Position numbers and translations under genes: made by a program. Shown here in pieces: positions 1 to 64,000 of a stretch of DNA of 64,000 nucleotides. Where the stretch lies: positions 448,001-512,000 of the forward strand of contig OY760686.1 in assembly GCA_963663865.1 (NCBI GenBank), written 5' to 3'. The stretch comes from Spirochaetota bacterium (GTDB taxonomy: Bacteria > Spirochaetota > UBA4802 > UBA5550). The notes under the pieces were generated by a model, which worked only from the letters and a program-made list of their open reading frames with translations, made no database searches and was not told where the DNA came from. Position 1 is the stretch's first letter. Every line of letters starts with the position of its first letter.

Positions 1-186
1 AGCTGTCCTTCGGATGACGATGTAGACTTTGTCAGCCATCTGCAGAAATACAACATACTGGCCGTTCCGGGATCAGGCTTTGGTTGTCCGGGAAATTTCA
101 GGCTGACCTTTTGTGTTTCGGAGAAGACAATAGCAGGATCCTTCAGCGCTTTCAAAGAGGCTCTTGAGACCTATAAAGCCCGCTGA
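1..186 (+). CDS. PLP-dependent class I/II aminotransferase, C-terminal fragment (5' truncated by window)
   Basis: Own translation of frame 1: SCPSDDDVDFVSHLQKYNILAVPGSGFGCPGNFRLTFCVSEKTIAGS...KAR*. The VPGxxFG..G..RL motif is typical of aspartate-aminotransferase-like C-termini. Confidence 0.85.
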   Translation, partial: SCPSDDDVDFVSHLQKYNILAVPGSGFGCPGNFRLTFCVSEKTIAGSFSAFKEALETYKAR

Positions 187-239
187 CCGGGCGAACTGGA
201 GAAAACAATATGCCTGACAGACAGGGAAAGGTAAAAAAA

Positions 240-854
240 ATGGAGACTACTCTCCAAATCCCGGAGGGCATGGTTATTCGCGTCTACAGAAAGGGGTTCG
301 GCTATTCGATTATCACTGTGCTGGGAAATAATCAGCACTTCCTTGCAGCTCTCTGCGATGAAGATTTTTTCACATCAACCGGAGACGGCGAGACCGTTGA
401 CGCCTATCTGTGGCAGGAGGGTGTAGCCTCTTACGAATTTCCGCTTGTGATCATCGGGCGTACTACCAGAGGGACGCGTATTTTGCTGTTCTCTCATACT
501 GAAAGGATCAACTCGAGCGTAAACCGGAAGTGTCTGATGGCAAAGGTTGATATCCCCGCTGTTTTCTTTAGTTCGCCGCTTAATCCTGATGGTCAGATAT
601 TCTCTTCTGAAAAACTAACTCACCGCTCCGGTGTCGTAGTTATGATGAGCGATCGGGAAATTATTCTCCAGTATGACGCTGAGATGCCCCGGGGGGAGCT
701 GTTTTACGGAAAAATTAACATTGATGAAGAAATAGAGCTGATCGGTGTTGTTGAAGGAAAGGTAGAGGCTGGATACACTATACTCCTTAGCGGGATTCCT
801 GAGAGGACTCGTCAGCTTCTTCTCGATTACGTCTTCCGGTTTTACAGAGAGTAG
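240..854 (+). CDS. YcgR/PilZ-like beta-barrel protein with degenerate c-di-GMP motifs
   Basis: ORF 210..854, second ATG at 240 preferred. YEF...LFSH...NRKCLMAKVDIP and C-terminal RQLLLDYVF resemble the flagellar-brake layout. RxxxR and D/NxSxxG are not intact. Confidence 0.5.
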   Translation: METTLQIPEGMVIRVYRKGFGYSIITVLGNNQHFLAALCDEDFFTSTGDGETVDAYLWQEGVASYEFPLVIIGRTTRGTRILLFSHTERINSSVNRKCLMAKVDIPAVFFSSPLNPDGQIFSSEKLTHRSGVVVMMSDREIILQYDAEMPRGELFYGKINIDEEIELIGVVEGKVEAGYTILLSGIPERTRQLLLDYVFRFYRE

Positions 855-1038
855 ATTCTTGAGTCTGCAAAGAAAAAGGCCGGCCAATCAGCTATCAACA
901 TAATTGCCGGTATCGTTTAGCTTGTTATTGTTTGACTCTGGACTTTATAGCTTCCTCCGCATTTTTTGAATAATGATAGAGAAACAATAAAGCATATCCG
1001 ATAATTTAAATGAGAACCATTATCTTGGGGGACAGCTA

Positions 1039-1674
1039 ATGAACAGGATTTATATTTCAGCTGTATTGGTCCTATCAGCAGTAACTCTTCTCTATTCTCA
1101 GGAGAAGCAGGAACAGCAGGGAAAGGACCCTGTGCCGGTTCAGGCTCAGTACAGCGATGAGATACGCGTAAAAGGAGTCAATTTTAACAAGAAAATAGAC
1201 CTCACCGGGAAAGGCGAGGTTCTTGAGACAGAGTTTATCATTGAGAACATGACAGATGATCCCATCGAGCTCTATGTCTTCACCCTTGCTTCTTATGAAA
1301 AGTTCATCAGAAACGAAACCAGCTTTGACAGGCCTATGCCGCCTGAAGAGAGAATGAAAAACTTTTCCGCGTTTCCAGGGAGCAAAGACAACTTCAAATA
1401 TATTGTACGTGAAAACGACGGTAAGCCGAAGAAGGACGGCGACGGCCATGAAGTCTATGAGTATCTAAAGCATCCTATTGATTTCAAAAAGGGAGTTAAC
1501 CCTGATACGGGCTCCGTTTACAGGCTGACCGACCGGCTTGTGCTCAGACATGAGCATCTCAGCCCCTACCGCAACAATTACTTTTACTTTAACGAGGCAG
1601 CGGTACTGATTTTTGATTCAAAAGGCCGGCTTCTATTCCGCCAGCTTTACGACCTTCGGAGCTGGAGGCGGTAG
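1039..1674 (+). CDS. Exported hypothetical protein
   Basis: 211-aa ORF, GGGGGA RBS-like sequence, N-terminal signal peptide MNRIYISAVLVLSAVTLLYSQ. Confidence 0.8.
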   Translation: MNRIYISAVLVLSAVTLLYSQEKQEQQGKDPVPVQAQYSDEIRVKGVNFNKKIDLTGKGEVLETEFIIENMTDDPIELYVFTLASYEKFIRNETSFDRPMPPEERMKNFSAFPGSKDNFKYIVRENDGKPKKDGDGHEVYEYLKHPIDFKKGVNPDTGSVYRLTDRLVLRHEHLSPYRNNYFYFNEAAVLIFDSKGRLLFRQLYDLRSWRR

Positions 1675-1686
1675 TGTCTATGCAGA

Positions 1687-1721
1687 CAGCGTATATCCAG
1701 TTCTGACGGAGATATACGCTG
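1687..1721 (+). terminator. Stem-loop after the 1039..1674 gene
   Basis: CAGCGTATATC (1687-1697) pairs with GATATACGCTG (1711-1721). No clear U-tract. Confidence 0.45.
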
Positions 1722-1826
1722 ACCCATATCTCATAAAAAACCTTTAATCTGATTTTTGTATCCGCCCCTCTATTTACTGATTGTCATAATTAGTCCGTTT
1801 CAGTACTTTGTAATAGAGGTGCCTGT

Positions 1827-2936
1827 ATGCCGGACAAAATCAAGAAAGCTATCCTTCTAATAGTAATGTTTTGTTTTTCCAATCAGTCGATGGCGGAGGT
1901 ATCCAGGCCTTCACAAGACTCATACCCGTATCCGGATAAAAATTACTATCTTTCCGAATCAGTAAATATCAGGAATGTTAACGGTAAATTTTACGCGTAC
2001 ATAGTTCTACTTTTCAGCGAAAATCCTCACTTTGTAAATATTATCGAGAAAGACAGCATTCCTCTCAAGCTGATCGGCAATGAAGGCTTTCATGTCAATG
2101 CCTACAAAAAGTACACAAGAACCGTCAGTTCTACGCATATCCGAAGCCTTGCCGCCGGGCTGCTGGCAGTGTACCTTGAACCTACAAAGGTAACGGAAGA
2201 AGAGCTGAGGGATTACGAAAACAAACTGGAGTCGTACAATATAATCCTGAGGTTTTCGAGAGACAGAAATGTCAGAATGAATAAAATCGTCCTTGATTAC
2301 TGTATTTACGGAAAAAGATCAGAAATTACAATAAAACATCCTCTGATGCAACAGAAGGAGCGGATTTACAACATCCAGCCCTATATCTACTATGACGAGA
2401 TTTCAACCAGCAACTCAACTTTCTATTATGACATGATCTATATTAACATGGAAGAGGTCATGAATGACACAGTCATAGCAAGAAAGGTTATGAACAATGA
2501 GAATGTCGGGCAAATGTTCTTTGTCGGATCAAGGGTCACTGAAGATATAAAATACAGTCTCAAGCGGTATTTCTCCACATCCGGCAGCGACATAAGAAAA
2601 CACATTTGGGAGATGTTCGTGGTTCATGAACTTACGCATAAGCTTGTGAACAATCAGTATAACTATTTCGATCAAGTGAACGGAGAGGAGCTGTCGCTTA
2701 TGAGTACAATCTACGACAAGCCCTATCTTGGCCTCTCTGTTCTGTATGCTTATCTCAATTACAATTCAATAAATCCTCACAGGATCGCCGTTCTCAGATT
2801 TTTAAAGTTCACTTCAGAAAAAACCGGCAGGAAAGATATCTACGACAATCCCGGTTTGCTTAAGCACATGACGGAAACAGAGCTGAGACAGCTGGCCCTG
2901 GATTACTTCAATCTTATTATCTCAAAGCTAAAATAA
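1827..2936 (+). CDS. Exported hypothetical protein with HExxH (zincin-like) motif
   Basis: 369-aa ORF, GAGG RBS, signal peptide, VVHELTH followed by GEELS. Confidence 0.7.
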   Translation: MPDKIKKAILLIVMFCFSNQSMAEVSRPSQDSYPYPDKNYYLSESVNIRNVNGKFYAYIVLLFSENPHFVNIIEKDSIPLKLIGNEGFHVNAYKKYTRTVSSTHIRSLAAGLLAVYLEPTKVTEEELRDYENKLESYNIILRFSRDRNVRMNKIVLDYCIYGKRSEITIKHPLMQQKERIYNIQPYIYYDEISTSNSTFYYDMIYINMEEVMNDTVIARKVMNNENVGQMFFVGSRVTEDIKYSLKRYFSTSGSDIRKHIWEMFVVHELTHKLVNNQYNYFDQVNGEELSLMSTIYDKPYLGLSVLYAYLNYNSINPHRIAVLRFLKFTSEKTGRKDIYDNPGLLKHMTETELRQLALDYFNLIISKLK

Positions 2937-2942
2937 AAGCCG

Positions 2943-4013
2943 TTAGTATCTCATGCTTACAGGTTCTTTGTGAACCATGTCATGGTAACCTGCTTCGGCT
3001 GATGCGGTGAACGCGTTTTGCGGGATCAATAAACCCATGTCCAAAGGCCGGCTTGTGAAAAGGGACTCTTCGATTGCCGTCCAGGCCTCGGCGGTCATCT
3101 CAGCCGCTGTTTTGACCAGATCGTCAATTGACTCATATCGGTTGCCCGTCTCTGTCGGTGACTGCCATCTGCCCCTGTGTATATTCAGAAGGTCCGCGTT
3201 GAGACGTCTCGGGTGCGGCCGTTGAAGAAAGATACCTGAACTGAAAAAACCTTTTCTGTAGAGGATTTCAATTATTGAAATGATGGGGCCCGGCATACCC
3301 TGCCTTATTTTTTCCACTTTTTCTAAAAAGAACGGAGCGTAGTCAACGGCATTGAGCCATGGCAATTCCCCATCTTTTTTTTGGGGGGGGATAAAGCTCA
3401 TCGCTGCAAGGTTTTCCGGGAACGATTTTTTCAGTGCTTCTTTGATCAGAGCGCTGACGGGAGCTGCGAGTCTGATTTTTTTATCCTCAACAGGGTAATT
3501 GTCTTTCCTGAGCGAGTCTTTCTTTTCGTGTCTGTAAAGGTAATAGCTGTCGATATTATACTGAAATAGAATGTTCTGTTCGCGGTATCTTTTTATTTCA
3601 GGGGCGATGAAGCTGTCCGGAAAACCGCTGAAGAAGAATACGAAGGGATAGATCACAGAATCCGCGATAATGTGGGAAAGGAAGCCGTACAGGTAAGCCC
3701 GCTGCATTGATTTCCATTCGGTGTTCATGTCTCCGTCAGATAAGGCGATTGAAGAGAGATTTGCCGTAAACCCGCCGGGATCACCGTTGTGGATAGAGAA
3801 GGAGATGTCTCTTCCGTGACAGTTAAACTTTGACGGAGATGGCAGTGATTCAAATATATCAGGGCCGGCGGAACCGAAGAGGCCGGCGGTCATGTTGGCC
3901 GGAGTGGAAAAAAGAGCGGCTACTGGGCCAGAGGCAAAGGTTTTCTTTTTACCGGCAGTGAGCAAGTCGAGCGCATCAAGAAAAACTCTATTGTGCGTAA
4001 ATATTCCTGGCAT
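2943..4013 (-). CDS. Zinc-dependent phospholipase C family protein (partly degenerate metal site)
   Basis: N-terminal MPGIFTH, GSAGPD and YLYGFLSHIIAD motifs of the Zn_dep_PLPC family. Confidence 0.7.
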   Translation of the reverse strand: MPGIFTHNRVFLDALDLLTAGKKKTFASGPVAALFSTPANMTAGLFGSAGPDIFESLPSPSKFNCHGRDISFSIHNGDPGGFTANLSSIALSDGDMNTEWKSMQRAYLYGFLSHIIADSVIYPFVFFFSGFPDSFIAPEIKRYREQNILFQYNIDSYYLYRHEKKDSLRKDNYPVEDKKIRLAAPVSALIKEALKKSFPENLAAMSFIPPQKKDGELPWLNAVDYAPFFLEKVEKIRQGMPGPIISIIEILYRKGFFSSGIFLQRPHPRRLNADLLNIHRGRWQSPTETGNRYESIDDLVKTAAEMTAEAWTAIEESLFTSRPLDMGLLIPQNAFTASAEAGYHDMVHKEPVSMRY

Positions 4014-4089
4014 CTTAGACCCCGTTTATTGCTGTTATATAAATAACCGGCCTTGAATGGAGCTGTCAAGCACAAAGGAGACGGCGAAA

Positions 4090-4947
4090 CTATTTCAGTG
4101 TAAGCGAGTACTTGTCGAGCATCATTTCCGGATGATATGACTTCTTTGCCTGGCGAAGCTGGGGGCTTCCCATGTCCTGCTCAAAGTTAAAATATTTGTA
4201 TGAATGCTTCAGGCCAGAGGAGGCGTGGCTGTACATGTACTGGTAAATCCCCTTGTAGTCCCTCAGCCCCTTAACAAAGTGAAGCGCGAAGAAATCAGAG
4301 GAAAGCTCCTCGCCCATCACAAAGCCGGCGGGTTCGCCGTCAATTATAAAGATACAGCCGCAGATTTGAAGCTGCTCCCGCAGTTGGAGCGCCTCAAGCG
4401 CGGGATAGTAGTCTGTTTCCTCTGGTTCCTGCTTCGATTCATCCTGCCACATCTTCAGTATCTCAACCGCAATGTCAGCGCTGTCGGAGGTCAGAGGTAT
4501 TATCTCGGGAACATAGCTTCTCGTGAATTGATTGAAGAGGTTGCGTTTTTTATGCATCTTCTTTCCCGGATAGTTTTCAAGCTTTTCGGTGCTGTGAATA
4601 TAGTCGGATTCGTCGATATCATAAGTCAGTAACCACTGATCTGACATAAACGGCGTTGTCCATTCCTCCGGAATCGGGTATATCATTTGATGATTTTTTA
4701 TTACCTGTGTAATCTCTTCCATCGGAATTGTCCTCAGGTCTTCGGTAGGCATAGCAAAAGGCATCCCCTTGCGCGTGTTTCCGGTTATCCATATTCTGCC
4801 GTTTTGGCATTCCGTAACCATGTAGGAGTGTTCACGTCTGAACAGATACAGGTTGGTAAAGCTGTATTCGGATAGTCCAGTGAAACAGCTGGACAGCCTG
4901 TTTCTCAAAAGGTCTGTGTGATCAAGGGAAATGGGTTCATTTGTCAT
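4090..4947 (-). CDS. DUF2156 / aminoacyl-phosphatidylglycerol transferase-like standalone domain
   Basis: SEYSFTNLY, DYI...GKKMHKKRNLFNQF, HFVKG, NFEQDMGSPQLRQAKKSYHP motifs. Start moved to ATG 4947 to avoid overlap with the upstream gene. Confidence 0.85.
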   Translation of the reverse strand: MTNEPISLDHTDLLRNRLSSCFTGLSEYSFTNLYLFRREHSYMVTECQNGRIWITGNTRKGMPFAMPTEDLRTIPMEEITQVIKNHQMIYPIPEEWTTPFMSDQWLLTYDIDESDYIHSTEKLENYPGKKMHKKRNLFNQFTRSYVPEIIPLTSDSADIAVEILKMWQDESKQEPEETDYYPALEALQLREQLQICGCIFIIDGEPAGFVMGEELSSDFFALHFVKGLRDYKGIYQYMYSHASSGLKHSYKYFNFEQDMGSPQLRQAKKSYHPEMMLDKYSLTLK

Positions 4948-4960
4948 ATTGTTGTTCTGG

Positions 4961-5500
4961 TTAAAGCCCTTTTGTGATTTTTTCGGAGAGTCCGGCGGCA
5001 ATGTCGATATAAGCCTTTTTTACCATTAGCCTGGATGGGCTTACATGAATGGGTTTTGCTTTCTTGCCGTTTATGACAGTTGTTACGTTAATGCCTCTTA
5101 GACCTGAGCGTCGGCAGTAACCTGTTGTGCAGTGTCTGCAGTATGAAAATAATACTGAAAGCTGAATATTTACATCCTTCTTTTCGCCGGCCCATTTGCC
5201 GAGCAGACCGGCAGTCTCATCGATAAGATTTTTCAGGTATTCCGGCATGTTTTCGTCAGATTCGGCTGACGAATATTCGAGCTTAATTACAATATTATCG
5301 GAAACAACGCTTCTGGTATAGCTATCAACGGGTAGACCATACGGGGTTTTACCGTCCATGTCCTGCCTTACGCGAGTTCCGCTTGATGTTGTGACAGTGA
5401 TAGATCCATCGCTGTTGTACTCTATGGGACCCGGCAGTATGGGGGAAGCGAATAAGAGAGAAAAGAATACCAGCGAGATTGTTACAGAAAGTAATTTCAT
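4961..5500 (-). CDS. Exported hypothetical protein with CxxCxxxxC motif
   Basis: Signal peptide MKLLSVTISLVFFSLLFAS. GAGG RBS overlapping the purD stop. CRHCTTGYC. Confidence 0.7.
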   Translation of the reverse strand: MKLLSVTISLVFFSLLFASPILPGPIEYNSDGSITVTTSSGTRVRQDMDGKTPYGLPVDSYTRSVVSDNIVIKLEYSSAESDENMPEYLKNLIDETAGLLGKWAGEKKDVNIQLSVLFSYCRHCTTGYCRRSGLRGINVTTVINGKKAKPIHVSPSRLMVKKAYIDIAAGLSEKITKGL

Positions 5501-5507
5501 TGCCACC

Positions 5508-6758
5508 TCATCTGTTCATCGCGCGGTGCGCGATATCTTTACGGTAAAATGAATCTCTGAAGCTTATGCGCGAAACAGCGCTGTAAACTTTTCTTCGGGC
5601 TTCTTCAAGCGTGGTTCCGGTCGCTGTAACGTTGAGAACGCGTCCTCCGGCGGTCAATGTCCTGCCGTCCTTTTCAGAGGTGCCCGCGTGGAATACAGTC
5701 GCTCCCTCCGCTTCGGCCTCAGCGATGCCCGATATCTCAATGCCCTTCTCATAGGAACCGGGATATCCGCCGGATGCCATTACCACGGTAAGTGCATGCA
5801 GTCCATTTGACTCAATCTCTATCTCATCCATTTTCCCTTCAATTGAAGCTATAATGATGTCTCCAAGCTTCCCTTTCAGCAGAGGCAGTATAACCTGGGT
5901 TTCCGGATCACCAAAGCGTGCGTTGAATTCAAGAACGCGTATATCTTCACCGGAAATCATGAGCCCGGCATAAAGAACGCCTTTAAAGGGGATGCCTTCG
6001 GAATTCATGGCATCAACAGTTTTTTGAAGGATGCCGCGGCTTGCTTTTTCCATGATCTGCTGAGTCACAACGGGTGCTGGTGCGTAAGCACCCATTCCCC
6101 CGGTATTGGGGCCGGTGTCGCCGTCAAAAGCTCTCTTGTGGTCCTGGGCCGCGATGAAGCATTTCACTGTTTTGCCGTCAGATATTCCCAGAATGGAGGC
6201 TTCCTCTCCGTCCAGGTAATCTTCGACAAAAACCTTTGTGTCCGATGACACGTTTGACTCAATGAACTCAAGAGCCTCGTCGTAGTTTTCGGGTATGCCT
6301 ACCCCTTTGCCGGCAGCGAGGCCGTCAAGTTTGATAACTATGGGCCATGACGGACAGATTTTTATATATTCAAGCAGCTCTTCCTTTCCGTTAAAGCTGT
6401 GATGGTATGCTGTCGGTATGCCGTAACGGTCCATTATTTCCTTCGCGAAAAGCTTGCTTCCCTCAAGCATGGCGGCCTTCTTTGACGGGCCGAAGGCTTT
6501 TATTCCCTGTTCCTGGAGGTAATCGACAATTCCGCCGGCGAGGGGTGCCTCGGGGCCCACGATAGCCGCGTCAATTTTTTTATCTTTACAAAACGCCGCG
6601 ATTGAGGGATAATCATCCTGTGCGATATCAATTCGGTATTCGGCGGGGATGCCTCCGTTCCCAGGAGCGCAATAGACGTTTTTAGCGCTGCCGTCGTTTC
6701 GCAGTCTCCAGAAAATTGCGTGTTCCCGGCCCCCCGAGCCTATGACAAGAAAGTTCAT
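5508..6758 (-). CDS. purD: Phosphoribosylamine--glycine ligase
   Basis: VIGSGGREHA, APGNGG, KLDGLAAGKGV, QDHKR, GPNTGGMGAY, EFNARFGDPETQ. Confidence 0.98.
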   Translation of the reverse strand: MNFLVIGSGGREHAIFWRLRNDGSAKNVYCAPGNGGIPAEYRIDIAQDDYPSIAAFCKDKKIDAAIVGPEAPLAGGIVDYLQEQGIKAFGPSKKAAMLEGSKLFAKEIMDRYGIPTAYHHSFNGKEELLEYIKICPSWPIVIKLDGLAAGKGVGIPENYDEALEFIESNVSSDTKVFVEDYLDGEEASILGISDGKTVKCFIAAQDHKRAFDGDTGPNTGGMGAYAPAPVVTQQIMEKASRGILQKTVDAMNSEGIPFKGVLYAGLMISGEDIRVLEFNARFGDPETQVILPLLKGKLGDIIIASIEGKMDEIEIESNGLHALTVVMASGGYPGSYEKGIEISGIAEAEAEGATVFHAGTSEKDGRTLTAGGRVLNVTATGTTLEEARRKVYSAVSRISFRDSFYRKDIAHRAMNR

Positions 6759-6967
6759 GTTTCCTCCGGATGTTTCTCCCGCTGCTGATTGCTGAAAGTA
6801 AGCCTTTGAGCGGATGATGTCTGTCTATAGTTTTACTTGATGTGTAAAAGTCAACAAAATCAGATGATTATTCCCAAAAGGCGTTACTGTGCATATTGGA
6901 ACGTTTTTGAAGTGTAAAACATTTCAGGATCACTTTGATTCTGAAGAGATGAAATATTTGCCCCAAC

Positions 6968-7342
6968 GTGGAGGATCAGGTGGAAGATGTTTTTGTTTTT
7001 GGCGACAATGGAGACGTCAAAGAGGCAATTCTCTTTCTGACCGCGAAACTGCCTGAAGATTTGTCGAGAAGGCTTATGGAAGAGTGCATTGTAGTTGTTG
7101 TAAGCGGCACATTAAACGGCTTCTACCTGCCTTCCGAGATAGTAAACGGAAGAGGAGTAATCGCGCTCAACTACAGTCTCTATTCAAAAAGCTATGACAG
7201 GTTCATAAGGACATTTTTCCACGAGGCGGCGCATCATATTCTGGGACATTCAGTTTTATTTGGAAAAAACAGCCCGCTTGAAAAAAGGCAGGAGGCTGAG
7301 GCAGAGGCGCTCGTTTCCAGCTGGTTATTGCGGGCTGATTAG
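6968..7342 (+). CDS. Small ImmA/IrrE-like HExxH metallopeptidase
   Basis: IALNYSL...RTFFHEAAHHILGH...QEAEAEAL pattern. GTG start uncertain. Confidence 0.6.
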   Translation: MEDQVEDVFVFGDNGDVKEAILFLTAKLPEDLSRRLMEECIVVVVSGTLNGFYLPSEIVNGRGVIALNYSLYSKSYDRFIRTFFHEAAHHILGHSVLFGKNSPLEKRQEAEAEALVSSWLLRAD

Positions 7343-7372
7343 GCCCTGTTTTTGACTTAATAAATGGGCGTA

Positions 7373-8701
7373 TTACAGAAGATCTGAAGCAAGTCCGGCC
7401 AGATGAGACCTCTCTCCCTTCTCCATGGTGATATGTGCGTAGATGTCCTGACCCTTCATCTTGTCGATAAGGTATGTTAATCCGTTGCTTCGTGAATCAA
7501 GGTACGGTGTATCGATCTGGTAAGGGTCTCCTGTGAAAACAACCTTTGTTCCCTCTCCTGCCCTTGTTATGATAGTCTTAACCTCGTGCGGTGTCAGGTT
7601 CTGGGCCTCATCAACGATGAAGTAAACGCTTGGAAGGCTGCGTCCGCGAATGTAGGCAAGCGCTGTTATGAGAAGCTTTTTCGTATTAATCATCTCCGCA
7701 ATCCGGCTGTACTCTGTGCTGTCATCTCGATACTGGTTCTGTATGACCGACAGATTGTCGTAGAGAGGCTGCATGTACGGCTGAAGCTTTTCATGTACCT
7801 CACCGGGCAGATATCCCAAATCCCTGTTTGAAAGGGGGATAACCGGACGTGCCAGAAGAATTTGACGGTAAGCCTTTCGCCTTTCGAGAGACGCCGCAAG
7901 AGCCATAAGCGTTTTGCCGGTTCCAGCCTTTCCTGAAAGTGTTACCAGGGATATATCCGTGTCCATGAGGGCGTTAAGCGCAAAATTCTGTTCGGCGTTT
8001 CTCGGGGAAATTCCGTAGGCTCTTCGTTTTTCAACGTAGCGAAGAACGCTTTCCTTCGCGCAGTATGTCGCGAGCATGCTCTGGTTATCGTTGCGGAGAA
8101 TAAAGTTTTCGTTCGGGAAGGGAGTAATGTCTTTACCCAAATCCGATATAGGGATAAAGCCAATTCGAAATATCTCGCTGAGAAGATCGTGATCCACGCC
8201 TTCAATAAGGTTTTTGCCTGTGTACAGCTCATCAATGTTTTTTACTTTGCCGGTTTCATAGTCCTCTGAAGTCAGGCCGATACTTTTAGCCTTCATTCGC
8301 AGATTGATGTCCTTTGTCACAAGTACCACAGATTCCCTGCCGTGCTCTCTCGCGCTGTTGTAGGCTACAGCGAGTATTCGGTGGTCAGGGGTGTCTTCCC
8401 AGAAGATTTCCTTGAAATACTGGTCTTTTCTGAAATCTGTTTTAATGCTAAGAATGCCGCCGGTTTCAAGTCTGACTCCATCGATAAGCTGCCGGTCGCC
8501 GACAAGCGAATCAAGTTCGCGTGTAAACTCTCTGGCGTTGAAGTTTATTATCTCATTGCCGCGTTTGAACTTATCAATTTCCTCAAGAAGTGTTATGGGG
8601 ATGATGATGTTGTGCCCCGCAAAGGAGTATATGCACCTGTAGTCATACAGGACTACGTTGGTGTCGAGGACAAAGTATTTTAAATCGTCTGCCTGTTCCA
8701 T
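7373..8701 (-). CDS. PIN-domain PhoH family ATPase (PhoH2/YlaK-like)
   Basis: N-terminal PIN (FVLDTNV, EEID, DHRIL, LVTKDINLRMKA). Walker A GKAGTGKT, RGRS, DEAQN, GDPYQID. Confidence 0.95.
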   Translation of the reverse strand: MEQADDLKYFVLDTNVVLYDYRCIYSFAGHNIIIPITLLEEIDKFKRGNEIINFNAREFTRELDSLVGDRQLIDGVRLETGGILSIKTDFRKDQYFKEIFWEDTPDHRILAVAYNSAREHGRESVVLVTKDINLRMKAKSIGLTSEDYETGKVKNIDELYTGKNLIEGVDHDLLSEIFRIGFIPISDLGKDITPFPNENFILRNDNQSMLATYCAKESVLRYVEKRRAYGISPRNAEQNFALNALMDTDISLVTLSGKAGTGKTLMALAASLERRKAYRQILLARPVIPLSNRDLGYLPGEVHEKLQPYMQPLYDNLSVIQNQYRDDSTEYSRIAEMINTKKLLITALAYIRGRSLPSVYFIVDEAQNLTPHEVKTIITRAGEGTKVVFTGDPYQIDTPYLDSRSNGLTYLIDKMKGQDIYAHITMEKGERSHLAGLASDLL

Positions 8702-8901
8702 GGCTGTATCCCCGGCCGAAAAGAAGGCCTCGGAGCATAATGATAAAAAAGACAGGGCTTTATCAAGTTATTTTTACCGAAACAGGGATTTCTCCTTATC
8801 TGCGTCAGGAAATAAGCTGAGAAACAAAAAAAATTCTGTATAAGATCTTATTGCTTCATATATATGTATATATCAGCATTGCTGAGTGAAGACTTTTTTA
8901 C

Positions 8902-8930
8902 TTGAAACATCAGTCTGATTTGAGGATACT
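8902..8930 (+). promoter_or_regulatory. Sigma70-type promoter with palindrome in the spacer
   Basis: TTGAAA-N17-GATACT. The spacer holds ATCAG-T-CTGAT (8909-8919). Confidence 0.45.
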
Positions 8931-9001
8931 GAGTATAGTGGTTGTCATTTGTTTAATCTGATTGACACAGATGATGGCCGAAAATTATTTCAGGAGATCA
9001 C

Positions 9002-9097
9002 ATGACTTTTAACCTTAAACGATTTATTGTATCAATTCTGGTCTTGGCGGTTTTTCTTATTGCGGTTGTTTTTTCTGAAGATATTCTGTCGTGCTGA
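9002..9097 (+). CDS. 31-aa single-pass small membrane protein (not in ORF track)
   Basis: AGGAG RBS at 8992-8996, ATG 9002, MTFNLKRFIVSILVLAVFLIAVVFSEDILSC*. Confidence 0.6.
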   Translation: MTFNLKRFIVSILVLAVFLIAVVFSEDILSC

Positions 9098-9187
9098 ATT
9101 CTAGAATCATGTCAGAAAAATTCATATCCTGAACCCATTCCCGGGTTCTGCAGCTTGGCCGTTTGTTCTGTCAGTTGAGCCTGCTGT

Positions 9188-9751
9188 CTATCTGATTTCT
9201 GTTATTATCTTCACTTCTCTCCAAAACGTTTTTCGCGTTATACGGCCTTTAGTGTAAGACTCTATCAGCGATTTAACCTCCGGAGGAAATACCTGCCAGT
9301 ACTTGTTCTGCCATCCATGGGGCAGGCCCTGGCCGCATGAAGGGGGCTCCCTCCCTTCAAGGTCGGTTATGTAGTGGAGTACCATTGTCTGAAGTACTTC
9401 CGGTGGTAGCTTTGCTGCCGCCCTTGCGTAGCCTGAGCCTGGAACCATCTCGCTTATAAGTGCTTCAAGCTCAGCGTCCGTTATATTCGGCTTATGCTGT
9501 TTTGCCAGCTGAATGACAAGGCTCACTGCGGTCTGCTTGATATTCTCTGTAGTAATACCGAGCTGTTCCTGTATTTTTTGGGCCATCTGCTTTGCCTGCG
9601 GACCGAAGGGGCTGTTTGCGCGAGGCAGGGCTTTCCCCGCGCAAGATTCCCGGCTTTCGAGAAGCGCAAGGAGTTCTCTTCGCTCTTCCGGGGATGCTGT
9701 TTTCAAATATTCACTCAGTATTTTTTCTCTGGTTTGGTCTCTATCCATCAC
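9188..9751 (-). CDS. Hypothetical helical protein coupled to radA
   Basis: 187-aa ORF whose start overlaps the radA stop by 4 nt. Confidence 0.75.
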   Translation of the reverse strand: MMDRDQTREKILSEYLKTASPEERRELLALLESRESCAGKALPRANSPFGPQAKQMAQKIQEQLGITTENIKQTAVSLVIQLAKQHKPNITDAELEALISEMVPGSGYARAAAKLPPEVLQTMVLHYITDLEGREPPSCGQGLPHGWQNKYWQVFPPEVKSLIESYTKGRITRKTFWREVKIITEIR

Positions 9752-11091
9752 TTATCTCCGAAGAGGGCCGATACGGCTTCCCTGAGATTTGATATGCCGA
9801 TAAGGCGTCCTTCGAAGCCGGACAGCTTTGCGTCTTTCATGTTCGCCTCCGGGAGCACGACCGTGTCAAAGCCGGCAGATTTGAATTCAACGACACGTCT
9901 TGGCGCCTGAGATACCGGCCTGATTTCACCGGAAAGCGTAATCTCACCGAAAATGCCTGTTCTTTCAGGGACAGAGCGGTTATATGCGCTCGAAGCGATT
10001 GCTGCCGCTACGGCGAGGTCCGCGGCGGTTTCATTAATTGTAAATCCGCCGGAAAGATTTATAAATACGTCGAATGAGGAGAGCTTCAGGCCGGTGTGCT
10101 TTTCCAGGACGGCATTGAGGAGAATCAGCCTGTTAAGATCAAAGCCGTCCGACATTCTTCGCGGATTGGGAGCTGTGGTGAAATTGACGAGGGACTGGAC
10201 TTCAAAAAGCATGCATCTTGTGCCTTCTATGGCTGCGGAGACTGAGTTGCCAGGCGACGAAATCTCAGAGGGGTTGGTGAAAATCAGGTTGCGGTCGGTT
10301 ACCTCCTGAAGGCCTGACTTCTCCATCCTGAATATTCCTATCTCATTGACGGAGCCGTAGCGGTTTTTAAACGCCCTGAGAATTCGGAAATCCCTGCTGT
10401 AGTCGCCCTCAAAATATAAAACTGTATCCACAAGGTGTTCGAGGACCTTCGGGCCTGCTATCGAGCCGTCCTTGGTAATGTGGCCGATCAGGATTATGGG
10501 AATCCCCGTTTTTTTTGCCGAATCAACAAGCATTGACGCCGATTCCCTTATCTGCCCGACGGATCCGGCCGCTCCGGGAGATGATGCTGTCCGTAAAGTC
10601 TGTATTGAGTCAATGATAACGCACTGGGGTTTCAGAGATTCGATTAGATATGAGATGTCTTCTGTAACACAGTCGACAGAGATGTTGATCTTTTCCGGGT
10701 TGATGCCGAGCCTGTCAGCCCTGTGGCGTATTTGGACCGCGGACTCTTCGCCCGAGATATAGAGCGTGTTGAGAGCTGAAGCTATCTGAAGGGCGATTGT
10801 GGATTTGCCGATGCCCGGTTCACCGCCGATCAGAATGACCGAGCCGGGGACAATGCCGCCGCCGCATGCAAGGTCAAACTCGCCGATCCCGGTTGCCATT
10901 CTTTTCAGTTCGCCGGGTTCAATCTTTGACAGCCTGAACGATTCCGGCTTATGCTTCCCTGAACCTCCGGAGCTTTGAGGTTCAGCTTCGACAATGGTAT
11001 TCCATTCTGCACACTCAGGGCATTGACCTGACCATTTTGCCGTAGTATTTCCGCATGATGTACAGTAAAACTGTTTCTTTTGCTTAGCCAT
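9748..11091 (-). CDS. radA: DNA repair protein RadA/Sms
   Basis: CxxC-CxxC zinc finger, GGEPGIGKST, DSIQT, KNRYG, Lon-like C-terminus. Confidence 0.98.
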   Translation of the reverse strand: MAKQKKQFYCTSCGNTTAKWSGQCPECAEWNTIVEAEPQSSGGSGKHKPESFRLSKIEPGELKRMATGIGEFDLACGGGIVPGSVILIGGEPGIGKSTIALQIASALNTLYISGEESAVQIRHRADRLGINPEKINISVDCVTEDISYLIESLKPQCVIIDSIQTLRTASSPGAAGSVGQIRESASMLVDSAKKTGIPIILIGHITKDGSIAGPKVLEHLVDTVLYFEGDYSRDFRILRAFKNRYGSVNEIGIFRMEKSGLQEVTDRNLIFTNPSEISSPGNSVSAAIEGTRCMLFEVQSLVNFTTAPNPRRMSDGFDLNRLILLNAVLEKHTGLKLSSFDVFINLSGGFTINETAADLAVAAAIASSAYNRSVPERTGIFGEITLSGEIRPVSQAPRRVVEFKSAGFDTVVLPEANMKDAKLSGFEGRLIGISNLREAVSALFGDK

Positions 11092-11101
11092 AGAGATAAT
11101 C

Positions 11102-11974
11102 TTATTTCTGTTTAAAAAACAGCTTTGAGGGGTCTTTCTTTAGTTCCTCGAAGAGATATTTTGCGGAGGAAGAGGCATCTTTGATGTTTTCGTATACATC
11201 CTCCTCTACCAGGAGTTTGCCGAGAGAACCGCGTCCCTTTTCAAGGCGGAAAACAATCTTGTTGAGGTTCTGTGAAAGTTCAGACAGGTTTTTTAGAGTG
11301 ATGGTTACTTCCTCTTTGTTCTTTTCAGAGATGTAGGCCATGTTTGCAGTCAGCCTGTTCAGCTGGTCAGTGAGCACAAGCGTCCTTTCCGCGAGAGTGC
11401 TGAACATTCCCTTCGCCGAGAGAACAGACTGCCTTATGTCATACCGGTTCTCCTGAGCAATGCCGTTAAGGTTCTCCATGAACTTTTTGGAGTTCTGGAA
11501 AATCTGCGCAAGCATCTCTCCGCCGCTTTCATCCTGCATGAAGCTCTGAAAGACAAGCATCATCTGGTCGAAGCTTGCCGGGTCAATGGCGTAAACAATA
11601 TCGCCGTCAGAGTAAAACTCTGTCACTGTCGCGGAAGGAGGAATGAAGACGTTGATGTACTTCTCGCCGATGAGTCCGGTGGTAAATATCGCGAATCGTG
11701 CAGTTTTTAGAAGTGTGTACTTCCGGTCAATCCAGACAGTCACCTCGGTTTTTTCCGCAGACTGCTTGATTTCAGCGACGTGGCCGATGGTAACCCCGCC
11801 GGCAATTTTTACAGGCGCGTTAACCGAAAGACCGTTAAGAAATCCGAAATAAAGTCTGAGATTATATCCTGACTGGGAGACATTGAACCTTGCAAGCATG
11901 GCAACGAGCGCGACGAAAATTGTGAAACAGGCGGTTACCATAAGCCCGACTTTAGCTTCAGTGTTGATCTTCAT
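11102..11974 (-). CDS. MlaD/MCE family protein
   Basis: EAKVGL + TM helix, GLSVNAPVKIAGGVTIGHV, GLIGEKYINV, GSLGKLL helical tail. Confidence 0.92.
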   Translation of the reverse strand: MKINTEAKVGLMVTACFTIFVALVAMLARFNVSQSGYNLRLYFGFLNGLSVNAPVKIAGGVTIGHVAEIKQSAEKTEVTVWIDRKYTLLKTARFAIFTTGLIGEKYINVFIPPSATVTEFYSDGDIVYAIDPASFDQMMLVFQSFMQDESGGEMLAQIFQNSKKFMENLNGIAQENRYDIRQSVLSAKGMFSTLAERTLVLTDQLNRLTANMAYISEKNKEEVTITLKNLSELSQNLNKIVFRLEKGRGSLGKLLVEEDVYENIKDASSSAKYLFEELKKDPSKLFFKQK

Positions 11975-11992
11975 AAGGATAATCCTTCTGAA

Positions 11993-12169
11993 TTATTGCA
12001 GGCGCTTCAGAAGAAAATTAATCTCCTCTTCATTGCCTGATTTCTGCATGAGCAGAGAACGTCTCACTCTTTCGACTGAAGACTGTATTTGTTCTACAGT
12101 GCTACTGTTTCCGTCTTTTTGAGTTTTTTCGCAATAATTCTTGTTTATGTTGTCTTTGAGTGTATCCAT
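11993..12169 (-). CDS. 58-aa hypothetical protein (not in ORF track)
   Basis: Own translation MDTLKDNINKNYCEKTQKDGNSSTVEQIQSSVERVRRSLLMQKSGNEEEINFLLKRLQ*. GGGA upstream. Ends 18 nt before the mlaD start. Confidence 0.55.
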   Translation of the reverse strand: MDTLKDNINKNYCEKTQKDGNSSTVEQIQSSVERVRRSLLMQKSGNEEEINFLLKRLQ

Positions 12170-12241
12170 TTTTATCCCGGCGAATAGTGTTGAGGCGTTT
12201 TTTCAGGGCCGCCGCAGACTGCGGTTAATCGGCAGAATAGG

Positions 12242-12270
12242 TTGACAGATTACTGAAAAAACAGTATCGA
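12242..12270 (+). promoter_or_regulatory. Putative sigma70 promoter upstream of the ruvA leader
   Basis: TTGACA-N17-TATCGA, with a further TATCAT at 12275-12280. Confidence 0.4.
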
Positions 12271-12291
12271 CAAATATCATTATTCGGAAAA

Positions 12292-12428
12292 CCTGTAAAG
12301 CCGAAAACGCCATGAAGCGGGCTTATTTAGTAAAAATGACCGTACTTGAGGCCGCAGGGGTCATTCGCAGGGGAATTTTGTATAAACATAGCGATATCCA
12401 CCCGGTCAGGCGGGATATTTCCTTTTTT
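12292..12428 (+). ncRNA. Candidate structured RNA / attenuator upstream of ruvA (family not recognised)
   Basis: Nested stems CCTGT/GCAGG, AAGCC/GGCTT with CGC/GCG, AATGACC/GGTCATT, then hairpin ATATCC/GGATAT with a U-rich tail. Confidence 0.4.
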
Positions 12429-12446
12429 ATTCTTTGGGGGTTTACA

Positions 12447-13031
12447 ATGATTGGCAAGCTAAGAGGCAGGGTCGATGATCTCAAGCCAACAGGTCTAATC
12501 GTTGATGCTGGCGGTGTTGGATATTCGGTTTCAATACCCTTTTCAACGTATGAAGCTATTTCGGGAAACGCGGAGGTGTCGCTTTATATTTATACAATTC
12601 ATAAAGAAGATCAGTTCAAGCTGTACGGATTTCATGAGGAGCGCGGGCGGGAGCTGTTCTCCTTGCTTCTCGGGGTAAGCGGTGTGGGGCCGTCCATGGC
12701 TTTAGCGCTGCTTTCAAAGATGAGTCCGGAAGAGCTTGCAGATGTGGTAAAAAACGATGATTCATCGCATTTGATGAAAGTTCCCGGTATCGGGAAGTCA
12801 AAGGCGGAAAAGCTTATTTTTGAGCTTAAGCGAAAGCTTAAAAAACTTGCAGAGCTGGCGCCCGGAGCAGAAAGCAGCATCGGGCGATCTTCATCGTCCG
12901 ATGCCGTTGAAGCTCTGATGTCACTCGGTTTCGATGAGAAGAAGTCAACGTCTATTGTTAACGAAATCAGGTCTGAAGCCCCTGAGTCTTCTCTTGAAGA
13001 TATAATAAAGGGAGCGCTCCGGCGGCTGTGA
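12447..13031 (+). CDS. ruvA: Holliday junction branch migration protein RuvA
   Basis: MIGKLRG, GVGY, LYGF, GVSGVGPSMAL, VPGIGKSKAEKLIFELK, EALMSLGF. True start ATG 12447 rather than 12312. Confidence 0.97.
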   Translation: MIGKLRGRVDDLKPTGLIVDAGGVGYSVSIPFSTYEAISGNAEVSLYIYTIHKEDQFKLYGFHEERGRELFSLLLGVSGVGPSMALALLSKMSPEELADVVKNDDSSHLMKVPGIGKSKAEKLIFELKRKLKKLAELAPGAESSIGRSSSSDAVEALMSLGFDEKKSTSIVNEIRSEAPESSLEDIIKGALRRL

Positions 13032-13061
13032 TTCAAAGGGGAGAATAATGCTCAAGTCATA

Positions 13062-13088
13062 AAAAGGCCCCGGAATCCGGGGCCTTTT
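13062..13088. terminator. Bidirectional intrinsic terminator between ruvA and pyk
   Basis: AAAAGGCCCCGG-AAT-CCGGGGCCTTTT between convergent genes. Confidence 0.9.
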
Positions 13089-13111
13089 GAGTTACGTGAT
13101 AATATCTTTGC

Positions 13112-14881
13112 TTATTTTCTCGGCATTACCGCTTTTGTGCCGCTGAAAACGAGGCCCATGTTTCCATTTACTGTGACAATTGTGCCGCTTTTGAGAATTT
13201 CAGTAGCGTCAATTGCTCCGACAAGCACTGGAATTTCAAGGGCTTTAGCTACAATGGCTTCAGGAGAATCCTCTGAATCGTTTTCTGTTACGATCGCGGA
13301 GGCGTGTTTGATTGCCTGAAGTATCTCTTCGCTGCTGTTTCTCATTACGATGATGTCACCGCTGTTGAAGTTTTTCAGCATTCCGTCCTTTGAGTCAACA
13401 ACGCAGAGATTGCCTGTTGCGACGTGTTTGTTAAGGCTCTTCGCCTCAAGCAGAACATCGCCAACAATATGGACTTTAAGTGTGTTTGTGGTTCCGCTGA
13501 TGCCTGCAGGCATTCCACCGGTTATAACAATCAGGTCGCCGTTTTTGATCTGACCGGTGTTTGTCGCGATATCTATCGCCTGCTCGAAGATTTCATCGGT
13601 TGTTTCTTTCATGTCGCTGAGCACGGGCTTGACTCCCCAGATAAGGGCGAGCTGCCTGTAGACTTTCTTTGAAACGGTTGTTCCAATTACCTGGCATGCC
13701 GGTCTGTATTTCGCGACCATCCTTGCTGAGTGGCCTGACTTCGTGACCGAGATGATCGCAGAGGCGTTGAGGTTGTGAGCCGTTTCACATGTAGCGTGAC
13801 AGATGGCGTTTGTAACATTTTTGTTGATGGGGGAGTTCATCGTCTTGAGGCGTTTTTTATAATCTATGTTTTTCTCGGTTTCTATCGCGATCTTAGACAT
13901 AGCCTTAACTGCTTCTATCGGATATTTACCGACTGAAGTCTCGCCTGAAAGCATAATCGCGCTCGTGTTGTCGTAGATAGCGTTTGCGATGTCAGTAATC
14001 TCCGCTCTTGTCGGACGCGGGTTGCGTATCATTGAGTCGAGCATCTGAGTCGCAGTGATAGCCGGTTTTCCCGCGATGTAACATTTATGCAGAATGCTTT
14101 TCTGGACAGCAGGAAGCTCTTCGAAGGGGATCTCGACACCCATGTCTCCACGGGCAACCATGATTCCGTTTGACACCTGGATTATTTCATCAATGTTTTC
14201 GACGCCTTCACGGTTTTCTATTTTTGCTATGATTTTTGTTTCGAGCCCGCCGTTTTCAGCGAGAACCTTACGAAGTTCTTTTATGTCTGCGGCTGTCCTT
14301 ACGAAGGAGGCGGCAATGTAGTCAATGTCGTGTTTTATTCCGAAAATGATGTCGCTGCGGTCTTTTTCGCTGACGAAGGGAAGCTTTACTTTAACGCCGG
14401 GAACGTTGACGCCTTTATTGTTGCTGATTGCTCCTCCGTTGGTGACTTCGCATTCTACGTCTGTGTCTGAAACAGAGAGAACGGTGAGACCTATCAGGCC
14501 GTCATCAAGAAGAATGGCGTCGCCTTTTTTAACATCGCCGGGGAGGCCGTCATAGGTTACGGCAACACATGTCTCATCACCCATAATGTCCCGCGTCGTG
14601 AGTGTGAATTTCTGGTCCTGCTTCAGCTCAACCTTTTCGTTTTTAAATTGTTTGACCCTTATCTCCGGTCCCTTCGTGTCAAGAAGAATGGCGACAGGAA
14701 GCCCAAGCTCCTTTCTCAACTTTTTAACCATTTCCATGCGGCCGAGATGTTCCTGGTGTGAACCGTGAGAAAAATTGCACCTGACCACGTTCATACCATT
14801 TATCATTAGCTGCCTTAAAACACCGTCCTTGTCCGTTGCAGGCCCGAGTGTGCACACTATCTTGGTTTTTCTTACGCTCAT
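13112..14881 (-). CDS. pyk: Pyruvate kinase with C-terminal PEP-utiliser-like extension
   Basis: RKTKIVCTLGP, NFSHG, DTKGPEIR, AKIEN, MVARGDMGVE, ATQMLDSM, MLSGETS. 589 aa. AAGGAG RBS. Confidence 0.98.
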   Translation of the reverse strand: MSVRKTKIVCTLGPATDKDGVLRQLMINGMNVVRCNFSHGSHQEHLGRMEMVKKLRKELGLPVAILLDTKGPEIRVKQFKNEKVELKQDQKFTLTTRDIMGDETCVAVTYDGLPGDVKKGDAILLDDGLIGLTVLSVSDTDVECEVTNGGAISNNKGVNVPGVKVKLPFVSEKDRSDIIFGIKHDIDYIAASFVRTAADIKELRKVLAENGGLETKIIAKIENREGVENIDEIIQVSNGIMVARGDMGVEIPFEELPAVQKSILHKCYIAGKPAITATQMLDSMIRNPRPTRAEITDIANAIYDNTSAIMLSGETSVGKYPIEAVKAMSKIAIETEKNIDYKKRLKTMNSPINKNVTNAICHATCETAHNLNASAIISVTKSGHSARMVAKYRPACQVIGTTVSKKVYRQLALIWGVKPVLSDMKETTDEIFEQAIDIATNTGQIKNGDLIVITGGMPAGISGTTNTLKVHIVGDVLLEAKSLNKHVATGNLCVVDSKDGMLKNFNSGDIIVMRNSSEEILQAIKHASAIVTENDSEDSPEAIVAKALEIPVLVGAIDATEILKSGTIVTVNGNMGLVFSGTKAVMPRK

Positions 14882-15109
14882 GACGACTCCTTAGTTTATT
14901 TATTTCTCAATTTCCTGGGATGATAGTCCCTAAATGAATATCCGATTATCAGCCCATTTCCAGGACCGTAAAAGTTCAAGAACCAGAACAAAACAGCCAT
15001 TTTCCGGCAGGCCAGCAAGACGGCCCTACTCAGAGTGAAAGAGAAAAAAAGGGGCCTATTTTGTCAATCAAAACCCGTAAAAATCTTTAAAAGAGCCTCT
15101 GATTTTATA

Positions 15110-16933
15110 TTATCTTAACCCGCTTACATTCAGACTATTGTCAAATGTTACGGCTATAGTGTAAGTTATCTCCTTTTTCTCTCCCGGTTTTAGATTGAGC
15201 CTCCACTTTCGCACTCCCTGTTGATACTCTGTTGTTTTCTCTGTCAGGGTGTCCTTTATGAAAGGCAGTGACATGCCAGTGATTTCAACAGCTATTTTCT
15301 CGTTTCGGCTTACCGGCACTGAACTGTTGACCAGAACCGTTTCAGCTGACGGCATTTTGTTTTCAATGGTTATTTTGTAGCTGTAGTTGATTCTTCTGTT
15401 GCCTCCGAAAACACCTGAACTGTCCTCAAATTTCTTAACAAGCTCCTGCGTCCCCTTAATCCTGTTTTCAATACCGAGGATGAGCTTTTCTGAAGACATA
15501 ATCGGAGTGAATGGGAGCGCAGCCTTTCCCATGAATTCGTTGTCCAGAAAAATCTGCGCGTCGCCGGAAAGCCACGGAAGCGTTGTGCTGTTCAGAGCTT
15601 CAGTTTTAAGGTAGGCTGAATCAGAGAATAAAGGATAAAGCTCGTAATAGAAATCCGGGCCTTCCTTTCCTCCGAGAGCGTATTCCGCGATCAGCTTTTT
15701 CTGCGACTTTGACGAAGACTCAACTGTCTGTTCGACCGGGAACTGAATTTCCACGTTCGGCCCCTTTTCAGAAATTACGCTTTCAGGAAGAGCTTCCTTT
15801 TCCATCTCCTCGACTGCTGGAGGAGCGCCTGCCGCCATGGCCTCGTCCATATCCGCCTTTTTTGACCTCATATAGAGAGAACTGCTTCTGGAGGGCGTAT
15901 ACACGTCAAGATACCATGGAGAGATTGACGGGGCGGCGATTGAGTTTACCGGCATTCCGGTTGAAAGGTGAAGCCTTATATTCTGCCAGTCTTCGCCCGT
16001 ATTCTGGTAGATGTCGGAGTACACGGAGACAGAGAGCTTCCTGGAGGCTATACCGGCCCTGATGTCGTAGAGCATCTTCCAGGATGTACCCGGTATTATA
16101 TAGCTCAAAGTGATCTCAGTTTCCCTGTCGGCAGAGGAGTAAATGGATATAACGAGCTGTTTTTCCACGTCGACCGGGGTGTCAGGCGATTCAAGCAGGC
16201 GTGATTTAAGAGCGTATTTATCAACGATGGAATTAAAGCTTTGAACCGACATCGCAGCCTTGTTTTGAATGGCGGCCTGGCTGATCAGGTTGTAGCTGCT
16301 GAAGTATCGGTCTCCGGCAATCTGTGAGAGCTCAAATTCCCACTTTTGAATCTCCTTGCCGATCTGTTCTCTTGCCTTTTCGGTCTGCCTTCTTTTGGAG
16401 AGAAGGTCTCTGTACTTTTTATGCGACCAGGAGGAGGTGTTTTCCCAGTTCTTTACCGGTGCGGTTCCTCCTGTGAGTTCACGGGCAATAGCCGTGCTGT
16501 TGAAATCATTAACAGACTGGAGAAATTTCTCCTGGGCGGTAATAGCTTTGAGGTCGTCAAGAAGAGCAGAGTCCTTGTCGCGAAGAGCCGTAAGCCTGTC
16601 CTCTATATCGGTAATTGCTGCTCTTCTCTTAGTAAGAAGGGCTTTCTGTTCGACTTCAATTGAAAGAAGCCGCGCGCTGCGTTTGTCTGAAACAGCGCCC
16701 CTGACTGACCAGTCGTAAAGGAGCCGCGGGAGGCCTTTTACTACCACAGTGTTTGTTCCCTTTTGCAGGCGAACAGAGGCATTCCTTGTTATCTCTGCCT
16801 GGTTTCTGTAAAGCTTGACCGAGCTTATCGTGCTGAGTGTGTCAGTTTTTTGTTGAGAATGCCCATCAGCCGGGAATGTTGCAATGAGAGCAGCAAACAC
16901 AAACGCAGAATAAAAAGCACTTTTTTTCATCAT
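15110..16933 (-). CDS. DUF4140/DUF4139 (mucoidy inhibitor MuiA-like) exported protein
   Basis: Signal peptide, VKLYRNQAEITR, coiled coil, SW...YDIR, QNTGEDWQNIRLHLST, WRLNLKPGEKKEITY. Confidence 0.85.
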   Translation of the reverse strand: MMKKSAFYSAFVFAALIATFPADGHSQQKTDTLSTISSVKLYRNQAEITRNASVRLQKGTNTVVVKGLPRLLYDWSVRGAVSDKRSARLLSIEVEQKALLTKRRAAITDIEDRLTALRDKDSALLDDLKAITAQEKFLQSVNDFNSTAIARELTGGTAPVKNWENTSSWSHKKYRDLLSKRRQTEKAREQIGKEIQKWEFELSQIAGDRYFSSYNLISQAAIQNKAAMSVQSFNSIVDKYALKSRLLESPDTPVDVEKQLVISIYSSADRETEITLSYIIPGTSWKMLYDIRAGIASRKLSVSVYSDIYQNTGEDWQNIRLHLSTGMPVNSIAAPSISPWYLDVYTPSRSSSLYMRSKKADMDEAMAAGAPPAVEEMEKEALPESVISEKGPNVEIQFPVEQTVESSSKSQKKLIAEYALGGKEGPDFYYELYPLFSDSAYLKTEALNSTTLPWLSGDAQIFLDNEFMGKAALPFTPIMSSEKLILGIENRIKGTQELVKKFEDSSGVFGGNRRINYSYKITIENKMPSAETVLVNSSVPVSRNEKIAVEITGMSLPFIKDTLTEKTTEYQQGVRKWRLNLKPGEKKEITYTIAVTFDNSLNVSGLR

Positions 16934-16976
16934 TTAGCCTTCTTCTAAATCTTTTTCAGTACAAACAGTTGGAAAC

Positions 16977-17993
16977 CTATTTTGCGAGTTTTATAGCACC
17001 TGTGTCAATTTTTTTCAAGACAATTTCTGACACTTTTTTCGTGTTTCCAGAGCCTGTTCCGCGCTGTGTAAATGATACGAGTATGAGGGCAGAGGGTATG
17101 GAAGGAACTTTGAACGTTATTATGTTCCACCCATGCGTTTTGTATCTGTTCCCCAGAATTGTAGCTGTTCCTGTCTTTCCGCCTAATATTTTGACCGAAG
17201 CAAGCCCGGTTCCTATTCCCGTTAATGTGCCTCTTTCAACTGTTTCAGCAAGGAAGCCTCTGATCAGGGAGAGGGTTGTCATACTGAAGGGCGCTGCTTT
17301 TAAGCTTATTCTGGTACATGGCGGGCTGAAGGGCAGTGGAATGCTTCCGCCGTTGTAGAAGGCTGCGTATCTTGCCGCCGCTTCAGCAGGGGTTGTTTGA
17401 ATAAGCCCGCCTTCGCCGATAGCTGACGCGGCAAGCATGAGCTGTGTAGGCTTTTCTGCCGGCTCCGGCGCGGATGGGCTGAGGCTCCATCCGGCGCACA
17501 ATTTAGCATATAATTCACCGGGAGAGCGGGTTGAGCAGCGTAGAAAGAAAACATTGCATGATTTGACTATTGCGTCTCTAAGGTCAGTATTGCCGTGACC
17601 CTGCGCAACCGGACATTTAAAATATTTCTTCCCTGACGGGTCTGCTGGAAGGTTAAAGAGCCTGCTGTCGGCAGGCAAAAAGTCTTTTTCAGAGGGGGGA
17701 TAAAACTTTCCGGAGCACTCTATCGTGGAATCCGGAACGAACGTTCCTCTGTTTTCAAGAAAAACAGCGGCAGCCCAGGGTTTTGCGATTGATCCCGGAG
17801 GGTAAATGCCTGATAATAGTGATGTTCTTCCGCCCCTGTACAGTATTTCTCCGGTTGATGAGTCCATAATCAGGCAGGCGGAAGATTCGCCAGGTACCGG
17901 CTGAAGAAATAACAGCCCTCTTTCTCCCTGAACCGAAGAAAGCAACCCGGTAAGAATAATTATCAAAGCGGCAATGGATTGTTTGAGTTTCAT
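16977..17993 (-). CDS. Standalone penicillin-binding (transpeptidase) domain protein
   Basis: SxxK (PPGSIAK), SxN (SCN), KTG (GKTGT). Signal peptide. No dimerisation or transglycosylase domain. Confidence 0.85.
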   Translation of the reverse strand: MKLKQSIAALIIILTGLLSSVQGERGLLFLQPVPGESSACLIMDSSTGEILYRGGRTSLLSGIYPPGSIAKPWAAAVFLENRGTFVPDSTIECSGKFYPPSEKDFLPADSRLFNLPADPSGKKYFKCPVAQGHGNTDLRDAIVKSCNVFFLRCSTRSPGELYAKLCAGWSLSPSAPEPAEKPTQLMLAASAIGEGGLIQTTPAEAAARYAAFYNGGSIPLPFSPPCTRISLKAAPFSMTTLSLIRGFLAETVERGTLTGIGTGLASVKILGGKTGTATILGNRYKTHGWNIITFKVPSIPSALILVSFTQRGTGSGNTKKVSEIVLKKIDTGAIKLAK

Positions 17994-18123
17994 ATATAAT
18001 ATGTATTATAAATATTAGAGTTAATGTTTTGAAGGCCTTTTTTTTATAGGACAAATTTTCAATTAGAGATGAATTATTCGGTCTAATAGCTGAAAGTAAA
18101 TCTTATCCGGTTATATTGTTATT

Positions 18124-18146
18124 TGCAATAATAAAAAATTATTGCA
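18124..18146. promoter_or_regulatory. Perfect 9-5-9 inverted repeat, candidate operator
   Basis: TGCAATAAT-AAAAA-ATTATTGCA in the AT-rich divergent promoter region. Confidence 0.45.
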
Positions 18147-18221
18147 TTAATCCAGTTTATTTTTATGTTTGAATTAATTATGATAATAGGTTACATTAGC
18201 AGGTCTATATAGAGTTTAATG

Positions 18222-18289
18222 TCTGATTTAAGGCGGCTTTGCAGCGGACAGTATTCCTGTCCAAAATGCGCAAAAACTGATAAATCAGA
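18222..18289. other. Long imperfect hairpin in the leader of the GH3-like gene
   Basis: TCTGATTTA/TAAATCAGA, TTTGC/GCAAA and GGACAG/CTGTCC nested stems. Confidence 0.45.
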
Positions 18290-18402
18290 AATTTACAGGA
18301 CTATATTTTAAGCATTGTTATAATTATAGTGAGAAAATTTAAACCGGATACCTTCTGGTTGTAAATTTATAGAAAACAATTAAATAATTTTAGGAGGAGA
18401 TA

Positions 18403-20649
18403 ATGAGGAAAATATTATTTTTGTCATTACTCATTATGACAGGTTTCTTCTTTGCCTGCGGTGATTCTGGCGGAGGCGGAACTGTTGTCATAGGTGATTG
18501 CGACGGAGCTCCGACTTTCGATGAGGCGAATCTTCCGGCAGTCGCTGCGACCGACGAGACTTTAATCGGTACTTTTAAGGCCTATGTAAACACAAAGGAC
18601 GAAAGTGATAACGATGTAACTGTATGTATGGATGTGAAATACAAGGACATCAACAGAAGCGGTTCAATGGACACCTATGAGGACTGGACAAAGACAGCTG
18701 AAGAAAGGGTAGCGGCTCTTGTGGCCGATACAGCTTTCACGACAGAAATGAAAGCCGGTCTACTGGTCAATGTCGATGTGACTGATCATGCTTTAACAGG
18801 TGTTCTTTCAACGGAACAGACAGCGGCTGTAACTGCCGGAGTGAGAATGTTCAGAACAACGACTAACGAAATCTCAGCAAGAAGCCGCGGTCTGTTCGCT
18901 AACAGCCTCCAGGCTGCTGCAGAGACTGGCGCTATCGCAATTCCGGTTCTTCTTACTTCCAATTTCTTGCCGTCATATCCTAACACTGCCAACGGAATGA
19001 GCCTATTCCCGGGAATGCCTGGGGTTGGAGCCGCTACGGTTGATGATCTTGATCTTGCCACTGGTATTGGCTCGGATGTCGCACAGGATCTAAGAGCAAT
19101 AGGAGTCGGCCTTGTGTTTGGACCTCAGGCAGACCTTGCTACTGAGCTCAGATGGTGGGGATCAACAAACCTTCTTGGAGAGGATGCTGCTACTGTTGGT
19201 TCACAGGTTGCCGCTATAGTAAAAGGCCTTCAGGGTGGAGACTCTCTCGCTTCAACAGGTGTTGCAGCGGTTGTTAACTACTTCCCGGGAGCGGGACCAC
19301 AGAAGAACGGTCTGGATTCAAGGGATGCTAATTCAACTCACATGATAGCATACGGCTCAGATGCCAATCTGGATTATCACATTCAGCCTTTCGAGAATGC
19401 TATTACAGCTGGCGCATGCGGAATCATGGCAGCACATGGAGCTCCTGAGGGAACAAGCGCGGCAGAGATATCTGTTTCTTACAACGAAGATCTTCTTACT
19501 ACGAGACTTAAGGGAACAATGGAATACACTGGACTTGTTTTCTCGGATTGGGGAGCTCTTGATACAACAGCCGCTGTTGGCGTAACGGCTTCTACAACAG
19601 CAGAAAAGATTAATGCTATGATCGCTGCCGGCTGCGATGTTATTACTGGTGTTTCTGACGCAGAAGCTTCAACAGCGCTTGATACAGTTAAAGCTCTTGA
19701 TTCAGCTGTGATTGATGCTGACGCTGAAAAGGTTTTGCTGATGATGTTTAAGCTTGGTCTTTTCGAAAATCCTTATCTGCTTAATTTTGACGGAGAGATT
19801 GACGGTACAGTAGCTCGAGATAATGTGGGGCTGGGAGCGAATGGTACCGAAGCTATGTCAAAACAGGTGGTTGTTCTTAAAAACACAGAAAAAAGTGGAG
19901 CGAAGGCATTCTTGCCCATGGATCCGGGCGTACCTTATGTGACACCGGGATCTAACCATTACTGGATAGATGACTCTGAGCTGTTTTCTTATGATGAGGC
20001 CGAGGTAGATTCAGCCGGATACTCAAAAGACACAAACTCACTGGTTCTTTGGGGAAACTATTCTGGTGGAACCTTCTCTGACCTGAGCGATTCAGACAAT
20101 GGTTATACAAGGTTCAGTGACACTGAGCCAGACTATCTTCTCACTAAAGCACGAAAGCTGTACGCACAGTATATAACTCACTTTATTGATGCTCCAAGGA
20201 AGGATGTGGACGACGCTGGAACATCTGACCCTGATGGCCTGCTCAGCTACTACTATGACCTTGATGAAGGAGTCAGCGGCCAGGAGGCGGCTGATAACGC
20301 CTCAGTTCTAGCCAAGGTTAGAGAGAATTCAGATCTTGTGAACGGCTGGGACGGAACAATTTACGTTGTAATTGTTAATATGGAAAGGCCTGGTTATGTA
20401 CTCAATGAGATATACAACTTGGCTGATTGTGTAATACTTCACTGGGGTTCTAATACCAAGTATCTCTTTGACACTCTTCACAATGTCGATGCAAAGCTAA
20501 CAGAAGGTAGGCTGCCGGTTTCTCTTCCTGCTACAAACGTGGAAGTTGAAGGCGGAGATTCAGCTGTGCCTACTGATGTTGATTCTGTTTCTGACACATG
20601 GAGAAAAAGAGGTCACCAGATAATCCTTACTCCTCTTAGTGAGAGATAA
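18403..20649 (+). CDS. GH3-fold lipoprotein, paralog 1 (divergent active site)
   Basis: AGGAGG RBS, lipobox FFFAC, YKDINRSGSMDTYEDW, GPQADLATE, FPGAGPQ, SDWG, LGLFENPY, GRLPVSLP. Confidence 0.85.
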   Translation: MRKILFLSLLIMTGFFFACGDSGGGGTVVIGDCDGAPTFDEANLPAVAATDETLIGTFKAYVNTKDESDNDVTVCMDVKYKDINRSGSMDTYEDWTKTAEERVAALVADTAFTTEMKAGLLVNVDVTDHALTGVLSTEQTAAVTAGVRMFRTTTNEISARSRGLFANSLQAAAETGAIAIPVLLTSNFLPSYPNTANGMSLFPGMPGVGAATVDDLDLATGIGSDVAQDLRAIGVGLVFGPQADLATELRWWGSTNLLGEDAATVGSQVAAIVKGLQGGDSLASTGVAAVVNYFPGAGPQKNGLDSRDANSTHMIAYGSDANLDYHIQPFENAITAGACGIMAAHGAPEGTSAAEISVSYNEDLLTTRLKGTMEYTGLVFSDWGALDTTAAVGVTASTTAEKINAMIAAGCDVITGVSDAEASTALDTVKALDSAVIDADAEKVLLMMFKLGLFENPYLLNFDGEIDGTVARDNVGLGANGTEAMSKQVVVLKNTEKSGAKAFLPMDPGVPYVTPGSNHYWIDDSELFSYDEAEVDSAGYSKDTNSLVLWGNYSGGTFSDLSDSDNGYTRFSDTEPDYLLTKARKLYAQYITHFIDAPRKDVDDAGTSDPDGLLSYYYDLDEGVSGQEAADNASVLAKVRENSDLVNGWDGTIYVVIVNMERPGYVLNEIYNLADCVILHWGSNTKYLFDTLHNVDAKLTEGRLPVSLPATNVEVEGGDSAVPTDVDSVSDTWRKRGHQIILTPLSER

Positions 20650-20676
20650 CAAGTTAGTCACACAATTGAAAACTAT

Positions 20677-20702
20677 AAAAAGCCGCCCTCGGGCGGCTTT
20701 TT
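20677..20702. terminator. Bidirectional intrinsic terminator
   Basis: AAAAAGCCGCCC-TC-GGGCGGCTTTTT between convergent genes. Confidence 0.9.
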
Positions 20703-20742
20703 ATATTAATTTGCTTGATCAATCTATTCTACTCAATGGCTA

Positions 20743-21498
20743 TTATGCCCTACTGGCCTCAATTATCAGAGGAAGTCTGCCCCCGGCCGGTTCTTTCTTC
20801 CACGAACCATAAATTCCATTAATCGTAAACCCCGATTCCTTCAGAAGACCTGCCAGTTCAGCGGAACGGAGAGGGTAGAGTGTTATAGCAGAAGAGGTTT
20901 TTCCTGCTGAGGTTTCAATCACTGCTGTGAATTCCAGAGTGTTTTTGTCAATAAATCTGTATAGTCTGCGGAAAACAACTTTTTCAGTCTGTATGATCGG
21001 CAGTTCATTTATGTTATTCTGATATATATAATCATAGTCTAAAATCTGGAGAAGAAGCTTCCCTCCCGGTTTTGTAATGCTGAAAGCGGAGTTAAGAAAT
21101 ACAGCAAGGGGTGGTAAACCGGCCTTGTCGGTAGAGTGCGCAGGAAGGTGGGTTATGGTATTTCCTGTTGATATTACAGCATCATAGTTCTTTCCCTCTT
21201 TAACAGGTGGAATCTCCATAATACAATCAAGATCGGCTTTGTAAAAGGAGATAGGCAGCTCCGGATTTATTTGCTTAAGTATATTTGAAGCCTTGATCAT
21301 GCTTATATCCGAGTCTACTCCGTCCGAGGAAAAACCACGCCTGGCCAGCTCGAGAGTCAAAAGACCAGTGCCGCTGCCCGCGTCGAGAAGAAGCGGGCTT
21401 TGTTTCCCGGAAAGCATATCCTCGATATAATCGACTGTGTCCATATTAACCGGGAAAAAGGAGTTATAGTACTCCGCAAGATGCTCATAGAATTGCAT
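20743..21498 (-). CDS. Class I SAM-dependent methyltransferase
   Basis: LLDAGSGTG, GVD, GNTITHL, KPGGKLLLQ. Confidence 0.9.
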   Translation of the reverse strand: MQFYEHLAEYYNSFFPVNMDTVDYIEDMLSGKQSPLLLDAGSGTGLLTLELARRGFSSDGVDSDISMIKASNILKQINPELPISFYKADLDCIMEIPPVKEGKNYDAVISTGNTITHLPAHSTDKAGLPPLAVFLNSAFSITKPGGKLLLQILDYDYIYQNNINELPIIQTEKVVFRRLYRFIDKNTLEFTAVIETSAGKTSSAITLYPLRSAELAGLLKESGFTINGIYGSWKKEPAGGRLPLIIEASRA

Positions 21499-21516
21499 AT
21501 TCTTACCTCACTTTGT

Positions 21517-21951
21517 TCAGATTTTTTCCCATGATTCAACCGGGCCCTCTATAACGTAAAAAAGGTCATGATGACGGGGTATGCCAACTTCTGTAAGCAG
21601 CGGCATTCTTGAAGGGTCGCGTTTCGCAAGTTTTCTTAAAAGGTGTTTTTTTTCATAGAGCAGTTGTCCTGACGTGACAGGGATTCTATCTAAAAAAGCG
21701 GCGGGCGGGGCGGAGATTTTTGAACCGCTGAAGCGATATCCCCGGGAAAGAGACTCTGAGTAGACAACATGGAGATATTGGACTATATAGAGAGCCGGGT
21801 CTGCGCTGCGTATAAACCTTAAAAGCTGGGGATGGTTCCGGTATCCGCGTGTCTTGCCGAGAATTACTGCCTGGGCGAGCAGAGCTTCGCGCCAGAGGGC
21901 GGTCAGTCCTTTGACGTCCAGATATTCGGGGCTAATGGACCAGAGTCTCAT
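21517..21951 (-). CDS. Pyrimidine dimer DNA glycosylase / T4 endonuclease V-like protein
   Basis: MRLWSISPEYLDVKGLTALWRE, GYRNHPQLLRF, RGYRF, VTSGQLLYE..HL..KL..RDP. Confidence 0.85.
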   Translation of the reverse strand: MRLWSISPEYLDVKGLTALWREALLAQAVILGKTRGYRNHPQLLRFIRSADPALYIVQYLHVVYSESLSRGYRFSGSKISAPPAAFLDRIPVTSGQLLYEKKHLLRKLAKRDPSRMPLLTEVGIPRHHDLFYVIEGPVESWEKI

Positions 21952-22595
21952 AAAGCCGCCGCTGAGATAAAAATTCTCGCAGAAAGAACGATATAAACCA
22001 GCGCTACGGCGAGCTTGAGTATGGTGTCCGCCCTGCTTGAGCCTGATCTGAATGTTGAAGTCAGGGCTGAGGCGCCAAGCGACAGGGCAGAAAAAACAGT
22101 CAGAGCGGAGATCATAAAAATAATGCCAAAAGCCGATATTTGGACAGCGGCAGGCGAATAGCCTGGAGAAACGAACTGAGGCAGATAGGCCAGGAAGAAA
22201 AGTGTTACCTTCGGGTTCGTTATATTCATGACTATTCCTCTGAGGTATAGTGACCTGGCCGATTTAGGAGTGGTTTTTTGCTCCGGTTCAGAAGGCTGCG
22301 GGAAAAGAATTGCTTTAACAGAAATGGCAGACAGATAGAGGAGGTAGGCACCTCCAAGAAGTGTAATCAGCTTCAGGAGTCCTGGTGAAGCTTTTAAAAT
22401 GGCTGCTAATCCTAAAGCAGCAGCAGCGGTGTGAAAGATAAGGCCGGTGCAGAGTCCCAGAGTTACCAGAACTCCAGTTTTCCAACCGTGCGCGGCTGAC
22501 TGGGCAAGCACGAAGATGTTATCAGGGCCGGGGGCTGCAGCCAACAGCAGCGATGAGCCAAAGAATAAAACTGCATTTTGAGGATCAATTATCAT
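21948..22595 (-). CDS. LysE/RhtB family exporter
   Basis: PGPDNIFV, GAYLLYL, NITNPKVTLFFLAYLPQF. Multiple TM helices. Confidence 0.93.
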   Translation of the reverse strand: MIIDPQNAVLFFGSSLLLAAAPGPDNIFVLAQSAAHGWKTGVLVTLGLCTGLIFHTAAAALGLAAILKASPGLLKLITLLGGAYLLYLSAISVKAILFPQPSEPEQKTTPKSARSLYLRGIVMNITNPKVTLFFLAYLPQFVSPGYSPAAVQISAFGIIFMISALTVFSALSLGASALTSTFRSGSSRADTILKLAVALVYIVLSARIFISAAAL

Positions 22596-22804
22596 ATCTG
22601 AACCTGAAGTAAGTTATTGGAAAGATTTTAGATTGAAATTCCATTTAGTCAAGGTAAAGAAAAATATACTGTTTTTTCCCAAGAATGATCAATGCTTTGG
22701 TGTGAATGGAGGAAGAAAAAAATCATTTAATTTCATTTTTTTTGTTAAAAAGAATTAGAAAATGACACTTAAACAATATAAAGAAGATGTAATGGAGAAG
22801 TGCT

Positions 22805-25105
22805 ATGAAAAACATAATTCTGACAAGTTTTTGTATAATTGCTTTGCTGTCACTTTCAGCTTGTTTTGACAGCGAGAAGGTTTATCCTGAAATGAGTGAT
22901 GGAGTCAGTGTTTCACCGGAATGTGAAGGTGTAGAAGTACCTAATGAAAAATCAATACCACTGGTTATCGCCTCAGATGAAAATCTGGTGCAGTATTACA
23001 GCATATTGGGTAGCGACGGCGAAACAGTCTGCGGGAAAATTCCTTATAAGGATATCAACCGGAATGGAGAGATGGACATCTACGAGGACTGGAGGCTTTC
23101 TGCCGATGAGAGGGCTGAAGCTCTTGTTTCGGATGAGATTTTTAATAAAGATATGAAAGCAGCTCTCATGATCAATGTAAATTTGTACGGTCCGATCTGG
23201 TGGGAGACTGTCTGGAAAATCGAAGGAAACGCTGTCGATATGGGTATTAGGCTTTTCAAGACACAAGAAAACAAAGTGTACCCGATTGACCATGTATACC
23301 CGGCTGACAGGGGAGATTATTATAACAGCCTGCAGGTCGCGGCCGAAAGTGCGCAGTTGGCACTGCCGGCCCTTGTGTCTTCCGAGATGCTGCCGGCATA
23401 TCCAAATACGGCAAAGGGAATGACAGAGTTTCCCGGAATGCCCGGGCTCGGTGCAGCTTCATACAGCAATTTGCCTCTGGCAAAGCAGATGGCGGGAGAT
23501 ATAGCAGCTGATCTTTCTGCAGTAGGCGTGAGGCTTGTATTTGGGCCCCAGGCGGACCTGGCAACAGAGCTGAGATGGAAAGAGGCAGAGAACCTTCTCG
23601 GAGAAGATCCTGATATGGTCGCGGATCAGATATACGAAATGGTAGAAGGCTTTCAGGGAGGTACGACTCTTAAAAAGTCAGGGGTTGCTGCGGCGGTAAA
23701 GTCCTTCCCCGGAGCAGGGCCTCAGAAGAACGGGATAGATTCAAGGAGTGCCATGTCAACACATAGACTGGCGTACGGCACAACGGATAAGCTCAGTTCC
23801 CACATGAAGCCGTTTGAGTTGGCAATATCAGCCGGTGCTTCAGCAATAGTCGCCGCGCATGGCATCCCTGAGTGCCCTGGAATTGAAGATGTGCCGGTTT
23901 CATACAATGAATATCTCCTGAAGGATGTTCTGCGGGAAGATCTCGGATTTGACGGGCTGGTTTTTTCAGACCGGGACGCGCTTGAGTCTGGAACTGAGAT
24001 GGGTGTGACGGCAGGAAGTCGCGCGGAAAAAGCATCCGCAATGGTACTGGCCGGCTGTGATGTAATAAACGGCGTAAGGCTAATGCCGGAAGGTGTTGAG
24101 GTAGAATCGGATGATGAAATTCAGCCTGAAGTCAGCGATATTATCTCTGCAATTGGAGCCCTTGATTCTGATCTTGTGGATGCCTCAGCGAAAAGAATTA
24201 TCAAAGTAATGATACAGCTGGGTCTCTTTGAAAATCCGTATATTGTCGATTCTCACAACGAAATAAATGGAACAAGCGCAAGGATTTATACAGGAAGAGG
24301 TATATACGGTTACCTTGCCATGCAGCAGCAGCTCGTGCTTCTGAAGAATACTAAAAAGACTGGATTGGCGTCTCTTCCTCTTGATCCCGGAGTTCCTTAT
24401 GAGAGGATGAGTACTTTATTCTACGTGCAGGATGATTCCGAAAGCTTTGATTTCGACTACGAAAACCCTGAAGTTGTTTCTTATTCGATGGGGACATGGA
24501 ATTCGCAGGTATGGGGAAACTATGATGATGTTGATGGTGAGTATTCAAATCTGCAAACTACGGAAGGTGATGGCCTGACGAAGTTTGAAGGCGAACAGCT
24601 TGAAGATGCTCAAAAGCTTTTTTCGAATGTAATTTTGCATTTTGTAGACGCGCCTGAATCGGCTGAAGATGAAGCTTCTTCCGGTACAGCTGGGATTTTA
24701 AGCTATTACTACGATCTTGACGCCGGGGTAAGCGGCGGGTCCTCTGCCGAAAACGCCGCGATTTTGGAGAAGGTAAGGTATAACGCCGAGCTTGTCAGCG
24801 GGTCAGAGGATACATTGTATGTTGTTCTTGTTTCGATGAAGAAACCGGCATATGTTCTTGATGAAATATACGATTTAGCCGACGCGGTTATACTGCACTG
24901 GGGGACGACTACTGAGGATTTGCTTACCGTCTTATTTAATGACGGGTATAAAAACACATCGGGCAGCCTGGCTGTGGGGCTCCCGAGTTCGAATCAGGAG
25001 GTCGAAGAGGGTGATTCCGCATTGCCTTCATTCTATGATCCGGAGAGAGACGAACCCTGGAAGGCAAGGGGATATGTTGATTATATGACCTCGCTTCCGC
25101 GTTAA
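22805..25105 (+). CDS. GH3-fold lipoprotein, paralog 2 (divergent active site)
   Basis: GGAG RBS, lipobox LSLSAC, YKDINRNGEMDIYEDW, GPQADLATELRW, SFPGAGPQKNG, LGLFENPY. Collinear with 18403..20649. Confidence 0.85.
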   Translation: MKNIILTSFCIIALLSLSACFDSEKVYPEMSDGVSVSPECEGVEVPNEKSIPLVIASDENLVQYYSILGSDGETVCGKIPYKDINRNGEMDIYEDWRLSADERAEALVSDEIFNKDMKAALMINVNLYGPIWWETVWKIEGNAVDMGIRLFKTQENKVYPIDHVYPADRGDYYNSLQVAAESAQLALPALVSSEMLPAYPNTAKGMTEFPGMPGLGAASYSNLPLAKQMAGDIAADLSAVGVRLVFGPQADLATELRWKEAENLLGEDPDMVADQIYEMVEGFQGGTTLKKSGVAAAVKSFPGAGPQKNGIDSRSAMSTHRLAYGTTDKLSSHMKPFELAISAGASAIVAAHGIPECPGIEDVPVSYNEYLLKDVLREDLGFDGLVFSDRDALESGTEMGVTAGSRAEKASAMVLAGCDVINGVRLMPEGVEVESDDEIQPEVSDIISAIGALDSDLVDASAKRIIKVMIQLGLFENPYIVDSHNEINGTSARIYTGRGIYGYLAMQQQLVLLKNTKKTGLASLPLDPGVPYERMSTLFYVQDDSESFDFDYENPEVVSYSMGTWNSQVWGNYDDVDGEYSNLQTTEGDGLTKFEGEQLEDAQKLFSNVILHFVDAPESAEDEASSGTAGILSYYYDLDAGVSGGSSAENAAILEKVRYNAELVSGSEDTLYVVLVSMKKPAYVLDEIYDLADAVILHWGTTTEDLLTVLFNDGYKNTSGSLAVGLPSSNQEVEEGDSALPSFYDPERDEPWKARGYVDYMTSLPR

Positions 25106-25108
25106 ATC

Positions 25109-25134
25109 AGGCCGCCTTCGGGCGGCTTTTTTTT
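25109..25134 (+). terminator. Intrinsic terminator
   Basis: GCCGCC-TTCG-GGCGGC followed by T8. Confidence 0.92.
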
Positions 25135-25169
25135 GATTTCAGCACAATCCATCAACCCACTAAAAAAGC

Positions 25170-25198
25170 TTTACCGATCAGAATAATCAATTTATAAT
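25170..25198 (+). promoter_or_regulatory. Putative sigma70 promoter
   Basis: TTTACC-N17-TATAAT. Confidence 0.45.
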
Positions 25199-25426
25199 TT
25201 TCTACGTGACCGGGGAATAAGAAGCAGGGACTTCTGCAGATTAGATACGCTTGCACTGTTCCTTTAAGAACAGTAAAAACAGGAGGATTTGAGCAATTCT
25301 TCAAAAAAAAAGTGTACACTTTCTCTGTGTTTATTATTTAATGCTGTTGAACTGTTAAATGATGTTCAGCTTTTCAATTATGTGATTCAGTTGCGAATTG
25401 AGTCAATGTAAAAACTGCTCTGGTTC

Positions 25427-25455
25427 TTGACAGGCATAAAACGGAATCGTATAAA
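25427..25455 (+). promoter_or_regulatory. Putative sigma70 promoter of the GT4 operon
   Basis: TTGACA-N17-TATAAA about 20 nt before ATG 25475. Confidence 0.6.
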
Positions 25456-25474
25456 TCAGTCAATGGATGATGGT

Positions 25475-26647
25475 ATGAAGATACTAATAATTAACTATGA
25501 GTTTCCGCCGCTGGGCGGGGGGGGCGGTGTTGCTTCATTCGACCTCGCGCTTGAGTGGGCGAAGCATGGACAGGTCGATGTGCTGACTTCCACTTTCGGG
25601 GATCTCCCGGCGTTTGAAACGGTTGAAGGTATAAATATTCACAGAGTTAAAGTCCTTTTCCGTAAGTCCAGGGATGCCGCTTCCTTCCCATCAATGCTTT
25701 CATATCTATTCACGGGTTTTGCAGCAGGACTTCGCCTGATGCGCGCTAACAGATACGACGTGATAAACACACATTTCGCTGTCCCTTCAGGCCCGCTTGG
25801 GTATATTCTCGGAAAAATGTTCAAGGTTCCTAATGTCCTTTCGATTCATGGGGGGGATATATACGATCCGAGTAAGAAAACTTCTCCCCACAGAAGCCGT
25901 ATATTCCGTGCTGTTGTCCGGTTTATTCTAAAGCGCGCGGATGAGGTAGTAGCTCAGTCTTCAAACACACGCGACAATGCTGTGAAGTACTATCAGCCTC
26001 CAAAAGAGGTAATGATTATACCGCTGGCTTTTCATCCGCCGAAGATCAAAAAGGCAGGTCGGAAAGGGCTTGAACTGAGAGACGATGAATTTATTATGAT
26101 TACGGTAGGGCGTCTTGTAAAAAGAAAAGCAGTTGATGTTCAAATAGAGGCATTGTCAAAACTAAAGAGCAAAGATATCAGGCTCATTGTTATGGGAGAC
26201 GGTCCGGAAATGGACTATCTAATTGAAAAAAGCCTTGAACTTGGCGTAAGCGACAGAATCACATTTACCGGATATTTGTCCGATAAAGAGAAGTTTTCAT
26301 ATCTTTCAGCAGCAGATCTCTTTGTAATGACATCGCTGCATGAAGGCTTTGGCATTGTTTTTATGGAGGCTATGAACTACGGGCTGCCCATTGTTTCAAC
26401 CAATCATGGCGGACAGGTGGATTTTCTAACGCATGAAGAAAACGCTCTCCTGATAAATGTCGGCGATGTTGAAGGCTGCGCGGAATCAATAAGCAGGTTT
26501 ATGTCAGACAGTGTTCTTTACAGGAAATGTTCCAAAAACAACATGGCAAAAGTTAAACAGTTTTATGCTGAAGCTGTAGCGGGCAGATACAGCGATGTTT
26601 TCATGTCACTGGCTGAAAAAAGAAGAGGAAAAGGAAAGAGACAGTAA
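25475..26647 (+). CDS. Glycosyltransferase family 4
   Basis: MKILIINYEFPPLGGG, HGGD, VGRLVKRK, GDGP, EGFGIVFMEAM (Ex7E). Start at ATG 25475. Confidence 0.93.
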   Translation: MKILIINYEFPPLGGGGGVASFDLALEWAKHGQVDVLTSTFGDLPAFETVEGINIHRVKVLFRKSRDAASFPSMLSYLFTGFAAGLRLMRANRYDVINTHFAVPSGPLGYILGKMFKVPNVLSIHGGDIYDPSKKTSPHRSRIFRAVVRFILKRADEVVAQSSNTRDNAVKYYQPPKEVMIIPLAFHPPKIKKAGRKGLELRDDEFIMITVGRLVKRKAVDVQIEALSKLKSKDIRLIVMGDGPEMDYLIEKSLELGVSDRITFTGYLSDKEKFSYLSAADLFVMTSLHEGFGIVFMEAMNYGLPIVSTNHGGQVDFLTHEENALLINVGDVEGCAESISRFMSDSVLYRKCSKNNMAKVKQFYAEAVAGRYSDVFMSLAEKRRGKGKRQ

Positions 26648-27316
26648 ATGCCGATAGCCATTCTCTCAGCAAGCAATGAGTTCATTGAGGACATAAGAAA
26701 TAACCTCGAAACAGGCTCTTTTCAGATTTTCAGAGGCGTTGACTCGCTGAAGGGGGAGAGCGTTCACGCGGTTGTAGTAGATGTAGATGTCCTGGAAGCC
26801 CCTGATTCCATACAGTTTTATCTTTCCAAGCTCAGGAAAAAAATTCATGACAGGCCTGTACTCATTGTCTTGAGGGTTAAGGACCTTGACTCGTTAAGCC
26901 GCGAGTGGTTTATGAATGATTTTATACTCTATCCTTTCAGAAAAGGGGAGCTTCAGGCAAGGCTCAGGTTACTGACAGGAGATGTTGAAGGAGAGAATGA
27001 AGATATTGCTGAAGGAAATATTCGGATAAATCTTGCCGAGTATTCTGTCTACCTCAATGATGAGAAGCTGGAGCTGACTTATAAAGAATTTGAACTTCTT
27101 CGTTTGTTTTTTACTAACAGGGGTGTTGTTTTCTCACGCAAGGAGATTCTTAACCGTATATGGGGAGTCGAGTATATCGGAGGAACACGGACGGTTGACG
27201 TACACATAAGAAGGCTCAGAGTAAAACTTGGCGAAGGTTTTGACAATGTGATTGAGACTGTGAGAAATGTCGGCTACCGCTGCCGCCAGGAAGCTCTAAA
27301 AAATAACTTGCCATAA
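26648..27316 (+). CDS. OmpR/PhoB-type winged-helix regulator with atypical receiver domain
   Basis: LTYKEFELL, VFSRKEIL..IWG, RTVDVHIRRLRVKL, IETVRNVGY. The N-terminus lacks the acidic pair and the conserved Lys (DFILYPF). Confidence 0.88.
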   Translation: MPIAILSASNEFIEDIRNNLETGSFQIFRGVDSLKGESVHAVVVDVDVLEAPDSIQFYLSKLRKKIHDRPVLIVLRVKDLDSLSREWFMNDFILYPFRKGELQARLRLLTGDVEGENEDIAEGNIRINLAEYSVYLNDEKLELTYKEFELLRLFFTNRGVVFSRKEILNRIWGVEYIGGTRTVDVHIRRLRVKLGEGFDNVIETVRNVGYRCRQEALKNNLP

Positions 27317-27390
27317 AACGGGCTGGTGGAATAATGCCGGCATGCTGTTCAACTTCCCCTGAACAGTTTACCACTACGCGAGGTTTTTAA

Positions 27391-27873
27391 ATGAACCAGG
27401 AAAAAAAGATCGAGAAGATTCTCGATATAGCCATGACTGAAGAGCTTAACGAATATGAGGATCTTCTGAAAGTTCTGAAAAAAAGACTGCCCTTCATTGG
27501 AAGGACAAAACGAATTGCTGCTGCTGTTCTTAAGGAACACCTCGGAAGCATATCGAGACTTGATATCTCCTCTTTCACGAGAACTGACAGGACTGAGACA
27601 GGCAAAATCGTTTTCGAAGACATCAAGGACGGAAGAGCAAGACTATTCATCAACGTCGGTAAAAACCAGCGTATTTCCACAGGGGATCTTATTAGAGAAA
27701 TTGTTAAAAGATCCGGTATTGACGGTAAGACTATTGGAAAGATCGATGTCCATGGAACCTACTCATTTTTTGAAGTCCCGGAACAGTATGCCGAACTTGT
27801 GTATCATTCATTCGATGACGCCAAAATCCGCGGTATGAATGTTGTAGTTGAACCGGCCAAAAGGCGTAAATAG
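27391..27873 (+). CDS. Standalone DbpA-type RNA-binding domain protein
   Basis: RLFINVGKNQRISTGDL...IGKIDVHGTYSFFEV...VVEPA. No helicase motifs. Confidence 0.85.
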   Translation: MNQEKKIEKILDIAMTEELNEYEDLLKVLKKRLPFIGRTKRIAAAVLKEHLGSISRLDISSFTRTDRTETGKIVFEDIKDGRARLFINVGKNQRISTGDLIREIVKRSGIDGKTIGKIDVHGTYSFFEVPEQYAELVYHSFDDAKIRGMNVVVEPAKRRK

Positions 27874-27877
27874 TGTT

Positions 27878-28714
27878 ATGGCCGCCTCTGTCGTCTGCCC
27901 GGTTTGCGGCTCAGACAGAGTTGCTGTCTCCGGCGGGAATGTCTATTTCTGCCGGAAATGCCGTACTGCTGTAAATACCGCCCACCAGATTCTGCCGTAC
28001 AGCGCTGAGTATTTTACCACCGAGTACAGTGCCCAATACGGTCTTACATACGAAGAAGACTTTCCGAATATCTACAGAGCCTCCAGAACACGCATTGACC
28101 GGATAAAAGCCACATTGGGCGTTTCTTCTCTGAAGGGTAAGTCTGTGCTTGATTTGGGTTCGGCGCTGGGATTTTTTCTGAAAGCAGCAGCTGACAGCGG
28201 TGCAGAAAAGGTAACAGGGGTTGAGGTTTCAAAGTATGCATCGGCTTTTGCCAGAGACAGACTCGGTATAAAAACTATTAACACCGTGTTTGAACAGACT
28301 GACTTTAATGATAAATTTGATATTGTTACCGCATGGTATTTCATTGAGCACTGCGCTGACACTGTTGGAATTATAAGTAAAATCTCAGGGCTGCTCAAGC
28401 CTGGCGGAATTTTAGCTTTCTCTGTACCTTCGGTTTTCGGGCCGCAGTTCTTGCTTAACCGTGAGAAGTGGCTCAGGGAAAGGCCTGTTGATCATAAGAT
28501 TGATCTCTCGCCCCGGTCAGCCGCGATTCTTCTGAAGAATGCCGGTTTTCACCGAATCAGGACTTATCCGTCGGGAATGCACCCGGACAGGGTGTTTAAC
28601 AGCAGGGGATTCTTGTTCAGACCTCTGTCGGCAGTTTACAGGCTGTTTTCCCGGATGACAGGTTTTTCAGATACAATTGAGGTCTACGCTGTTAAGAGGT
28701 CCGGGAAAAGTTAA
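27878..28714 (+). CDS. Class I SAM-dependent methyltransferase with N-terminal Zn ribbon
   Basis: CPVC...CRKC, VLDLGSALGFF, GVEVS, FIEH, LKPGG. Start ATG 27878. Confidence 0.9.
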   Translation: MAASVVCPVCGSDRVAVSGGNVYFCRKCRTAVNTAHQILPYSAEYFTTEYSAQYGLTYEEDFPNIYRASRTRIDRIKATLGVSSLKGKSVLDLGSALGFFLKAAADSGAEKVTGVEVSKYASAFARDRLGIKTINTVFEQTDFNDKFDIVTAWYFIEHCADTVGIISKISGLLKPGGILAFSVPSVFGPQFLLNREKWLRERPVDHKIDLSPRSAAILLKNAGFHRIRTYPSGMHPDRVFNSRGFLFRPLSAVYRLFSRMTGFSDTIEVYAVKRSGKS

Positions 28715-31383
28715 ATAAATATTTCCCGTGGTTTGCTTCCCTGCTGAGGGCCAACGTATCCGCGGTCTTCCATCTGCTCAATTATTCTCGCAGCGCGGTT
28801 GTATCCTATACTCAGCCGCCTCTGAAGATATGACGCGGAGGCTTTCCGTGTTTCTTCAACGATTTTCAGCGCTTCAACGAAAAGCTCATCATCCCCCTCA
28901 TCTTCCTGTCTCTGCTGCTCTGCCGCAAAGAGGCACTCTTCTATATCAATGTAATCAGGCCTGGCGTATTTTTTCAGGTGTTCTACTACGCTAATGCTCT
29001 CGTCCTCAGAGATGAACGCTCCCTGTACCCTTACCGGGAATGAACTCATTGGAGACTGATAGAGCATGTCGCCCTTCCCCAGGAGCTTTTCGGCTCCGTT
29101 CTGGTCAATAATGGTGCGCGAGTCGGTTTTTTGAGCGACTTGAAAGGCAATGCGGGCAGGGACATTGGCCTTGATTATTCCCGTCAGAACATCGACCGAC
29201 GGCCTCTGCGTAGCGAGAACGAGGTGAATACCTATTGCCCTCGCTTTTTGAGCAAGCCGTGTTATATAGCCTTCGACCTCCTTGCTGGCAACCATCATGA
29301 GGTCTGCAAGCTCGTCAATTATAACGACTATGTAGGGCAGGTTTTCAAGCGAACCGCTCTGAGAAGCTTTCTCGTTATAGCGCTCAATGTCGCGCGTGTT
29401 TACGGCTGAAAGCAGCCGGTATCTCCTGTCCATTTCGTAGATGGCCCATTTCAGCGCCATTGGGGCCGCGTGAGGCTCAGTTATAACTGGAGTGAGAAGA
29501 TGAGGCATGCCGTCGTATATCTGAAGTTCAACCATTTTCGGGTCAACCATGATGAATCTGACATAGTTCGGATCGTAGTTGTATACGAGGCTTGATATGA
29601 TAGCGTTAACACATACTGATTTACCTGAGCCTGTGGCACCGGCGATGAGGAGATGTGGAAGCCGCTTCAGGTCGAGGGTTAACGGTTTACCGAGTATGTC
29701 TTTCCCGAGAGCTACTTTCAGGCAGCCCGGCTTTGTCAGGTACTCGTCTGAGGTAATAATGTCACCGACAGTGACCATCTCTCTGATCTTATTGGGAACT
29801 TCAACTCCTATAGCAGACTTGCCCGGAATAGGGGCGACTATTCTTACGCGCGACGCTGCAAGTGCCATGGCAATGTCGTCGGAAAGGCTCACTATTCGAT
29901 TTACCTTTATGCCGGGTGCGATCTGAAGCTCATACAATGTTATTACCGGGCCTCTGTTTACGTTTACAACCTTTGATTCTATACTGAAGTCAGCAAGAGT
30001 GTTGACGAGCAATGCCGAGTATTTTTTAATCTCGTTCTGCCAGCTCTCAGTGTCCGCGGGCGTAGAAGAGGTTAAGAAGCCGGTTGGAATAATATAGTCA
30101 TTGTTGATCGGGATTTCGTCAAAGAGCTGTTCTACTGCTTCCGCTGAACTGTCTGCAATGCTCTCGGGAGTATTTCCCTTGCCGATGTGATCATCGTTAT
30201 CTAAAAATTCATCAATGTGAGATGGAGATTCAGAAGCGACTTGTTCTTCGAGTCCAATCGATATAATCCTGTTGCGCGAGATTGTATCATCAAGTTTTGA
30301 CGACTGGTTCTCAGAGTTGCCCTGTTTTTTTGATGCAGAGTGTAATTCAACCGCTTCCGTAAAATCAGGCGTCAATGGGGCTTGTTCATCAGTATAATCA
30401 TATTCTTCAATATCTTCAGAAATATTTTCTTCAGATATATCGGATGAGTCTATGGTAATTATTTCAAGCCCTTCATCCTGTGAGATGTCGTCGGGAGAAA
30501 CGATTGTGTCATCTTCATCTATGAAGCTCCATTCCGGGGTTTCATTGCTGTCGAATGAAGACGTTTGTAAACCGCTGTTTCCGATGATTTCCTGAACCCT
30601 CGGCTCTTTCAATGACTCGCGTATCATTTCGTGCACTGAACCGGAACTTGAGAGTATGCTGCCGGCAGCTTCAGTGACTGAGAGTTGAAGGTATTTTGCG
30701 GAATTATCCGGCTGAGCGGCAGGATGATTTACCGGAATAGTTTTTTTGACAATCCAGGGCATTCTCTTTTTGCCGCTTTTTTTCAGGTCTTCCTGAATAG
30801 AATTGAGCGGTATTGTATCACTGTATTTTTTCGAAGCGAAAAGTCCGCCGAAAAAACGGATTTTATCGGCGGAATGACGGCGGTCGAGGAAGTCTGCCAC
30901 AACTCTGGAAAAGGAAACAAGGCCAAGAAGAGAAAGAGCTATCAGATTTAACACTACTTCAACAATCAAAGAGCCGGCGCTGCCGAGTAGTGAAAGCAGC
31001 ATAGCGTTGAGATATGAGCCGACAATTCCACCGGAGAGCTGCACCGCGGTGTCATAGACAGCTGAGATGAATATTGACAGCGTTATTGAAAAGAAGATAA
31101 GCGAGAATACCTTTTCGAGTACAGGCCTCGGGGAGCCGCTGCGGACCATGCTGAATCCGCAGATGCATATAGCCGCAGCGATTATATATGCGGTGAGGCC
31201 GAAAGCCGTCCGGAAAACATGCGCTATCCATGCCCCGACAGGGCCAATAATGTTGGATATGACGCCTCCGCCCGCAAGAACCCTGTAGTCTTCATGGCTG
31301 TATGACGCGAGCGCGAGAACAATGAGCACTGAAACCAGGATAACAGCAATGCCAAGTATCTCCTGGCCTTTCCCTCTGAACAA
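28711..31383 (-). CDS. ftsK: DNA translocase FtsK
   Basis: 4TM N-terminus, acidic linker, PHLLIAGATGSGKS, IDELAD, ATQRPS, gamma domain SASYLQRRLSIGYNRAAR. Confidence 0.97.
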   Translation of the reverse strand: MFRGKGQEILGIAVILVSVLIVLALASYSHEDYRVLAGGGVISNIIGPVGAWIAHVFRTAFGLTAYIIAAAICICGFSMVRSGSPRPVLEKVFSLIFFSITLSIFISAVYDTAVQLSGGIVGSYLNAMLLSLLGSAGSLIVEVVLNLIALSLLGLVSFSRVVADFLDRRHSADKIRFFGGLFASKKYSDTIPLNSIQEDLKKSGKKRMPWIVKKTIPVNHPAAQPDNSAKYLQLSVTEAAGSILSSSGSVHEMIRESLKEPRVQEIIGNSGLQTSSFDSNETPEWSFIDEDDTIVSPDDISQDEGLEIITIDSSDISEENISEDIEEYDYTDEQAPLTPDFTEAVELHSASKKQGNSENQSSKLDDTISRNRIISIGLEEQVASESPSHIDEFLDNDDHIGKGNTPESIADSSAEAVEQLFDEIPINNDYIIPTGFLTSSTPADTESWQNEIKKYSALLVNTLADFSIESKVVNVNRGPVITLYELQIAPGIKVNRIVSLSDDIAMALAASRVRIVAPIPGKSAIGVEVPNKIREMVTVGDIITSDEYLTKPGCLKVALGKDILGKPLTLDLKRLPHLLIAGATGSGKSVCVNAIISSLVYNYDPNYVRFIMVDPKMVELQIYDGMPHLLTPVITEPHAAPMALKWAIYEMDRRYRLLSAVNTRDIERYNEKASQSGSLENLPYIVVIIDELADLMMVASKEVEGYITRLAQKARAIGIHLVLATQRPSVDVLTGIIKANVPARIAFQVAQKTDSRTIIDQNGAEKLLGKGDMLYQSPMSSFPVRVQGAFISEDESISVVEHLKKYARPDYIDIEECLFAAEQQRQEDEGDDELFVEALKIVEETRKASASYLQRRLSIGYNRAARIIEQMEDRGYVGPQQGSKPREIFI

Positions 31384-31398
31384 CTCTGAGCCTCCATG

Positions 31399-32238
31399 CT
31401 ATTTTACAAGGTGAATAATGGCCAGTCCGCAAACCCCGGCCGCAATAGTATAGTAGCCGAAGATGTCCAGTCTCACCCTTTTTACCGCTGCCAGGAGTAA
31501 TTTAATCGCGAAAACAGCGACCAATGTCGCTACCGCGAAGGAAATTCCCAGCGGCAGAAATATCTCCGGCTTGACTGAACCCTGAGCCGCCTTGATGCCC
31601 TCCATGAGGCCGGCTCCCGCTATGACGGGCACAGCCATCAGAAAAGAGAACCTGGCCGATTCAAGAGGGGCAAGACCCGCAAGCATGCCGCCTGCTATTG
31701 TCATTCCTGACCGGGATATTCCTGGCAAAATTGCCAGAGCCTGGAACAGCCCAACGACGAATGAGCGGAAAAGGCCTATCTCACTTATTTGTCGGCTTTT
31801 CAGAGGAATTTTCTTAGTCAGTATGAGCGCAATTCCGTTGATTATGAGGAGAATAAGCGTGAGCGTCACTATTCCGTATATTGATTCAAACGCATCGTTC
31901 AGGGCTATGCCGATGGCTCCGGCAGGCACAGAGGCAACGAGAATGTTCAAAGCGGAACGGAATCCGGGATCAGTGAAGTCTCTGGTCCGCAATCCTCTGA
32001 AGAAACCCGCGATAATATCGACGATGTCTTTTCTCAGAAGTATGAGTACTGCAAGCAATGTCGCTACATGGAGAGCGACATTGACGAACAGGTTGATATC
32101 TTCCCCCAGATTTTCTATAAAAGCGGAAAACTGGGGTATGCTTTGAAATATGACGAGGTGTCCCGATGATGAAATCGGAAGAAACTCGGCAATACCCTGT
32201 ACAACTGCAAGAGTAAGAAGAACGGTCAACAGGTTCAT
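31399..32238 (-). CDS. uppP: Undecaprenyl-diphosphate phosphatase
   Basis: QGIAEFLPISSSGH, PGISRSG, FSFLM. Confidence 0.96.
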   Translation of the reverse strand: MNLLTVLLTLAVVQGIAEFLPISSSGHLVIFQSIPQFSAFIENLGEDINLFVNVALHVATLLAVLILLRKDIVDIIAGFFRGLRTRDFTDPGFRSALNILVASVPAGAIGIALNDAFESIYGIVTLTLILLIINGIALILTKKIPLKSRQISEIGLFRSFVVGLFQALAILPGISRSGMTIAGGMLAGLAPLESARFSFLMAVPVIAGAGLMEGIKAAQGSVKPEIFLPLGISFAVATLVAVFAIKLLLAAVKRVRLDIFGYYTIAAGVCGLAIIHLVK

Positions 32239-32241
32239 CGA

Positions 32242-33936
32242 TTATACCTCAATAATCTTAACAATAACAATAGAGTTGCGGCGGGTAAGCTTGTAGATAT
32301 GGCTCTTGAGACTTGTTTTGATCGAGCCTTCAATTTCCGCCGGATTCGAAGTCTTGTGCAGCATCTTTGTAAGTTTCTTTTCAGTATCCTTCCGTATGGT
32401 TTCAATGATGTGGCGGCTGGAATCTCCAACAACACCGCGGGTTACAATCTCCGGTTCACGCAGCAGCATGCCCTGTGAGATGACCGCAGTTAGCATTACT
32501 ATTCCCTCGCTGGACATCGCGTTTCTGTCGGTTATGACACTGCTTGTTGTATCTCCAGTCTCTGAACCGTCGACGTATATCTGCGCGAGATTGAGTGTGT
32601 TAATCCGTTTGAATGAATTATTCGAAAGCTCAAGAACATCTCCGCATTTTGCTATGCGCGCATGAGACGGCTTTATTCCCAGAGTCTCAGCTATTTCGAC
32701 GTGAGCTTTCATGTGCCGGTATTCTCCATGGATGGGCAGAAAGAACCTGGGTTTGGTGATTGAGAGCATAAGCTTAAGCTCTTTCGAAGATCCATGCCCG
32801 GAAACGTGAATGGCTTCGTCCTGATCGTAATACACCGAGGCGCCGAGCGACATAAGGGAATTGATTACATTGGTTACAAACCTTTCGTTTCCTGGAATTA
32901 CCGACGCCGTTATGACGACAGTATCTCCCTTCTCAGCTTTGAAATGTCTGTGAGTTCCGTTTGCCATTCTTGAAAGCGCGGACATGGGTTCCCCCTGGGT
33001 TCCGGTTCCTATGACAACGAGTTTTTTATGGGGGAGCGAGTTTGCCTGTTCAACGTTAACTATAAGGTCGTCTTTTACTGTCAAAAAGCCGAGGGTTCGT
33101 GAAATATCAATGTTCTTCTGCATGCTCATGCCAGAGATGGCCACCTTCCTGTTGAAGCGCTGAGCAACATCCATAACCTGCTGAATTCTGTGAATGTTGG
33201 AAGCGAATGTGGCGACAATTATTCGGCCTTTAGCTTCCGCGAATACGTCTATGAGCTTGTCCACGAGTATGGACTCTGACTTCGTGAAGCCCGATTTTGT
33301 CGCGTTCGTGCTGTCAGACATGAGTAAAAGCACGCCTTTTTCCCCGTAGTCCGCGAAGCGGTATATGTCTGTTACCGCTCCGTCAACCGGCGAGAAGTCA
33401 ATCTTGAAGTCTCCGGTGTGAATTATCGTTCCTATGTCGGTGTTTATGGCTAGGCCGACGCCGCCGATTATCGAGTGATTCACATGGATAAACTCAATGC
33501 TGAAAGGGCCGATCTTGCGGGTTTCACGCGGCTTGATTTCAATTAGATGAGGCTTGTTTTTCGGCGGCCGCTCCTCAAGCCGGCTTTGTATGAGGCCGAG
33601 AGTGAGTTTTGTGCCATAGACAGGCGCATTTACGATGTTAAGCAGAAATGGCACCGCGCCAATGTGGTCTTCATGGCCGTGTGTTATTACGATACCCATT
33701 ACCTTCTTCTTATTCTGCGTGATATAGGTAAAGTCGGGTATAATAAAGTCTATGCCAGGTGTCTCCTCTGTGGGGAAGCTGATGCCACAGTCGACTATGA
33801 GTATTTCATCTTTGTACTCGAAAAGGGTAATGTTTTTCCCTATGTATCCGAGTCCGCCGAGCGGTATTATCTTTACCGAGGGCGATGAGCCCGCTTTTCC
33901 AGGGCGCCTATTTTTTTGTACTGTTTGCTGTTTCAT
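32242..33936 (-). CDS. rnj: Ribonuclease J
   Basis: [44 protein letters not shown]. Confidence 0.97.
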
Positions 33937-34367
33937 ATTCCGGTATGTCCGAAACCTCCTTCGTTTCTTTTTGTTGCATTCAATTCTTCGGCCGGAACAA
34001 AATCTCCACGGAACACTCTTGCGAGGACAAGCTGTGCTATCCTCATTCCAGGTTCGATGGAGAAGGGGCTTTGCCCTGCGTTTAGAAGAATGACTTTAAT
34101 TTCACCCCGGTAGTCTGAATCAATGGTTCCCGGCGAGTTAGGAAGGATAATGCCGTGCTCAATCGCCAGACCGCTTCTCGGCCTGATCTGAGCTTCATAG
34201 CCTTCCGGAATCTCAAGGAAAAATCCAGTTGGAACAAGTGTCCTTTCACCTGGGTTTAATATTACTGCTTTATTCAGAAACGCCCTGACATCGGCACCTG
34301 CCGAACCCGGCGTTCTGTATTCGGGGACGCTTGCCCCGGGTTTTGTTCTGATTTTAATGTTAATCAT
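33933..34367 (-). CDS. dut: dUTP diphosphatase
   Basis: [39 protein letters not shown]. Confidence 0.97.
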
Positions 34368-34379
34368 GAGGAACCTGAG

Positions 34380-35255
34380 TTAAATATACTTCTTTATCTC
34401 TCTTATGAGGCAGGCCTCTTCTGATTCGCACTTGCCGCATTGCGGGTCGTTTTCATCAAAGTCTTCCGGCACGCATAATTTGCTGCTGGAATCAGTTTCG
34501 TGCATAATTCTCATGTATTGAATCAGCTGGTAATCGTCGTCTGAAAGTGAATCAAAGCCCTTTGTTTTAAGCTTTTTGAGTATGTCGGTAAGCCTGGATT
34601 TGTCCGAGGAAACCTGTTTCAGTGAAACAGAAGCGGGCTTTAACGCCTCAACTCTTTTCTTTACAGCCGCTTTTTTTGCACGGAGATTGCGGGCTATGGT
34701 CAGAAAATAGATTATTCCGAAAAGGAGACCGCCGACGTGGCCGACGTGAGAGATTCCGCTGCCACCTCCGCTTGAGAAGAGCGAGTAAAGCTCGAAAGCT
34801 CCGTAAAGGATTACGAGATACTTTGCTTTTATCGGCAATACAAAGAAAAGCAGTATCACTGATTCAGGGAACAGAACTCCAAACGCGAGAAGTATTCCAA
34901 AAACAGCGCCGGACGCGCCTATCGTGGGAACCGCGGAAAGAGCCCCTCCGAAAAAGAAATAGTTAATAATAAATATGCAAATTCCAGCGCCTATGCCTGT
35001 GAAGAAGTAGTACTGCAGAAAACGCCTGCTTCCCCACGTCCTTTCTATCTCAATGCCGAATATCAGGAGCGCGTACATGTTAACAAAAAGATGGAAAAAA
35101 TTACCGTGGAAGAACATGTACGTGACGATTTGCCAGATGAAGCCCTTCTCTGCAACAAGCTGAGGTATCAGCCCGAAGTAATAGATGTTAATAAAAGGGC
35201 CGGCCAGGAAGACCACCGCGTTTATTATGATAAGCTTTATTACAACATTTTTCAT
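34380..35255 (-). CDS. Rhomboid intramembrane serine protease with Cys-rich C-terminal domain
   Basis: WQIVTYMFFHG, HLFVNM, GASGA (Ser), HVGG (His). Soluble tail with four Cys. Confidence 0.92.
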   Translation of the reverse strand: MKNVVIKLIIINAVVFLAGPFINIYYFGLIPQLVAEKGFIWQIVTYMFFHGNFFHLFVNMYALLIFGIEIERTWGSRRFLQYYFFTGIGAGICIFIINYFFFGGALSAVPTIGASGAVFGILLAFGVLFPESVILLFFVLPIKAKYLVILYGAFELYSLFSSGGGSGISHVGHVGGLLFGIIYFLTIARNLRAKKAAVKKRVEALKPASVSLKQVSSDKSRLTDILKKLKTKGFDSLSDDDYQLIQYMRIMHETDSSSKLCVPEDFDENDPQCGKCESEEACLIREIKKYI

Positions 35256-35338
35256 TAACAAAAACCCGATATTGTATTGCGAAAATCCGTTTTTACGGAA
35301 AACACACTCTTTAAGGCATTAAGCTTTTAAGGAAGTTA

Positions 35339-36262
35339 TCAGTCAAAGACTTTTTCTGAACGCTCCTGTTGAAACCTCTCTATGATATCGGCAAATTTTG
35401 AGTGAGACAGGAGGCATTGTCTGTAAAGGCCCGCCTCAGTTTTGGGAGGATGGAGCTCAGCAATGCACTTCTCAGCCGCATATTTAAGGGTGTTAATCGA
35501 AATGTCTGATATTACGCCAAGGTTGCTTGCAGGTAGCCCAGAGGCTTCACAGAGCGAAGAATGGTACTGGGTCGGATTGAGGGCGATAAGACCGCAGCCT
35601 GCCGCAAGTCCTTCGTAAAGCATTATGCCGAAATGTGAGATTACTGCTTTTGAGGACAGGAGTATGCTGCCATGGGACAGCCCGTCAAGGCGGGAAAGGC
35701 AGCCATCCCTGTAAAGCAGGGGATGCTGTCCCCCGAGAAGGACTGCAGACATGGCTTTGCCGCAGATCTGGCGGGCAATCTCCTCACGTTCGGACTGCTC
35801 CAGAGCGAGGTATATACAGAAGTCAAAATCTCTATAAACAGGTGACTCATCTTCTGGGGCTAACCCTGTAAGGAAGTTGTGCCCGTACAGGAAAGCATCG
35901 GGTCTATAATCAGGCGCCGGGTTAACCCGGCTGATAACCGGAAGAAGGTCAACAGCCAAATCTGCCAGAGAGCGGCCTGAACCGGCGTCGTCGATAGCGA
36001 TAACGGGAGCGCTGCGCCGGAGTTCAGCCATCTCGCCGAGGCTGGAATCGCGCATGTCTCTTATTATGAATGCCGTTTCAGGCGGGATGAGCCTGTTCTG
36101 AAACGATGTTATTCCCTGATCTTCTTTACTTTCCAGCTTTATAAGCGAAGCGCTTATTGCGGTGTATCTGTTCAGGTAATCCGCCAGGCTGAGCATTCTC
36201 TGGAGATGTCCTCTTCCGAGCTCTGCGCTTTCAGAGGTAATTATTGCGGCACGCTGTTTCAT
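35339..36262 (-). CDS. PseG/SpsG-like GT-B fold nucleotide-sugar hydrolase or glycosyltransferase
   Basis: GRGHLQRMLSLA, IAIDD, SHFGIMLYE. Adjacent to a cytidylyltransferase. Confidence 0.7.
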   Translation of the reverse strand: MKQRAAIITSESAELGRGHLQRMLSLADYLNRYTAISASLIKLESKEDQGITSFQNRLIPPETAFIIRDMRDSSLGEMAELRRSAPVIAIDDAGSGRSLADLAVDLLPVISRVNPAPDYRPDAFLYGHNFLTGLAPEDESPVYRDFDFCIYLALEQSEREEIARQICGKAMSAVLLGGQHPLLYRDGCLSRLDGLSHGSILLSSKAVISHFGIMLYEGLAAGCGLIALNPTQYHSSLCEASGLPASNLGVISDISINTLKYAAEKCIAELHPPKTEAGLYRQCLLSHSKFADIIERFQQERSEKVFD

Positions 36263-37002
36263 CCGGCAGAATGCGTCATCGGCCTTTGCTCGACAGAGCT
36301 GTTTATTGAAACAAGGCCGGGATTGTCTTTCAGATAGCTGAGTATATCCTTTAATGAATACGGTTTGCCCCTGTAGAGGGCTTCAGAAAGCGCAGCAGCG
36401 AGTTCAAAGTCTTCAGCAGTGTCAACGGTCAGGCGGAGATTTGAAGCCTCCTTGTCCAGGCCTGACTCTTTGCGCAGGACACTGAACCTTTCGGGATGCT
36501 CCTTGATATATGGCGATACATGCTCTCTCTGATGGGGTTCTGCCGCCTCTATGTACGCGGCTTCGAGCGAGCGCATTGAGATGATTTCAACACCTGTTCC
36601 GAGCGGGAGGCCCGTAAGGCCGAAGTTGTCTGCATCAGCCTCTATTGCCTCGCGTAATGAAATGGATGCGTAGTCCGCATCTGTGAAAGGATTGTCTCCG
36701 GTAACCCTGACTACACAGCCGCAGCTGTGGGGAAGAGCTGCAAGGTAGTATCTTGCGAGGACGTCGTCAGGAGAGCCTCTGAAGAAATCGATTCGGCATT
36801 TCTTTGCTGTCTCTTCAAGCACGTCGTTCTCAGCTGTATCGGGAATTGCGAGGATGACCGCGGAAAGCCCGTCAATAGCCGCAGCTCTTTCTATGACGTG
36901 TTCAATTAATGGTTTACCGGCAAGATTGAGCAGGGATTTGCCAGGCAGTCTGGTTGATTCCATTCTTGCCTGAATTACCGCTACTGCTTTTGAATTGTTC
37001 AT
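36259..37002 (-). CDS. SpsF-like cytidylyltransferase (CTP_transf_3)
   Basis: IQARMESTRLPGK, RGSPDDVLARY, RVTGDNPF, REHVSPY, RLTVDTAED. Confidence 0.9.
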   Translation of the reverse strand: MNNSKAVAVIQARMESTRLPGKSLLNLAGKPLIEHVIERAAAIDGLSAVILAIPDTAENDVLEETAKKCRIDFFRGSPDDVLARYYLAALPHSCGCVVRVTGDNPFTDADYASISLREAIEADADNFGLTGLPLGTGVEIISMRSLEAAYIEAAEPHQREHVSPYIKEHPERFSVLRKESGLDKEASNLRLTVDTAEDFELAAALSEALYRGKPYSLKDILSYLKDNPGLVSINSSVEQRPMTHSAG

Positions 37003-37013
37003 AGTCAGGCCTG

Positions 37014-38486
37014 TCAGAAATTAAATGTGTACCACTCGTCGCAGCTCCTGCAGTCAGGCGCAACCGGGTATTCCTGGCGGCTGTTTGTCCCGAAATCGGA
37101 GATGGATTTCATATAGATTTCTTTTATAGAATCCTTATTGAGGTCGCCGCGGGAATTGAGGCAATTTATATCCTGCTTGCAGAATGGAACCCGGCCGTCA
37201 GCGAGAACGAAGAGGTCGCGGGCGAGATGCCAGCAGGGTGTCCGTTCAAGAGGCGTCAGGTCGGAATAGCGCCTGTCTTCTATGAGTCCGAAATACGTAT
37301 TCTGTTTTTGAAGTATTATCGAATATCCCTTCTCCTCCCAGTAGTCGTAATAGGAGTCGAGGGTCTCTTCGGTTTCGTTGATCTTCATTACCTGTAGAAA
37401 GAGGCTGCCCTTTCTGTCTTTGAGGGGGGATATGAGCTCAAGATTGGACATGACCCGTTCAAAAAAGTCGGCTCCATGCATCTGTTGATATCCCGCCGAA
37501 GAAAAGGCGTTGATGTTTACGATAGCGACTATTTTGCCGGAATCGTCATCGTTTAATAGCTTTGCGGTTCTTTCGGTTATATCCGCTGCTGATGTTTCAA
37601 TTATAACGCGCTCAACGAGCGGATCGGCGCACGATATTTTTATAAATGATTCGAAATCAGCATGCAGAAGGGGTTCGCCTGAGCCTCCGAAACAGACCGT
37701 GTATGGAAGGCCGAATTCGCGCATGTCATTGATGACGCGTTTGAACAGCTGAGGGGCCATGTCGCCTCTCGGCTGTTCAAGTGATTTTCTGTAGCAGAAG
37801 AGGCAGTCAAGCGAACACCTTCCGGTGATCTCAATCTCGAGGTATGAAGGGCCTTGGCAGAGGACTGACGGGTTTGCGTCGATAAGTCCCTTAAGCTCTG
37901 AATAGCGCGGAATTGTCCCGGCGATTGAATGGATGGCGGACATCTGGGCAGCGCATCTTTTATGTGAGAGCCTGAACGACATTCGGCGGTCGCGTATATC
38001 GGGTCCTCTGTAATACAGCTCAACATCGAATTGATTGATATTGGACCGTATCACCTTCGAGAGAGGCAGAGTTTCCACGTCGGTGTCGGGTATGAGGTCA
38101 AAAAGCTTTGATGAGTAAATCTCGGCACCAAGGCCCTCGGGCAGGTTTTCCGAATAGGTGAACTCGGCAAGATTGTCCCGGTGAACCGAGAGCATGTCTC
38201 TGACCACCTCAGCGTCGATAAACGGAGAGTCTGCGTATATCCTTACGATGTCATCGTATTGTGTCTTTTTGAAGAGCTGTTTCCAGAATGCGGCGTGATC
38301 GTATGACGGGCGTTTGTCGGCGTTTTCGGAATTCAGCCTGCCGTTGTAGGATTCCGGAATGGAAATGATGATGTCGCCGATTCCGGAAAGCCGCTCAGCT
38401 AACATGGCCGGTGTAAAGGATTCGGCGAAGATAAGGTCATTATCTGTCAGCCCGTCTTCAACATATAGGAGAATGGCAGTTTTCAA
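37014..38486 (-). CDS. Spiro-SPASM-like protein (cytidylyltransferase-like + radical SAM + SPASM/Twitch)
   Basis: N-terminal ADSPFID/AEFTYSENLPEG, CSLDCLFC, GGSGEPLLH, C-terminal RTPCWHL..DGRVPFCKQD..CRSCDEWYTFNF. TTG start with GGAGG RBS. Confidence 0.85.
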   Translation of the reverse strand: MKTAILLYVEDGLTDNDLIFAESFTPAMLAERLSGIGDIIISIPESYNGRLNSENADKRPSYDHAAFWKQLFKKTQYDDIVRIYADSPFIDAEVVRDMLSVHRDNLAEFTYSENLPEGLGAEIYSSKLFDLIPDTDVETLPLSKVIRSNINQFDVELYYRGPDIRDRRMSFRLSHKRCAAQMSAIHSIAGTIPRYSELKGLIDANPSVLCQGPSYLEIEITGRCSLDCLFCYRKSLEQPRGDMAPQLFKRVINDMREFGLPYTVCFGGSGEPLLHADFESFIKISCADPLVERVIIETSAADITERTAKLLNDDDSGKIVAIVNINAFSSAGYQQMHGADFFERVMSNLELISPLKDRKGSLFLQVMKINETEETLDSYYDYWEEKGYSIILQKQNTYFGLIEDRRYSDLTPLERTPCWHLARDLFVLADGRVPFCKQDINCLNSRGDLNKDSIKEIYMKSISDFGTNSRQEYPVAPDCRSCDEWYTFNF

Positions 38487-38553
38487 TCTCGCCTCCTGAT
38501 AAAGTTCGGCTCTATGCGGCTTTGAGAGAATAACTCTGTTTTAATAAGCCTAT

Positions 38554-39624
38554 TCAGTTGTATATTATTATTTCGGATTCTTTTTTACGCTGTTCAATCC
38601 ATTTACTGAACTGTGCTGTCATGTTTTCGTAATAAAGCCTGTTCATTATCATGTTTTTTACGCGGTCATACGTTATCTGCTTTCTTCCGAGATACTTAAT
38701 AACGTGGTATCCGAAGGAAGACTTGATAACAGGCGATATTTCGCCGTATTTTTTCATCTGGAAAACGGCTGACGCGAAAAGGGGATCAAGCTCAGCCAGC
38801 ATGACCCAGCCCAGATCGCCGCCGTTCCCACGCGAGCCCGGATCTTCTGAGTGCTTTGCCGCAAGGGCCTCGAATGATTCACCTGCAAGCGCCCTTTTTC
38901 TGAGGTTTTCAAGCTCGACGCTTGCGTCTCTCTGAGCCTTGAAAGAGTTGCCGGAAGGCCTTATCAGAATATGCTTAACATGTACCTCATAGCCCAACTT
39001 GCTCCTGTTGGCGTTGTACCATGCCATTGCTTCCTTCTCAGAAGGTGGAGAGGCGCCTATAGCGATTGACATGAGCTGTTCGCGCTTCATGCCGTTTCGG
39101 AGCTCTTCGATGTAGCTGTCAAAGTCCATCTTTTCATTTTTCTGGACATGAAGAGCGAAGGATTTAAGGTTTTCGTTGGATATTCTGTTAACATCAACAT
39201 AGCCGTATTTTTCTTTGAGAGAAAATATCGCTGATACTGCCTTTTTGGTTTCAGATTCTCTCTCAGCTGCTGAGTTAATTGTACGGGCAAGGAATTGCTC
39301 AACAGTTGATTTCAGGTGTTCAGAGAGTTTCTTGTCGCTTATGATTATTGACATCTCCTCGGAGCGTTCCGCTACAAGCGCGTCTTCTATGTGTTTTTCG
39401 ATGAGTTTATCTCTTTCCGTTTTTTCCTGGGCAGGAGAAAGCCTGCGGCTTTCCTTTATGTAATTCAGCCGCGATTCGATTTCACTCTGTATGATCGGGC
39501 GGTTGTTGACTACCGCAATTACCCTGTCATAAGGCTCCCATGACTGCGCTTCAGCTGGTGATAGTATCGTCGCAAAGAGCAGTATCGTAAGCGTCTTGTT
39601 TAATATCATATTCATCTCTTTCAC
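38554..39624 (-). CDS. SurA-like parvulin peptidyl-prolyl isomerase
   Basis: Signal peptide, DRVIAVVNNRPI, HILI, SEDPGSRGNGGDLGW, SSFGYHVIK. Confidence 0.9.
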   Translation of the reverse strand: MKEMNMILNKTLTILLFATILSPAEAQSWEPYDRVIAVVNNRPIIQSEIESRLNYIKESRRLSPAQEKTERDKLIEKHIEDALVAERSEEMSIIISDKKLSEHLKSTVEQFLARTINSAAERESETKKAVSAIFSLKEKYGYVDVNRISNENLKSFALHVQKNEKMDFDSYIEELRNGMKREQLMSIAIGASPPSEKEAMAWYNANRSKLGYEVHVKHILIRPSGNSFKAQRDASVELENLRKRALAGESFEALAAKHSEDPGSRGNGGDLGWVMLAELDPLFASAVFQMKKYGEISPVIKSSFGYHVIKYLGRKQITYDRVKNMIMNRLYYENMTAQFSKWIEQRKKESEIIIYN

Positions 39625-40419
39625 CTATATGACCAGTTTAGTGAGCCTGGCGGTGTTTATTCCGAAAAATTTTTCTTTTAAAAGCTGCATTGATTCTGTC
39701 AGATCGGAGGCGTAAAGCTCTACCGTCCCGGGTTCGTCTGAATTTCTGAAGATTTGTCTCTCCTGCAGGATGCTGCTTACTTCATGGGCAATCTCTTCTC
39801 CTGTATCGACAAGGTCAATATCCGGATATACCGTTTTTATGGATTTTTTCAGGAGCGGGAAATGTGTACATCCCAGAATAAGCGTCCTGACACCGGAGAC
39901 GTACATGCCTTCCAGGTATTCACGGGCCGCAAGCCTGGCGATTTCTGTTTGGGTAAGGCCTTCCTCAGCAAGGGAGACAAACAGAGTTGCCTGCTGCTGA
40001 ATCACCGCTGAATCAGGCCTTATGCGGCGTATAGCTTTGACATATGAACCGCTGTTGACGGTTGCTCTCGTCCCAATGACGCCTATGGGCCCGTTCTGCG
40101 ATCTCGCGCATGCGGCGCGCGCGCCCGCTTCGATTACTCCGATGACAGGCACCGAGCACTCTGTTCTGAGCGTTTCAAGCGCGGCAGCAGATGCTGTGTT
40201 GCAGGCGATTACTATCATCTTGACATTTCTCGATGTCAGGTATTCTGTTATTTCGCGTGAATATCTGATAATGGTATCCTGCGATCTTGTCCCGTATGGG
40301 AACCTGGCTGTATCGCCGAAATAGACTATGTTTTCCGAAGGAAGGAGGTCGCGTACAGCTCTGCACACAGTAAGCCCTCCAATCCCGGAGTCGAATATTC
40401 CAATTGGTCTCTCTGACAT
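39625..40419 (-). CDS. murI: Glutamate racemase
   Basis: IGIFDSGIGGL, PYG, IACNTAS, LGCTHFP. Confidence 0.97.
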   Translation of the reverse strand: MSERPIGIFDSGIGGLTVCRAVRDLLPSENIVYFGDTARFPYGTRSQDTIIRYSREITEYLTSRNVKMIVIACNTASAAALETLRTECSVPVIGVIEAGARAACARSQNGPIGVIGTRATVNSGSYVKAIRRIRPDSAVIQQQATLFVSLAEEGLTQTEIARLAAREYLEGMYVSGVRTLILGCTHFPLLKKSIKTVYPDIDLVDTGEEIAHEVSSILQERQIFRNSDEPGTVELYASDLTESMQLLKEKFFGINTARLTKLVI

Positions 40420-40431
40420 TTATTTCCCGGA

Positions 40432-42018
40432 TTATTTTTCTGATTCATGTTTTTTAAAGAGCATGTACTCAATGCTGTCAACAAGCGCTAACCATGAGGC
40501 TTCTATTATGTTGGATGATACGCCCACTGTTCCCCAGTTGAAGGAGTCTGTTTTCTGGTCCATAAGAACCCTGACCCGCGATGCCGTGCCTTCTTTGCCG
40601 TTGAGAACGCGCACCTTGTAGTCGGTGAGCTGTATCTCCGATATCTCGGGGAAGAATTTGCTTAGCGCCTTTCTGAGCGCACGGTCGAGCGCGTCTATGG
40701 GGCCGTTGCCCATGGCCGCGGTATGTTCAATCCGTCCGTCGACTTCGACCTTGATTGTAGCCTCGCACTCCATCTCGCCGATTTCAGACATCTCTGTTAT
40801 GACTCTGAACCCTTTCAGGGTAAAAAATGGAGTGTACTCGCCTGACTCTGCTCTGAAGATCAGCTCATAGGAGCCGTCCGCGGCTTCGAATTGATAGCCC
40901 TCTTCTTCGAGCTTCTTAATGCGAGCGAGTATGGATTTAGCTTTTTCCTGGTTCTTTGACAGGTCAATTCCGAGCTCTCTGGCTTTAAACTCTATATTGC
41001 CTCTTCCGGAAAGTTCGGATATAAGAACCTGTCTCTGGTTACCAACAAGAGACGGGTCAATGTGCTCGTATGTTCTCGTGTCTTTTTGGAGCGCTGAGAC
41101 GTGAATTCCGCCTTTATGAGCAAAGGCATTTTCTCCAACATAGGGGAGTCTTGCATTGTGAATAATGTTCGCTGTTTCGCTCACAAACCTGCTTGTTTCT
41201 GTTAGAATATCGAGTTTAGCGGAAGCAGCGCAGGTATAGTCCATCTTCAGCGTGATATTGGGAATCAGCGTCATCAGATCGCAGTTGCCGCATCTTTCCC
41301 CGAGGCCGTTTATAGTCCCCTGTACCGAAACCGCACCCGCAAGTACAGAGGATATTGAGTTGGCTACGGCAACCCCTGTGTCATTGTGAAAGTGGACTCC
41401 AAGGGGTGTTTTAATCGAGTTAGCGGTATCTGAGGTAATCTGAGATACCTCATGAGGCAGCGTGCCCCCGTTTGTGTCGCAAAGAACGATCATGTCGGCG
41501 CCTGCGGCGCAGGCGGCTTCGATTGACGCAAGCGAATACTCGGGGTTGGATTTGAACCCGTCGAAGTAGTGTTCCGCGTCGAGGAATACGGAGAATCCCC
41601 TGTCCTTCAGGTACTCGACTGTTTCTTTGATAAGGGTGAGGTTTTCATTAAGGCTGATGCCGAGCGCCTTTTCAACCTGGAAGTCCCATCCCTTGGCCAC
41701 CACAGTAATGACGTCTGCGCGGGAGTTCACAAGGGCCTGCAGGAAGTGGTCTTCGTGCACAGTCATGTTTCGGCGCTTTGTTGATCCGAAAGCTGCTATC
41801 TTCGAGTGTTCGATTTTTTCCCGGCGGATAAGCTCGAAAAACTCTTCATCTTTCGGATTTGAACCGGGCCATCCGCCCTCAATGTAGTCAATACGCATTC
41901 TGTCGAGGGCCACGGCTACTCTGAGCTTGTCCTGCAGGGAAAAGCTGATGCCTCGCGTCTGAGCGCCGTCGCGAAGGGTGGTATCATATATTGATATCTG
42001 TTTTTTAGTCATAGTCAT
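40432..42018 (-). CDS. cimA: Citramalate synthase (LeuA-like)
   Basis: YDTTLRDGAQ, EGGWPGSNPKD, DAEHYFDG, HFHND, AFAHKGGIH, YEHI, WGTVGVSSNIIEASWLAL. Confidence 0.92.
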   Translation of the reverse strand: MTMTKKQISIYDTTLRDGAQTRGISFSLQDKLRVAVALDRMRIDYIEGGWPGSNPKDEEFFELIRREKIEHSKIAAFGSTKRRNMTVHEDHFLQALVNSRADVITVVAKGWDFQVEKALGISLNENLTLIKETVEYLKDRGFSVFLDAEHYFDGFKSNPEYSLASIEAACAAGADMIVLCDTNGGTLPHEVSQITSDTANSIKTPLGVHFHNDTGVAVANSISSVLAGAVSVQGTINGLGERCGNCDLMTLIPNITLKMDYTCAASAKLDILTETSRFVSETANIIHNARLPYVGENAFAHKGGIHVSALQKDTRTYEHIDPSLVGNQRQVLISELSGRGNIEFKARELGIDLSKNQEKAKSILARIKKLEEEGYQFEAADGSYELIFRAESGEYTPFFTLKGFRVITEMSEIGEMECEATIKVEVDGRIEHTAAMGNGPIDALDRALRKALSKFFPEISEIQLTDYKVRVLNGKEGTASRVRVLMDQKTDSFNWGTVGVSSNIIEASWLALVDSIEYMLFKKHESEK

Positions 42019-42223
42019 TACAGTATCGGCATCGTGTTCTTGCGTGACTGTTATTTCAAGTATTTTTTAAAGAGCCGTAATTATAATATTCTTGACTCTT
42101 TGGTCTTGAAAAGGTTTCATTTAATGTTCAGCATCAGTAATAAATTATAAAACAGGATAAGCGTACTGCACCGGGCTGTTGCTGGCATTATCAGCGCCAA
42201 CTATTTACGGGGATGAGGCGGTT

Positions 42224-43591
42224 GTGACATATCTACTGATCGCAATGATTGTTATCGCTGTTGCCGTTTCAGCGTTTTTCTTTAAAAGTACGCGTCTTTC
42301 TTCGAGAATACGGCGCGCGGAAGATGCTTTCGCGGAAGAGGATTATACCCGCGCCGGAGAAATAGTTAAAGATATACTCGACAAAAACCACGATTATCCC
42401 CCTGCCAGATATCTGAAGGCCAGGCTTCTGATACACCAGAACCAGTATGTTATGGCAATATATGAGCTGAATTCCATACTGACCCTTCCCGACTTTAGAA
42501 CTTACGCGAGTGAGTATGAGCTGAGAAGTCAACTTGCCCACCTGTACAGCGAGACCAAGAATTGGGATAAAGAAATAGAAGAGTACAAGATGATTCTGAT
42601 GATTCAGCCCGACGATGTAAACGCCAATTACAGATTAGGTCACGCTCTTTACTCTATGAAAAACTATCACTCAGCTTTTACTTATCTGCAGAAGTCCTTT
42701 GAGGCTGATCCCACAAAGACGGAAAACCTTCTTCCTCTTGGGGTTTGTTACTTTCATGTCGGAGATCATGAAAAATCTGAACTCAACCTGCTCAGAGCTC
42801 TCGAAACTGGAAATGCCGGAGAGGAAGCCCGGTTCTACCTGGGATCCATATATTTTTCAAAGAAAAAGTACGAGGAAGCCGCCGCGTTGCTTGAGATTTC
42901 CAGAAAGGACAGGCGATATTTCGTCAAAAGTCTTTTTCTGCTTGCGAAGATATTCTATGAACAGGAAAACTACGAAAGGGCGGTTGAGATACTTGAGGAG
43001 GGGCTGGGAAACCTTAAGGAAAAAACCGATGAGGCATATGAGTACAGGTATCTGCTCGCGGAGTGCTATGAAATGCTTAACAGGCTGAAGGAAGCGATAC
43101 ATCACTGGGAAAAGATTTATTCAGACAATCCGTCTTACAGGGCTGTAAAGGTCAAGCTTGACACCTATAACGCGATTCTTCAGGATGATACGCTGACAAT
43201 GGTCTATCAGTCCTCTATTGAGGAGCTGCAGCCTCTGATTGTGGAGATGATATCTGGGCTTCAGTACAATATTATAGCCCGCGAAAGGATCAACTCAAAT
43301 GAATACCAGTACAGGGCTTTTAATATAAAGCGGATAAATGAACCTCCGATTCTCATATACTTCAACCGGAGCATCCGGGAGATTACAGAAAATCAGATCG
43401 CTCAGTTTCAGGATAAGCTGAATAGTGAAAAATGCAGAAGCGGAATATATATTACCACAAACAAGTACAGCCTGAGGGCAAAAGCGACAGCGGCATCCAG
43501 ACAGATTGAGCTATACGACCGGGAGCTTGTGTCAAGGGTGCTTGAAAAGACGAGAATAAAGAAAAAGTATCAAACAGGCAGGGGGAATTGA
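42224..43591 (+). CDS. Membrane-anchored TPR protein with C-terminal Mrr/restriction-endonuclease-like domain
   Basis: N-terminal TM, multiple TPRs, C-terminal GIYITTNKYS..A...A...IELYD. GTG 42224 after GAGG. Confidence 0.8.
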   Translation: MTYLLIAMIVIAVAVSAFFFKSTRLSSRIRRAEDAFAEEDYTRAGEIVKDILDKNHDYPPARYLKARLLIHQNQYVMAIYELNSILTLPDFRTYASEYELRSQLAHLYSETKNWDKEIEEYKMILMIQPDDVNANYRLGHALYSMKNYHSAFTYLQKSFEADPTKTENLLPLGVCYFHVGDHEKSELNLLRALETGNAGEEARFYLGSIYFSKKKYEEAAALLEISRKDRRYFVKSLFLLAKIFYEQENYERAVEILEEGLGNLKEKTDEAYEYRYLLAECYEMLNRLKEAIHHWEKIYSDNPSYRAVKVKLDTYNAILQDDTLTMVYQSSIEELQPLIVEMISGLQYNIIARERINSNEYQYRAFNIKRINEPPILIYFNRSIREITENQIAQFQDKLNSEKCRSGIYITTNKYSLRAKATAASRQIELYDRELVSRVLEKTRIKKKYQTGRGN

Positions 43592-44625
43592 TTTTGTTGT
43601 ACAGTAGAATTATAACAGCTGCGGCATGTTTGCTTGCCGTGATAGGTACAGGCGCCTGCACAGAAACACCGGCAGAGAAGCTCATGTCCGATACTGCGGC
43701 GTACGGAAGGGGAGAGTCGATAGAGGTAAGGACGCTTGAAAAAGACCTTCTGGAGGTGTGTAAATCCGCTGAGATGCCCGCTTCTACCGCTGTGTTCAGA
43801 ACATGCGCGGTGGATTTCAAAGGCATAACAGCAGAGATTGTACATCCCTTTAAGCTTAAAATAGAGCTTCAGGATGAGAAGATGAATGCTTTTGCAGCCG
43901 TTTCTGATACACTCGCGGTTTTCAGCGACGGTTATTCCGTGTCGGTTTACAACCGCGAAGGAGTTTCCCTTGCCGACAAAAAGCTGGCAGAAAAGAAAAG
44001 CCCAATAAAGGCTATCACCGTTTCAGGGGAAACTATCTATTACTACTCTGACATGAGGGTGCATTCATTTGACTATAAAGCTGATAAAGCAATGCCTGTA
44101 ACGGAGCAGCGATTCAGCCCACCATACTCAAAATACTATCATGCTGAGCTTTATCCGGATGGAAATAATCTTGGTGTGCTGGCCGGTGCGGCAGGAGATT
44201 ACTATTTCAGTGTTATTGATCTTGCCGATGGAAGTCCGGTTTTGTCCAATGTTGGGTGCGCATCTTCAAAGCTTGATTTTACAGGCGGCAGGCTGCTCTA
44301 TATATCATCAACAAGGTCTGGCTGGCTTCTTCAGGAATACACACTTTCTCCCAAGAAAAAGAATCTGCTTCAGCGTATTGGCGACATCAAGGACATAGAG
44401 CTCTTCAGCGACTGCTTTTACATGGAAGGAGTTATGGGGTTTTTCCTTCACAGGCTTAATGAACGGGTTCTTTTGATTCCGTTCAGCTTTACCCTGGCCG
44501 GTTCATCGGCCGGCTCAGTCCTTATTGAATATGAGGATAAAATATATCCGTGTCCGCCAAGAAAGCTGATGAACTTTATGGTGACCATGAGGGATTCCGC
44601 TCCGGAGCTGTTTAACGGTGAGTGA
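43588..44625 (+). CDS. Lipoprotein, probable beta-propeller
   Basis: Lipobox GTGAC and beta-rich repeats. Overlaps the stop of the upstream gene. Confidence 0.7.
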   Translation: MILLYSRIITAAACLLAVIGTGACTETPAEKLMSDTAAYGRGESIEVRTLEKDLLEVCKSAEMPASTAVFRTCAVDFKGITAEIVHPFKLKIELQDEKMNAFAAVSDTLAVFSDGYSVSVYNREGVSLADKKLAEKKSPIKAITVSGETIYYYSDMRVHSFDYKADKAMPVTEQRFSPPYSKYYHAELYPDGNNLGVLAGAAGDYYFSVIDLADGSPVLSNVGCASSKLDFTGGRLLYISSTRSGWLLQEYTLSPKKKNLLQRIGDIKDIELFSDCFYMEGVMGFFLHRLNERVLLIPFSFTLAGSSAGSVLIEYEDKIYPCPPRKLMNFMVTMRDSAPELFNGE

Positions 44626-44629
44626 GGCC

Positions 44630-45160
44630 TCATCTTGAGAGAGAAGGATTTAGCAGAATTCTAAAGCTGCAGTCGACGGTTTCAGTGATTATTATGTTTC
44701 CGTCGCTGACTTTCACCCGAGCCGAGCATGGTATCTCTGAGCCTGCGGTTATCTTCGCGGCAAGCGCTGGCGATACTCCGCAAAACTGTTCAAGCAGGGT
44801 TCCGGCAAGGGAAAAGCCGTGAATTCTGTTATCTGTAATGTCGACTCTTTCCGCGGGGAATGCGCTGCCGTCCGATGGATTAATGAACTCAACTTTTACA
44901 GTCTCCGATCTCGGTTCTTTCGCGAGAAGGAAGCTGAAGCATACCGTATCACCCTGAAAGTATATCTCATTGAACAGGTCTCTGTTTGTGAGCGGGCCTG
45001 CCGGAGCGCTGAGCCCGAAATCCAGCGAATGACGGCTGACGGCACCATTGCTGTCAAGAGAAGAGCCTGAAGCTGATTCCAGGACCTTCTGAGGCTGTTG
45101 GGTGCATGAAAGAACAGCCAGCAGGCAGGCCAGAGCGGCTGTCGACATTGACTGCTTCAT
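44630..45160 (-). CDS. Hypothetical lipoprotein
   Basis: Lipobox LAVLSC. Start overlaps the upstream stop. Confidence 0.7.
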   Translation of the reverse strand: MKQSMSTAALACLLAVLSCTQQPQKVLESASGSSLDSNGAVSRHSLDFGLSAPAGPLTNRDLFNEIYFQGDTVCFSFLLAKEPRSETVKVEFINPSDGSAFPAERVDITDNRIHGFSLAGTLLEQFCGVSPALAAKITAGSEIPCSARVKVSDGNIIITETVDCSFRILLNPSLSR

Positions 45161-46161
45161 TATTTACTTCCGGTTTCGAACTTCCACCAGCCCTTTAGGG
45201 CAAGCTCATCGTCCCGTACAAGCGTGAATCTGCCAAAGTAGTCCGCGAGAACATCTCTGAAGCCCCGGCTGAGCTGCAGGGAGCCTTTTATGTAAGAGAG
45301 TGATTCGCCGTGATACTCTTCAATACAATCCGTGTTAATAAGACCGGCCAGGTTTCTGTGCCTGGAGTAAATGTAAAGGAATAGGGGCTCGAATATTGAG
45401 CAGGCAAGGTCAATTTCGGTATCAACGGGATTAAGCACATTAAGCGCGGCGGAAAAAAGGTCATAACTTATGAATGGAAAAAGATTGAAAGATATACGGT
45501 AGAGCTCTTCGCCGGCCATGGCTGAAAGCTTTCTCGAAATCTCGCTTTCGTTAAGTTCTTCAAAAAGTGCGTAAGTGTGAAAATACTGGTCAGACTCAAT
45601 GTGATCGGTTTCTCTGAGCTTAATCGGAAATATTGTGCCGTTAGTGCCCCGGTTTAAAGTCAGTTCGGGGATGAGCCTTGACTTGAAGAAAACCTTGGAG
45701 GTGCTGTACGACGGGAAAAAGTCGGAACCGCCGCTTTCAATGATATCCCCGTATCCCGATTGAAATTTAAAGTCTATTCGGAAGATATGCGTTAAATCTA
45801 TCAACGTGCCTTTCATTTTTTTAATGAAGTGAAGAGAGTGTTGATCGGAGGCAGGCATCCTTTTTTGAAGGAGTTTGTGGTCTGCAAGGTACTCCGGGAT
45901 ATAATTCTTGATTGACGCGACAATGCTCTCTCCGAGGCTGTAGTCCAGTTCGCTCGCGTGAATGCGGGGAATAACGATCTCACTGTCGAGCAGTAAAAAC
46001 TCGTTTTTCCTGATATCGAGATATGTTCCCGATATCCTGTTTGAGCTCTCTGTGGAAATGGAAGAAAGCAGTCTGTCGATTGGGGATAGGCTCATTCGAT
46101 GCGGATACCCTTCAGTAATATTGTGCTTCCCATCTGAAACCTGAAATGCCATTCCTGTCAA
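45160..46161 (-). CDS. Hypothetical cytoplasmic protein (start uncertain)
   Basis: 333-aa ORF with no recognised motif. Confidence 0.7.
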   Translation of the reverse strand: MTGMAFQVSDGKHNITEGYPHRMSLSPIDRLLSSISTESSNRISGTYLDIRKNEFLLLDSEIVIPRIHASELDYSLGESIVASIKNYIPEYLADHKLLQKRMPASDQHSLHFIKKMKGTLIDLTHIFRIDFKFQSGYGDIIESGGSDFFPSYSTSKVFFKSRLIPELTLNRGTNGTIFPIKLRETDHIESDQYFHTYALFEELNESEISRKLSAMAGEELYRISFNLFPFISYDLFSAALNVLNPVDTEIDLACSIFEPLFLYIYSRHRNLAGLINTDCIEEYHGESLSYIKGSLQLSRGFRDVLADYFGRFTLVRDDELALKGWWKFETGSK

Positions 46162-46185
46162 CGGATATTTACCCGCAGAATAAAA

Positions 46186-46755
46186 TCAGTCGGAGATTCC
46201 GAGCTTGCGCATTACCTGGTCGAGCTTCTTAAAGACATCCTGAAAGCTGTCGTTAATTCTGAGCTTCTTAACAGATACCCGTTTCCCTTCTAAGATGTCG
46301 TCAAAGTACTTTTCAAGCAGAAGCATCTGACCCGAAATGCCAGCCGTCTGTTTAAGAACAAGCAGGATGAGGGCGATACCGGAAAGCAAAGCGAGCGCGG
46401 CAATGATCAAAACAGACCAGACGGTAGAGCCCCTGAGCCCGGAGATTTTCTCAGCGGTTGTCTTCACCATTTTTGAATAATGCTCCATTTCAAGCCTGAG
46501 CTTTTCTTCAGAGGTGCGCAGTTCAGAGTCAGGGTTGGCGGAGACATGTAAAAGGGTTTTATATAGTTCCTGTTGTATGTCATGATATGCCTGCTGCTCT
46601 TCTTCAACCTGTTTCAGGGTAAGATTATCCGAGACGGAAGTCCAGACAGTGTACGCCGCCGCTGAGGCCGTTACGATTAAAACAGCCGCCGCTGCCTGAA
46701 CGGCTCTGGGGAACTGATAGCTCTTGTTTATTAGCAGTTTTCTTCGGGGCAGCAT
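46186..46755 (-). CDS. Two-TM membrane protein with HAMP-like stub (sensor-like module without output domain)
   Basis: RRKLLINKSYQ, two TM helices flanking a helical periplasmic segment, ISG...LRIND tail. GGAG RBS. Confidence 0.7.
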   Translation of the reverse strand: MLPRRKLLINKSYQFPRAVQAAAAVLIVTASAAAYTVWTSVSDNLTLKQVEEEQQAYHDIQQELYKTLLHVSANPDSELRTSEEKLRLEMEHYSKMVKTTAEKISGLRGSTVWSVLIIAALALLSGIALILLVLKQTAGISGQMLLLEKYFDDILEGKRVSVKKLRINDSFQDVFKKLDQVMRKLGISD

Positions 46756-46891
46756 GGCGGTCTCCTGGTATAGGTGATGAATATCATTAACCCGGCTTAA
46801 AATGGAGTAAGACGTATCAAGGGATATCTAATTCCCACTAATGACGGCGACACTTTATCAAAAGAGAAGGAAAAAGTCAAAAATAATCGTT

Positions 46892-47767
46892 TTATTGAGT
46901 AAGTATTTTCACCAGCTCATCTGCTCCGTTGTGCCTGGATTTAGTCCTTTTACAGTTTGAAACTCGCCAGAACTGATCTTCAAACTGGCGCCTGAAGGGA
47001 ATGAAAATAGCGTTTGTAGCGAGCCGACGGTTTTCCCAGAAGAAGTTATAACCCGCTCCCCCGACTATAAGGTCGAAGGCCCTGAAGTAGTCCATGGCTG
47101 GAAATATACCGTCAAGGAGGCCGTTGGAAGAAAAGACACTGTAACCCTCATTCTCAAGACCCGGTCTGTGCCTCATAATCTCTTCGAATTCGCCCTCTTT
47201 CCCTGAGGCGCAGATAAGGCAGTTCCTGTCACCGCGGTTCAGGCCGAGTCTTTCAGAGGCGTCCGCACGGGAGAGAACCTCATCCTGGTTTCTTATCGTA
47301 AATGGATTCAGCTTTATTGTTGAGAAGGAGAAGCCCCAGGGTTCAGTCTCAATTATTTCATCAAAGCACTGTGTGTCTAAAACGAAACTTAATTCAGGGA
47401 TTGATATTTTGAAAAAGGATGGATTAACCTGGCGGAGCAGAAGGAGCTTCCTGCCTGGAAGGGAGGAAGCCATATTCTGTAAAGAGAACCAGAGCAAATC
47501 AATAAGTATAATATCTGGAGCAAGAGCGGCCAGTTCTCGGAAGAGAATGGATTTTTCAAAGTTTTCTCTGGTGAAGGTGCTTAGTGGTTCAGCCGGTATG
47601 AAGGTGTGAGTTATTCCTGCAAGCTCAGCAGGCCTGACGTTTTCTGAAGAGCTCAATATTGTGAATTCACAATCAATACCGGCCCGCTTAAGGGCATTGC
47701 CGACGGAAATGCCCTTGACCAGACGGCCGATTCCAGTTAGACCCGATGTTACATACGCAACTTTCAA
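46892..47767 (-). CDS. GT-B fold glycosyltransferase-like protein (GT28 C-terminal-like)
   Basis: TSGLTGIGR, DLIVGGAGYNFFWE, IPFRRQFEDQFWR. TTG start 15 nt after the upstream lipoprotein stop. Confidence 0.75.
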   Translation of the reverse strand: MKVAYVTSGLTGIGRLVKGISVGNALKRAGIDCEFTILSSSENVRPAELAGITHTFIPAEPLSTFTRENFEKSILFRELAALAPDIILIDLLWFSLQNMASSLPGRKLLLLRQVNPSFFKISIPELSFVLDTQCFDEIIETEPWGFSFSTIKLNPFTIRNQDEVLSRADASERLGLNRGDRNCLICASGKEGEFEEIMRHRPGLENEGYSVFSSNGLLDGIFPAMDYFRAFDLIVGGAGYNFFWENRRLATNAIFIPFRRQFEDQFWRVSNCKRTKSRHNGADELVKILTQ

Positions 47768-47782
47768 ATGAATGACTTAATA

Positions 47783-49036
47783 TTAGCAATAAAAATAGAA
47801 TATGCAAGATTCATTATCGTATACTGTGAATCCAGTTCCATCAATGTCGTTTATTGATACAATTCTGTCTGTTCCATTAATCATATCCTCTTCATCGATG
47901 AAAAGTATTTCATCGGGCCTGACAGCAAGAAAACGCTTTGGACCATAGAGAACAGTATCACCGGTTGGGGCATATTCACCTGTAAAGGACATGTTTTGAG
48001 AGTTTAGCTGTACAATTCGGTTATACGTAGTTTCACCGTTACCTAAATCGGAAATGTAGATTGAAGCGTCCTGATACATCACATCAGTCGGATCGTTTAG
48101 ATTAGAATATGTAGAGACGACTGTCTCGGTTGACGGATTATACTTAATTGCCCGATGCGAGGGAGCATTATTGTTAATTACGATGTACAGGATTGAGTCG
48201 TTATCAGCGGCGATGCCGGAAATTGTGTCGTTTTGAGGATCGAATCCATTTATGTTGTAATCGAGCGTTATTTCTTCAGTTGATATATTGTAGCTGTTAA
48301 GCGTTGAGCCAGTTGAGAAGTAGAGAATACCTGAGTTTCTGTCAACAGCGATAGCGCTCATGGCTGAATAAGTCAGATCGCCCAGATTCAGCATTGTGCC
48401 GGCTGAGCTTATGCTGTTGAGACAGTATATGGCACTTCCTGTCTGGTATAGTGAAAGATAGTAGGTTTCATCTGTAGAAACGTATATCCTGCCTATCATA
48501 TCATAGTCAACATCATGGGGGTAGAAATAGTAACTATTAGTCAAATCTGGGGTGAATGTGGTTGTATCAGATGAAATCACGTCCGTGCCAGTCATATCGC
48601 TAATCATGTACAGGTCATAATTAAAATGATCAGGAAATACAATCTTTGTACTCTCCAGCGCCATGCTTATTGTGACGTCGGTGTATGCGTCGGCTTCAAG
48701 ATCGGCGGTTGCGCTTCCGTAATAGGAAGCGGCGGCGGCATATGTATTGTAGGAAGCAGGAATGGCTGTGAGCTCGAAGAGTCTTGATGTGCCTGAAGGC
48801 ACTGTTACGTTGACAGTATCTCCATCCAGCTCATAGGCGGAAAATGTCTTTTCAACAGGCTCCATGTCTTCCGCGCTGATTCTGAGTGTGTATGTTGCTA
48901 TGTCAGGAACTGTCTCAGCCATGAACTTCGAAGGCAGGCTGATCCTTACTGTTGAATCTGAGGTATTCTCAGAAGAGCACGAAAGGGCTGTTAGCAGGGC
49001 GCATGTTAAAGCTGCTGAAATTATTAGTCTGTTCAT
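47783..49036 (-). CDS. Lipoprotein with Ig-like N-domain and NHL-like beta-propeller
   Basis: Lipobox TALSC, TVPSGTSRLFELTA, repeats PHDVDYD/AIAVD/GIAAD/PTDV. Start ATG 49036 after GAGG. Confidence 0.75.
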   Translation of the reverse strand: MNRLIISAALTCALLTALSCSSENTSDSTVRISLPSKFMAETVPDIATYTLRISAEDMEPVEKTFSAYELDGDTVNVTVPSGTSRLFELTAIPASYNTYAAAASYYGSATADLEADAYTDVTISMALESTKIVFPDHFNYDLYMISDMTGTDVISSDTTTFTPDLTNSYYFYPHDVDYDMIGRIYVSTDETYYLSLYQTGSAIYCLNSISSAGTMLNLGDLTYSAMSAIAVDRNSGILYFSTGSTLNSYNISTEEITLDYNINGFDPQNDTISGIAADNDSILYIVINNNAPSHRAIKYNPSTETVVSTYSNLNDPTDVMYQDASIYISDLGNGETTYNRIVQLNSQNMSFTGEYAPTGDTVLYGPKRFLAVRPDEILFIDEEDMINGTDRIVSINDIDGTGFTVYDNESCIFYFYC

Positions 49037-49085
49037 CTTGATTCCTCTTCGCAAAGTTTTCAATGGCGGCCTCAGTGATGGCCGC

Positions 49086-50879
49086 TTATTCGTAGTATTT
49101 CATCGACCAGAGTTCTTCACCCGTGTCGCTGTCTTCATGAGCAAAGTATAAGGTATTTCCAATCATTATAGTGTGGTAAAAGCTCAGGTTGTAGGGGAGC
49201 TCATGCATTTCGCCTCCTGACTCAGGGCTGTAAATAAATGCGTAATCGCCTGAGGCGATTTCCGACCCTCCTGTCTCTGAACTGCTGTAGATATACAGGT
49301 TGAGGAAATAATTGGATCCTGCTGAAAGGGTTGAGTTGATGTAAACGTCGTAGTATGCTCCGGAAGTTCCGGCGTATGTTGCGAGAATATCCACTGTGTT
49401 TTCCGCCGGGTCATAGGCCGCGACGTATATCTCAGTATCCTGAGTAGCGAGGATCCTTGACAGCGTCAGGAAAAGCCTTTCGCCATTTTCAGGGCAGGAG
49501 TTTTCGATGCTGGATTCCCCGAAGTTAAGTGTCATATCGTCAAGGGGAGCCTGTACAACAGCGGTGAGGCCGGAGTTATACCTGAAGAGCTGTGTCTCAG
49601 AATATGCGCTCTGCTGCATTGTTACATCCGCTGAGACAAGCAGGTATTCACCGCACTGAATTATGTCGCGGATATTGATCTGCGACATGCCTTCAACGGA
49701 AGGCTGGACAGAGAGCGGCTCAGCGGAAAGGTCTGAGCCTGATTGAACTATTCTGGACAGCTCATATGACTCTGTTGTCGTGTCAAAAAGTCTGAGGATA
49801 ATCTCATCATTAAAGGCAACAAGAGTTGAATTGTTGATTGAATAGCCGTCGGGGATTGACAGCTCATTCATGATTCCGTCAGCAGATATATACATAACTC
49901 TATATGTATAGCTGTAAGAATCGTAATAGCTGAAAACTGATAATCCGTTGAAGTTAAAGGGGCCGGAATCGACGCCGTAAGTGGTAAGGGCTGCCGGATT
50001 TGACGATGAGTCAACTGCCTGTTCAGATGTGCCCGATTCAGTGTCAACGATATATGGAATCGAATAGTACGCAGAGTTTGTCACATTACGGTAGGTGATG
50101 AAAGTGATAAGGCTGCTGCCGTTAAGGAACATGCTTCCAAAGTACGGGGCATCTAATTCGAGTTCAAATGTATGAAGTGTTTCATAAGTCCCGCTTCCGT
50201 CGTAGGTAAAAACGTTGAGATTGCCGGAGCTGTCTGAACCCGTGAAATAGAGAGTGCTTTTGTCGGCATCTGTTAGAATAAGATTTGAAGATATATTAAA
50301 CTGGTATGAATCCTGAGAAGAAACTGCTATCTGAGAAGCTTCACCTGATCCATCGTATTCAAAAAAGCCCCGGTTTTCGAGAGAGTCAGCGGTAGCAGTG
50401 AAAACAAGCTTCCCGTCAAGCTCCCTGAAGTTTTCAGGGCCTGAAGAGATAGGGCCATATTCATCAGTTCCGGGAAGAACGTCAGCTTCGATTTTTACAG
50501 TATAGTCCATCTGTATGGAAACCCGCTCGCTTGATCCTGCTGCAACGTTAACCGGTTCGGAGGTGGTGCCCGCGAATGGAGCGTGACCTCCGGCGTCAAA
50601 GCCTGCCGCAGTTATTCTGAGGTCAGTATCTGAGGGAACTTCAAGGCTTATATATTCAGGAAAAGGGCTTCTGACAGTAACGGGTGCTGTTTCTTCTGTA
50701 CCGCCTTCCACGTAAATTTTTACCGTCTGAACTGAATCAAGCAGACCCATTGCAGCCGCTTTGGATGTTAGGTTCAGACGGAGCTTAACCTCTCCGGAGG
50801 AAACAGCGCTGTCCTCTCCAGAACAGGAAAACAGAATAAGTGAAAGGAGAAGTGATATGGCTGTAATTGCAGATTTCAT
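49086..50879 (-). CDS. Lipoprotein with Ig-like N-domain and ELWxxDGT-like propeller
   Basis: Lipobox ILFSC, SSGPENFRELDGKLVFTA, LYFTGSD, GNTLYFAHEDSDTGEELWS. Start ATG 50879 after GGAG. Confidence 0.75.
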   Translation of the reverse strand: MKSAITAISLLLSLILFSCSGEDSAVSSGEVKLRLNLTSKAAAMGLLDSVQTVKIYVEGGTEETAPVTVRSPFPEYISLEVPSDTDLRITAAGFDAGGHAPFAGTTSEPVNVAAGSSERVSIQMDYTVKIEADVLPGTDEYGPISSGPENFRELDGKLVFTATADSLENRGFFEYDGSGEASQIAVSSQDSYQFNISSNLILTDADKSTLYFTGSDSSGNLNVFTYDGSGTYETLHTFELELDAPYFGSMFLNGSSLITFITYRNVTNSAYYSIPYIVDTESGTSEQAVDSSSNPAALTTYGVDSGPFNFNGLSVFSYYDSYSYTYRVMYISADGIMNELSIPDGYSINNSTLVAFNDEIILRLFDTTTESYELSRIVQSGSDLSAEPLSVQPSVEGMSQINIRDIIQCGEYLLVSADVTMQQSAYSETQLFRYNSGLTAVVQAPLDDMTLNFGESSIENSCPENGERLFLTLSRILATQDTEIYVAAYDPAENTVDILATYAGTSGAYYDVYINSTLSAGSNYFLNLYIYSSSETGGSEIASGDYAFIYSPESGGEMHELPYNLSFYHTIMIGNTLYFAHEDSDTGEELWSMKYYE

Positions 50880-51191
50880 AGTAGTCTCCATAATTATCAT
50901 AAATATTTCGGCTGGATCAGCCGTGACTGTCCATCAAAATTCTAATAAAACACAAAAGCATAAACATCTAAAAAAGAATAGACATTTACTGTGACACGGT
51001 TGAAAAAAATAAAAAGCACTCTCCAGACAAAAAAAATACACGAATCTGTTGAAATGCTATATATTGATAATATATAAAAAAGAGCACAAAAGGTGCATTA
51101 TTTTTAAAAAAAAGCGTTTTTTCTTTATCCTTTGCGGGATATTCTTTTGGCCTATTACGCAGGGGAAATTATTCTTTCTGGAGAACATACT

Positions 51192-51980
51192 ATGAAAATC
51201 AGGGTGTTGATTGCGGGATTGGCGGTTATAACAGCCGCAGTGTCAGCTTCTGCCGCTATTACTGTTGTTTCAGTCAAGGGGACGGCAGCCTATAAACAGG
51301 GCAGAAACTGGGTCCCTCTTACCGCGAAGATGAAGCTGAATGACGGAGTGAGGGTGAGTACCGGTGTGAGGTCAACAGTAGTCCTTGACCTTGATGGTAA
51401 TTCTGTAACCATTAAACCGCTGACAATGATGAAGGTGTATGAAAACTCATTGAAAGCAGGAACCAGGCAGACAAAAATCGGGCTCAAGCGCGGTTCTCTC
51501 AGGGCCAGTATAACCAGGGGGACAAGGGTTAAAACCGTTTTTAAGGTCGCTACCCCGGTAGCAACATCGAGTGTCAGAGGGACGGTCGAGGATGTAGTTA
51601 CGGGACCATACGGAACAAGGTTCACCGCCCCTGAAGGATCGTTCGATGTGCAGCCGAGGCATGGGCAGCCCCGAATCATAACCGGCAGGTTCGTCTTCTC
51701 AATGCCTTTTGGAAGCCAGAGGCCCAGCGTTCTTCTAAGAAGCAATGTCACTTATACCGGCGATCCCAATGCCACAGATGAGGAACAGCAGTCCCATGAG
51801 AACTTCGGAGGAGATTCTCCTGAGGGAGGCCTCGGGCTTGGAGATTCTATAATCGGGGGAACAGATTCTCCTGGCGGAGGCGATGGACACAGTGATCCGT
51901 CTTCCGTGGATGTTGATCTTCAGTGGCCGGAAAACAGCGATTCAGGCGTGAACATCGGTGTAGAGTGGCCGGTAAAATAA
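51192..51980 (+). CDS. Exported FecR-like domain protein with acidic Gly-rich tail
   Basis: Signal peptide, VKG...W.PL...L.DG..VSTG, LKRGSL, FKVATPVATSSVRGT. Start ATG 51192 after GGAG. Confidence 0.85.
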   Translation: MKIRVLIAGLAVITAAVSASAAITVVSVKGTAAYKQGRNWVPLTAKMKLNDGVRVSTGVRSTVVLDLDGNSVTIKPLTMMKVYENSLKAGTRQTKIGLKRGSLRASITRGTRVKTVFKVATPVATSSVRGTVEDVVTGPYGTRFTAPEGSFDVQPRHGQPRIITGRFVFSMPFGSQRPSVLLRSNVTYTGDPNATDEEQQSHENFGGDSPEGGLGLGDSIIGGTDSPGGGDGHSDPSSVDVDLQWPENSDSGVNIGVEWPVK

Positions 51981-52011
51981 CACAATCACAATTAAAACCG
52001 AGGAGAATTAC

Positions 52012-52470
52012 ATGAAATATAATCTGCTACTTGCGGCGATTCTGCTCCTTGCAGGGTTTCCCGCGGCCGCTCAGGACGCGGGTTCACTGGCTTTTGTCAA
52101 TCAGCTGGACGATAAGGCTTCGGCGACCTGGGGCGACGCGGTGAGATTTTTCGTTCTTACAATGGGCGGTCAGTCTGCCGGATTCCGTAAGGACATCCAG
52201 TTTTTGAACAGCCGCGGCATCTCAACGAATATCGGCCTCGCTGAAGGCGATACGCTTCGGAAGGGAGCAGCGGCCCTCATGGTCGCGAGATATCTCAAGC
52301 TGAGCGATTCTCTCTGGTACAGCATCTTCGGAACCCAGCGCTATGCCTTCAGGGCCTGCGCATCGGCGGGGATAATGCCCGCGAACGGCAGCGAACGCGA
52401 TATCATCAGCGGTCCTGAACTGATAGAGATAATGCGAATAACAGGCGAGATGAGCGGAGGGGACCGATGA
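52012..52470 (+). CDS. Exported protein with SLH-like repeats
   Basis: Signal peptide, ATWGDAV, TLRKGAAALMV, ISGPELI repeated helix-start motifs. GAGGAG RBS. Confidence 0.6.
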   Translation: MKYNLLLAAILLLAGFPAAAQDAGSLAFVNQLDDKASATWGDAVRFFVLTMGGQSAGFRKDIQFLNSRGISTNIGLAEGDTLRKGAAALMVARYLKLSDSLWYSIFGTQRYAFRACASAGIMPANGSERDIISGPELIEIMRITGEMSGGDR

Positions 52471-53831
52471 AGTTAATGTCTATAAAGAGGATTGCAGCAA
52501 TATCTGTGTTTCTTGTTTCTGCTGTGACCGTTTCTGCTCAGGAGACGGATTCACTCTTTCCCGAGTTCTCACCGGATGTGGACATGAAGAGCTCTGTTCC
52601 TGAAAACAGCTTTTCAAACAGAGGAATCCAGTTTGGAGGCTGGACGGTTCCGGTTTATTTCTCCGACTCATCCTCAGATTCCTCAACATTTGCGAACACC
52701 CTCAGGCTCTGGGGAAGGGCCTGGCTTTGGGAAAACAGCTCAATTTATATCAGAGGAAAATACACGTATACGAGAACCGATGCCGGCGAAGTTGAGTCCG
52801 ACAATATCATCGATCTTGACCTTGGGTATCTGCAGGCGGGGTTTGCTGATAATGCTCTGCGGTTTTCTGCCGGCAGGAAGTACTTTACGTTAGGCAACGG
52901 CTTCATCCTTAACGGAAGAGGCGATGGAGGCGAGATTGAGCTTACAGGCAGAATAGCTGACGTTAAGCTGCTGGCTTCGTACACCGGATTGCTCAAGAAG
53001 GACGATAACCCGTATAATCTGAGCAGTAAGGACTATTCGGACGGAGCAAAGCGTCTCTTCGCCGGCGGGTCAATATCACACACTATTTTTAACCAGACAA
53101 TTTATCTGATGGGGCTCTATCAGAAGGATTATGCCGATGAGACTGAGGTTTCAAAAAGGTACGACTCGCAGTATTATGGCGTCGGGTTAAAGGGGGTTTT
53201 CCCCGCGGGTATTATGTACTACGGTGAAATGTTTATTGAGAAGGGCAGCACCTTCTCTTACAGTTCAGTCGGAAATAATTTGACTGTCAATGAGGAGGAT
53301 ATCGACGCAATAGCTGCCGTAGCGGGTATTAACTGGAACATCGGCTCGGTCTTCAAGCCCCAGCTTATTCTACAGTACTCTTACGGGTCCGCCGACTCTG
53401 ACAGGACAGATTACTCAACACCGTATGGAAACACTGCCTCTACGGATGGGGGCTTTATTCCCTTCGGGACGTATCTTGCCGGGTACGGCCTCAGGCCTCA
53501 GATAGGGAATATGCACGCTTTCAGAGCGGGCATCTCCTTTGCGCCTCTGGATATGTCACAGTCAGTTTTTCTGAACAGGATGACTGTTATTGCCAAGTAT
53601 TCTTATTACCTAAAGGCCGACAAAGACGCTGCAGTCGATACCGGCTACGGAGCGGAACAGGTCCCGGGCGAAGCATTTGTGGGACACGGTATCGATGCAG
53701 GACTCAGATGGCGGATTTTTTCGGATCTGGCTTTATTTGCCAATTATGGCGTTTTTCTTCCCGGAGAGGCATTTGCTTCAGAAGCCGAAAAGAACCACTT
53801 CTTTATGACCGGAATGAATCTCGGGTTTTAG
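52467..53831 (+). CDS. Outer-membrane beta-barrel (alginate-export/porin-like)
   Basis: Signal peptide, alternating beta strands, AGRKYFTLGNG, C-terminal FMTGMNLGF beta signal. Confidence 0.8.
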   Translation: MKLMSIKRIAAISVFLVSAVTVSAQETDSLFPEFSPDVDMKSSVPENSFSNRGIQFGGWTVPVYFSDSSSDSSTFANTLRLWGRAWLWENSSIYIRGKYTYTRTDAGEVESDNIIDLDLGYLQAGFADNALRFSAGRKYFTLGNGFILNGRGDGGEIELTGRIADVKLLASYTGLLKKDDNPYNLSSKDYSDGAKRLFAGGSISHTIFNQTIYLMGLYQKDYADETEVSKRYDSQYYGVGLKGVFPAGIMYYGEMFIEKGSTFSYSSVGNNLTVNEEDIDAIAAVAGINWNIGSVFKPQLILQYSYGSADSDRTDYSTPYGNTASTDGGFIPFGTYLAGYGLRPQIGNMHAFRAGISFAPLDMSQSVFLNRMTVIAKYSYYLKADKDAAVDTGYGAEQVPGEAFVGHGIDAGLRWRIFSDLALFANYGVFLPGEAFASEAEKNHFFMTGMNLGF

Positions 53832-53842
53832 GGGTTTACTTG

Positions 53843-53875
53843 CGAAGCGCATTGCCTTTCAGGCGTTGCGCTTCG
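53843..53875. terminator. Stem-loop between convergent genes
   Basis: CGAAGCGCA..GCCT/AGGC..TGCGCTTCG. Overlaps the marR stop. Confidence 0.55.
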
Positions 53876-54338
53876 GTCCCCATATGTCAAAGTAGGCGCT
53901 GTCATTATCCAGCATTTCTTTCATTTTTACAAGGATATCCTCAAGCAGCTCAAGCTGCTCCTCTGAAAGCCTGTCCAGCTTCTGTGTAATCGCTTTGTTG
54001 ATAGCGGTTTTGCCCTTTTTCAGTATTGAATTTCCAGCAGCGGTGAGCGAAACGTGAATCACCCTTCTGTCATCAGGATCGTTCTCTCTTATAGCGAATC
54101 CTTTCTCGATGAGCTTGTTTATCAGAGTGGTCACATTGGGTTTGGACATGGACAGCGCCTTGCTTATCTGCGTCATCGTGGCGCGTTTTTTGTGCATAAT
54201 AAAAATCATAGCGTGTACGTCTGAAGGGGAGAGCACATTCGGCAGCGCGTTGTGCGGCGGCCTGAAGTAGTGGTTCATGAAAGTTGGCGGATAGAACAGC
54301 ATATCCTTGAGATTTTTGATTGATTCAGAACGTGTCAT
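53859..54338 (-). CDS. MarR family transcriptional regulator
   Basis: SKPNVTTLINKLIEKG, DPDDRRVIHVSLT. Start ATG 54338 after GAGG. Confidence 0.93.
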   Translation of the reverse strand: MTRSESIKNLKDMLFYPPTFMNHYFRPPHNALPNVLSPSDVHAMIFIMHKKRATMTQISKALSMSKPNVTTLINKLIEKGFAIRENDPDDRRVIHVSLTAAGNSILKKGKTAINKAITQKLDRLSEEQLELLEDILVKMKEMLDNDSAYFDIWGPKRNA

Positions 54339-54393
54339 GTTATTCCTCTTACTGGCGCGCCGCGGGTCCGCGGCGCTTTTTTTATTTTTCGGA

Positions 54394-57300
54394 TCAGCCT
54401 TTCTTTTTCTTTGCGGCATTTTCCGGTTTTCTTACAATAATTCTGGCTTCCGTGGCCGATCTGAACCTGTCGATGTACCCGAAGACCGCAGGAACTGCCA
54501 CAAGCGTCACCAGCGTTGAAATGACGATCCCGCCGATAATCGAAATACCCATCGACTGGCGCATTTGAGCCGCCTTGCCTATCCCCATAGCAAGAGGAAC
54601 CATTCCGGCAATCATGGCAAAAGTTGTCATGAGAATCGGCCTGAGCCGCCTTATTCCTGCCTGCAGAATCGCCTCCTTACGGTCCAGTCCGGAGTTGATT
54701 CCCTGAACGGCATTGTCAACAAGGAGGATTGAATTCTTTGTCACAAGCCCCACAAGCATAATCATGCCTATCATGCTGAATATATCAAGCATAAAACCTG
54801 TTATATACAGCGAGAAAAAAGCTCCGGTTATTGCTGGAGGAATCGCGAGAAGTATCGTGAACGGCGTCACAAATGATTCGTAAAGGCTTGCCAGGACAAG
54901 ATATATGAACAAAATCGCCATTAGCAGGGCGAAAACTATGCTGTCTGCCGTTTCCGCGAAGTTTTCAGAAGAGCCGCTGTAGCTGTAAGCTACGCCTTCA
55001 GGCAGCTTTATTTTGCTTTCGACAAGCTTTTGTACCTTTTCCATGGCGCTTCCAACGCCTTCTCCGGCAGCAAGGTTAGCTGTTATTTTGACAATGTATG
55101 CCTTGTTCCTTCTGTTTATTTCGGCAGAGCCTGTTGTCATCTCAGCAGCGGCGATTGAGCTCAGGTTTATCATCTTGCCGGAAACGTTCGGCACCTGCAT
55201 TGAGTAGAATAGCTTTCTGAGGTCTCTCTGCTCCGGCCTAAGGCGGGCCCTTATGTCGTAGTTATAGCTGTTTTCCTTAAAAGTACCGACTACAGCTCCT
55301 GTAATGTTATATCGCATCTCAATTCCGGCGCTTGTATTAGCTACTCCGAGGGCCTGCATCCTGTGAGGGTTGAAGTTGACTCTGAGTTCAGGGCTGCCCG
55401 GCTTCATGCTTGAGTCGATGTCGATAAGGCCCGGCACAGTTTTTATGGCTTCCAGTATCTTCCCTGCGCTGTCTTCAACAGTGAGCAGGTCGTTTCCAGA
55501 GACAATCATGATGAATGGAGCTCCCCTTTTGCTGCTTCCGGCATCGTCAACCGAAGGCCGGGCGTAGTCGAATTCCTTCATGAAGGATCGGACTTTCAGC
55601 ATATTGTCGTCTGTGTCGTGCTTGCGTTCATCTTTCAGGACAATGTTGATTGAGCCTTTGGCTGCTTCGCCCGCAGAGTTGCCCACTGACACACTGTAGT
55701 ATTCCAGGTCCCGCAGGGTCCTGATTTTATCTTCAATTTTTTCAAGGGTTTCCCTTGTACCCTGAAGGCTTGTTCCAGGAGGCATTTCAATGTTTACTGA
55801 AAACTGTCCTCTGTCTCCTCTCGGGAAAAAGGTCTTTTTTACCCCTCCGAGCAGAATGATGCCGCAGAAAAAGACGAGCACTGTCGCTGTAATTACTACA
55901 ATTGGATGTCTCAGAGAAAGGTGCATCAGCTTTTCGTACCAGATGTCGAACCTGTCCTGAAGCTTCATAAAGACACGTATAACCGGGTTTGCGGACTTCT
56001 CTCCGCTGCCAGCGAAGTAAGCGCTCAGGAACGGCGCAACTGTAAGGGCGTCAAATGTGCTTATCATCATCGCGAATATTACGGTAAAACCAAACTGCTT
56101 GAACATCTTTCCAACTGCCCCGCTGAGCATGCCTATTGGGAAGAAAACGGCGATAATTGCAAGCGTTGTCGCAATTACCGCAAGCATGACCTCTGTTGTT
56201 CCTATTTCGGCAGCTTTGTGAGAGTCCATACCGGTTTCAAGTTTTCGAAAAATATTTTCTCTTACGACAATGGCGTCATCGACGAGAAGACCTACAACAA
56301 GTGAAAGCGCCATGAGCGTCATAATATTGAAGCTGTAACCCATAAAGTTCATTACGATTACCGCTCCGAGGAGGCTGTTAGGTATGGCGACAGCGGTAAT
56401 AATTGTAGACCTTACATTTCCGAGGAAAAGGTAGACTACAAACACGGCCAGTATTATCCCCAGGACAATTGACAATATGGCTTCATCAACGTTAGTCCTT
56501 ATCCATTCGGACTGGTCGTGGGTCACGAAAAGGCTTGAATTGCCATCCTGACCTTTGAGCTGTTCGTTGATATCCTTTATCTTCTCCCGAACGCCGTCAG
56601 TAACAGTGACGGTGTTTTTTCCGGACTGTTTTACCACAGAAAGATAAACGCATGACTGAATGCCTCTTGCAGATGAGGTCTTTTTATCAGGGAAGTATAT
56701 GTATCCTTCACTGGTTACATCTTCGAGGCCGTCCTTGACCTCGCCCAGTGTGTCCACGCTGACGGAGTTTCCGAGGTCACCGGAAAAAGCCAGCAGAGTT
56801 TTGCCTATATCATTGATTCTCGTGTAGTCGCCCATTGAACGGAAAACAGTCTGGGTAGAACCATGCTCCTTCTTCCCAATAGGTACATTTTCACCGGAGC
56901 TTTTAATCTGTGACACAACGGATGTCATCGACATGTCATAATCGCGAAGTTTGCGCTGGTCTATTTCCACCTGAATTTCACGTTTTGTTCCGCCGGTGAT
57001 GGTTACATTTCCCACGTCTTTTAGCCTGGCGAGCTGGGGCTTTATCACCTCGTTCGCAAGGTCGTAGATTTTTGCCTTCGGCAGATCAGAAGTAAGTGCG
57101 AGAGTGATTACAGCTGTGGCGTCCGGGTCAAACTTCATGACGACCGGATCGTTTTCAAGGTCGTCTGGCAGATTGTTCATGGCGGTGTCAATCTTGTCGC
57201 GGACGTCCTGCGCAGCTTTGTCAACATCAATATCCATATTAAACTCAAGCGTTATGGAGGAATAGCTCTCGATATTTGTTGAGTTAATATGCTTGAGACC

Positions 57301-57525
57301 TTCAAGGGAGCCAAGCTCATCTTCAAGGGGCTTCGTGATCAGTGTTTCTATTTCGGTGGGCGATGCGCCTGAATACACAGTCGTAACTCCCACTGTTGGA
57401 AAAGAAACATCCGGGAAAAGTTCGAGAGGAATTGTTCTGTACGATATTGCGCCTATAATGATGATTATCAGGACAATACATGTTATGAATATCGGTCTTT
57501 TTATTGCGAGTTTCGCGGGATTCAT
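54394..57525 (-). CDS. RND efflux permease (AcrB/AcrD/AcrF family)
   Basis: AIKRP, GASPTEIE, GLLVDDAIVVREN, KNSILLVD, RLRPILMTT. 1043 aa. Confidence 0.96.
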   Translation of the reverse strand: MNPAKLAIKRPIFITCIVLIIIIIGAISYRTIPLELFPDVSFPTVGVTTVYSGASPTEIETLITKPLEDELGSLEGLKHINSTNIESYSSITLEFNMDIDVDKAAQDVRDKIDTAMNNLPDDLENDPVVMKFDPDATAVITLALTSDLPKAKIYDLANEVIKPQLARLKDVGNVTITGGTKREIQVEIDQRKLRDYDMSMTSVVSQIKSSGENVPIGKKEHGSTQTVFRSMGDYTRINDIGKTLLAFSGDLGNSVSVDTLGEVKDGLEDVTSEGYIYFPDKKTSSARGIQSCVYLSVVKQSGKNTVTVTDGVREKIKDINEQLKGQDGNSSLFVTHDQSEWIRTNVDEAILSIVLGIILAVFVVYLFLGNVRSTIITAVAIPNSLLGAVIVMNFMGYSFNIMTLMALSLVVGLLVDDAIVVRENIFRKLETGMDSHKAAEIGTTEVMLAVIATTLAIIAVFFPIGMLSGAVGKMFKQFGFTVIFAMMISTFDALTVAPFLSAYFAGSGEKSANPVIRVFMKLQDRFDIWYEKLMHLSLRHPIVVITATVLVFFCGIILLGGVKKTFFPRGDRGQFSVNIEMPPGTSLQGTRETLEKIEDKIRTLRDLEYYSVSVGNSAGEAAKGSINIVLKDERKHDTDDNMLKVRSFMKEFDYARPSVDDAGSSKRGAPFIMIVSGNDLLTVEDSAGKILEAIKTVPGLIDIDSSMKPGSPELRVNFNPHRMQALGVANTSAGIEMRYNITGAVVGTFKENSYNYDIRARLRPEQRDLRKLFYSMQVPNVSGKMINLSSIAAAEMTTGSAEINRRNKAYIVKITANLAAGEGVGSAMEKVQKLVESKIKLPEGVAYSYSGSSENFAETADSIVFALLMAILFIYLVLASLYESFVTPFTILLAIPPAITGAFFSLYITGFMLDIFSMIGMIMLVGLVTKNSILLVDNAVQGINSGLDRKEAILQAGIRRLRPILMTTFAMIAGMVPLAMGIGKAAQMRQSMGISIIGGIVISTLVTLVAVPAVFGYIDRFRSATEARIIVRKPENAAKKKKG

Positions 57526-57575
57526 TATTGTCTCCTTTTGTTGTTATCCGTAAGTGATTTCATGATGCCAGGCTT

Positions 57576-58994
57576 TTAAATTACGGTGTCGATATAGTCG
57601 ATGTAATTTGTTATGAGCTGATATTTCAGTTTTACTATTTCTGTTTTTGCGGATGCGATGGAATTCTGTGTCTGTATAAGATATGAAAGATTAAGCCTGC
57701 CGCGCGAGTATTTTCTTTTTTCAGCCGCAAGCTGCCTGTTAAGAGTGTTGAGGTACTCTGTTTTTTTATCAATCATCTGCTTAAGCGCTCTCGCTGATTC
57801 TGAGAGGGTCAGGACTGTTTTTGTGTATGTGTTGACTGCTGCTTCTTTTTCGTATTGAAGCGATTTGAGCTGAATATTAACCGAGTCGAGCCCGCTTTCA
57901 GCCTCATTGTTGCCAAGTTTGTATTCAAACTCAAATCCAAGGTTCCAGTCTCTGTAGGGGAGATCAGAAAAGGCGTCATCCTTGCTCCCGCTTAGGTTTT
58001 TTTGCGTCACTCCGGCAGTGATGTTCAGTTCCGGGAGCAGCCTGTTTTCGTAGACACCTTTCGAGTAACGGAGCTGTTCAAGCGCGAGTGAAAGTATTTT
58101 TGCTGTAGTCGTCTGTTCAAAGCCGATAATACTGTATTCGGAGGTATAGGCTTTTTGATACCATTCATCAAACTCTGTATCAGATGGGCTGATGTCCCTG
58201 CTTCCAAGGTAGACGTAGAGGCTGTTGATCAGGTTGTTCAGTGAAGCTCTGTTGTCTTCAAGAGAGCGCTGATATTCCAGAACAGTGGCTGCTGTTTTCT
58301 GATAGTCATCTTCGTCGGCGAGGCCGTTCTGATAGTTCCGTTTGACCTGACTGCGCTGTATGATTGAGTTGGCAAGCTCCTTTTCTGTGTTGTCGAGCTG
58401 CTTAATGAAAAAAATCCACTGGAAGTACAGCTTTTTGTAAGAGTTAAGTGTTGATTTGTTTGATTCGAGTATTTTGACCTTCTCTATTTCAACCTGCATG
58501 GCGGTGTTGTTCTCAGTAAATCTGTCAATCTTTCCAAGAAAGTTGTAAAGAATAGGCTGTTTTACTGTGATGCCTACTGCTGGTGTGTACGTGTTGCGCG
58601 ATTCAAAAGCGGAAAAGCCTTCCATTCCGCTTCTGGAATAGCCGAGATCAACCTGTACGTCTGTTCCGGTGGATGTGAACTTTTTAGCGAGTCCTGCAGT
58701 AAGCTCCGAACTTATACTATTTCCTGCTTCGTTGCCCAGGTAGGCAAGGACCTGGCTTGATGAGCTGTATGCTCCGGATGAGGTAAGGCTGATATCGCTC
58801 AGGGAACGGGCGCTTTTGAGGGCGTTTATCTGTGTGAGCAGGTCAATCCCGTTGGCCTTAATCTCAGGCATGTTGGATGTCACTGTTTCCAGATACAGTT
58901 TGAAATCAAGGGATTTGGCTTTCTCTGAGACATCCGCACTGAAAGCAGATGTTGAGCAAAGCAATAAGGCTGTCAAGAGTGCTGATTTTCTCAT
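57576..58994 (-). CDS. TolC family outer-membrane efflux protein
   Basis: Signal peptide, ITVKQPIL, LLPELNITAG, AEKRKYSRG duplicated OEP layout. Confidence 0.88.
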   Translation of the reverse strand: MRKSALLTALLLCSTSAFSADVSEKAKSLDFKLYLETVTSNMPEIKANGIDLLTQINALKSARSLSDISLTSSGAYSSSSQVLAYLGNEAGNSISSELTAGLAKKFTSTGTDVQVDLGYSRSGMEGFSAFESRNTYTPAVGITVKQPILYNFLGKIDRFTENNTAMQVEIEKVKILESNKSTLNSYKKLYFQWIFFIKQLDNTEKELANSIIQRSQVKRNYQNGLADEDDYQKTAATVLEYQRSLEDNRASLNNLINSLYVYLGSRDISPSDTEFDEWYQKAYTSEYSIIGFEQTTTAKILSLALEQLRYSKGVYENRLLPELNITAGVTQKNLSGSKDDAFSDLPYRDWNLGFEFEYKLGNNEAESGLDSVNIQLKSLQYEKEAAVNTYTKTVLTLSESARALKQMIDKKTEYLNTLNRQLAAEKRKYSRGRLNLSYLIQTQNSIASAKTEIVKLKYQLITNYIDYIDTVI

Positions 58995-59262
58995 TGGATA
59001 CCATCCATATATTATAAATAATAAATATTATACTAATAAAAAAGGCCATGTTTCTATCCCGTTAAGATTAGTCAATATTTAAAACTAATAAACTATGAAA
59101 GGTTAAAAAGCGAAATGGTTCCGCAGGAAAGTAAAAACGTGATAACTTTACAAATAATCAATATTTTTCTAAAAAAATCAACAATCAATAATGTTCTTTA
59201 CTTAATTGGAATAATAGACTAAACTTACTCATGCTGAGTTGCATAAGTAGTTATTTATATGA

Positions 59263-61779
59263 ATGTCCCGAACGGGACAAGCGCCCATTTTAAGCCCGGT
59301 GGATGGATTTCCTGGCATGATATTCAGAATACTTACAGCCTTTCTTTTGCTAACAGTCGTGTCAGTCTTAGCCGCTGCGGGCAACGCAGTGATGTCTCTC
59401 TCTTCAGAGGAGACTCAGTGGCTTGATGAGCACAAGGGAAGGATAAACCTGGCTTTTGATCCGAATTTCCCGCCCCTCGAATATGTCGATAACGAAGGAA
59501 ACTACAGAGGTTTTTCGGCTGATCTCATCAGGGCTCTTGAAAAAAAAATTGGATTCAGGTTTAACAGGTCAATTTATACCTCGTGGAAAGACGTTCTGGA
59601 CGGAGCGAGACGGGGTGAGGTTGATGTTGTTACAATGCTTTCAGAAACACCTGAGCGCCGAGGGTATCTTTTATTCACCCGCCCCTACATAAGCATTCCG
59701 TTTGTTATTGTTTCAACATCGAAACTGAAAGGAAATGCTGACTTCGAAAACCTGAAGGGGAAAAAGGTCGGTGTTGTCCATTCGTATACCATTCACGAGA
59801 TAGTCATGAGAGAACATCCTGCTATCGATATTGTCCCGGTTGATAATGAACGATCCGGTCTGCTGAAGCTTTCGGCAGGTGAGTTGGATGCAATGGTCAT
59901 GTATGTCTCAACAGCTTCCTATTTCATCAGGAATCTGGGGCTTACGGACATGAGGATTTCAGATGTTGTTAAATACAGGTACGGATTTAGCATTGGTGTC
60001 AGCAATAAGTATCCTATACTGAGGGACATTCTTCAAAGGGCCCTTGATGAAATCGGCAAAGAAGAGATTGATACCTACTACGACCGATGGGTAAAAATCA
60101 GCACAATATTTTTTTATGAAAGCCCCCGATTCTGGCGTACGGCAGGAGTCGTTCTGGGAGCGATTGCGGTTTTTTTACTCCTAATAGTCTACTATAACAG
60201 GAGGCTTAAGGACCAGGTAACAAAAAAAACAAATGAATACATCATGGCCCGCAACAATCTCATCACTGTTTTCAACTCGATTCAGTCTGCCCTGTTTATC
60301 GTTTCAAACAGTGGGGCTATAACCCAGATGAATGTTTCAGCTGTTGAGCTGCTTGAAAATACCGGCAATATTGATTCGGCAGGGGGATTGTTCTGGGAGG
60401 CCGTTCCAGAGCTCAAGTTATACAGGAGCGACTTCGACGGGGTAATCAGAACGCTGAAGCCAAGGAACATCCACAGAATTGATATCGGGCAGAATGAAAG
60501 GCGGTACACAGTCAATGTTTTCTTCATACCAGTGTCATTTGAGGAGGACTCGGGAGCAATTATCCGGATAGATGATATATCTGAGCTCGAAAAAAAAGAA
60601 AAGCTTCTTCGTGACGCCCAAAAAATGGAAATAATTGGGACGCTTGCCGGCGGAATTGCTCATGATTTCAACAATATCCTGGGCGGAATAATCGGGTTTG
60701 TATCTATAATGAAGATAAAACTTGAAAAGGGGGAGAGTATTCCCGAGGAGAGACTGAAAAAATATCTGACGATGCTGGACGAATCGGGTCACAGAGCGGC
60801 GGAACTCGTACAGCAGCTGCTTCTTCTCGGGAAAAAACGGGACCTTGATGCTGTTCCGATTGATCTGAACAGGAAGCTCGAATATATTGTTGATGTATGC
60901 AGAAATTCCTTCGATAAAAGCATTGTAATAAAACCTGGCTTCTATGATTCGCCGGTAATGATTAGCGGGGATCCTGGACAGATTGAGCAGGCCCTGCTTA
61001 ATATTTTTATCAATGCTTCACATGCCATGACAATAATGAGGGCTGAAGATGAGAAGCAGGGCGGTGAGCTGGGATTCTACTTTGACAGGTATACCGCGGA
61101 CGGATATGAGTTTCATCACGACCTGAGTCCGGGTGATTACTGGGTTCTGTCGATATATGATTCAGGAGTCGGGATGACCGGCAGCGATGCGGCCAGGATA
61201 TTCGATCCATTTTTTTCTACCAAGCCGAAGGGACAGGGAACAGGACTGGGCTTAACAATGGTATATAATATAATTACCGGTCATGGCGGCTTTGTGAATG
61301 TGTATTCGGAACGAGGCGTGGGAACGACATTCAAGATCTATCTGCCGGTGCTTGAGTCAGCTGATAACAACAGCGTAGAGGCTTCAGTCAGCAAAGAGGT
61401 GCCGACGGGTGAGGGCTGTATTCTCGTTGTTGATGATGAGCAGGTCATCAGAGAAATTGCCGGCTCGATACTGACTGAATGCGGATATGACGTAGTCACC
61501 GCCGAAAACGGATTTGAGGCGCTGAATATTTTCAGGGAAAGGGCAGCTGAGATTAAACTTGTCTTACTTGATATGGCCATGCCCGGTATGTCTGGACTCG
61601 AGGTATTTGTTGAGCTTCAAAAAATGGATACAGAGGTGCGCGTTCTTCTGTCATCGGGCTTCCGAATGGACGAAAGGGTGCAAAAGGCCATTGGACTCGG
61701 GGTTAAGGGGTTTGTCCAAAAGCCCTATAACTTCCGAAAGCTGGCTGAAGAGGTCGCCTCCGTTATTTCTATGGTGTAG
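59263..61779 (+). CDS. Hybrid histidine kinase (periplasmic SBP family 3 sensor, PAS, HisKA, HATPase, REC)
   Basis: DPNFPPLE, GTLAGGIAHDFNNIL, NIFINA, DSGVG, FDPFFSTK, GTGLGL, LVVDDE..LLDMAMPG..KPY. Start may be ATG 59317. Confidence 0.95.
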   Translation: MSRTGQAPILSPVDGFPGMIFRILTAFLLLTVVSVLAAAGNAVMSLSSEETQWLDEHKGRINLAFDPNFPPLEYVDNEGNYRGFSADLIRALEKKIGFRFNRSIYTSWKDVLDGARRGEVDVVTMLSETPERRGYLLFTRPYISIPFVIVSTSKLKGNADFENLKGKKVGVVHSYTIHEIVMREHPAIDIVPVDNERSGLLKLSAGELDAMVMYVSTASYFIRNLGLTDMRISDVVKYRYGFSIGVSNKYPILRDILQRALDEIGKEEIDTYYDRWVKISTIFFYESPRFWRTAGVVLGAIAVFLLLIVYYNRRLKDQVTKKTNEYIMARNNLITVFNSIQSALFIVSNSGAITQMNVSAVELLENTGNIDSAGGLFWEAVPELKLYRSDFDGVIRTLKPRNIHRIDIGQNERRYTVNVFFIPVSFEEDSGAIIRIDDISELEKKEKLLRDAQKMEIIGTLAGGIAHDFNNILGGIIGFVSIMKIKLEKGESIPEERLKKYLTMLDESGHRAAELVQQLLLLGKKRDLDAVPIDLNRKLEYIVDVCRNSFDKSIVIKPGFYDSPVMISGDPGQIEQALLNIFINASHAMTIMRAEDEKQGGELGFYFDRYTADGYEFHHDLSPGDYWVLSIYDSGVGMTGSDAARIFDPFFSTKPKGQGTGLGLTMVYNIITGHGGFVNVYSERGVGTTFKIYLPVLESADNNSVEASVSKEVPTGEGCILVVDDEQVIREIAGSILTECGYDVVTAENGFEALNIFRERAAEIKLVLLDMAMPGMSGLEVFVELQKMDTEVRVLLSSGFRMDERVQKAIGLGVKGFVQKPYNFRKLAEEVASVISMV

Positions 61780-61930
61780 TATGATTAAGCCGGTCTTATG
61801 CTGAATAATTCACTCAACGCTGCCTGCCGCAAAGCGTAAATATCCCCCCCCCTGAAAAAAGAGTAGAATTCTTTTCTTGACTCAATGGATTGGCGGCAAA
61901 TATTGACATAAACCTAAACAGGGAAAGATC

Positions 61931-63523
61931 ATGAGCGATATAAATCACGAAATTAAGCGAAGACGCACTTTCGCTATAATATCACATCCGGATGCTGGAA
62001 AGACCACTTTGACGGAAAAGCTGCTTCTGTATGGGGGGGCGCTTGAGCTTGCGGGTTCTGTTACCGCCAAGAAGAAGCAGCGGGACACATCGTCAGACTG
62101 GATGGAGCTTGAAAAGAAAAGAGGGATCTCAATATCTTCGACGCTGCTTCAGTTTGAGTACAGGGGATTCAGAATGAACCTGCTTGACACTCCGGGGCAC
62201 AGAGACTTCTCTGAGGACACTTACCGGGTGCTTATGGCGGTTGACGCTGTTATCATGGTAATCGACGCCGGTAAGGGAATTGAAAGCCAGACGCGGAAGC
62301 TGTTTGAAATTTGCCGCAGGCGGGGAATACCCATCTTTACCTTTATGAATAAGCTTGACCGACCGGCCATGCAGCCGCTTGAACTTATTGATCAGCTTGA
62401 GAAAGTTCTTAACATTCACGCGTTTCCTGTCAACTGGCCGCTTGAAAGCGGCCCTTATTTCAAGGGCGTTTATGACCGGCTGCAGAAAAAAGTACACATG
62501 TACGAAAAGGTACCAGGAGGCGCTTACCGGGCCCCTGTGTCCATTCGCGGAATAGATGATCCTCTGGTCAGAGAAGTACTTCCTCCTCAGTCATATGAGC
62601 AGATCGTCGAGGAGATCGAGATGCTCGATATCGCGCAGGGCGGCTTTGACGACAGGGCAGTTTTTGCCGGAGAGACTACTCCGGTTTTTTTCGGCAGCGC
62701 GGCCAACAACTTCGGTATTGAGCTGATGCTTGAAGGCTTTCTTAATCATTCGGGAGGACCGGCGTCCCGTCTGTCGGGCGGGATTGAGGTCCCGCTTGAG
62801 GGGCCGGCTTTTTCGGGCTTTGTTTTTAAGATACAGACGAACATGAACCGCCAGCACAGAGACAGAATGGTATTTGTAAGAATCTGTTCCGGAAGGTTTA
62901 CGAGGGACATGACGGCTGTTAACAAGAGGACCGGTAAGGAGGTCAGGCTTTCAAGCTCTCACAGTATGTTCGGGAGGGACCGGGAAACAATTGACGAGGC
63001 ATTCGCGGGAGATATTCTCGGATTTATAACCAATGCGGATTTCAGAATCGGGGACACCGTAACTACTGACCAGTCTGTTTCATTTAGCGAAATCCCGCGT
63101 TTTGCTCCCGAGTGTTTCGCCTATATTCAGAATACAACGGTTTCGAATTATAAATCGTTCAGAAAAGGACTTGATCATCTTTTAGCGGAGGATATTGTCC
63201 AGGCGTTTAACCTTGAGAGTCATGTGAGTCCCGTACCGCTGCTCGGGGCTGTCGGCCCGCTGCAGTTTGAGGTAATGCAGTACCGGCTTAGCGATGAATA
63301 CAATGTTGAGTCGAGACTTGATACAAAGCAGTGGGAATTGCTAAGGTGGCTGCCATCCGGTGAATCCGCGGCTGATTACAGAGACAGGTTGCCTATGAAC
63401 TGCGCATTCGGCGCTGATGACAGAGGCCGTTCGGTGCTTCTGTTCCCGAATGAATGGACTATGAACTTTTTCAGGGAAAAAAATCCTGAAACAGTTCTTC
63501 TGGATTCACCGGATGCCGGGTGA
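61931..63523 (+). CDS. prfC: Peptide chain release factor 3
   Basis: RRTFAIISHPDAGKTTLTEK, SDWMELEKKRGISI, DTPGHRDFSEDTYR, NKLD, GAVGPLQFEV. Confidence 0.98.
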   Translation: MSDINHEIKRRRTFAIISHPDAGKTTLTEKLLLYGGALELAGSVTAKKKQRDTSSDWMELEKKRGISISSTLLQFEYRGFRMNLLDTPGHRDFSEDTYRVLMAVDAVIMVIDAGKGIESQTRKLFEICRRRGIPIFTFMNKLDRPAMQPLELIDQLEKVLNIHAFPVNWPLESGPYFKGVYDRLQKKVHMYEKVPGGAYRAPVSIRGIDDPLVREVLPPQSYEQIVEEIEMLDIAQGGFDDRAVFAGETTPVFFGSAANNFGIELMLEGFLNHSGGPASRLSGGIEVPLEGPAFSGFVFKIQTNMNRQHRDRMVFVRICSGRFTRDMTAVNKRTGKEVRLSSSHSMFGRDRETIDEAFAGDILGFITNADFRIGDTVTTDQSVSFSEIPRFAPECFAYIQNTTVSNYKSFRKGLDHLLAEDIVQAFNLESHVSPVPLLGAVGPLQFEVMQYRLSDEYNVESRLDTKQWELLRWLPSGESAADYRDRLPMNCAFGADDRGRSVLLFPNEWTMNFFREKNPETVLLDSPDAG

Positions 63524-63620
63524 TTCCAGCGCTACAGTGAAAAATATTGTTGCGCTTTGCGAAGCCGGGTGTATGATAGATGTATTATAATAGCATAAAC
63601 TGATATTATTGGAGGTCGAT

Positions 63621-64000
63621 ATGCCGATATACAATAGAATTCTTGTTCCGGTCAATCTTGACGCGGATGAGTTGCCCTCGCTGGACTCAGCATTGGATTT
63701 CGCTGTTCACTTTAAGGCCAGTGTACACTTTTTTTATGTAAATGATGACGCGGCCGGTTACAGACATCCGGCTGATGGACCTGAGGCGGTTTCACTTAGA
63801 GTGAAGGAAGCTGTTCCAGGCGATCTGCTGGAAAAGGTTTCGCCTGTTTATGCAGTATCAAAGGGCAATGTCGGCGATGAGGTAAAAAAGTATGCGAATG
63901 AAAATGCAATCGATCTTGTCATCACAACGCATACACATCACATGAAGTTTATCGCTTCAATAACCGACAGCACAAGCGATAAAATCGTCAATTCTGTTGA
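63621..64000 (+). CDS. Universal stress protein (3' truncated by window)
   Basis: GGAGG RBS. Own translation MPIYNRILVPVNLD...VHFFYV...GNVGDEVKKYANENAIDLVI...STSDKIV. Confidence 0.85.
   Translation, partial: MPIYNRILVPVNLDADELPSLDSALDFAVHFKASVHFFYVNDDAAGYRHPADGPEAVSLRVKEAVPGDLLEKVSPVYAVSKGNVGDEVKKYANENAIDLVITTHTHHMKFIASITDSTSDKIVNSV

Follow-up and report, generated by a model that had tools for sequence, protein, structure and literature searches.

A spirochaete locus of propeller lipoproteins, a FecR-domain protein and an outer-membrane barrel, possibly the envelope half of a CHASE2 cyclase signalling module

Genes of the locus

The window (the whole stretch of Spirochaetota DNA that was analysed, 64,000 nucleotides, from whose first letter positions are counted) contains a locus of six open reading frames, all confirmed where an earlier note on this DNA had placed them. 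Three of them lie on the minus strand. Lip1 (49086..50900) is a 604-aa lipoprotein with a probable start at M8 and lipobox Cys26, in which an N-terminal domain (N-domain) is followed by a degenerate ELWxxDGT-repeat region. Lip2 (47783..49063) is a 426-aa lipoprotein with lipobox Cys29, composed of an N-domain and an NHL-type beta-propeller. The third gene (46892..47767) encodes a cytoplasmic protein of 291 aa that is possibly GT-B-like. On the plus strand are the genes for a secreted FecR-domain protein (51132..51980; probable start M21 at 51192), for p152 (52012..52470), a secreted 152-aa protein of a Spirochaetota-specific family, and for an outer-membrane beta-barrel of 454 aa with a C-terminal Phe (52467..53831). 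The p152 stop and the barrel start overlap by 4 nt, and this overlap recurs in many loci.

Two labels given earlier to the plus-strand products were borne out by Pfam, namely FecR (E 1e-7) and the beta-barrel, which is of the Alginate_exp type (E 6.8e-10, 38.7 bits against a cut-off of 25.2). The FecR-domain protein has a signal peptide, the FecR domain, an acidic/Gly linker and a C-terminal strand. The family alignment shows that an amphipathic beta-strand is conserved at the extreme C-terminus after a disordered linker, so that the strand formerly read as a donor strand is itself a family feature; its motif [AS]xVxVxIxWP occurs here in two copies (residues 258-266 and 273-280; 51903..51971, plus strand). 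Similar terminal strands are found in proteins of distant families. On the other hand, p152 had been called SLH-like, but none of 21 members of its family matched SLH models, and PF00395 found nothing in the genome while it was positive in four control genomes. The sole hint of SLH was an Atlas feature score of 0.84, and the cell-wall tether proposed before is likewise unsupported as a conserved component. The p152 family, present in 42 of 151 Spirochaetota genomes, matched nothing in Pfam or among PDB sequences.

The naming of the 291-aa protein as a GT-B enzyme goes back to a Glyco_tran_28_C match below threshold (E 0.098, 13.1 bits against a cut-off of 22), and none of its six relatives has a named function. 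Nine of 80 loci have such a gene upstream of the trio of fecR, p152 and barrel genes, and two of the 20 loci in our first set contain one, which makes it a sporadic accessory of Lip2-type genes rather than a conserved glycosyltransferase component. Of the six-gene system proposed before, the five genes for Lip1, Lip2, FecR, p152 and the barrel stand as linked. This gene and the barrel also bear on a possible role in exopolysaccharide export, with an AlgE-like channel, p152 as AlgK-like periplasmic helper, polymer made by the glycosyltransferase and modified by the propeller lipoproteins. The Alginate_exp match, the possible GT-B gene within the Lip operon and Acyltransferase_3/HGSNAT genes upstream in 9 of 80 loci are in line with it. 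However, the GT-like gene is rare and its match sub-threshold, the recurrent neighbours include no synthase, copolymerase or Wza/Wzc-type gene, and p152, which lacks a lipidation signal of the lipoprotein kind, did not match TPR/Sel1. We consider such export highly improbable.

As noticed before, no sigma factor or TonB-dependent receptor is encoded near the locus: the genome has 12 sigma-70-family genes, the nearest about 105 kb away, and four TonB-dependent receptor genes, the nearest about 290 kb away.

The N-domain of Lip1 and Lip2 and its resemblance to pilins

Both Lip1 and Lip2 begin with a signal peptide and a lipobox Cys (C26 and C29, respectively), and in both a short acidic/Ser linker leads to a beta-strand, though BLASTP found no similarity between them. 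The N-domains cover residues 26-135 of Lip1 (50496..50825, minus strand), as a transthyretin/Ig-like beta-sandwich beginning a few residues past the lipidated Cys, and residues 29-134 of Lip2 (48662..48979, minus strand). An HMM built solely from 15 N-domains of other genomes matched just two of the 4132 ORFs of this genome, Lip2 (E 1.5e-15) and Lip1 (E 2.8e-8). That a profile from other genomes picks exactly these two proteins shows their N-domains to be truly homologous. The Ser-Lys site that was thought to follow the first strand was not confirmed as a shared feature.

The AF2 model of Lip2 (pLDDT 89.3, pTM 0.87) consists of a 7-strand sandwich, with strands spanning residues 36-131, and a propeller. 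Lip2 has 370 representative relatives at E<=0.001, and 32 of 84 aligned family members match Pfam NHL. Foldseek with the whole model likewise retrieved propellers, including Lp49 (3bws). The Lip1 N-domain was modelled at pLDDT 77.5. Lip1 is confined to its own genome in a search across 41 relatives, and shows 23% identity to a 605-aa ELWxxDGT lipoprotein adjoining the trio in locus L046. The two proteins are best read as members of a new, lineage-specific family of propeller lipoproteins that would act as accessory modules.

The earlier note had likened the locus to type V pilus-like strand exchange: strand 1 of the lipoprotein would be cut off, and the C-terminal strand of the FecR protein would fill the groove of the N-domain, anchoring propeller "tip adhesins". 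The first strand does come soon after the Cys in the lipoprotein precursor, and the conserved terminal strand of the FecR family resembles it in pattern. Moreover, the fold comparison suggested against Mfa1/FimA found pilins frequent among the nearest folds of the N-domain (3up6_B Z 8.8, 4qdg 8.0, 3gf8 7.8, Mfa2 7.7, Mfa3 6.8, Mfa1 6.4, FimA 6.4), with alignments that begin near pilin residues 30-40 and a Foldseek E of 2.8e-3 for 3up6, and short two-domain members of the N-domain family form tandem arrays of 4-5. But these scores are middling, since Z below about 8 may reflect just the common sandwich arrangement, and FN3 and transthyretin-like domains also score 6-7. FimA/Mfa Pfam models matched neither the proteins nor the genome, although a Bacteroides positive control worked. 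No K/R or SK is conserved following strand 1: of 77 family members, four have S[KR] in the loop after it and 43 have any K/R there, where composition would lead one to expect about 33. In addition, the propeller of Lip1 and Lip2 occupies the place of the pilin second domain, genomes without a detectable N-domain gene (G030) still have the FecR tail, and the partner conserved in relatives is a cyclase. Assignment to the type V pilus family was not upheld, and the pilus-like reading is weak; we regard the proposed strand exchange as very unlikely.

Conserved neighbourhood and the CHASE2 cyclase

The fecR-p152-barrel trio is colinear in all 20 loci of the first set. Of 80 loci, 76 have it complete, and a contig end cuts three of the remaining four; FecR is in 80 of 80 by construction of the search. 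The barrel is present in 35 of 41 related genomes. Downstream of it, 45 of the 62 loci with at least 1.5 kb of downstream room have a gene for a CHASE2 adenylate/guanylate cyclase (Pfam CHASE2 and Guanylate_cyc, 5.6e-32 and 3.5e-25), on the same strand within 400 bp in 37, and 17 have none; in the first set the cyclase adjoins in 17 of 20 loci. Moreover, p152, FecR, barrel and cyclase genes are clustered in several different orders in 18 loci from distant Spirochaetota families, so the clustering survives shuffling of gene order. The orthologue in the own genome (50% identity, full length; C1:513580-516186) lies past the window end, 11.7 kb downstream and hence non-adjacent. It is displaced by a rearrangement: the block between (53859..64000, no strand assigned) carries MarR, RND pump, TolC-like, hybrid kinase and RF3 genes and is outside the module. 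Because the conserved partner is a CHASE2 cyclase, the likeliest function shifts to signalling, away from the export or anchoring proposed before.

The lipoprotein half and the trio, whose failure to co-occur elsewhere would have spoken against the earlier proposal, do occur together in most relatives, where the N-domain genes immediately precede the trio, either in one operon with it or in divergent orientation. Of 55 informative related loci, 38 have them upstream, whereas none of 58 has them downstream. Among 29 upstream N-domain genes within 500 bp, 10 are co-directional and 19 divergent, and in L043 and L048 the N-domain gene overlaps the fecR start. Genome-wide, 40 of 83 N-domain matches, in 23 of 29 genomes, are within 12 kb of the barrel gene. 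No N-domain lipoproteins were detected in the 18 distant loci, which instead carry other lipoproteins with a similar Cys-linker-strand start.

One explanation of this linkage is a Slam-like system, in which barrel, FecR and p152 would move lipoproteins to the cell surface or hold them there, the N-domain with its strand 1 would serve as address tag for C-terminal cargo, and the cyclase would be only a neighbour or regulator. It would suit a single conserved N-domain joined to very different C-terminal modules, with 0 to 5 such genes immediately preceding the trio. Strand 1 is the best-conserved stretch of the domain (A 53, V 64, I 64, G 53 of 77; mean column identity 25%), and Bacteroides lipoproteins (N-terminal domains of e.g. 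4q1z and 4ecn) are among the domain's nearest folds, as are the pilotin lipoproteins 2yjl and 5wec. However, the barrel belongs to Alginate_exp rather than Slam, 17 of 55 loci and whole genomes (e.g. G018, G030) have the trio but no detectable N-domain gene, and the additional partner found most regularly is a signalling enzyme. We think this export unlikely.

The lipoproteins may also be co-regulated outputs, e.g. cAMP-controlled adhesins, kept adjacent for regulation and not physical partners of the core. Passages of PMC5498481 describe that in S. meliloti the genes beside that of the CHASE2 cyclase CyaD1 (SMc02176), smc02177 with a FecR domain and smc02178 for a periplasmic protein, are cAMP-Clr targets dispensable for signal perception; therefore the FecR protein and lipoproteins here could be outputs. 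The divergent transcription of 19 of the 29 adjacent N-domain genes and the widely differing lipoprotein content between loci are consistent with this. On the other hand, the 10 co-directional genes close to fecR and the two overlaps with its start argue against it, and one N-terminal domain strictly conserved over varied cargo suggests a common docking or sorting step. We hold an output role, too, to be improbable.

An envelope signalling module and known systems

We propose, at about even chances, that these genes provide the outer-envelope half of a signalling module conserved in Spirochaetota. The four parts of its core would be the secreted FecR-domain protein, p152, the Alginate_exp-type outer-membrane barrel and the inner-membrane CHASE2 adenylate/guanylate cyclase. 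The conserved N-terminal beta-sandwich of Lip1 and Lip2 probably docks the lipoproteins to this core, and the variable C-terminal modules (NHL propeller, ELWxxDGT repeats, FN3-like domains) probably bind cues. An event at the outer membrane or surface would pass through the barrel to periplasmic FecR and p152 and then to the CHASE2 domain, altering cAMP synthesis. The analysis establishes gene content, homology, predicted export signals and a clustering that outlasts reordering of the genes, whereas we infer all physical contacts, the direction of the signal and the place of the lipoproteins as inputs rather than outputs. The best reading is that the module may be a spirochaete variant of a little-understood relay from the outer membrane to a CHASE2 cyclase, of the Sinorhizobium NsrA-CyaK type.

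Several known systems share parts of this arrangement. Bacteroidota type V pili (FimA/Mfa1) have a lipoprotein precursor with strand 1 near the Cys, and fold matches of the N-domain to Mfa1, Mfa2, Mfa3, FimA and related Bacteroides "adhesin" structures are middling, as are those to untitled JCSG entries that we take to be pilin-family members. They differ in sequence family, basic cleavage site, C-terminal domain and phylum, and the locus here is associated with a barrel and a cyclase. Leptospira Lp49 (3bws), a spirochaete antigen built of an Ig-like domain and a propeller, took third place among the Foldseek matches of the full Lip2 model (E 1.8e-8, TMq 0.43, 440 columns), although the N-domain profile found no sequence similarity in the PDB. 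Slam (type XI) resembles the locus, as judged from genes, in an outer-membrane barrel encoded beside varied lipoprotein genes, but its barrel is DUF560, and here the periplasmic parts are the separate FecR and p152 proteins. In FecA-FecR-FecI cell-surface signalling, a FecR domain similarly stands between a barrel in the outer membrane and a signalling step at the inner membrane, whereas the locus here has neither a TonB-dependent transducer nor an ECF sigma factor nearby and its FecR protein is secreted, lacks an anti-sigma domain and ends in a beta-strand.

Closer likenesses are found among CHASE2 systems. Burkholderia "BiofilmReg" operons pair a secreted FecR-domain protein (LysM-FecR, COG4254) with a CHASE2 sensor histidine kinase; they differ in their LysM domain and kinase/response-regulator output, and the passages of PMC5192318 describe no barrel or N-domain lipoproteins. 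The S. meliloti relay would be similar in that signalling via the inner-membrane CHASE2 cyclases CyaK, CyaD1 and CyaD2 requires an outer-membrane barrel protein, NsrA, for their activation (excerpts of PMC7529298 and PMC13001267). Encoding of a FecR-domain and a small periplasmic protein beside one cyclase (excerpt of PMC5498481) is a further likeness, of gene context. NsrA is about 1200 aa with its barrel in residues 600-1200 (excerpt of PMC7529298), unlike the separate 454-aa Alginate_exp-type protein here, and the propeller lipoprotein family would be an addition of the spirochaete module.

Gene content and annotation of the divergent locus

All six genes that the earlier note had claimed were present as described. 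On the minus strand lie the tandem lipoproteins Lip1 (49086-50900, 604 aa) and Lip2 (47783-49063, 426 aa), each with a signal peptide, a lipobox cysteine (Cys26 and Cys29, respectively), a short Ser/acidic linker and a beta-strand, together with an ORF of 291 aa (46892-47767) in the same direction. Divergent from the lipoprotein genes are those for a FecR-domain protein (51132-51980), a secreted protein of 152 aa (p152; 52012-52470) and a 454-aa barrel protein that bears a signal peptide and ends in Phe (52467-53831), and whose start overlaps the p152 stop; these three are called the trio here. Pfam supported both the FecR-like assignment (FecR, E 1e-7, 32.7 bits against a cut-off of 24) and the beta-barrel (Alginate_exp, E 6.8e-10, residues 231-442, above cut-off). 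A Slam (DUF560) translocon barrel with TPR was rejected, Alginate_exp being the sole barrel family found. FecA-FecR-FecI signalling was also rejected, because the locus holds no TonB-dependent transducer or ECF sigma factor. Genome-wide Sigma70_r2 and TonB_dep_Rec searches agree with the earlier observation that no sigma factor or TonB-dependent receptor is nearby: the locus lies at about C1:495000-502000 on the contig C1 of this genome, and the nearest matches are at C1:390359 and C1:791470, respectively.

On the other hand, sequence searches did not support the description of p152 as SLH-like: none of 21 family members matched SLH at E<=1, and PF00395 gave no match in the whole genome, with four positive control genomes. 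The sole pointer to SLH was a weak lead in the Atlas (0.84), where p152 is closest to unnamed Spirochaetota clusters, and a Pfam search of p152 returned nothing. Likewise, the 291-aa gene is real but its description as a GT-B enzyme was not sustained, as the only match was Glyco_tran_28_C at E 0.098, below threshold; this GT-like protein belongs to a tiny, unnamed family. Lip1 and Lip2 matched no Pfam family at E<=0.1. Profile searches against PDB sequences gave no match for the p152 family, the FecR family or the GT-like protein, nothing of note for Lip1 and Lip2, and chance-level matches only for the barrel and for the N-domain, the common N-terminal beta-sandwich of the two lipoproteins. 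Scanning the locus for promoters and terminators produced no usable signal. The collection representative of Lip2, P0003 (379 aa), begins at residue 48 of the ORF and so does not include the signal peptide and lipobox; the full-length ORF is likely the gene, because the cysteine is conserved at 90% or more among 84 relatives.

Conservation of the trio and its neighbouring CHASE2 cyclase

The barrel gene was found in 35 of 41 related genomes, and fecR, p152 and barrel were colinear in 20/20 fetched loci. Scanning the collection with the FecR alignment yielded 80 loci, every one of them from uncultured Spirochaetota; because an exact peptide pattern was used, this sample is biased to close relatives. 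The full trio was present in 76 of them; of the rest, three run into a contig end and L107 has no detectable p152. The GT-like gene was upstream in nine of the 80 loci and beside a Lip2 homologue in two of the first 20, and it is thus no constant part of the module. Past this gene, at 44630-46755 of the window (minus strand), are genes for a lipoprotein of 176 aa, a protein of the LIC_10030 family (NCBIfam E 8.4e-10) and a membrane protein of 189 aa. In the closest relative (L010) the first two are found at the same positions, and relatives of the third recur upstream of the trio in 6/80 loci.

To find recurrent neighbours, the flanking ORFs of all 80 loci were clustered, which revealed one further recurrent gene, encoding about 873 aa with a CHASE2 domain (E 5.6e-32) and an adenylate/guanylate cyclase domain (E 3.5e-25). 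Of the 62 loci in which at least 1.5 kb of sequence follows the barrel, 45 had this cyclase downstream of it and 17 lacked it; in 37 loci the cyclase was on the same strand less than 400 bp after the barrel. It adjoins in 17/20 loci of the first set, starting 124 bp past the barrel in the closest relative. The genome under study has a full-length orthologue with 50% identity (C1:513580-516186), which is located just outside the window, 11.7 kb past the barrel. The intervening block of about 11.7 kb (seen in window 53859-64000 and in G000:C1:512080-517686, the latter fetched as L110) contains MarR, an RND pump, a TolC-like protein, an SBP_bac_3 hybrid histidine kinase, RF3 and an ankyrin protein, and its appearance suggests a lineage-specific insertion or rearrangement. 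A C-terminal processing protease (PDZ and Peptidase_S41; L110:4169-5563, plus strand) follows the cyclase here and in 16/80 loci. The presence of a protease that reads C-termini near a FecR protein with a conserved C-terminus may not be coincidental.

Moreover, p152 was detected in 42 of 151 sampled Spirochaetota genomes, being absent from several large families. In 18 loci of distant families, p152, FecR, barrel and cyclase were still clustered in several gene orders (p152-barrel-fecR-x-cyclase, p152-fecR-barrel-cyclase and cyclase-p152-fecR-barrel), with cyclase or fecR missing from some. This clustering despite reshuffling is the strongest evidence for a functional unit. Some distant loci (L118-L122 and L132) also encode an unannotated secreted protein of about 370 aa preceding p152 and an unannotated 530-565-aa lipoprotein.

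A lipoprotein N-domain family and the question of strand exchange

Lip1 and Lip2 show no similarity to each other in BLASTP. In relatives, many lipoproteins adjoining the trio start with a cysteine, a short linker and a TATVRINLG-type strand. An HMM was built on 15 N-domains from other genomes, excluding Lip1 and Lip2, and in a search of 4132 ORFs of at least 100 aa from their own genome it found only Lip2 (E 1.5e-15) and Lip1 (E 2.8e-8). A whole-genome search with a second alignment (A2) again returned these two only. The architecture common to both proteins therefore reflects true homology, so that this part of the earlier claim stood, while the Ser-Lys site placed after the first strand did not, with S[KR] in 4/77 members. 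The lipobox cysteine is invariant in the 77 N-domains and the first strand is their best conserved stretch, while the C-terminal parts differ. Lip2 is predicted to be a seven-strand sandwich plus a propeller (pLDDT 89.3, pTM 0.87) and has 370 representative relatives at E<=0.001, with Pfam NHL in 32 of 84 aligned members. In the Atlas, its N-domain is closest to unnamed clusters, with DUF4493 and DUF4458 scoring no more than 0.80 and 0.79. Lip1 is nearly an orphan, present in one of the 41 related genomes (its own) with one distant match in a large protein collection. It shares 23% identity with a 605-aa lipoprotein adjoining the trio in L046, which has four clear ELWxxDGT repeats (TIGR04534, E 8.8e-39). 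Further members of the family, each of about 240 aa, have a second half that resembles FN3, and they form tandem arrays. Between strands 1 and 2 (columns ~41-62 of the N-domain alignment A5), an amphipathic helix (SxIDRxLxFF) is inserted in most N-domains, with AxAQ after it, a possible processing site; Lip1, Lip2 and a few others are without this helix.

The expectation that the two halves of the locus occur together elsewhere was borne out. Where at least 3 kb of sequence was available on the side in question, N-domain genes were upstream of fecR in 38 of 55 loci, in one to five copies, and downstream of the barrel in none of 58. In 29 loci one copy was less than 500 bp from fecR (10 co-directional, 19 divergent). 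Across the 41 relatives, 40 of 83 N-domain matches, in 23 of the 29 domain-bearing genomes, were within 12 kb of the barrel gene, against a chance expectation of well under one and with the class of far matches inflated by fragmented assemblies. A secreted family of about 385 aa (N-terminus like MK...ATTFEMQITPG) lies divergently beside fecR in L012, L017 and L020 and in 7/80 loci, all without N-domain genes, and it may replace the N-domain lipoproteins there. In the 18 distant loci no N-domain gene was detected, and different lipoproteins (530-565 aa), which likewise begin with cysteine, linker and strand, are located between fecR and the cyclase.

The earlier note suggested that the locus resembles a strand-exchange assembly of the kind of the type V pilus, whose subunits are made as lipoprotein precursors, as Lip1 and Lip2 appear to be by their lipobox cysteines. 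Such a reading could draw on the strong conservation of the first strand and on several pilus proteins among the nearest folds of the Lip1 N-domain model (pLDDT 77.5). These folds comprise 4q1z (a DUF4876 protein of Bacteroides, matched in its N-terminal domain; Z 8.9, Foldseek E 5.6e-4), 3up6 (described as a 'cell adhesion protein', likewise from Bacteroides; Z 8.8), the pilotin lipoproteins 2yjl (Z 8.4) and 5wec (Z 7.6), and the pilus proteins 4qdg (Z 8.0), 3gf8 (Z 7.8), Mfa2 (Z 7.7), Mfa3 (Z 6.8), Mfa1 (Z 6.4) and FimA (Z 6.4). However, the overall range against pilins (Z 6.4-8.8, Foldseek E 2.8e-3 to 4e-2) possibly reflects a common arrangement, particularly for Z below about 8. Domains of the FN3 and transthyretin-like kinds also reach 6-7 there. 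Moreover, none of the proteins matched a FimA or Mfa family, and PF06321 and PF13149 (tests for P_gingi_FimA and Mfa_like_1) gave zero matches in the genome, both matching the positive control, Bacteroides thetaiotaomicron. The Arg/Lys cleavage site expected after the first strand is not conserved either: the following loop contains K/R in 43/77 members against about 33 expected, with no basic residue in 34. Peptidase_C25 (PF01364, gingipain type) had no match in this genome, but no control genome gave a match to it either. In addition, a propeller takes the place of the second pilin domain in both Lip1 and Lip2. Membership in the type V pilus family thus finds no support, and a pilus-like strand exchange has a low probability.

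The remaining point in its favour is the C-terminus of the FecR family, where a disordered acidic/Gly linker is followed by a conserved strand, [AS]xVxVxIxWP, at the extreme end, duplicated in the FecR protein of the window. On the other hand, this tail is kept in a related genome (G030) that has no detectable N-domain genes. Terminal strands of like pattern occur in FecR proteins of distant families, and a second class of C-terminus, [DE]Pxx[LI] without an amphipathic strand, was found in distant families with the order p152-fecR-barrel (L117, L125, L127, L128 and L133). A related idea is that the FecR tail and the lipoprotein first strand compete for the N-domain groove. Ligand binding to, or pulling on, a propeller lipoprotein at the surface would then alter the FecR protein, and the CHASE2 cyclase would read this change, so that surface adhesins are coupled to cAMP. 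Such a strand-swap sensor, related in principle to the strand exchange of type V pili, would be far more interesting if true, but we give it a low probability. A complex prediction of the barrel and p152 with the FecR protein as partner returned no answer, since a high score was also obtained in a control run in which another protein stood in for the barrel.

A putative outer-membrane-to-CHASE2 relay and its relation to known systems

Taken together, the locus is most likely the envelope half of a relay from the outer membrane to a CHASE2 sensor, built of separate small proteins, in which the N-domain lipoproteins would act as accessory modules that can be exchanged. To our knowledge, NsrA-CyaK of Sinorhizobium is the only system that ties a CHASE2 sensor to an outer-membrane protein. 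The module described here, which many uncultured spirochaetes conserve, would be a compact, separately encoded version with defined, testable parts (barrel, FecR protein, small protein, cyclase and the exchangeable lipoproteins with propellers). The variant module and the lipoprotein N-domain family are new, while the kind of system is known though poorly understood. The N-domain family, with its unusually conserved first strand, bears on the sorting and docking of envelope lipoproteins in spirochaetes. Moreover, inspection has corrected three annotations (pilus, SLH and glycosyltransferase). No paper evidently on this module was among those listed for type V pili in spirochaetes, spirochaete FecR proteins and outer-membrane barrels, and spirochaete surface lipoproteins.

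With regard to alginate export (AlgE/AlgK), the Pfam match of the barrel suggests a shared AlgE-family barrel, though its profile had no match to AlgE among PDB sequences. p152 differs from the AlgK-type TPR lipoprotein in having no TPR/Sel1 match and no lipobox, and no polymer synthase was among the recurrent neighbours in the 80 loci.

The proposed relay is favoured because the pairing of FecR with CHASE2 is already known and because the NsrA barrel is required in S. meliloti. Burkholderia pairs a LysM-FecR protein with a CHASE2 kinase (PMC5192318), and in S. meliloti a FecR-domain gene (smc02177) and a gene for a periplasmic protein (smc02178) are near CyaD1 (PMC5498481). The factors recognised by CHASE2 are called unknown in the Pfam description quoted in the former (PMC5192318). 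Since smc02177 and smc02178 are cAMP targets that perception does not require (PMC5498481), the FecR protein of our locus, or its lipoproteins, may be outputs rather than sensors. As for the barrel, NsrA, an outer-membrane barrel protein of S. meliloti, is reported to be required for signalling via CHASE2 cyclases (PMC7529298; PMC13001267). Likened by type of component, the spirochaete module would share with the NsrA-CyaK relay a CHASE2 cyclase encoded with envelope proteins, an outer-membrane barrel and a FecR-domain periplasmic component.
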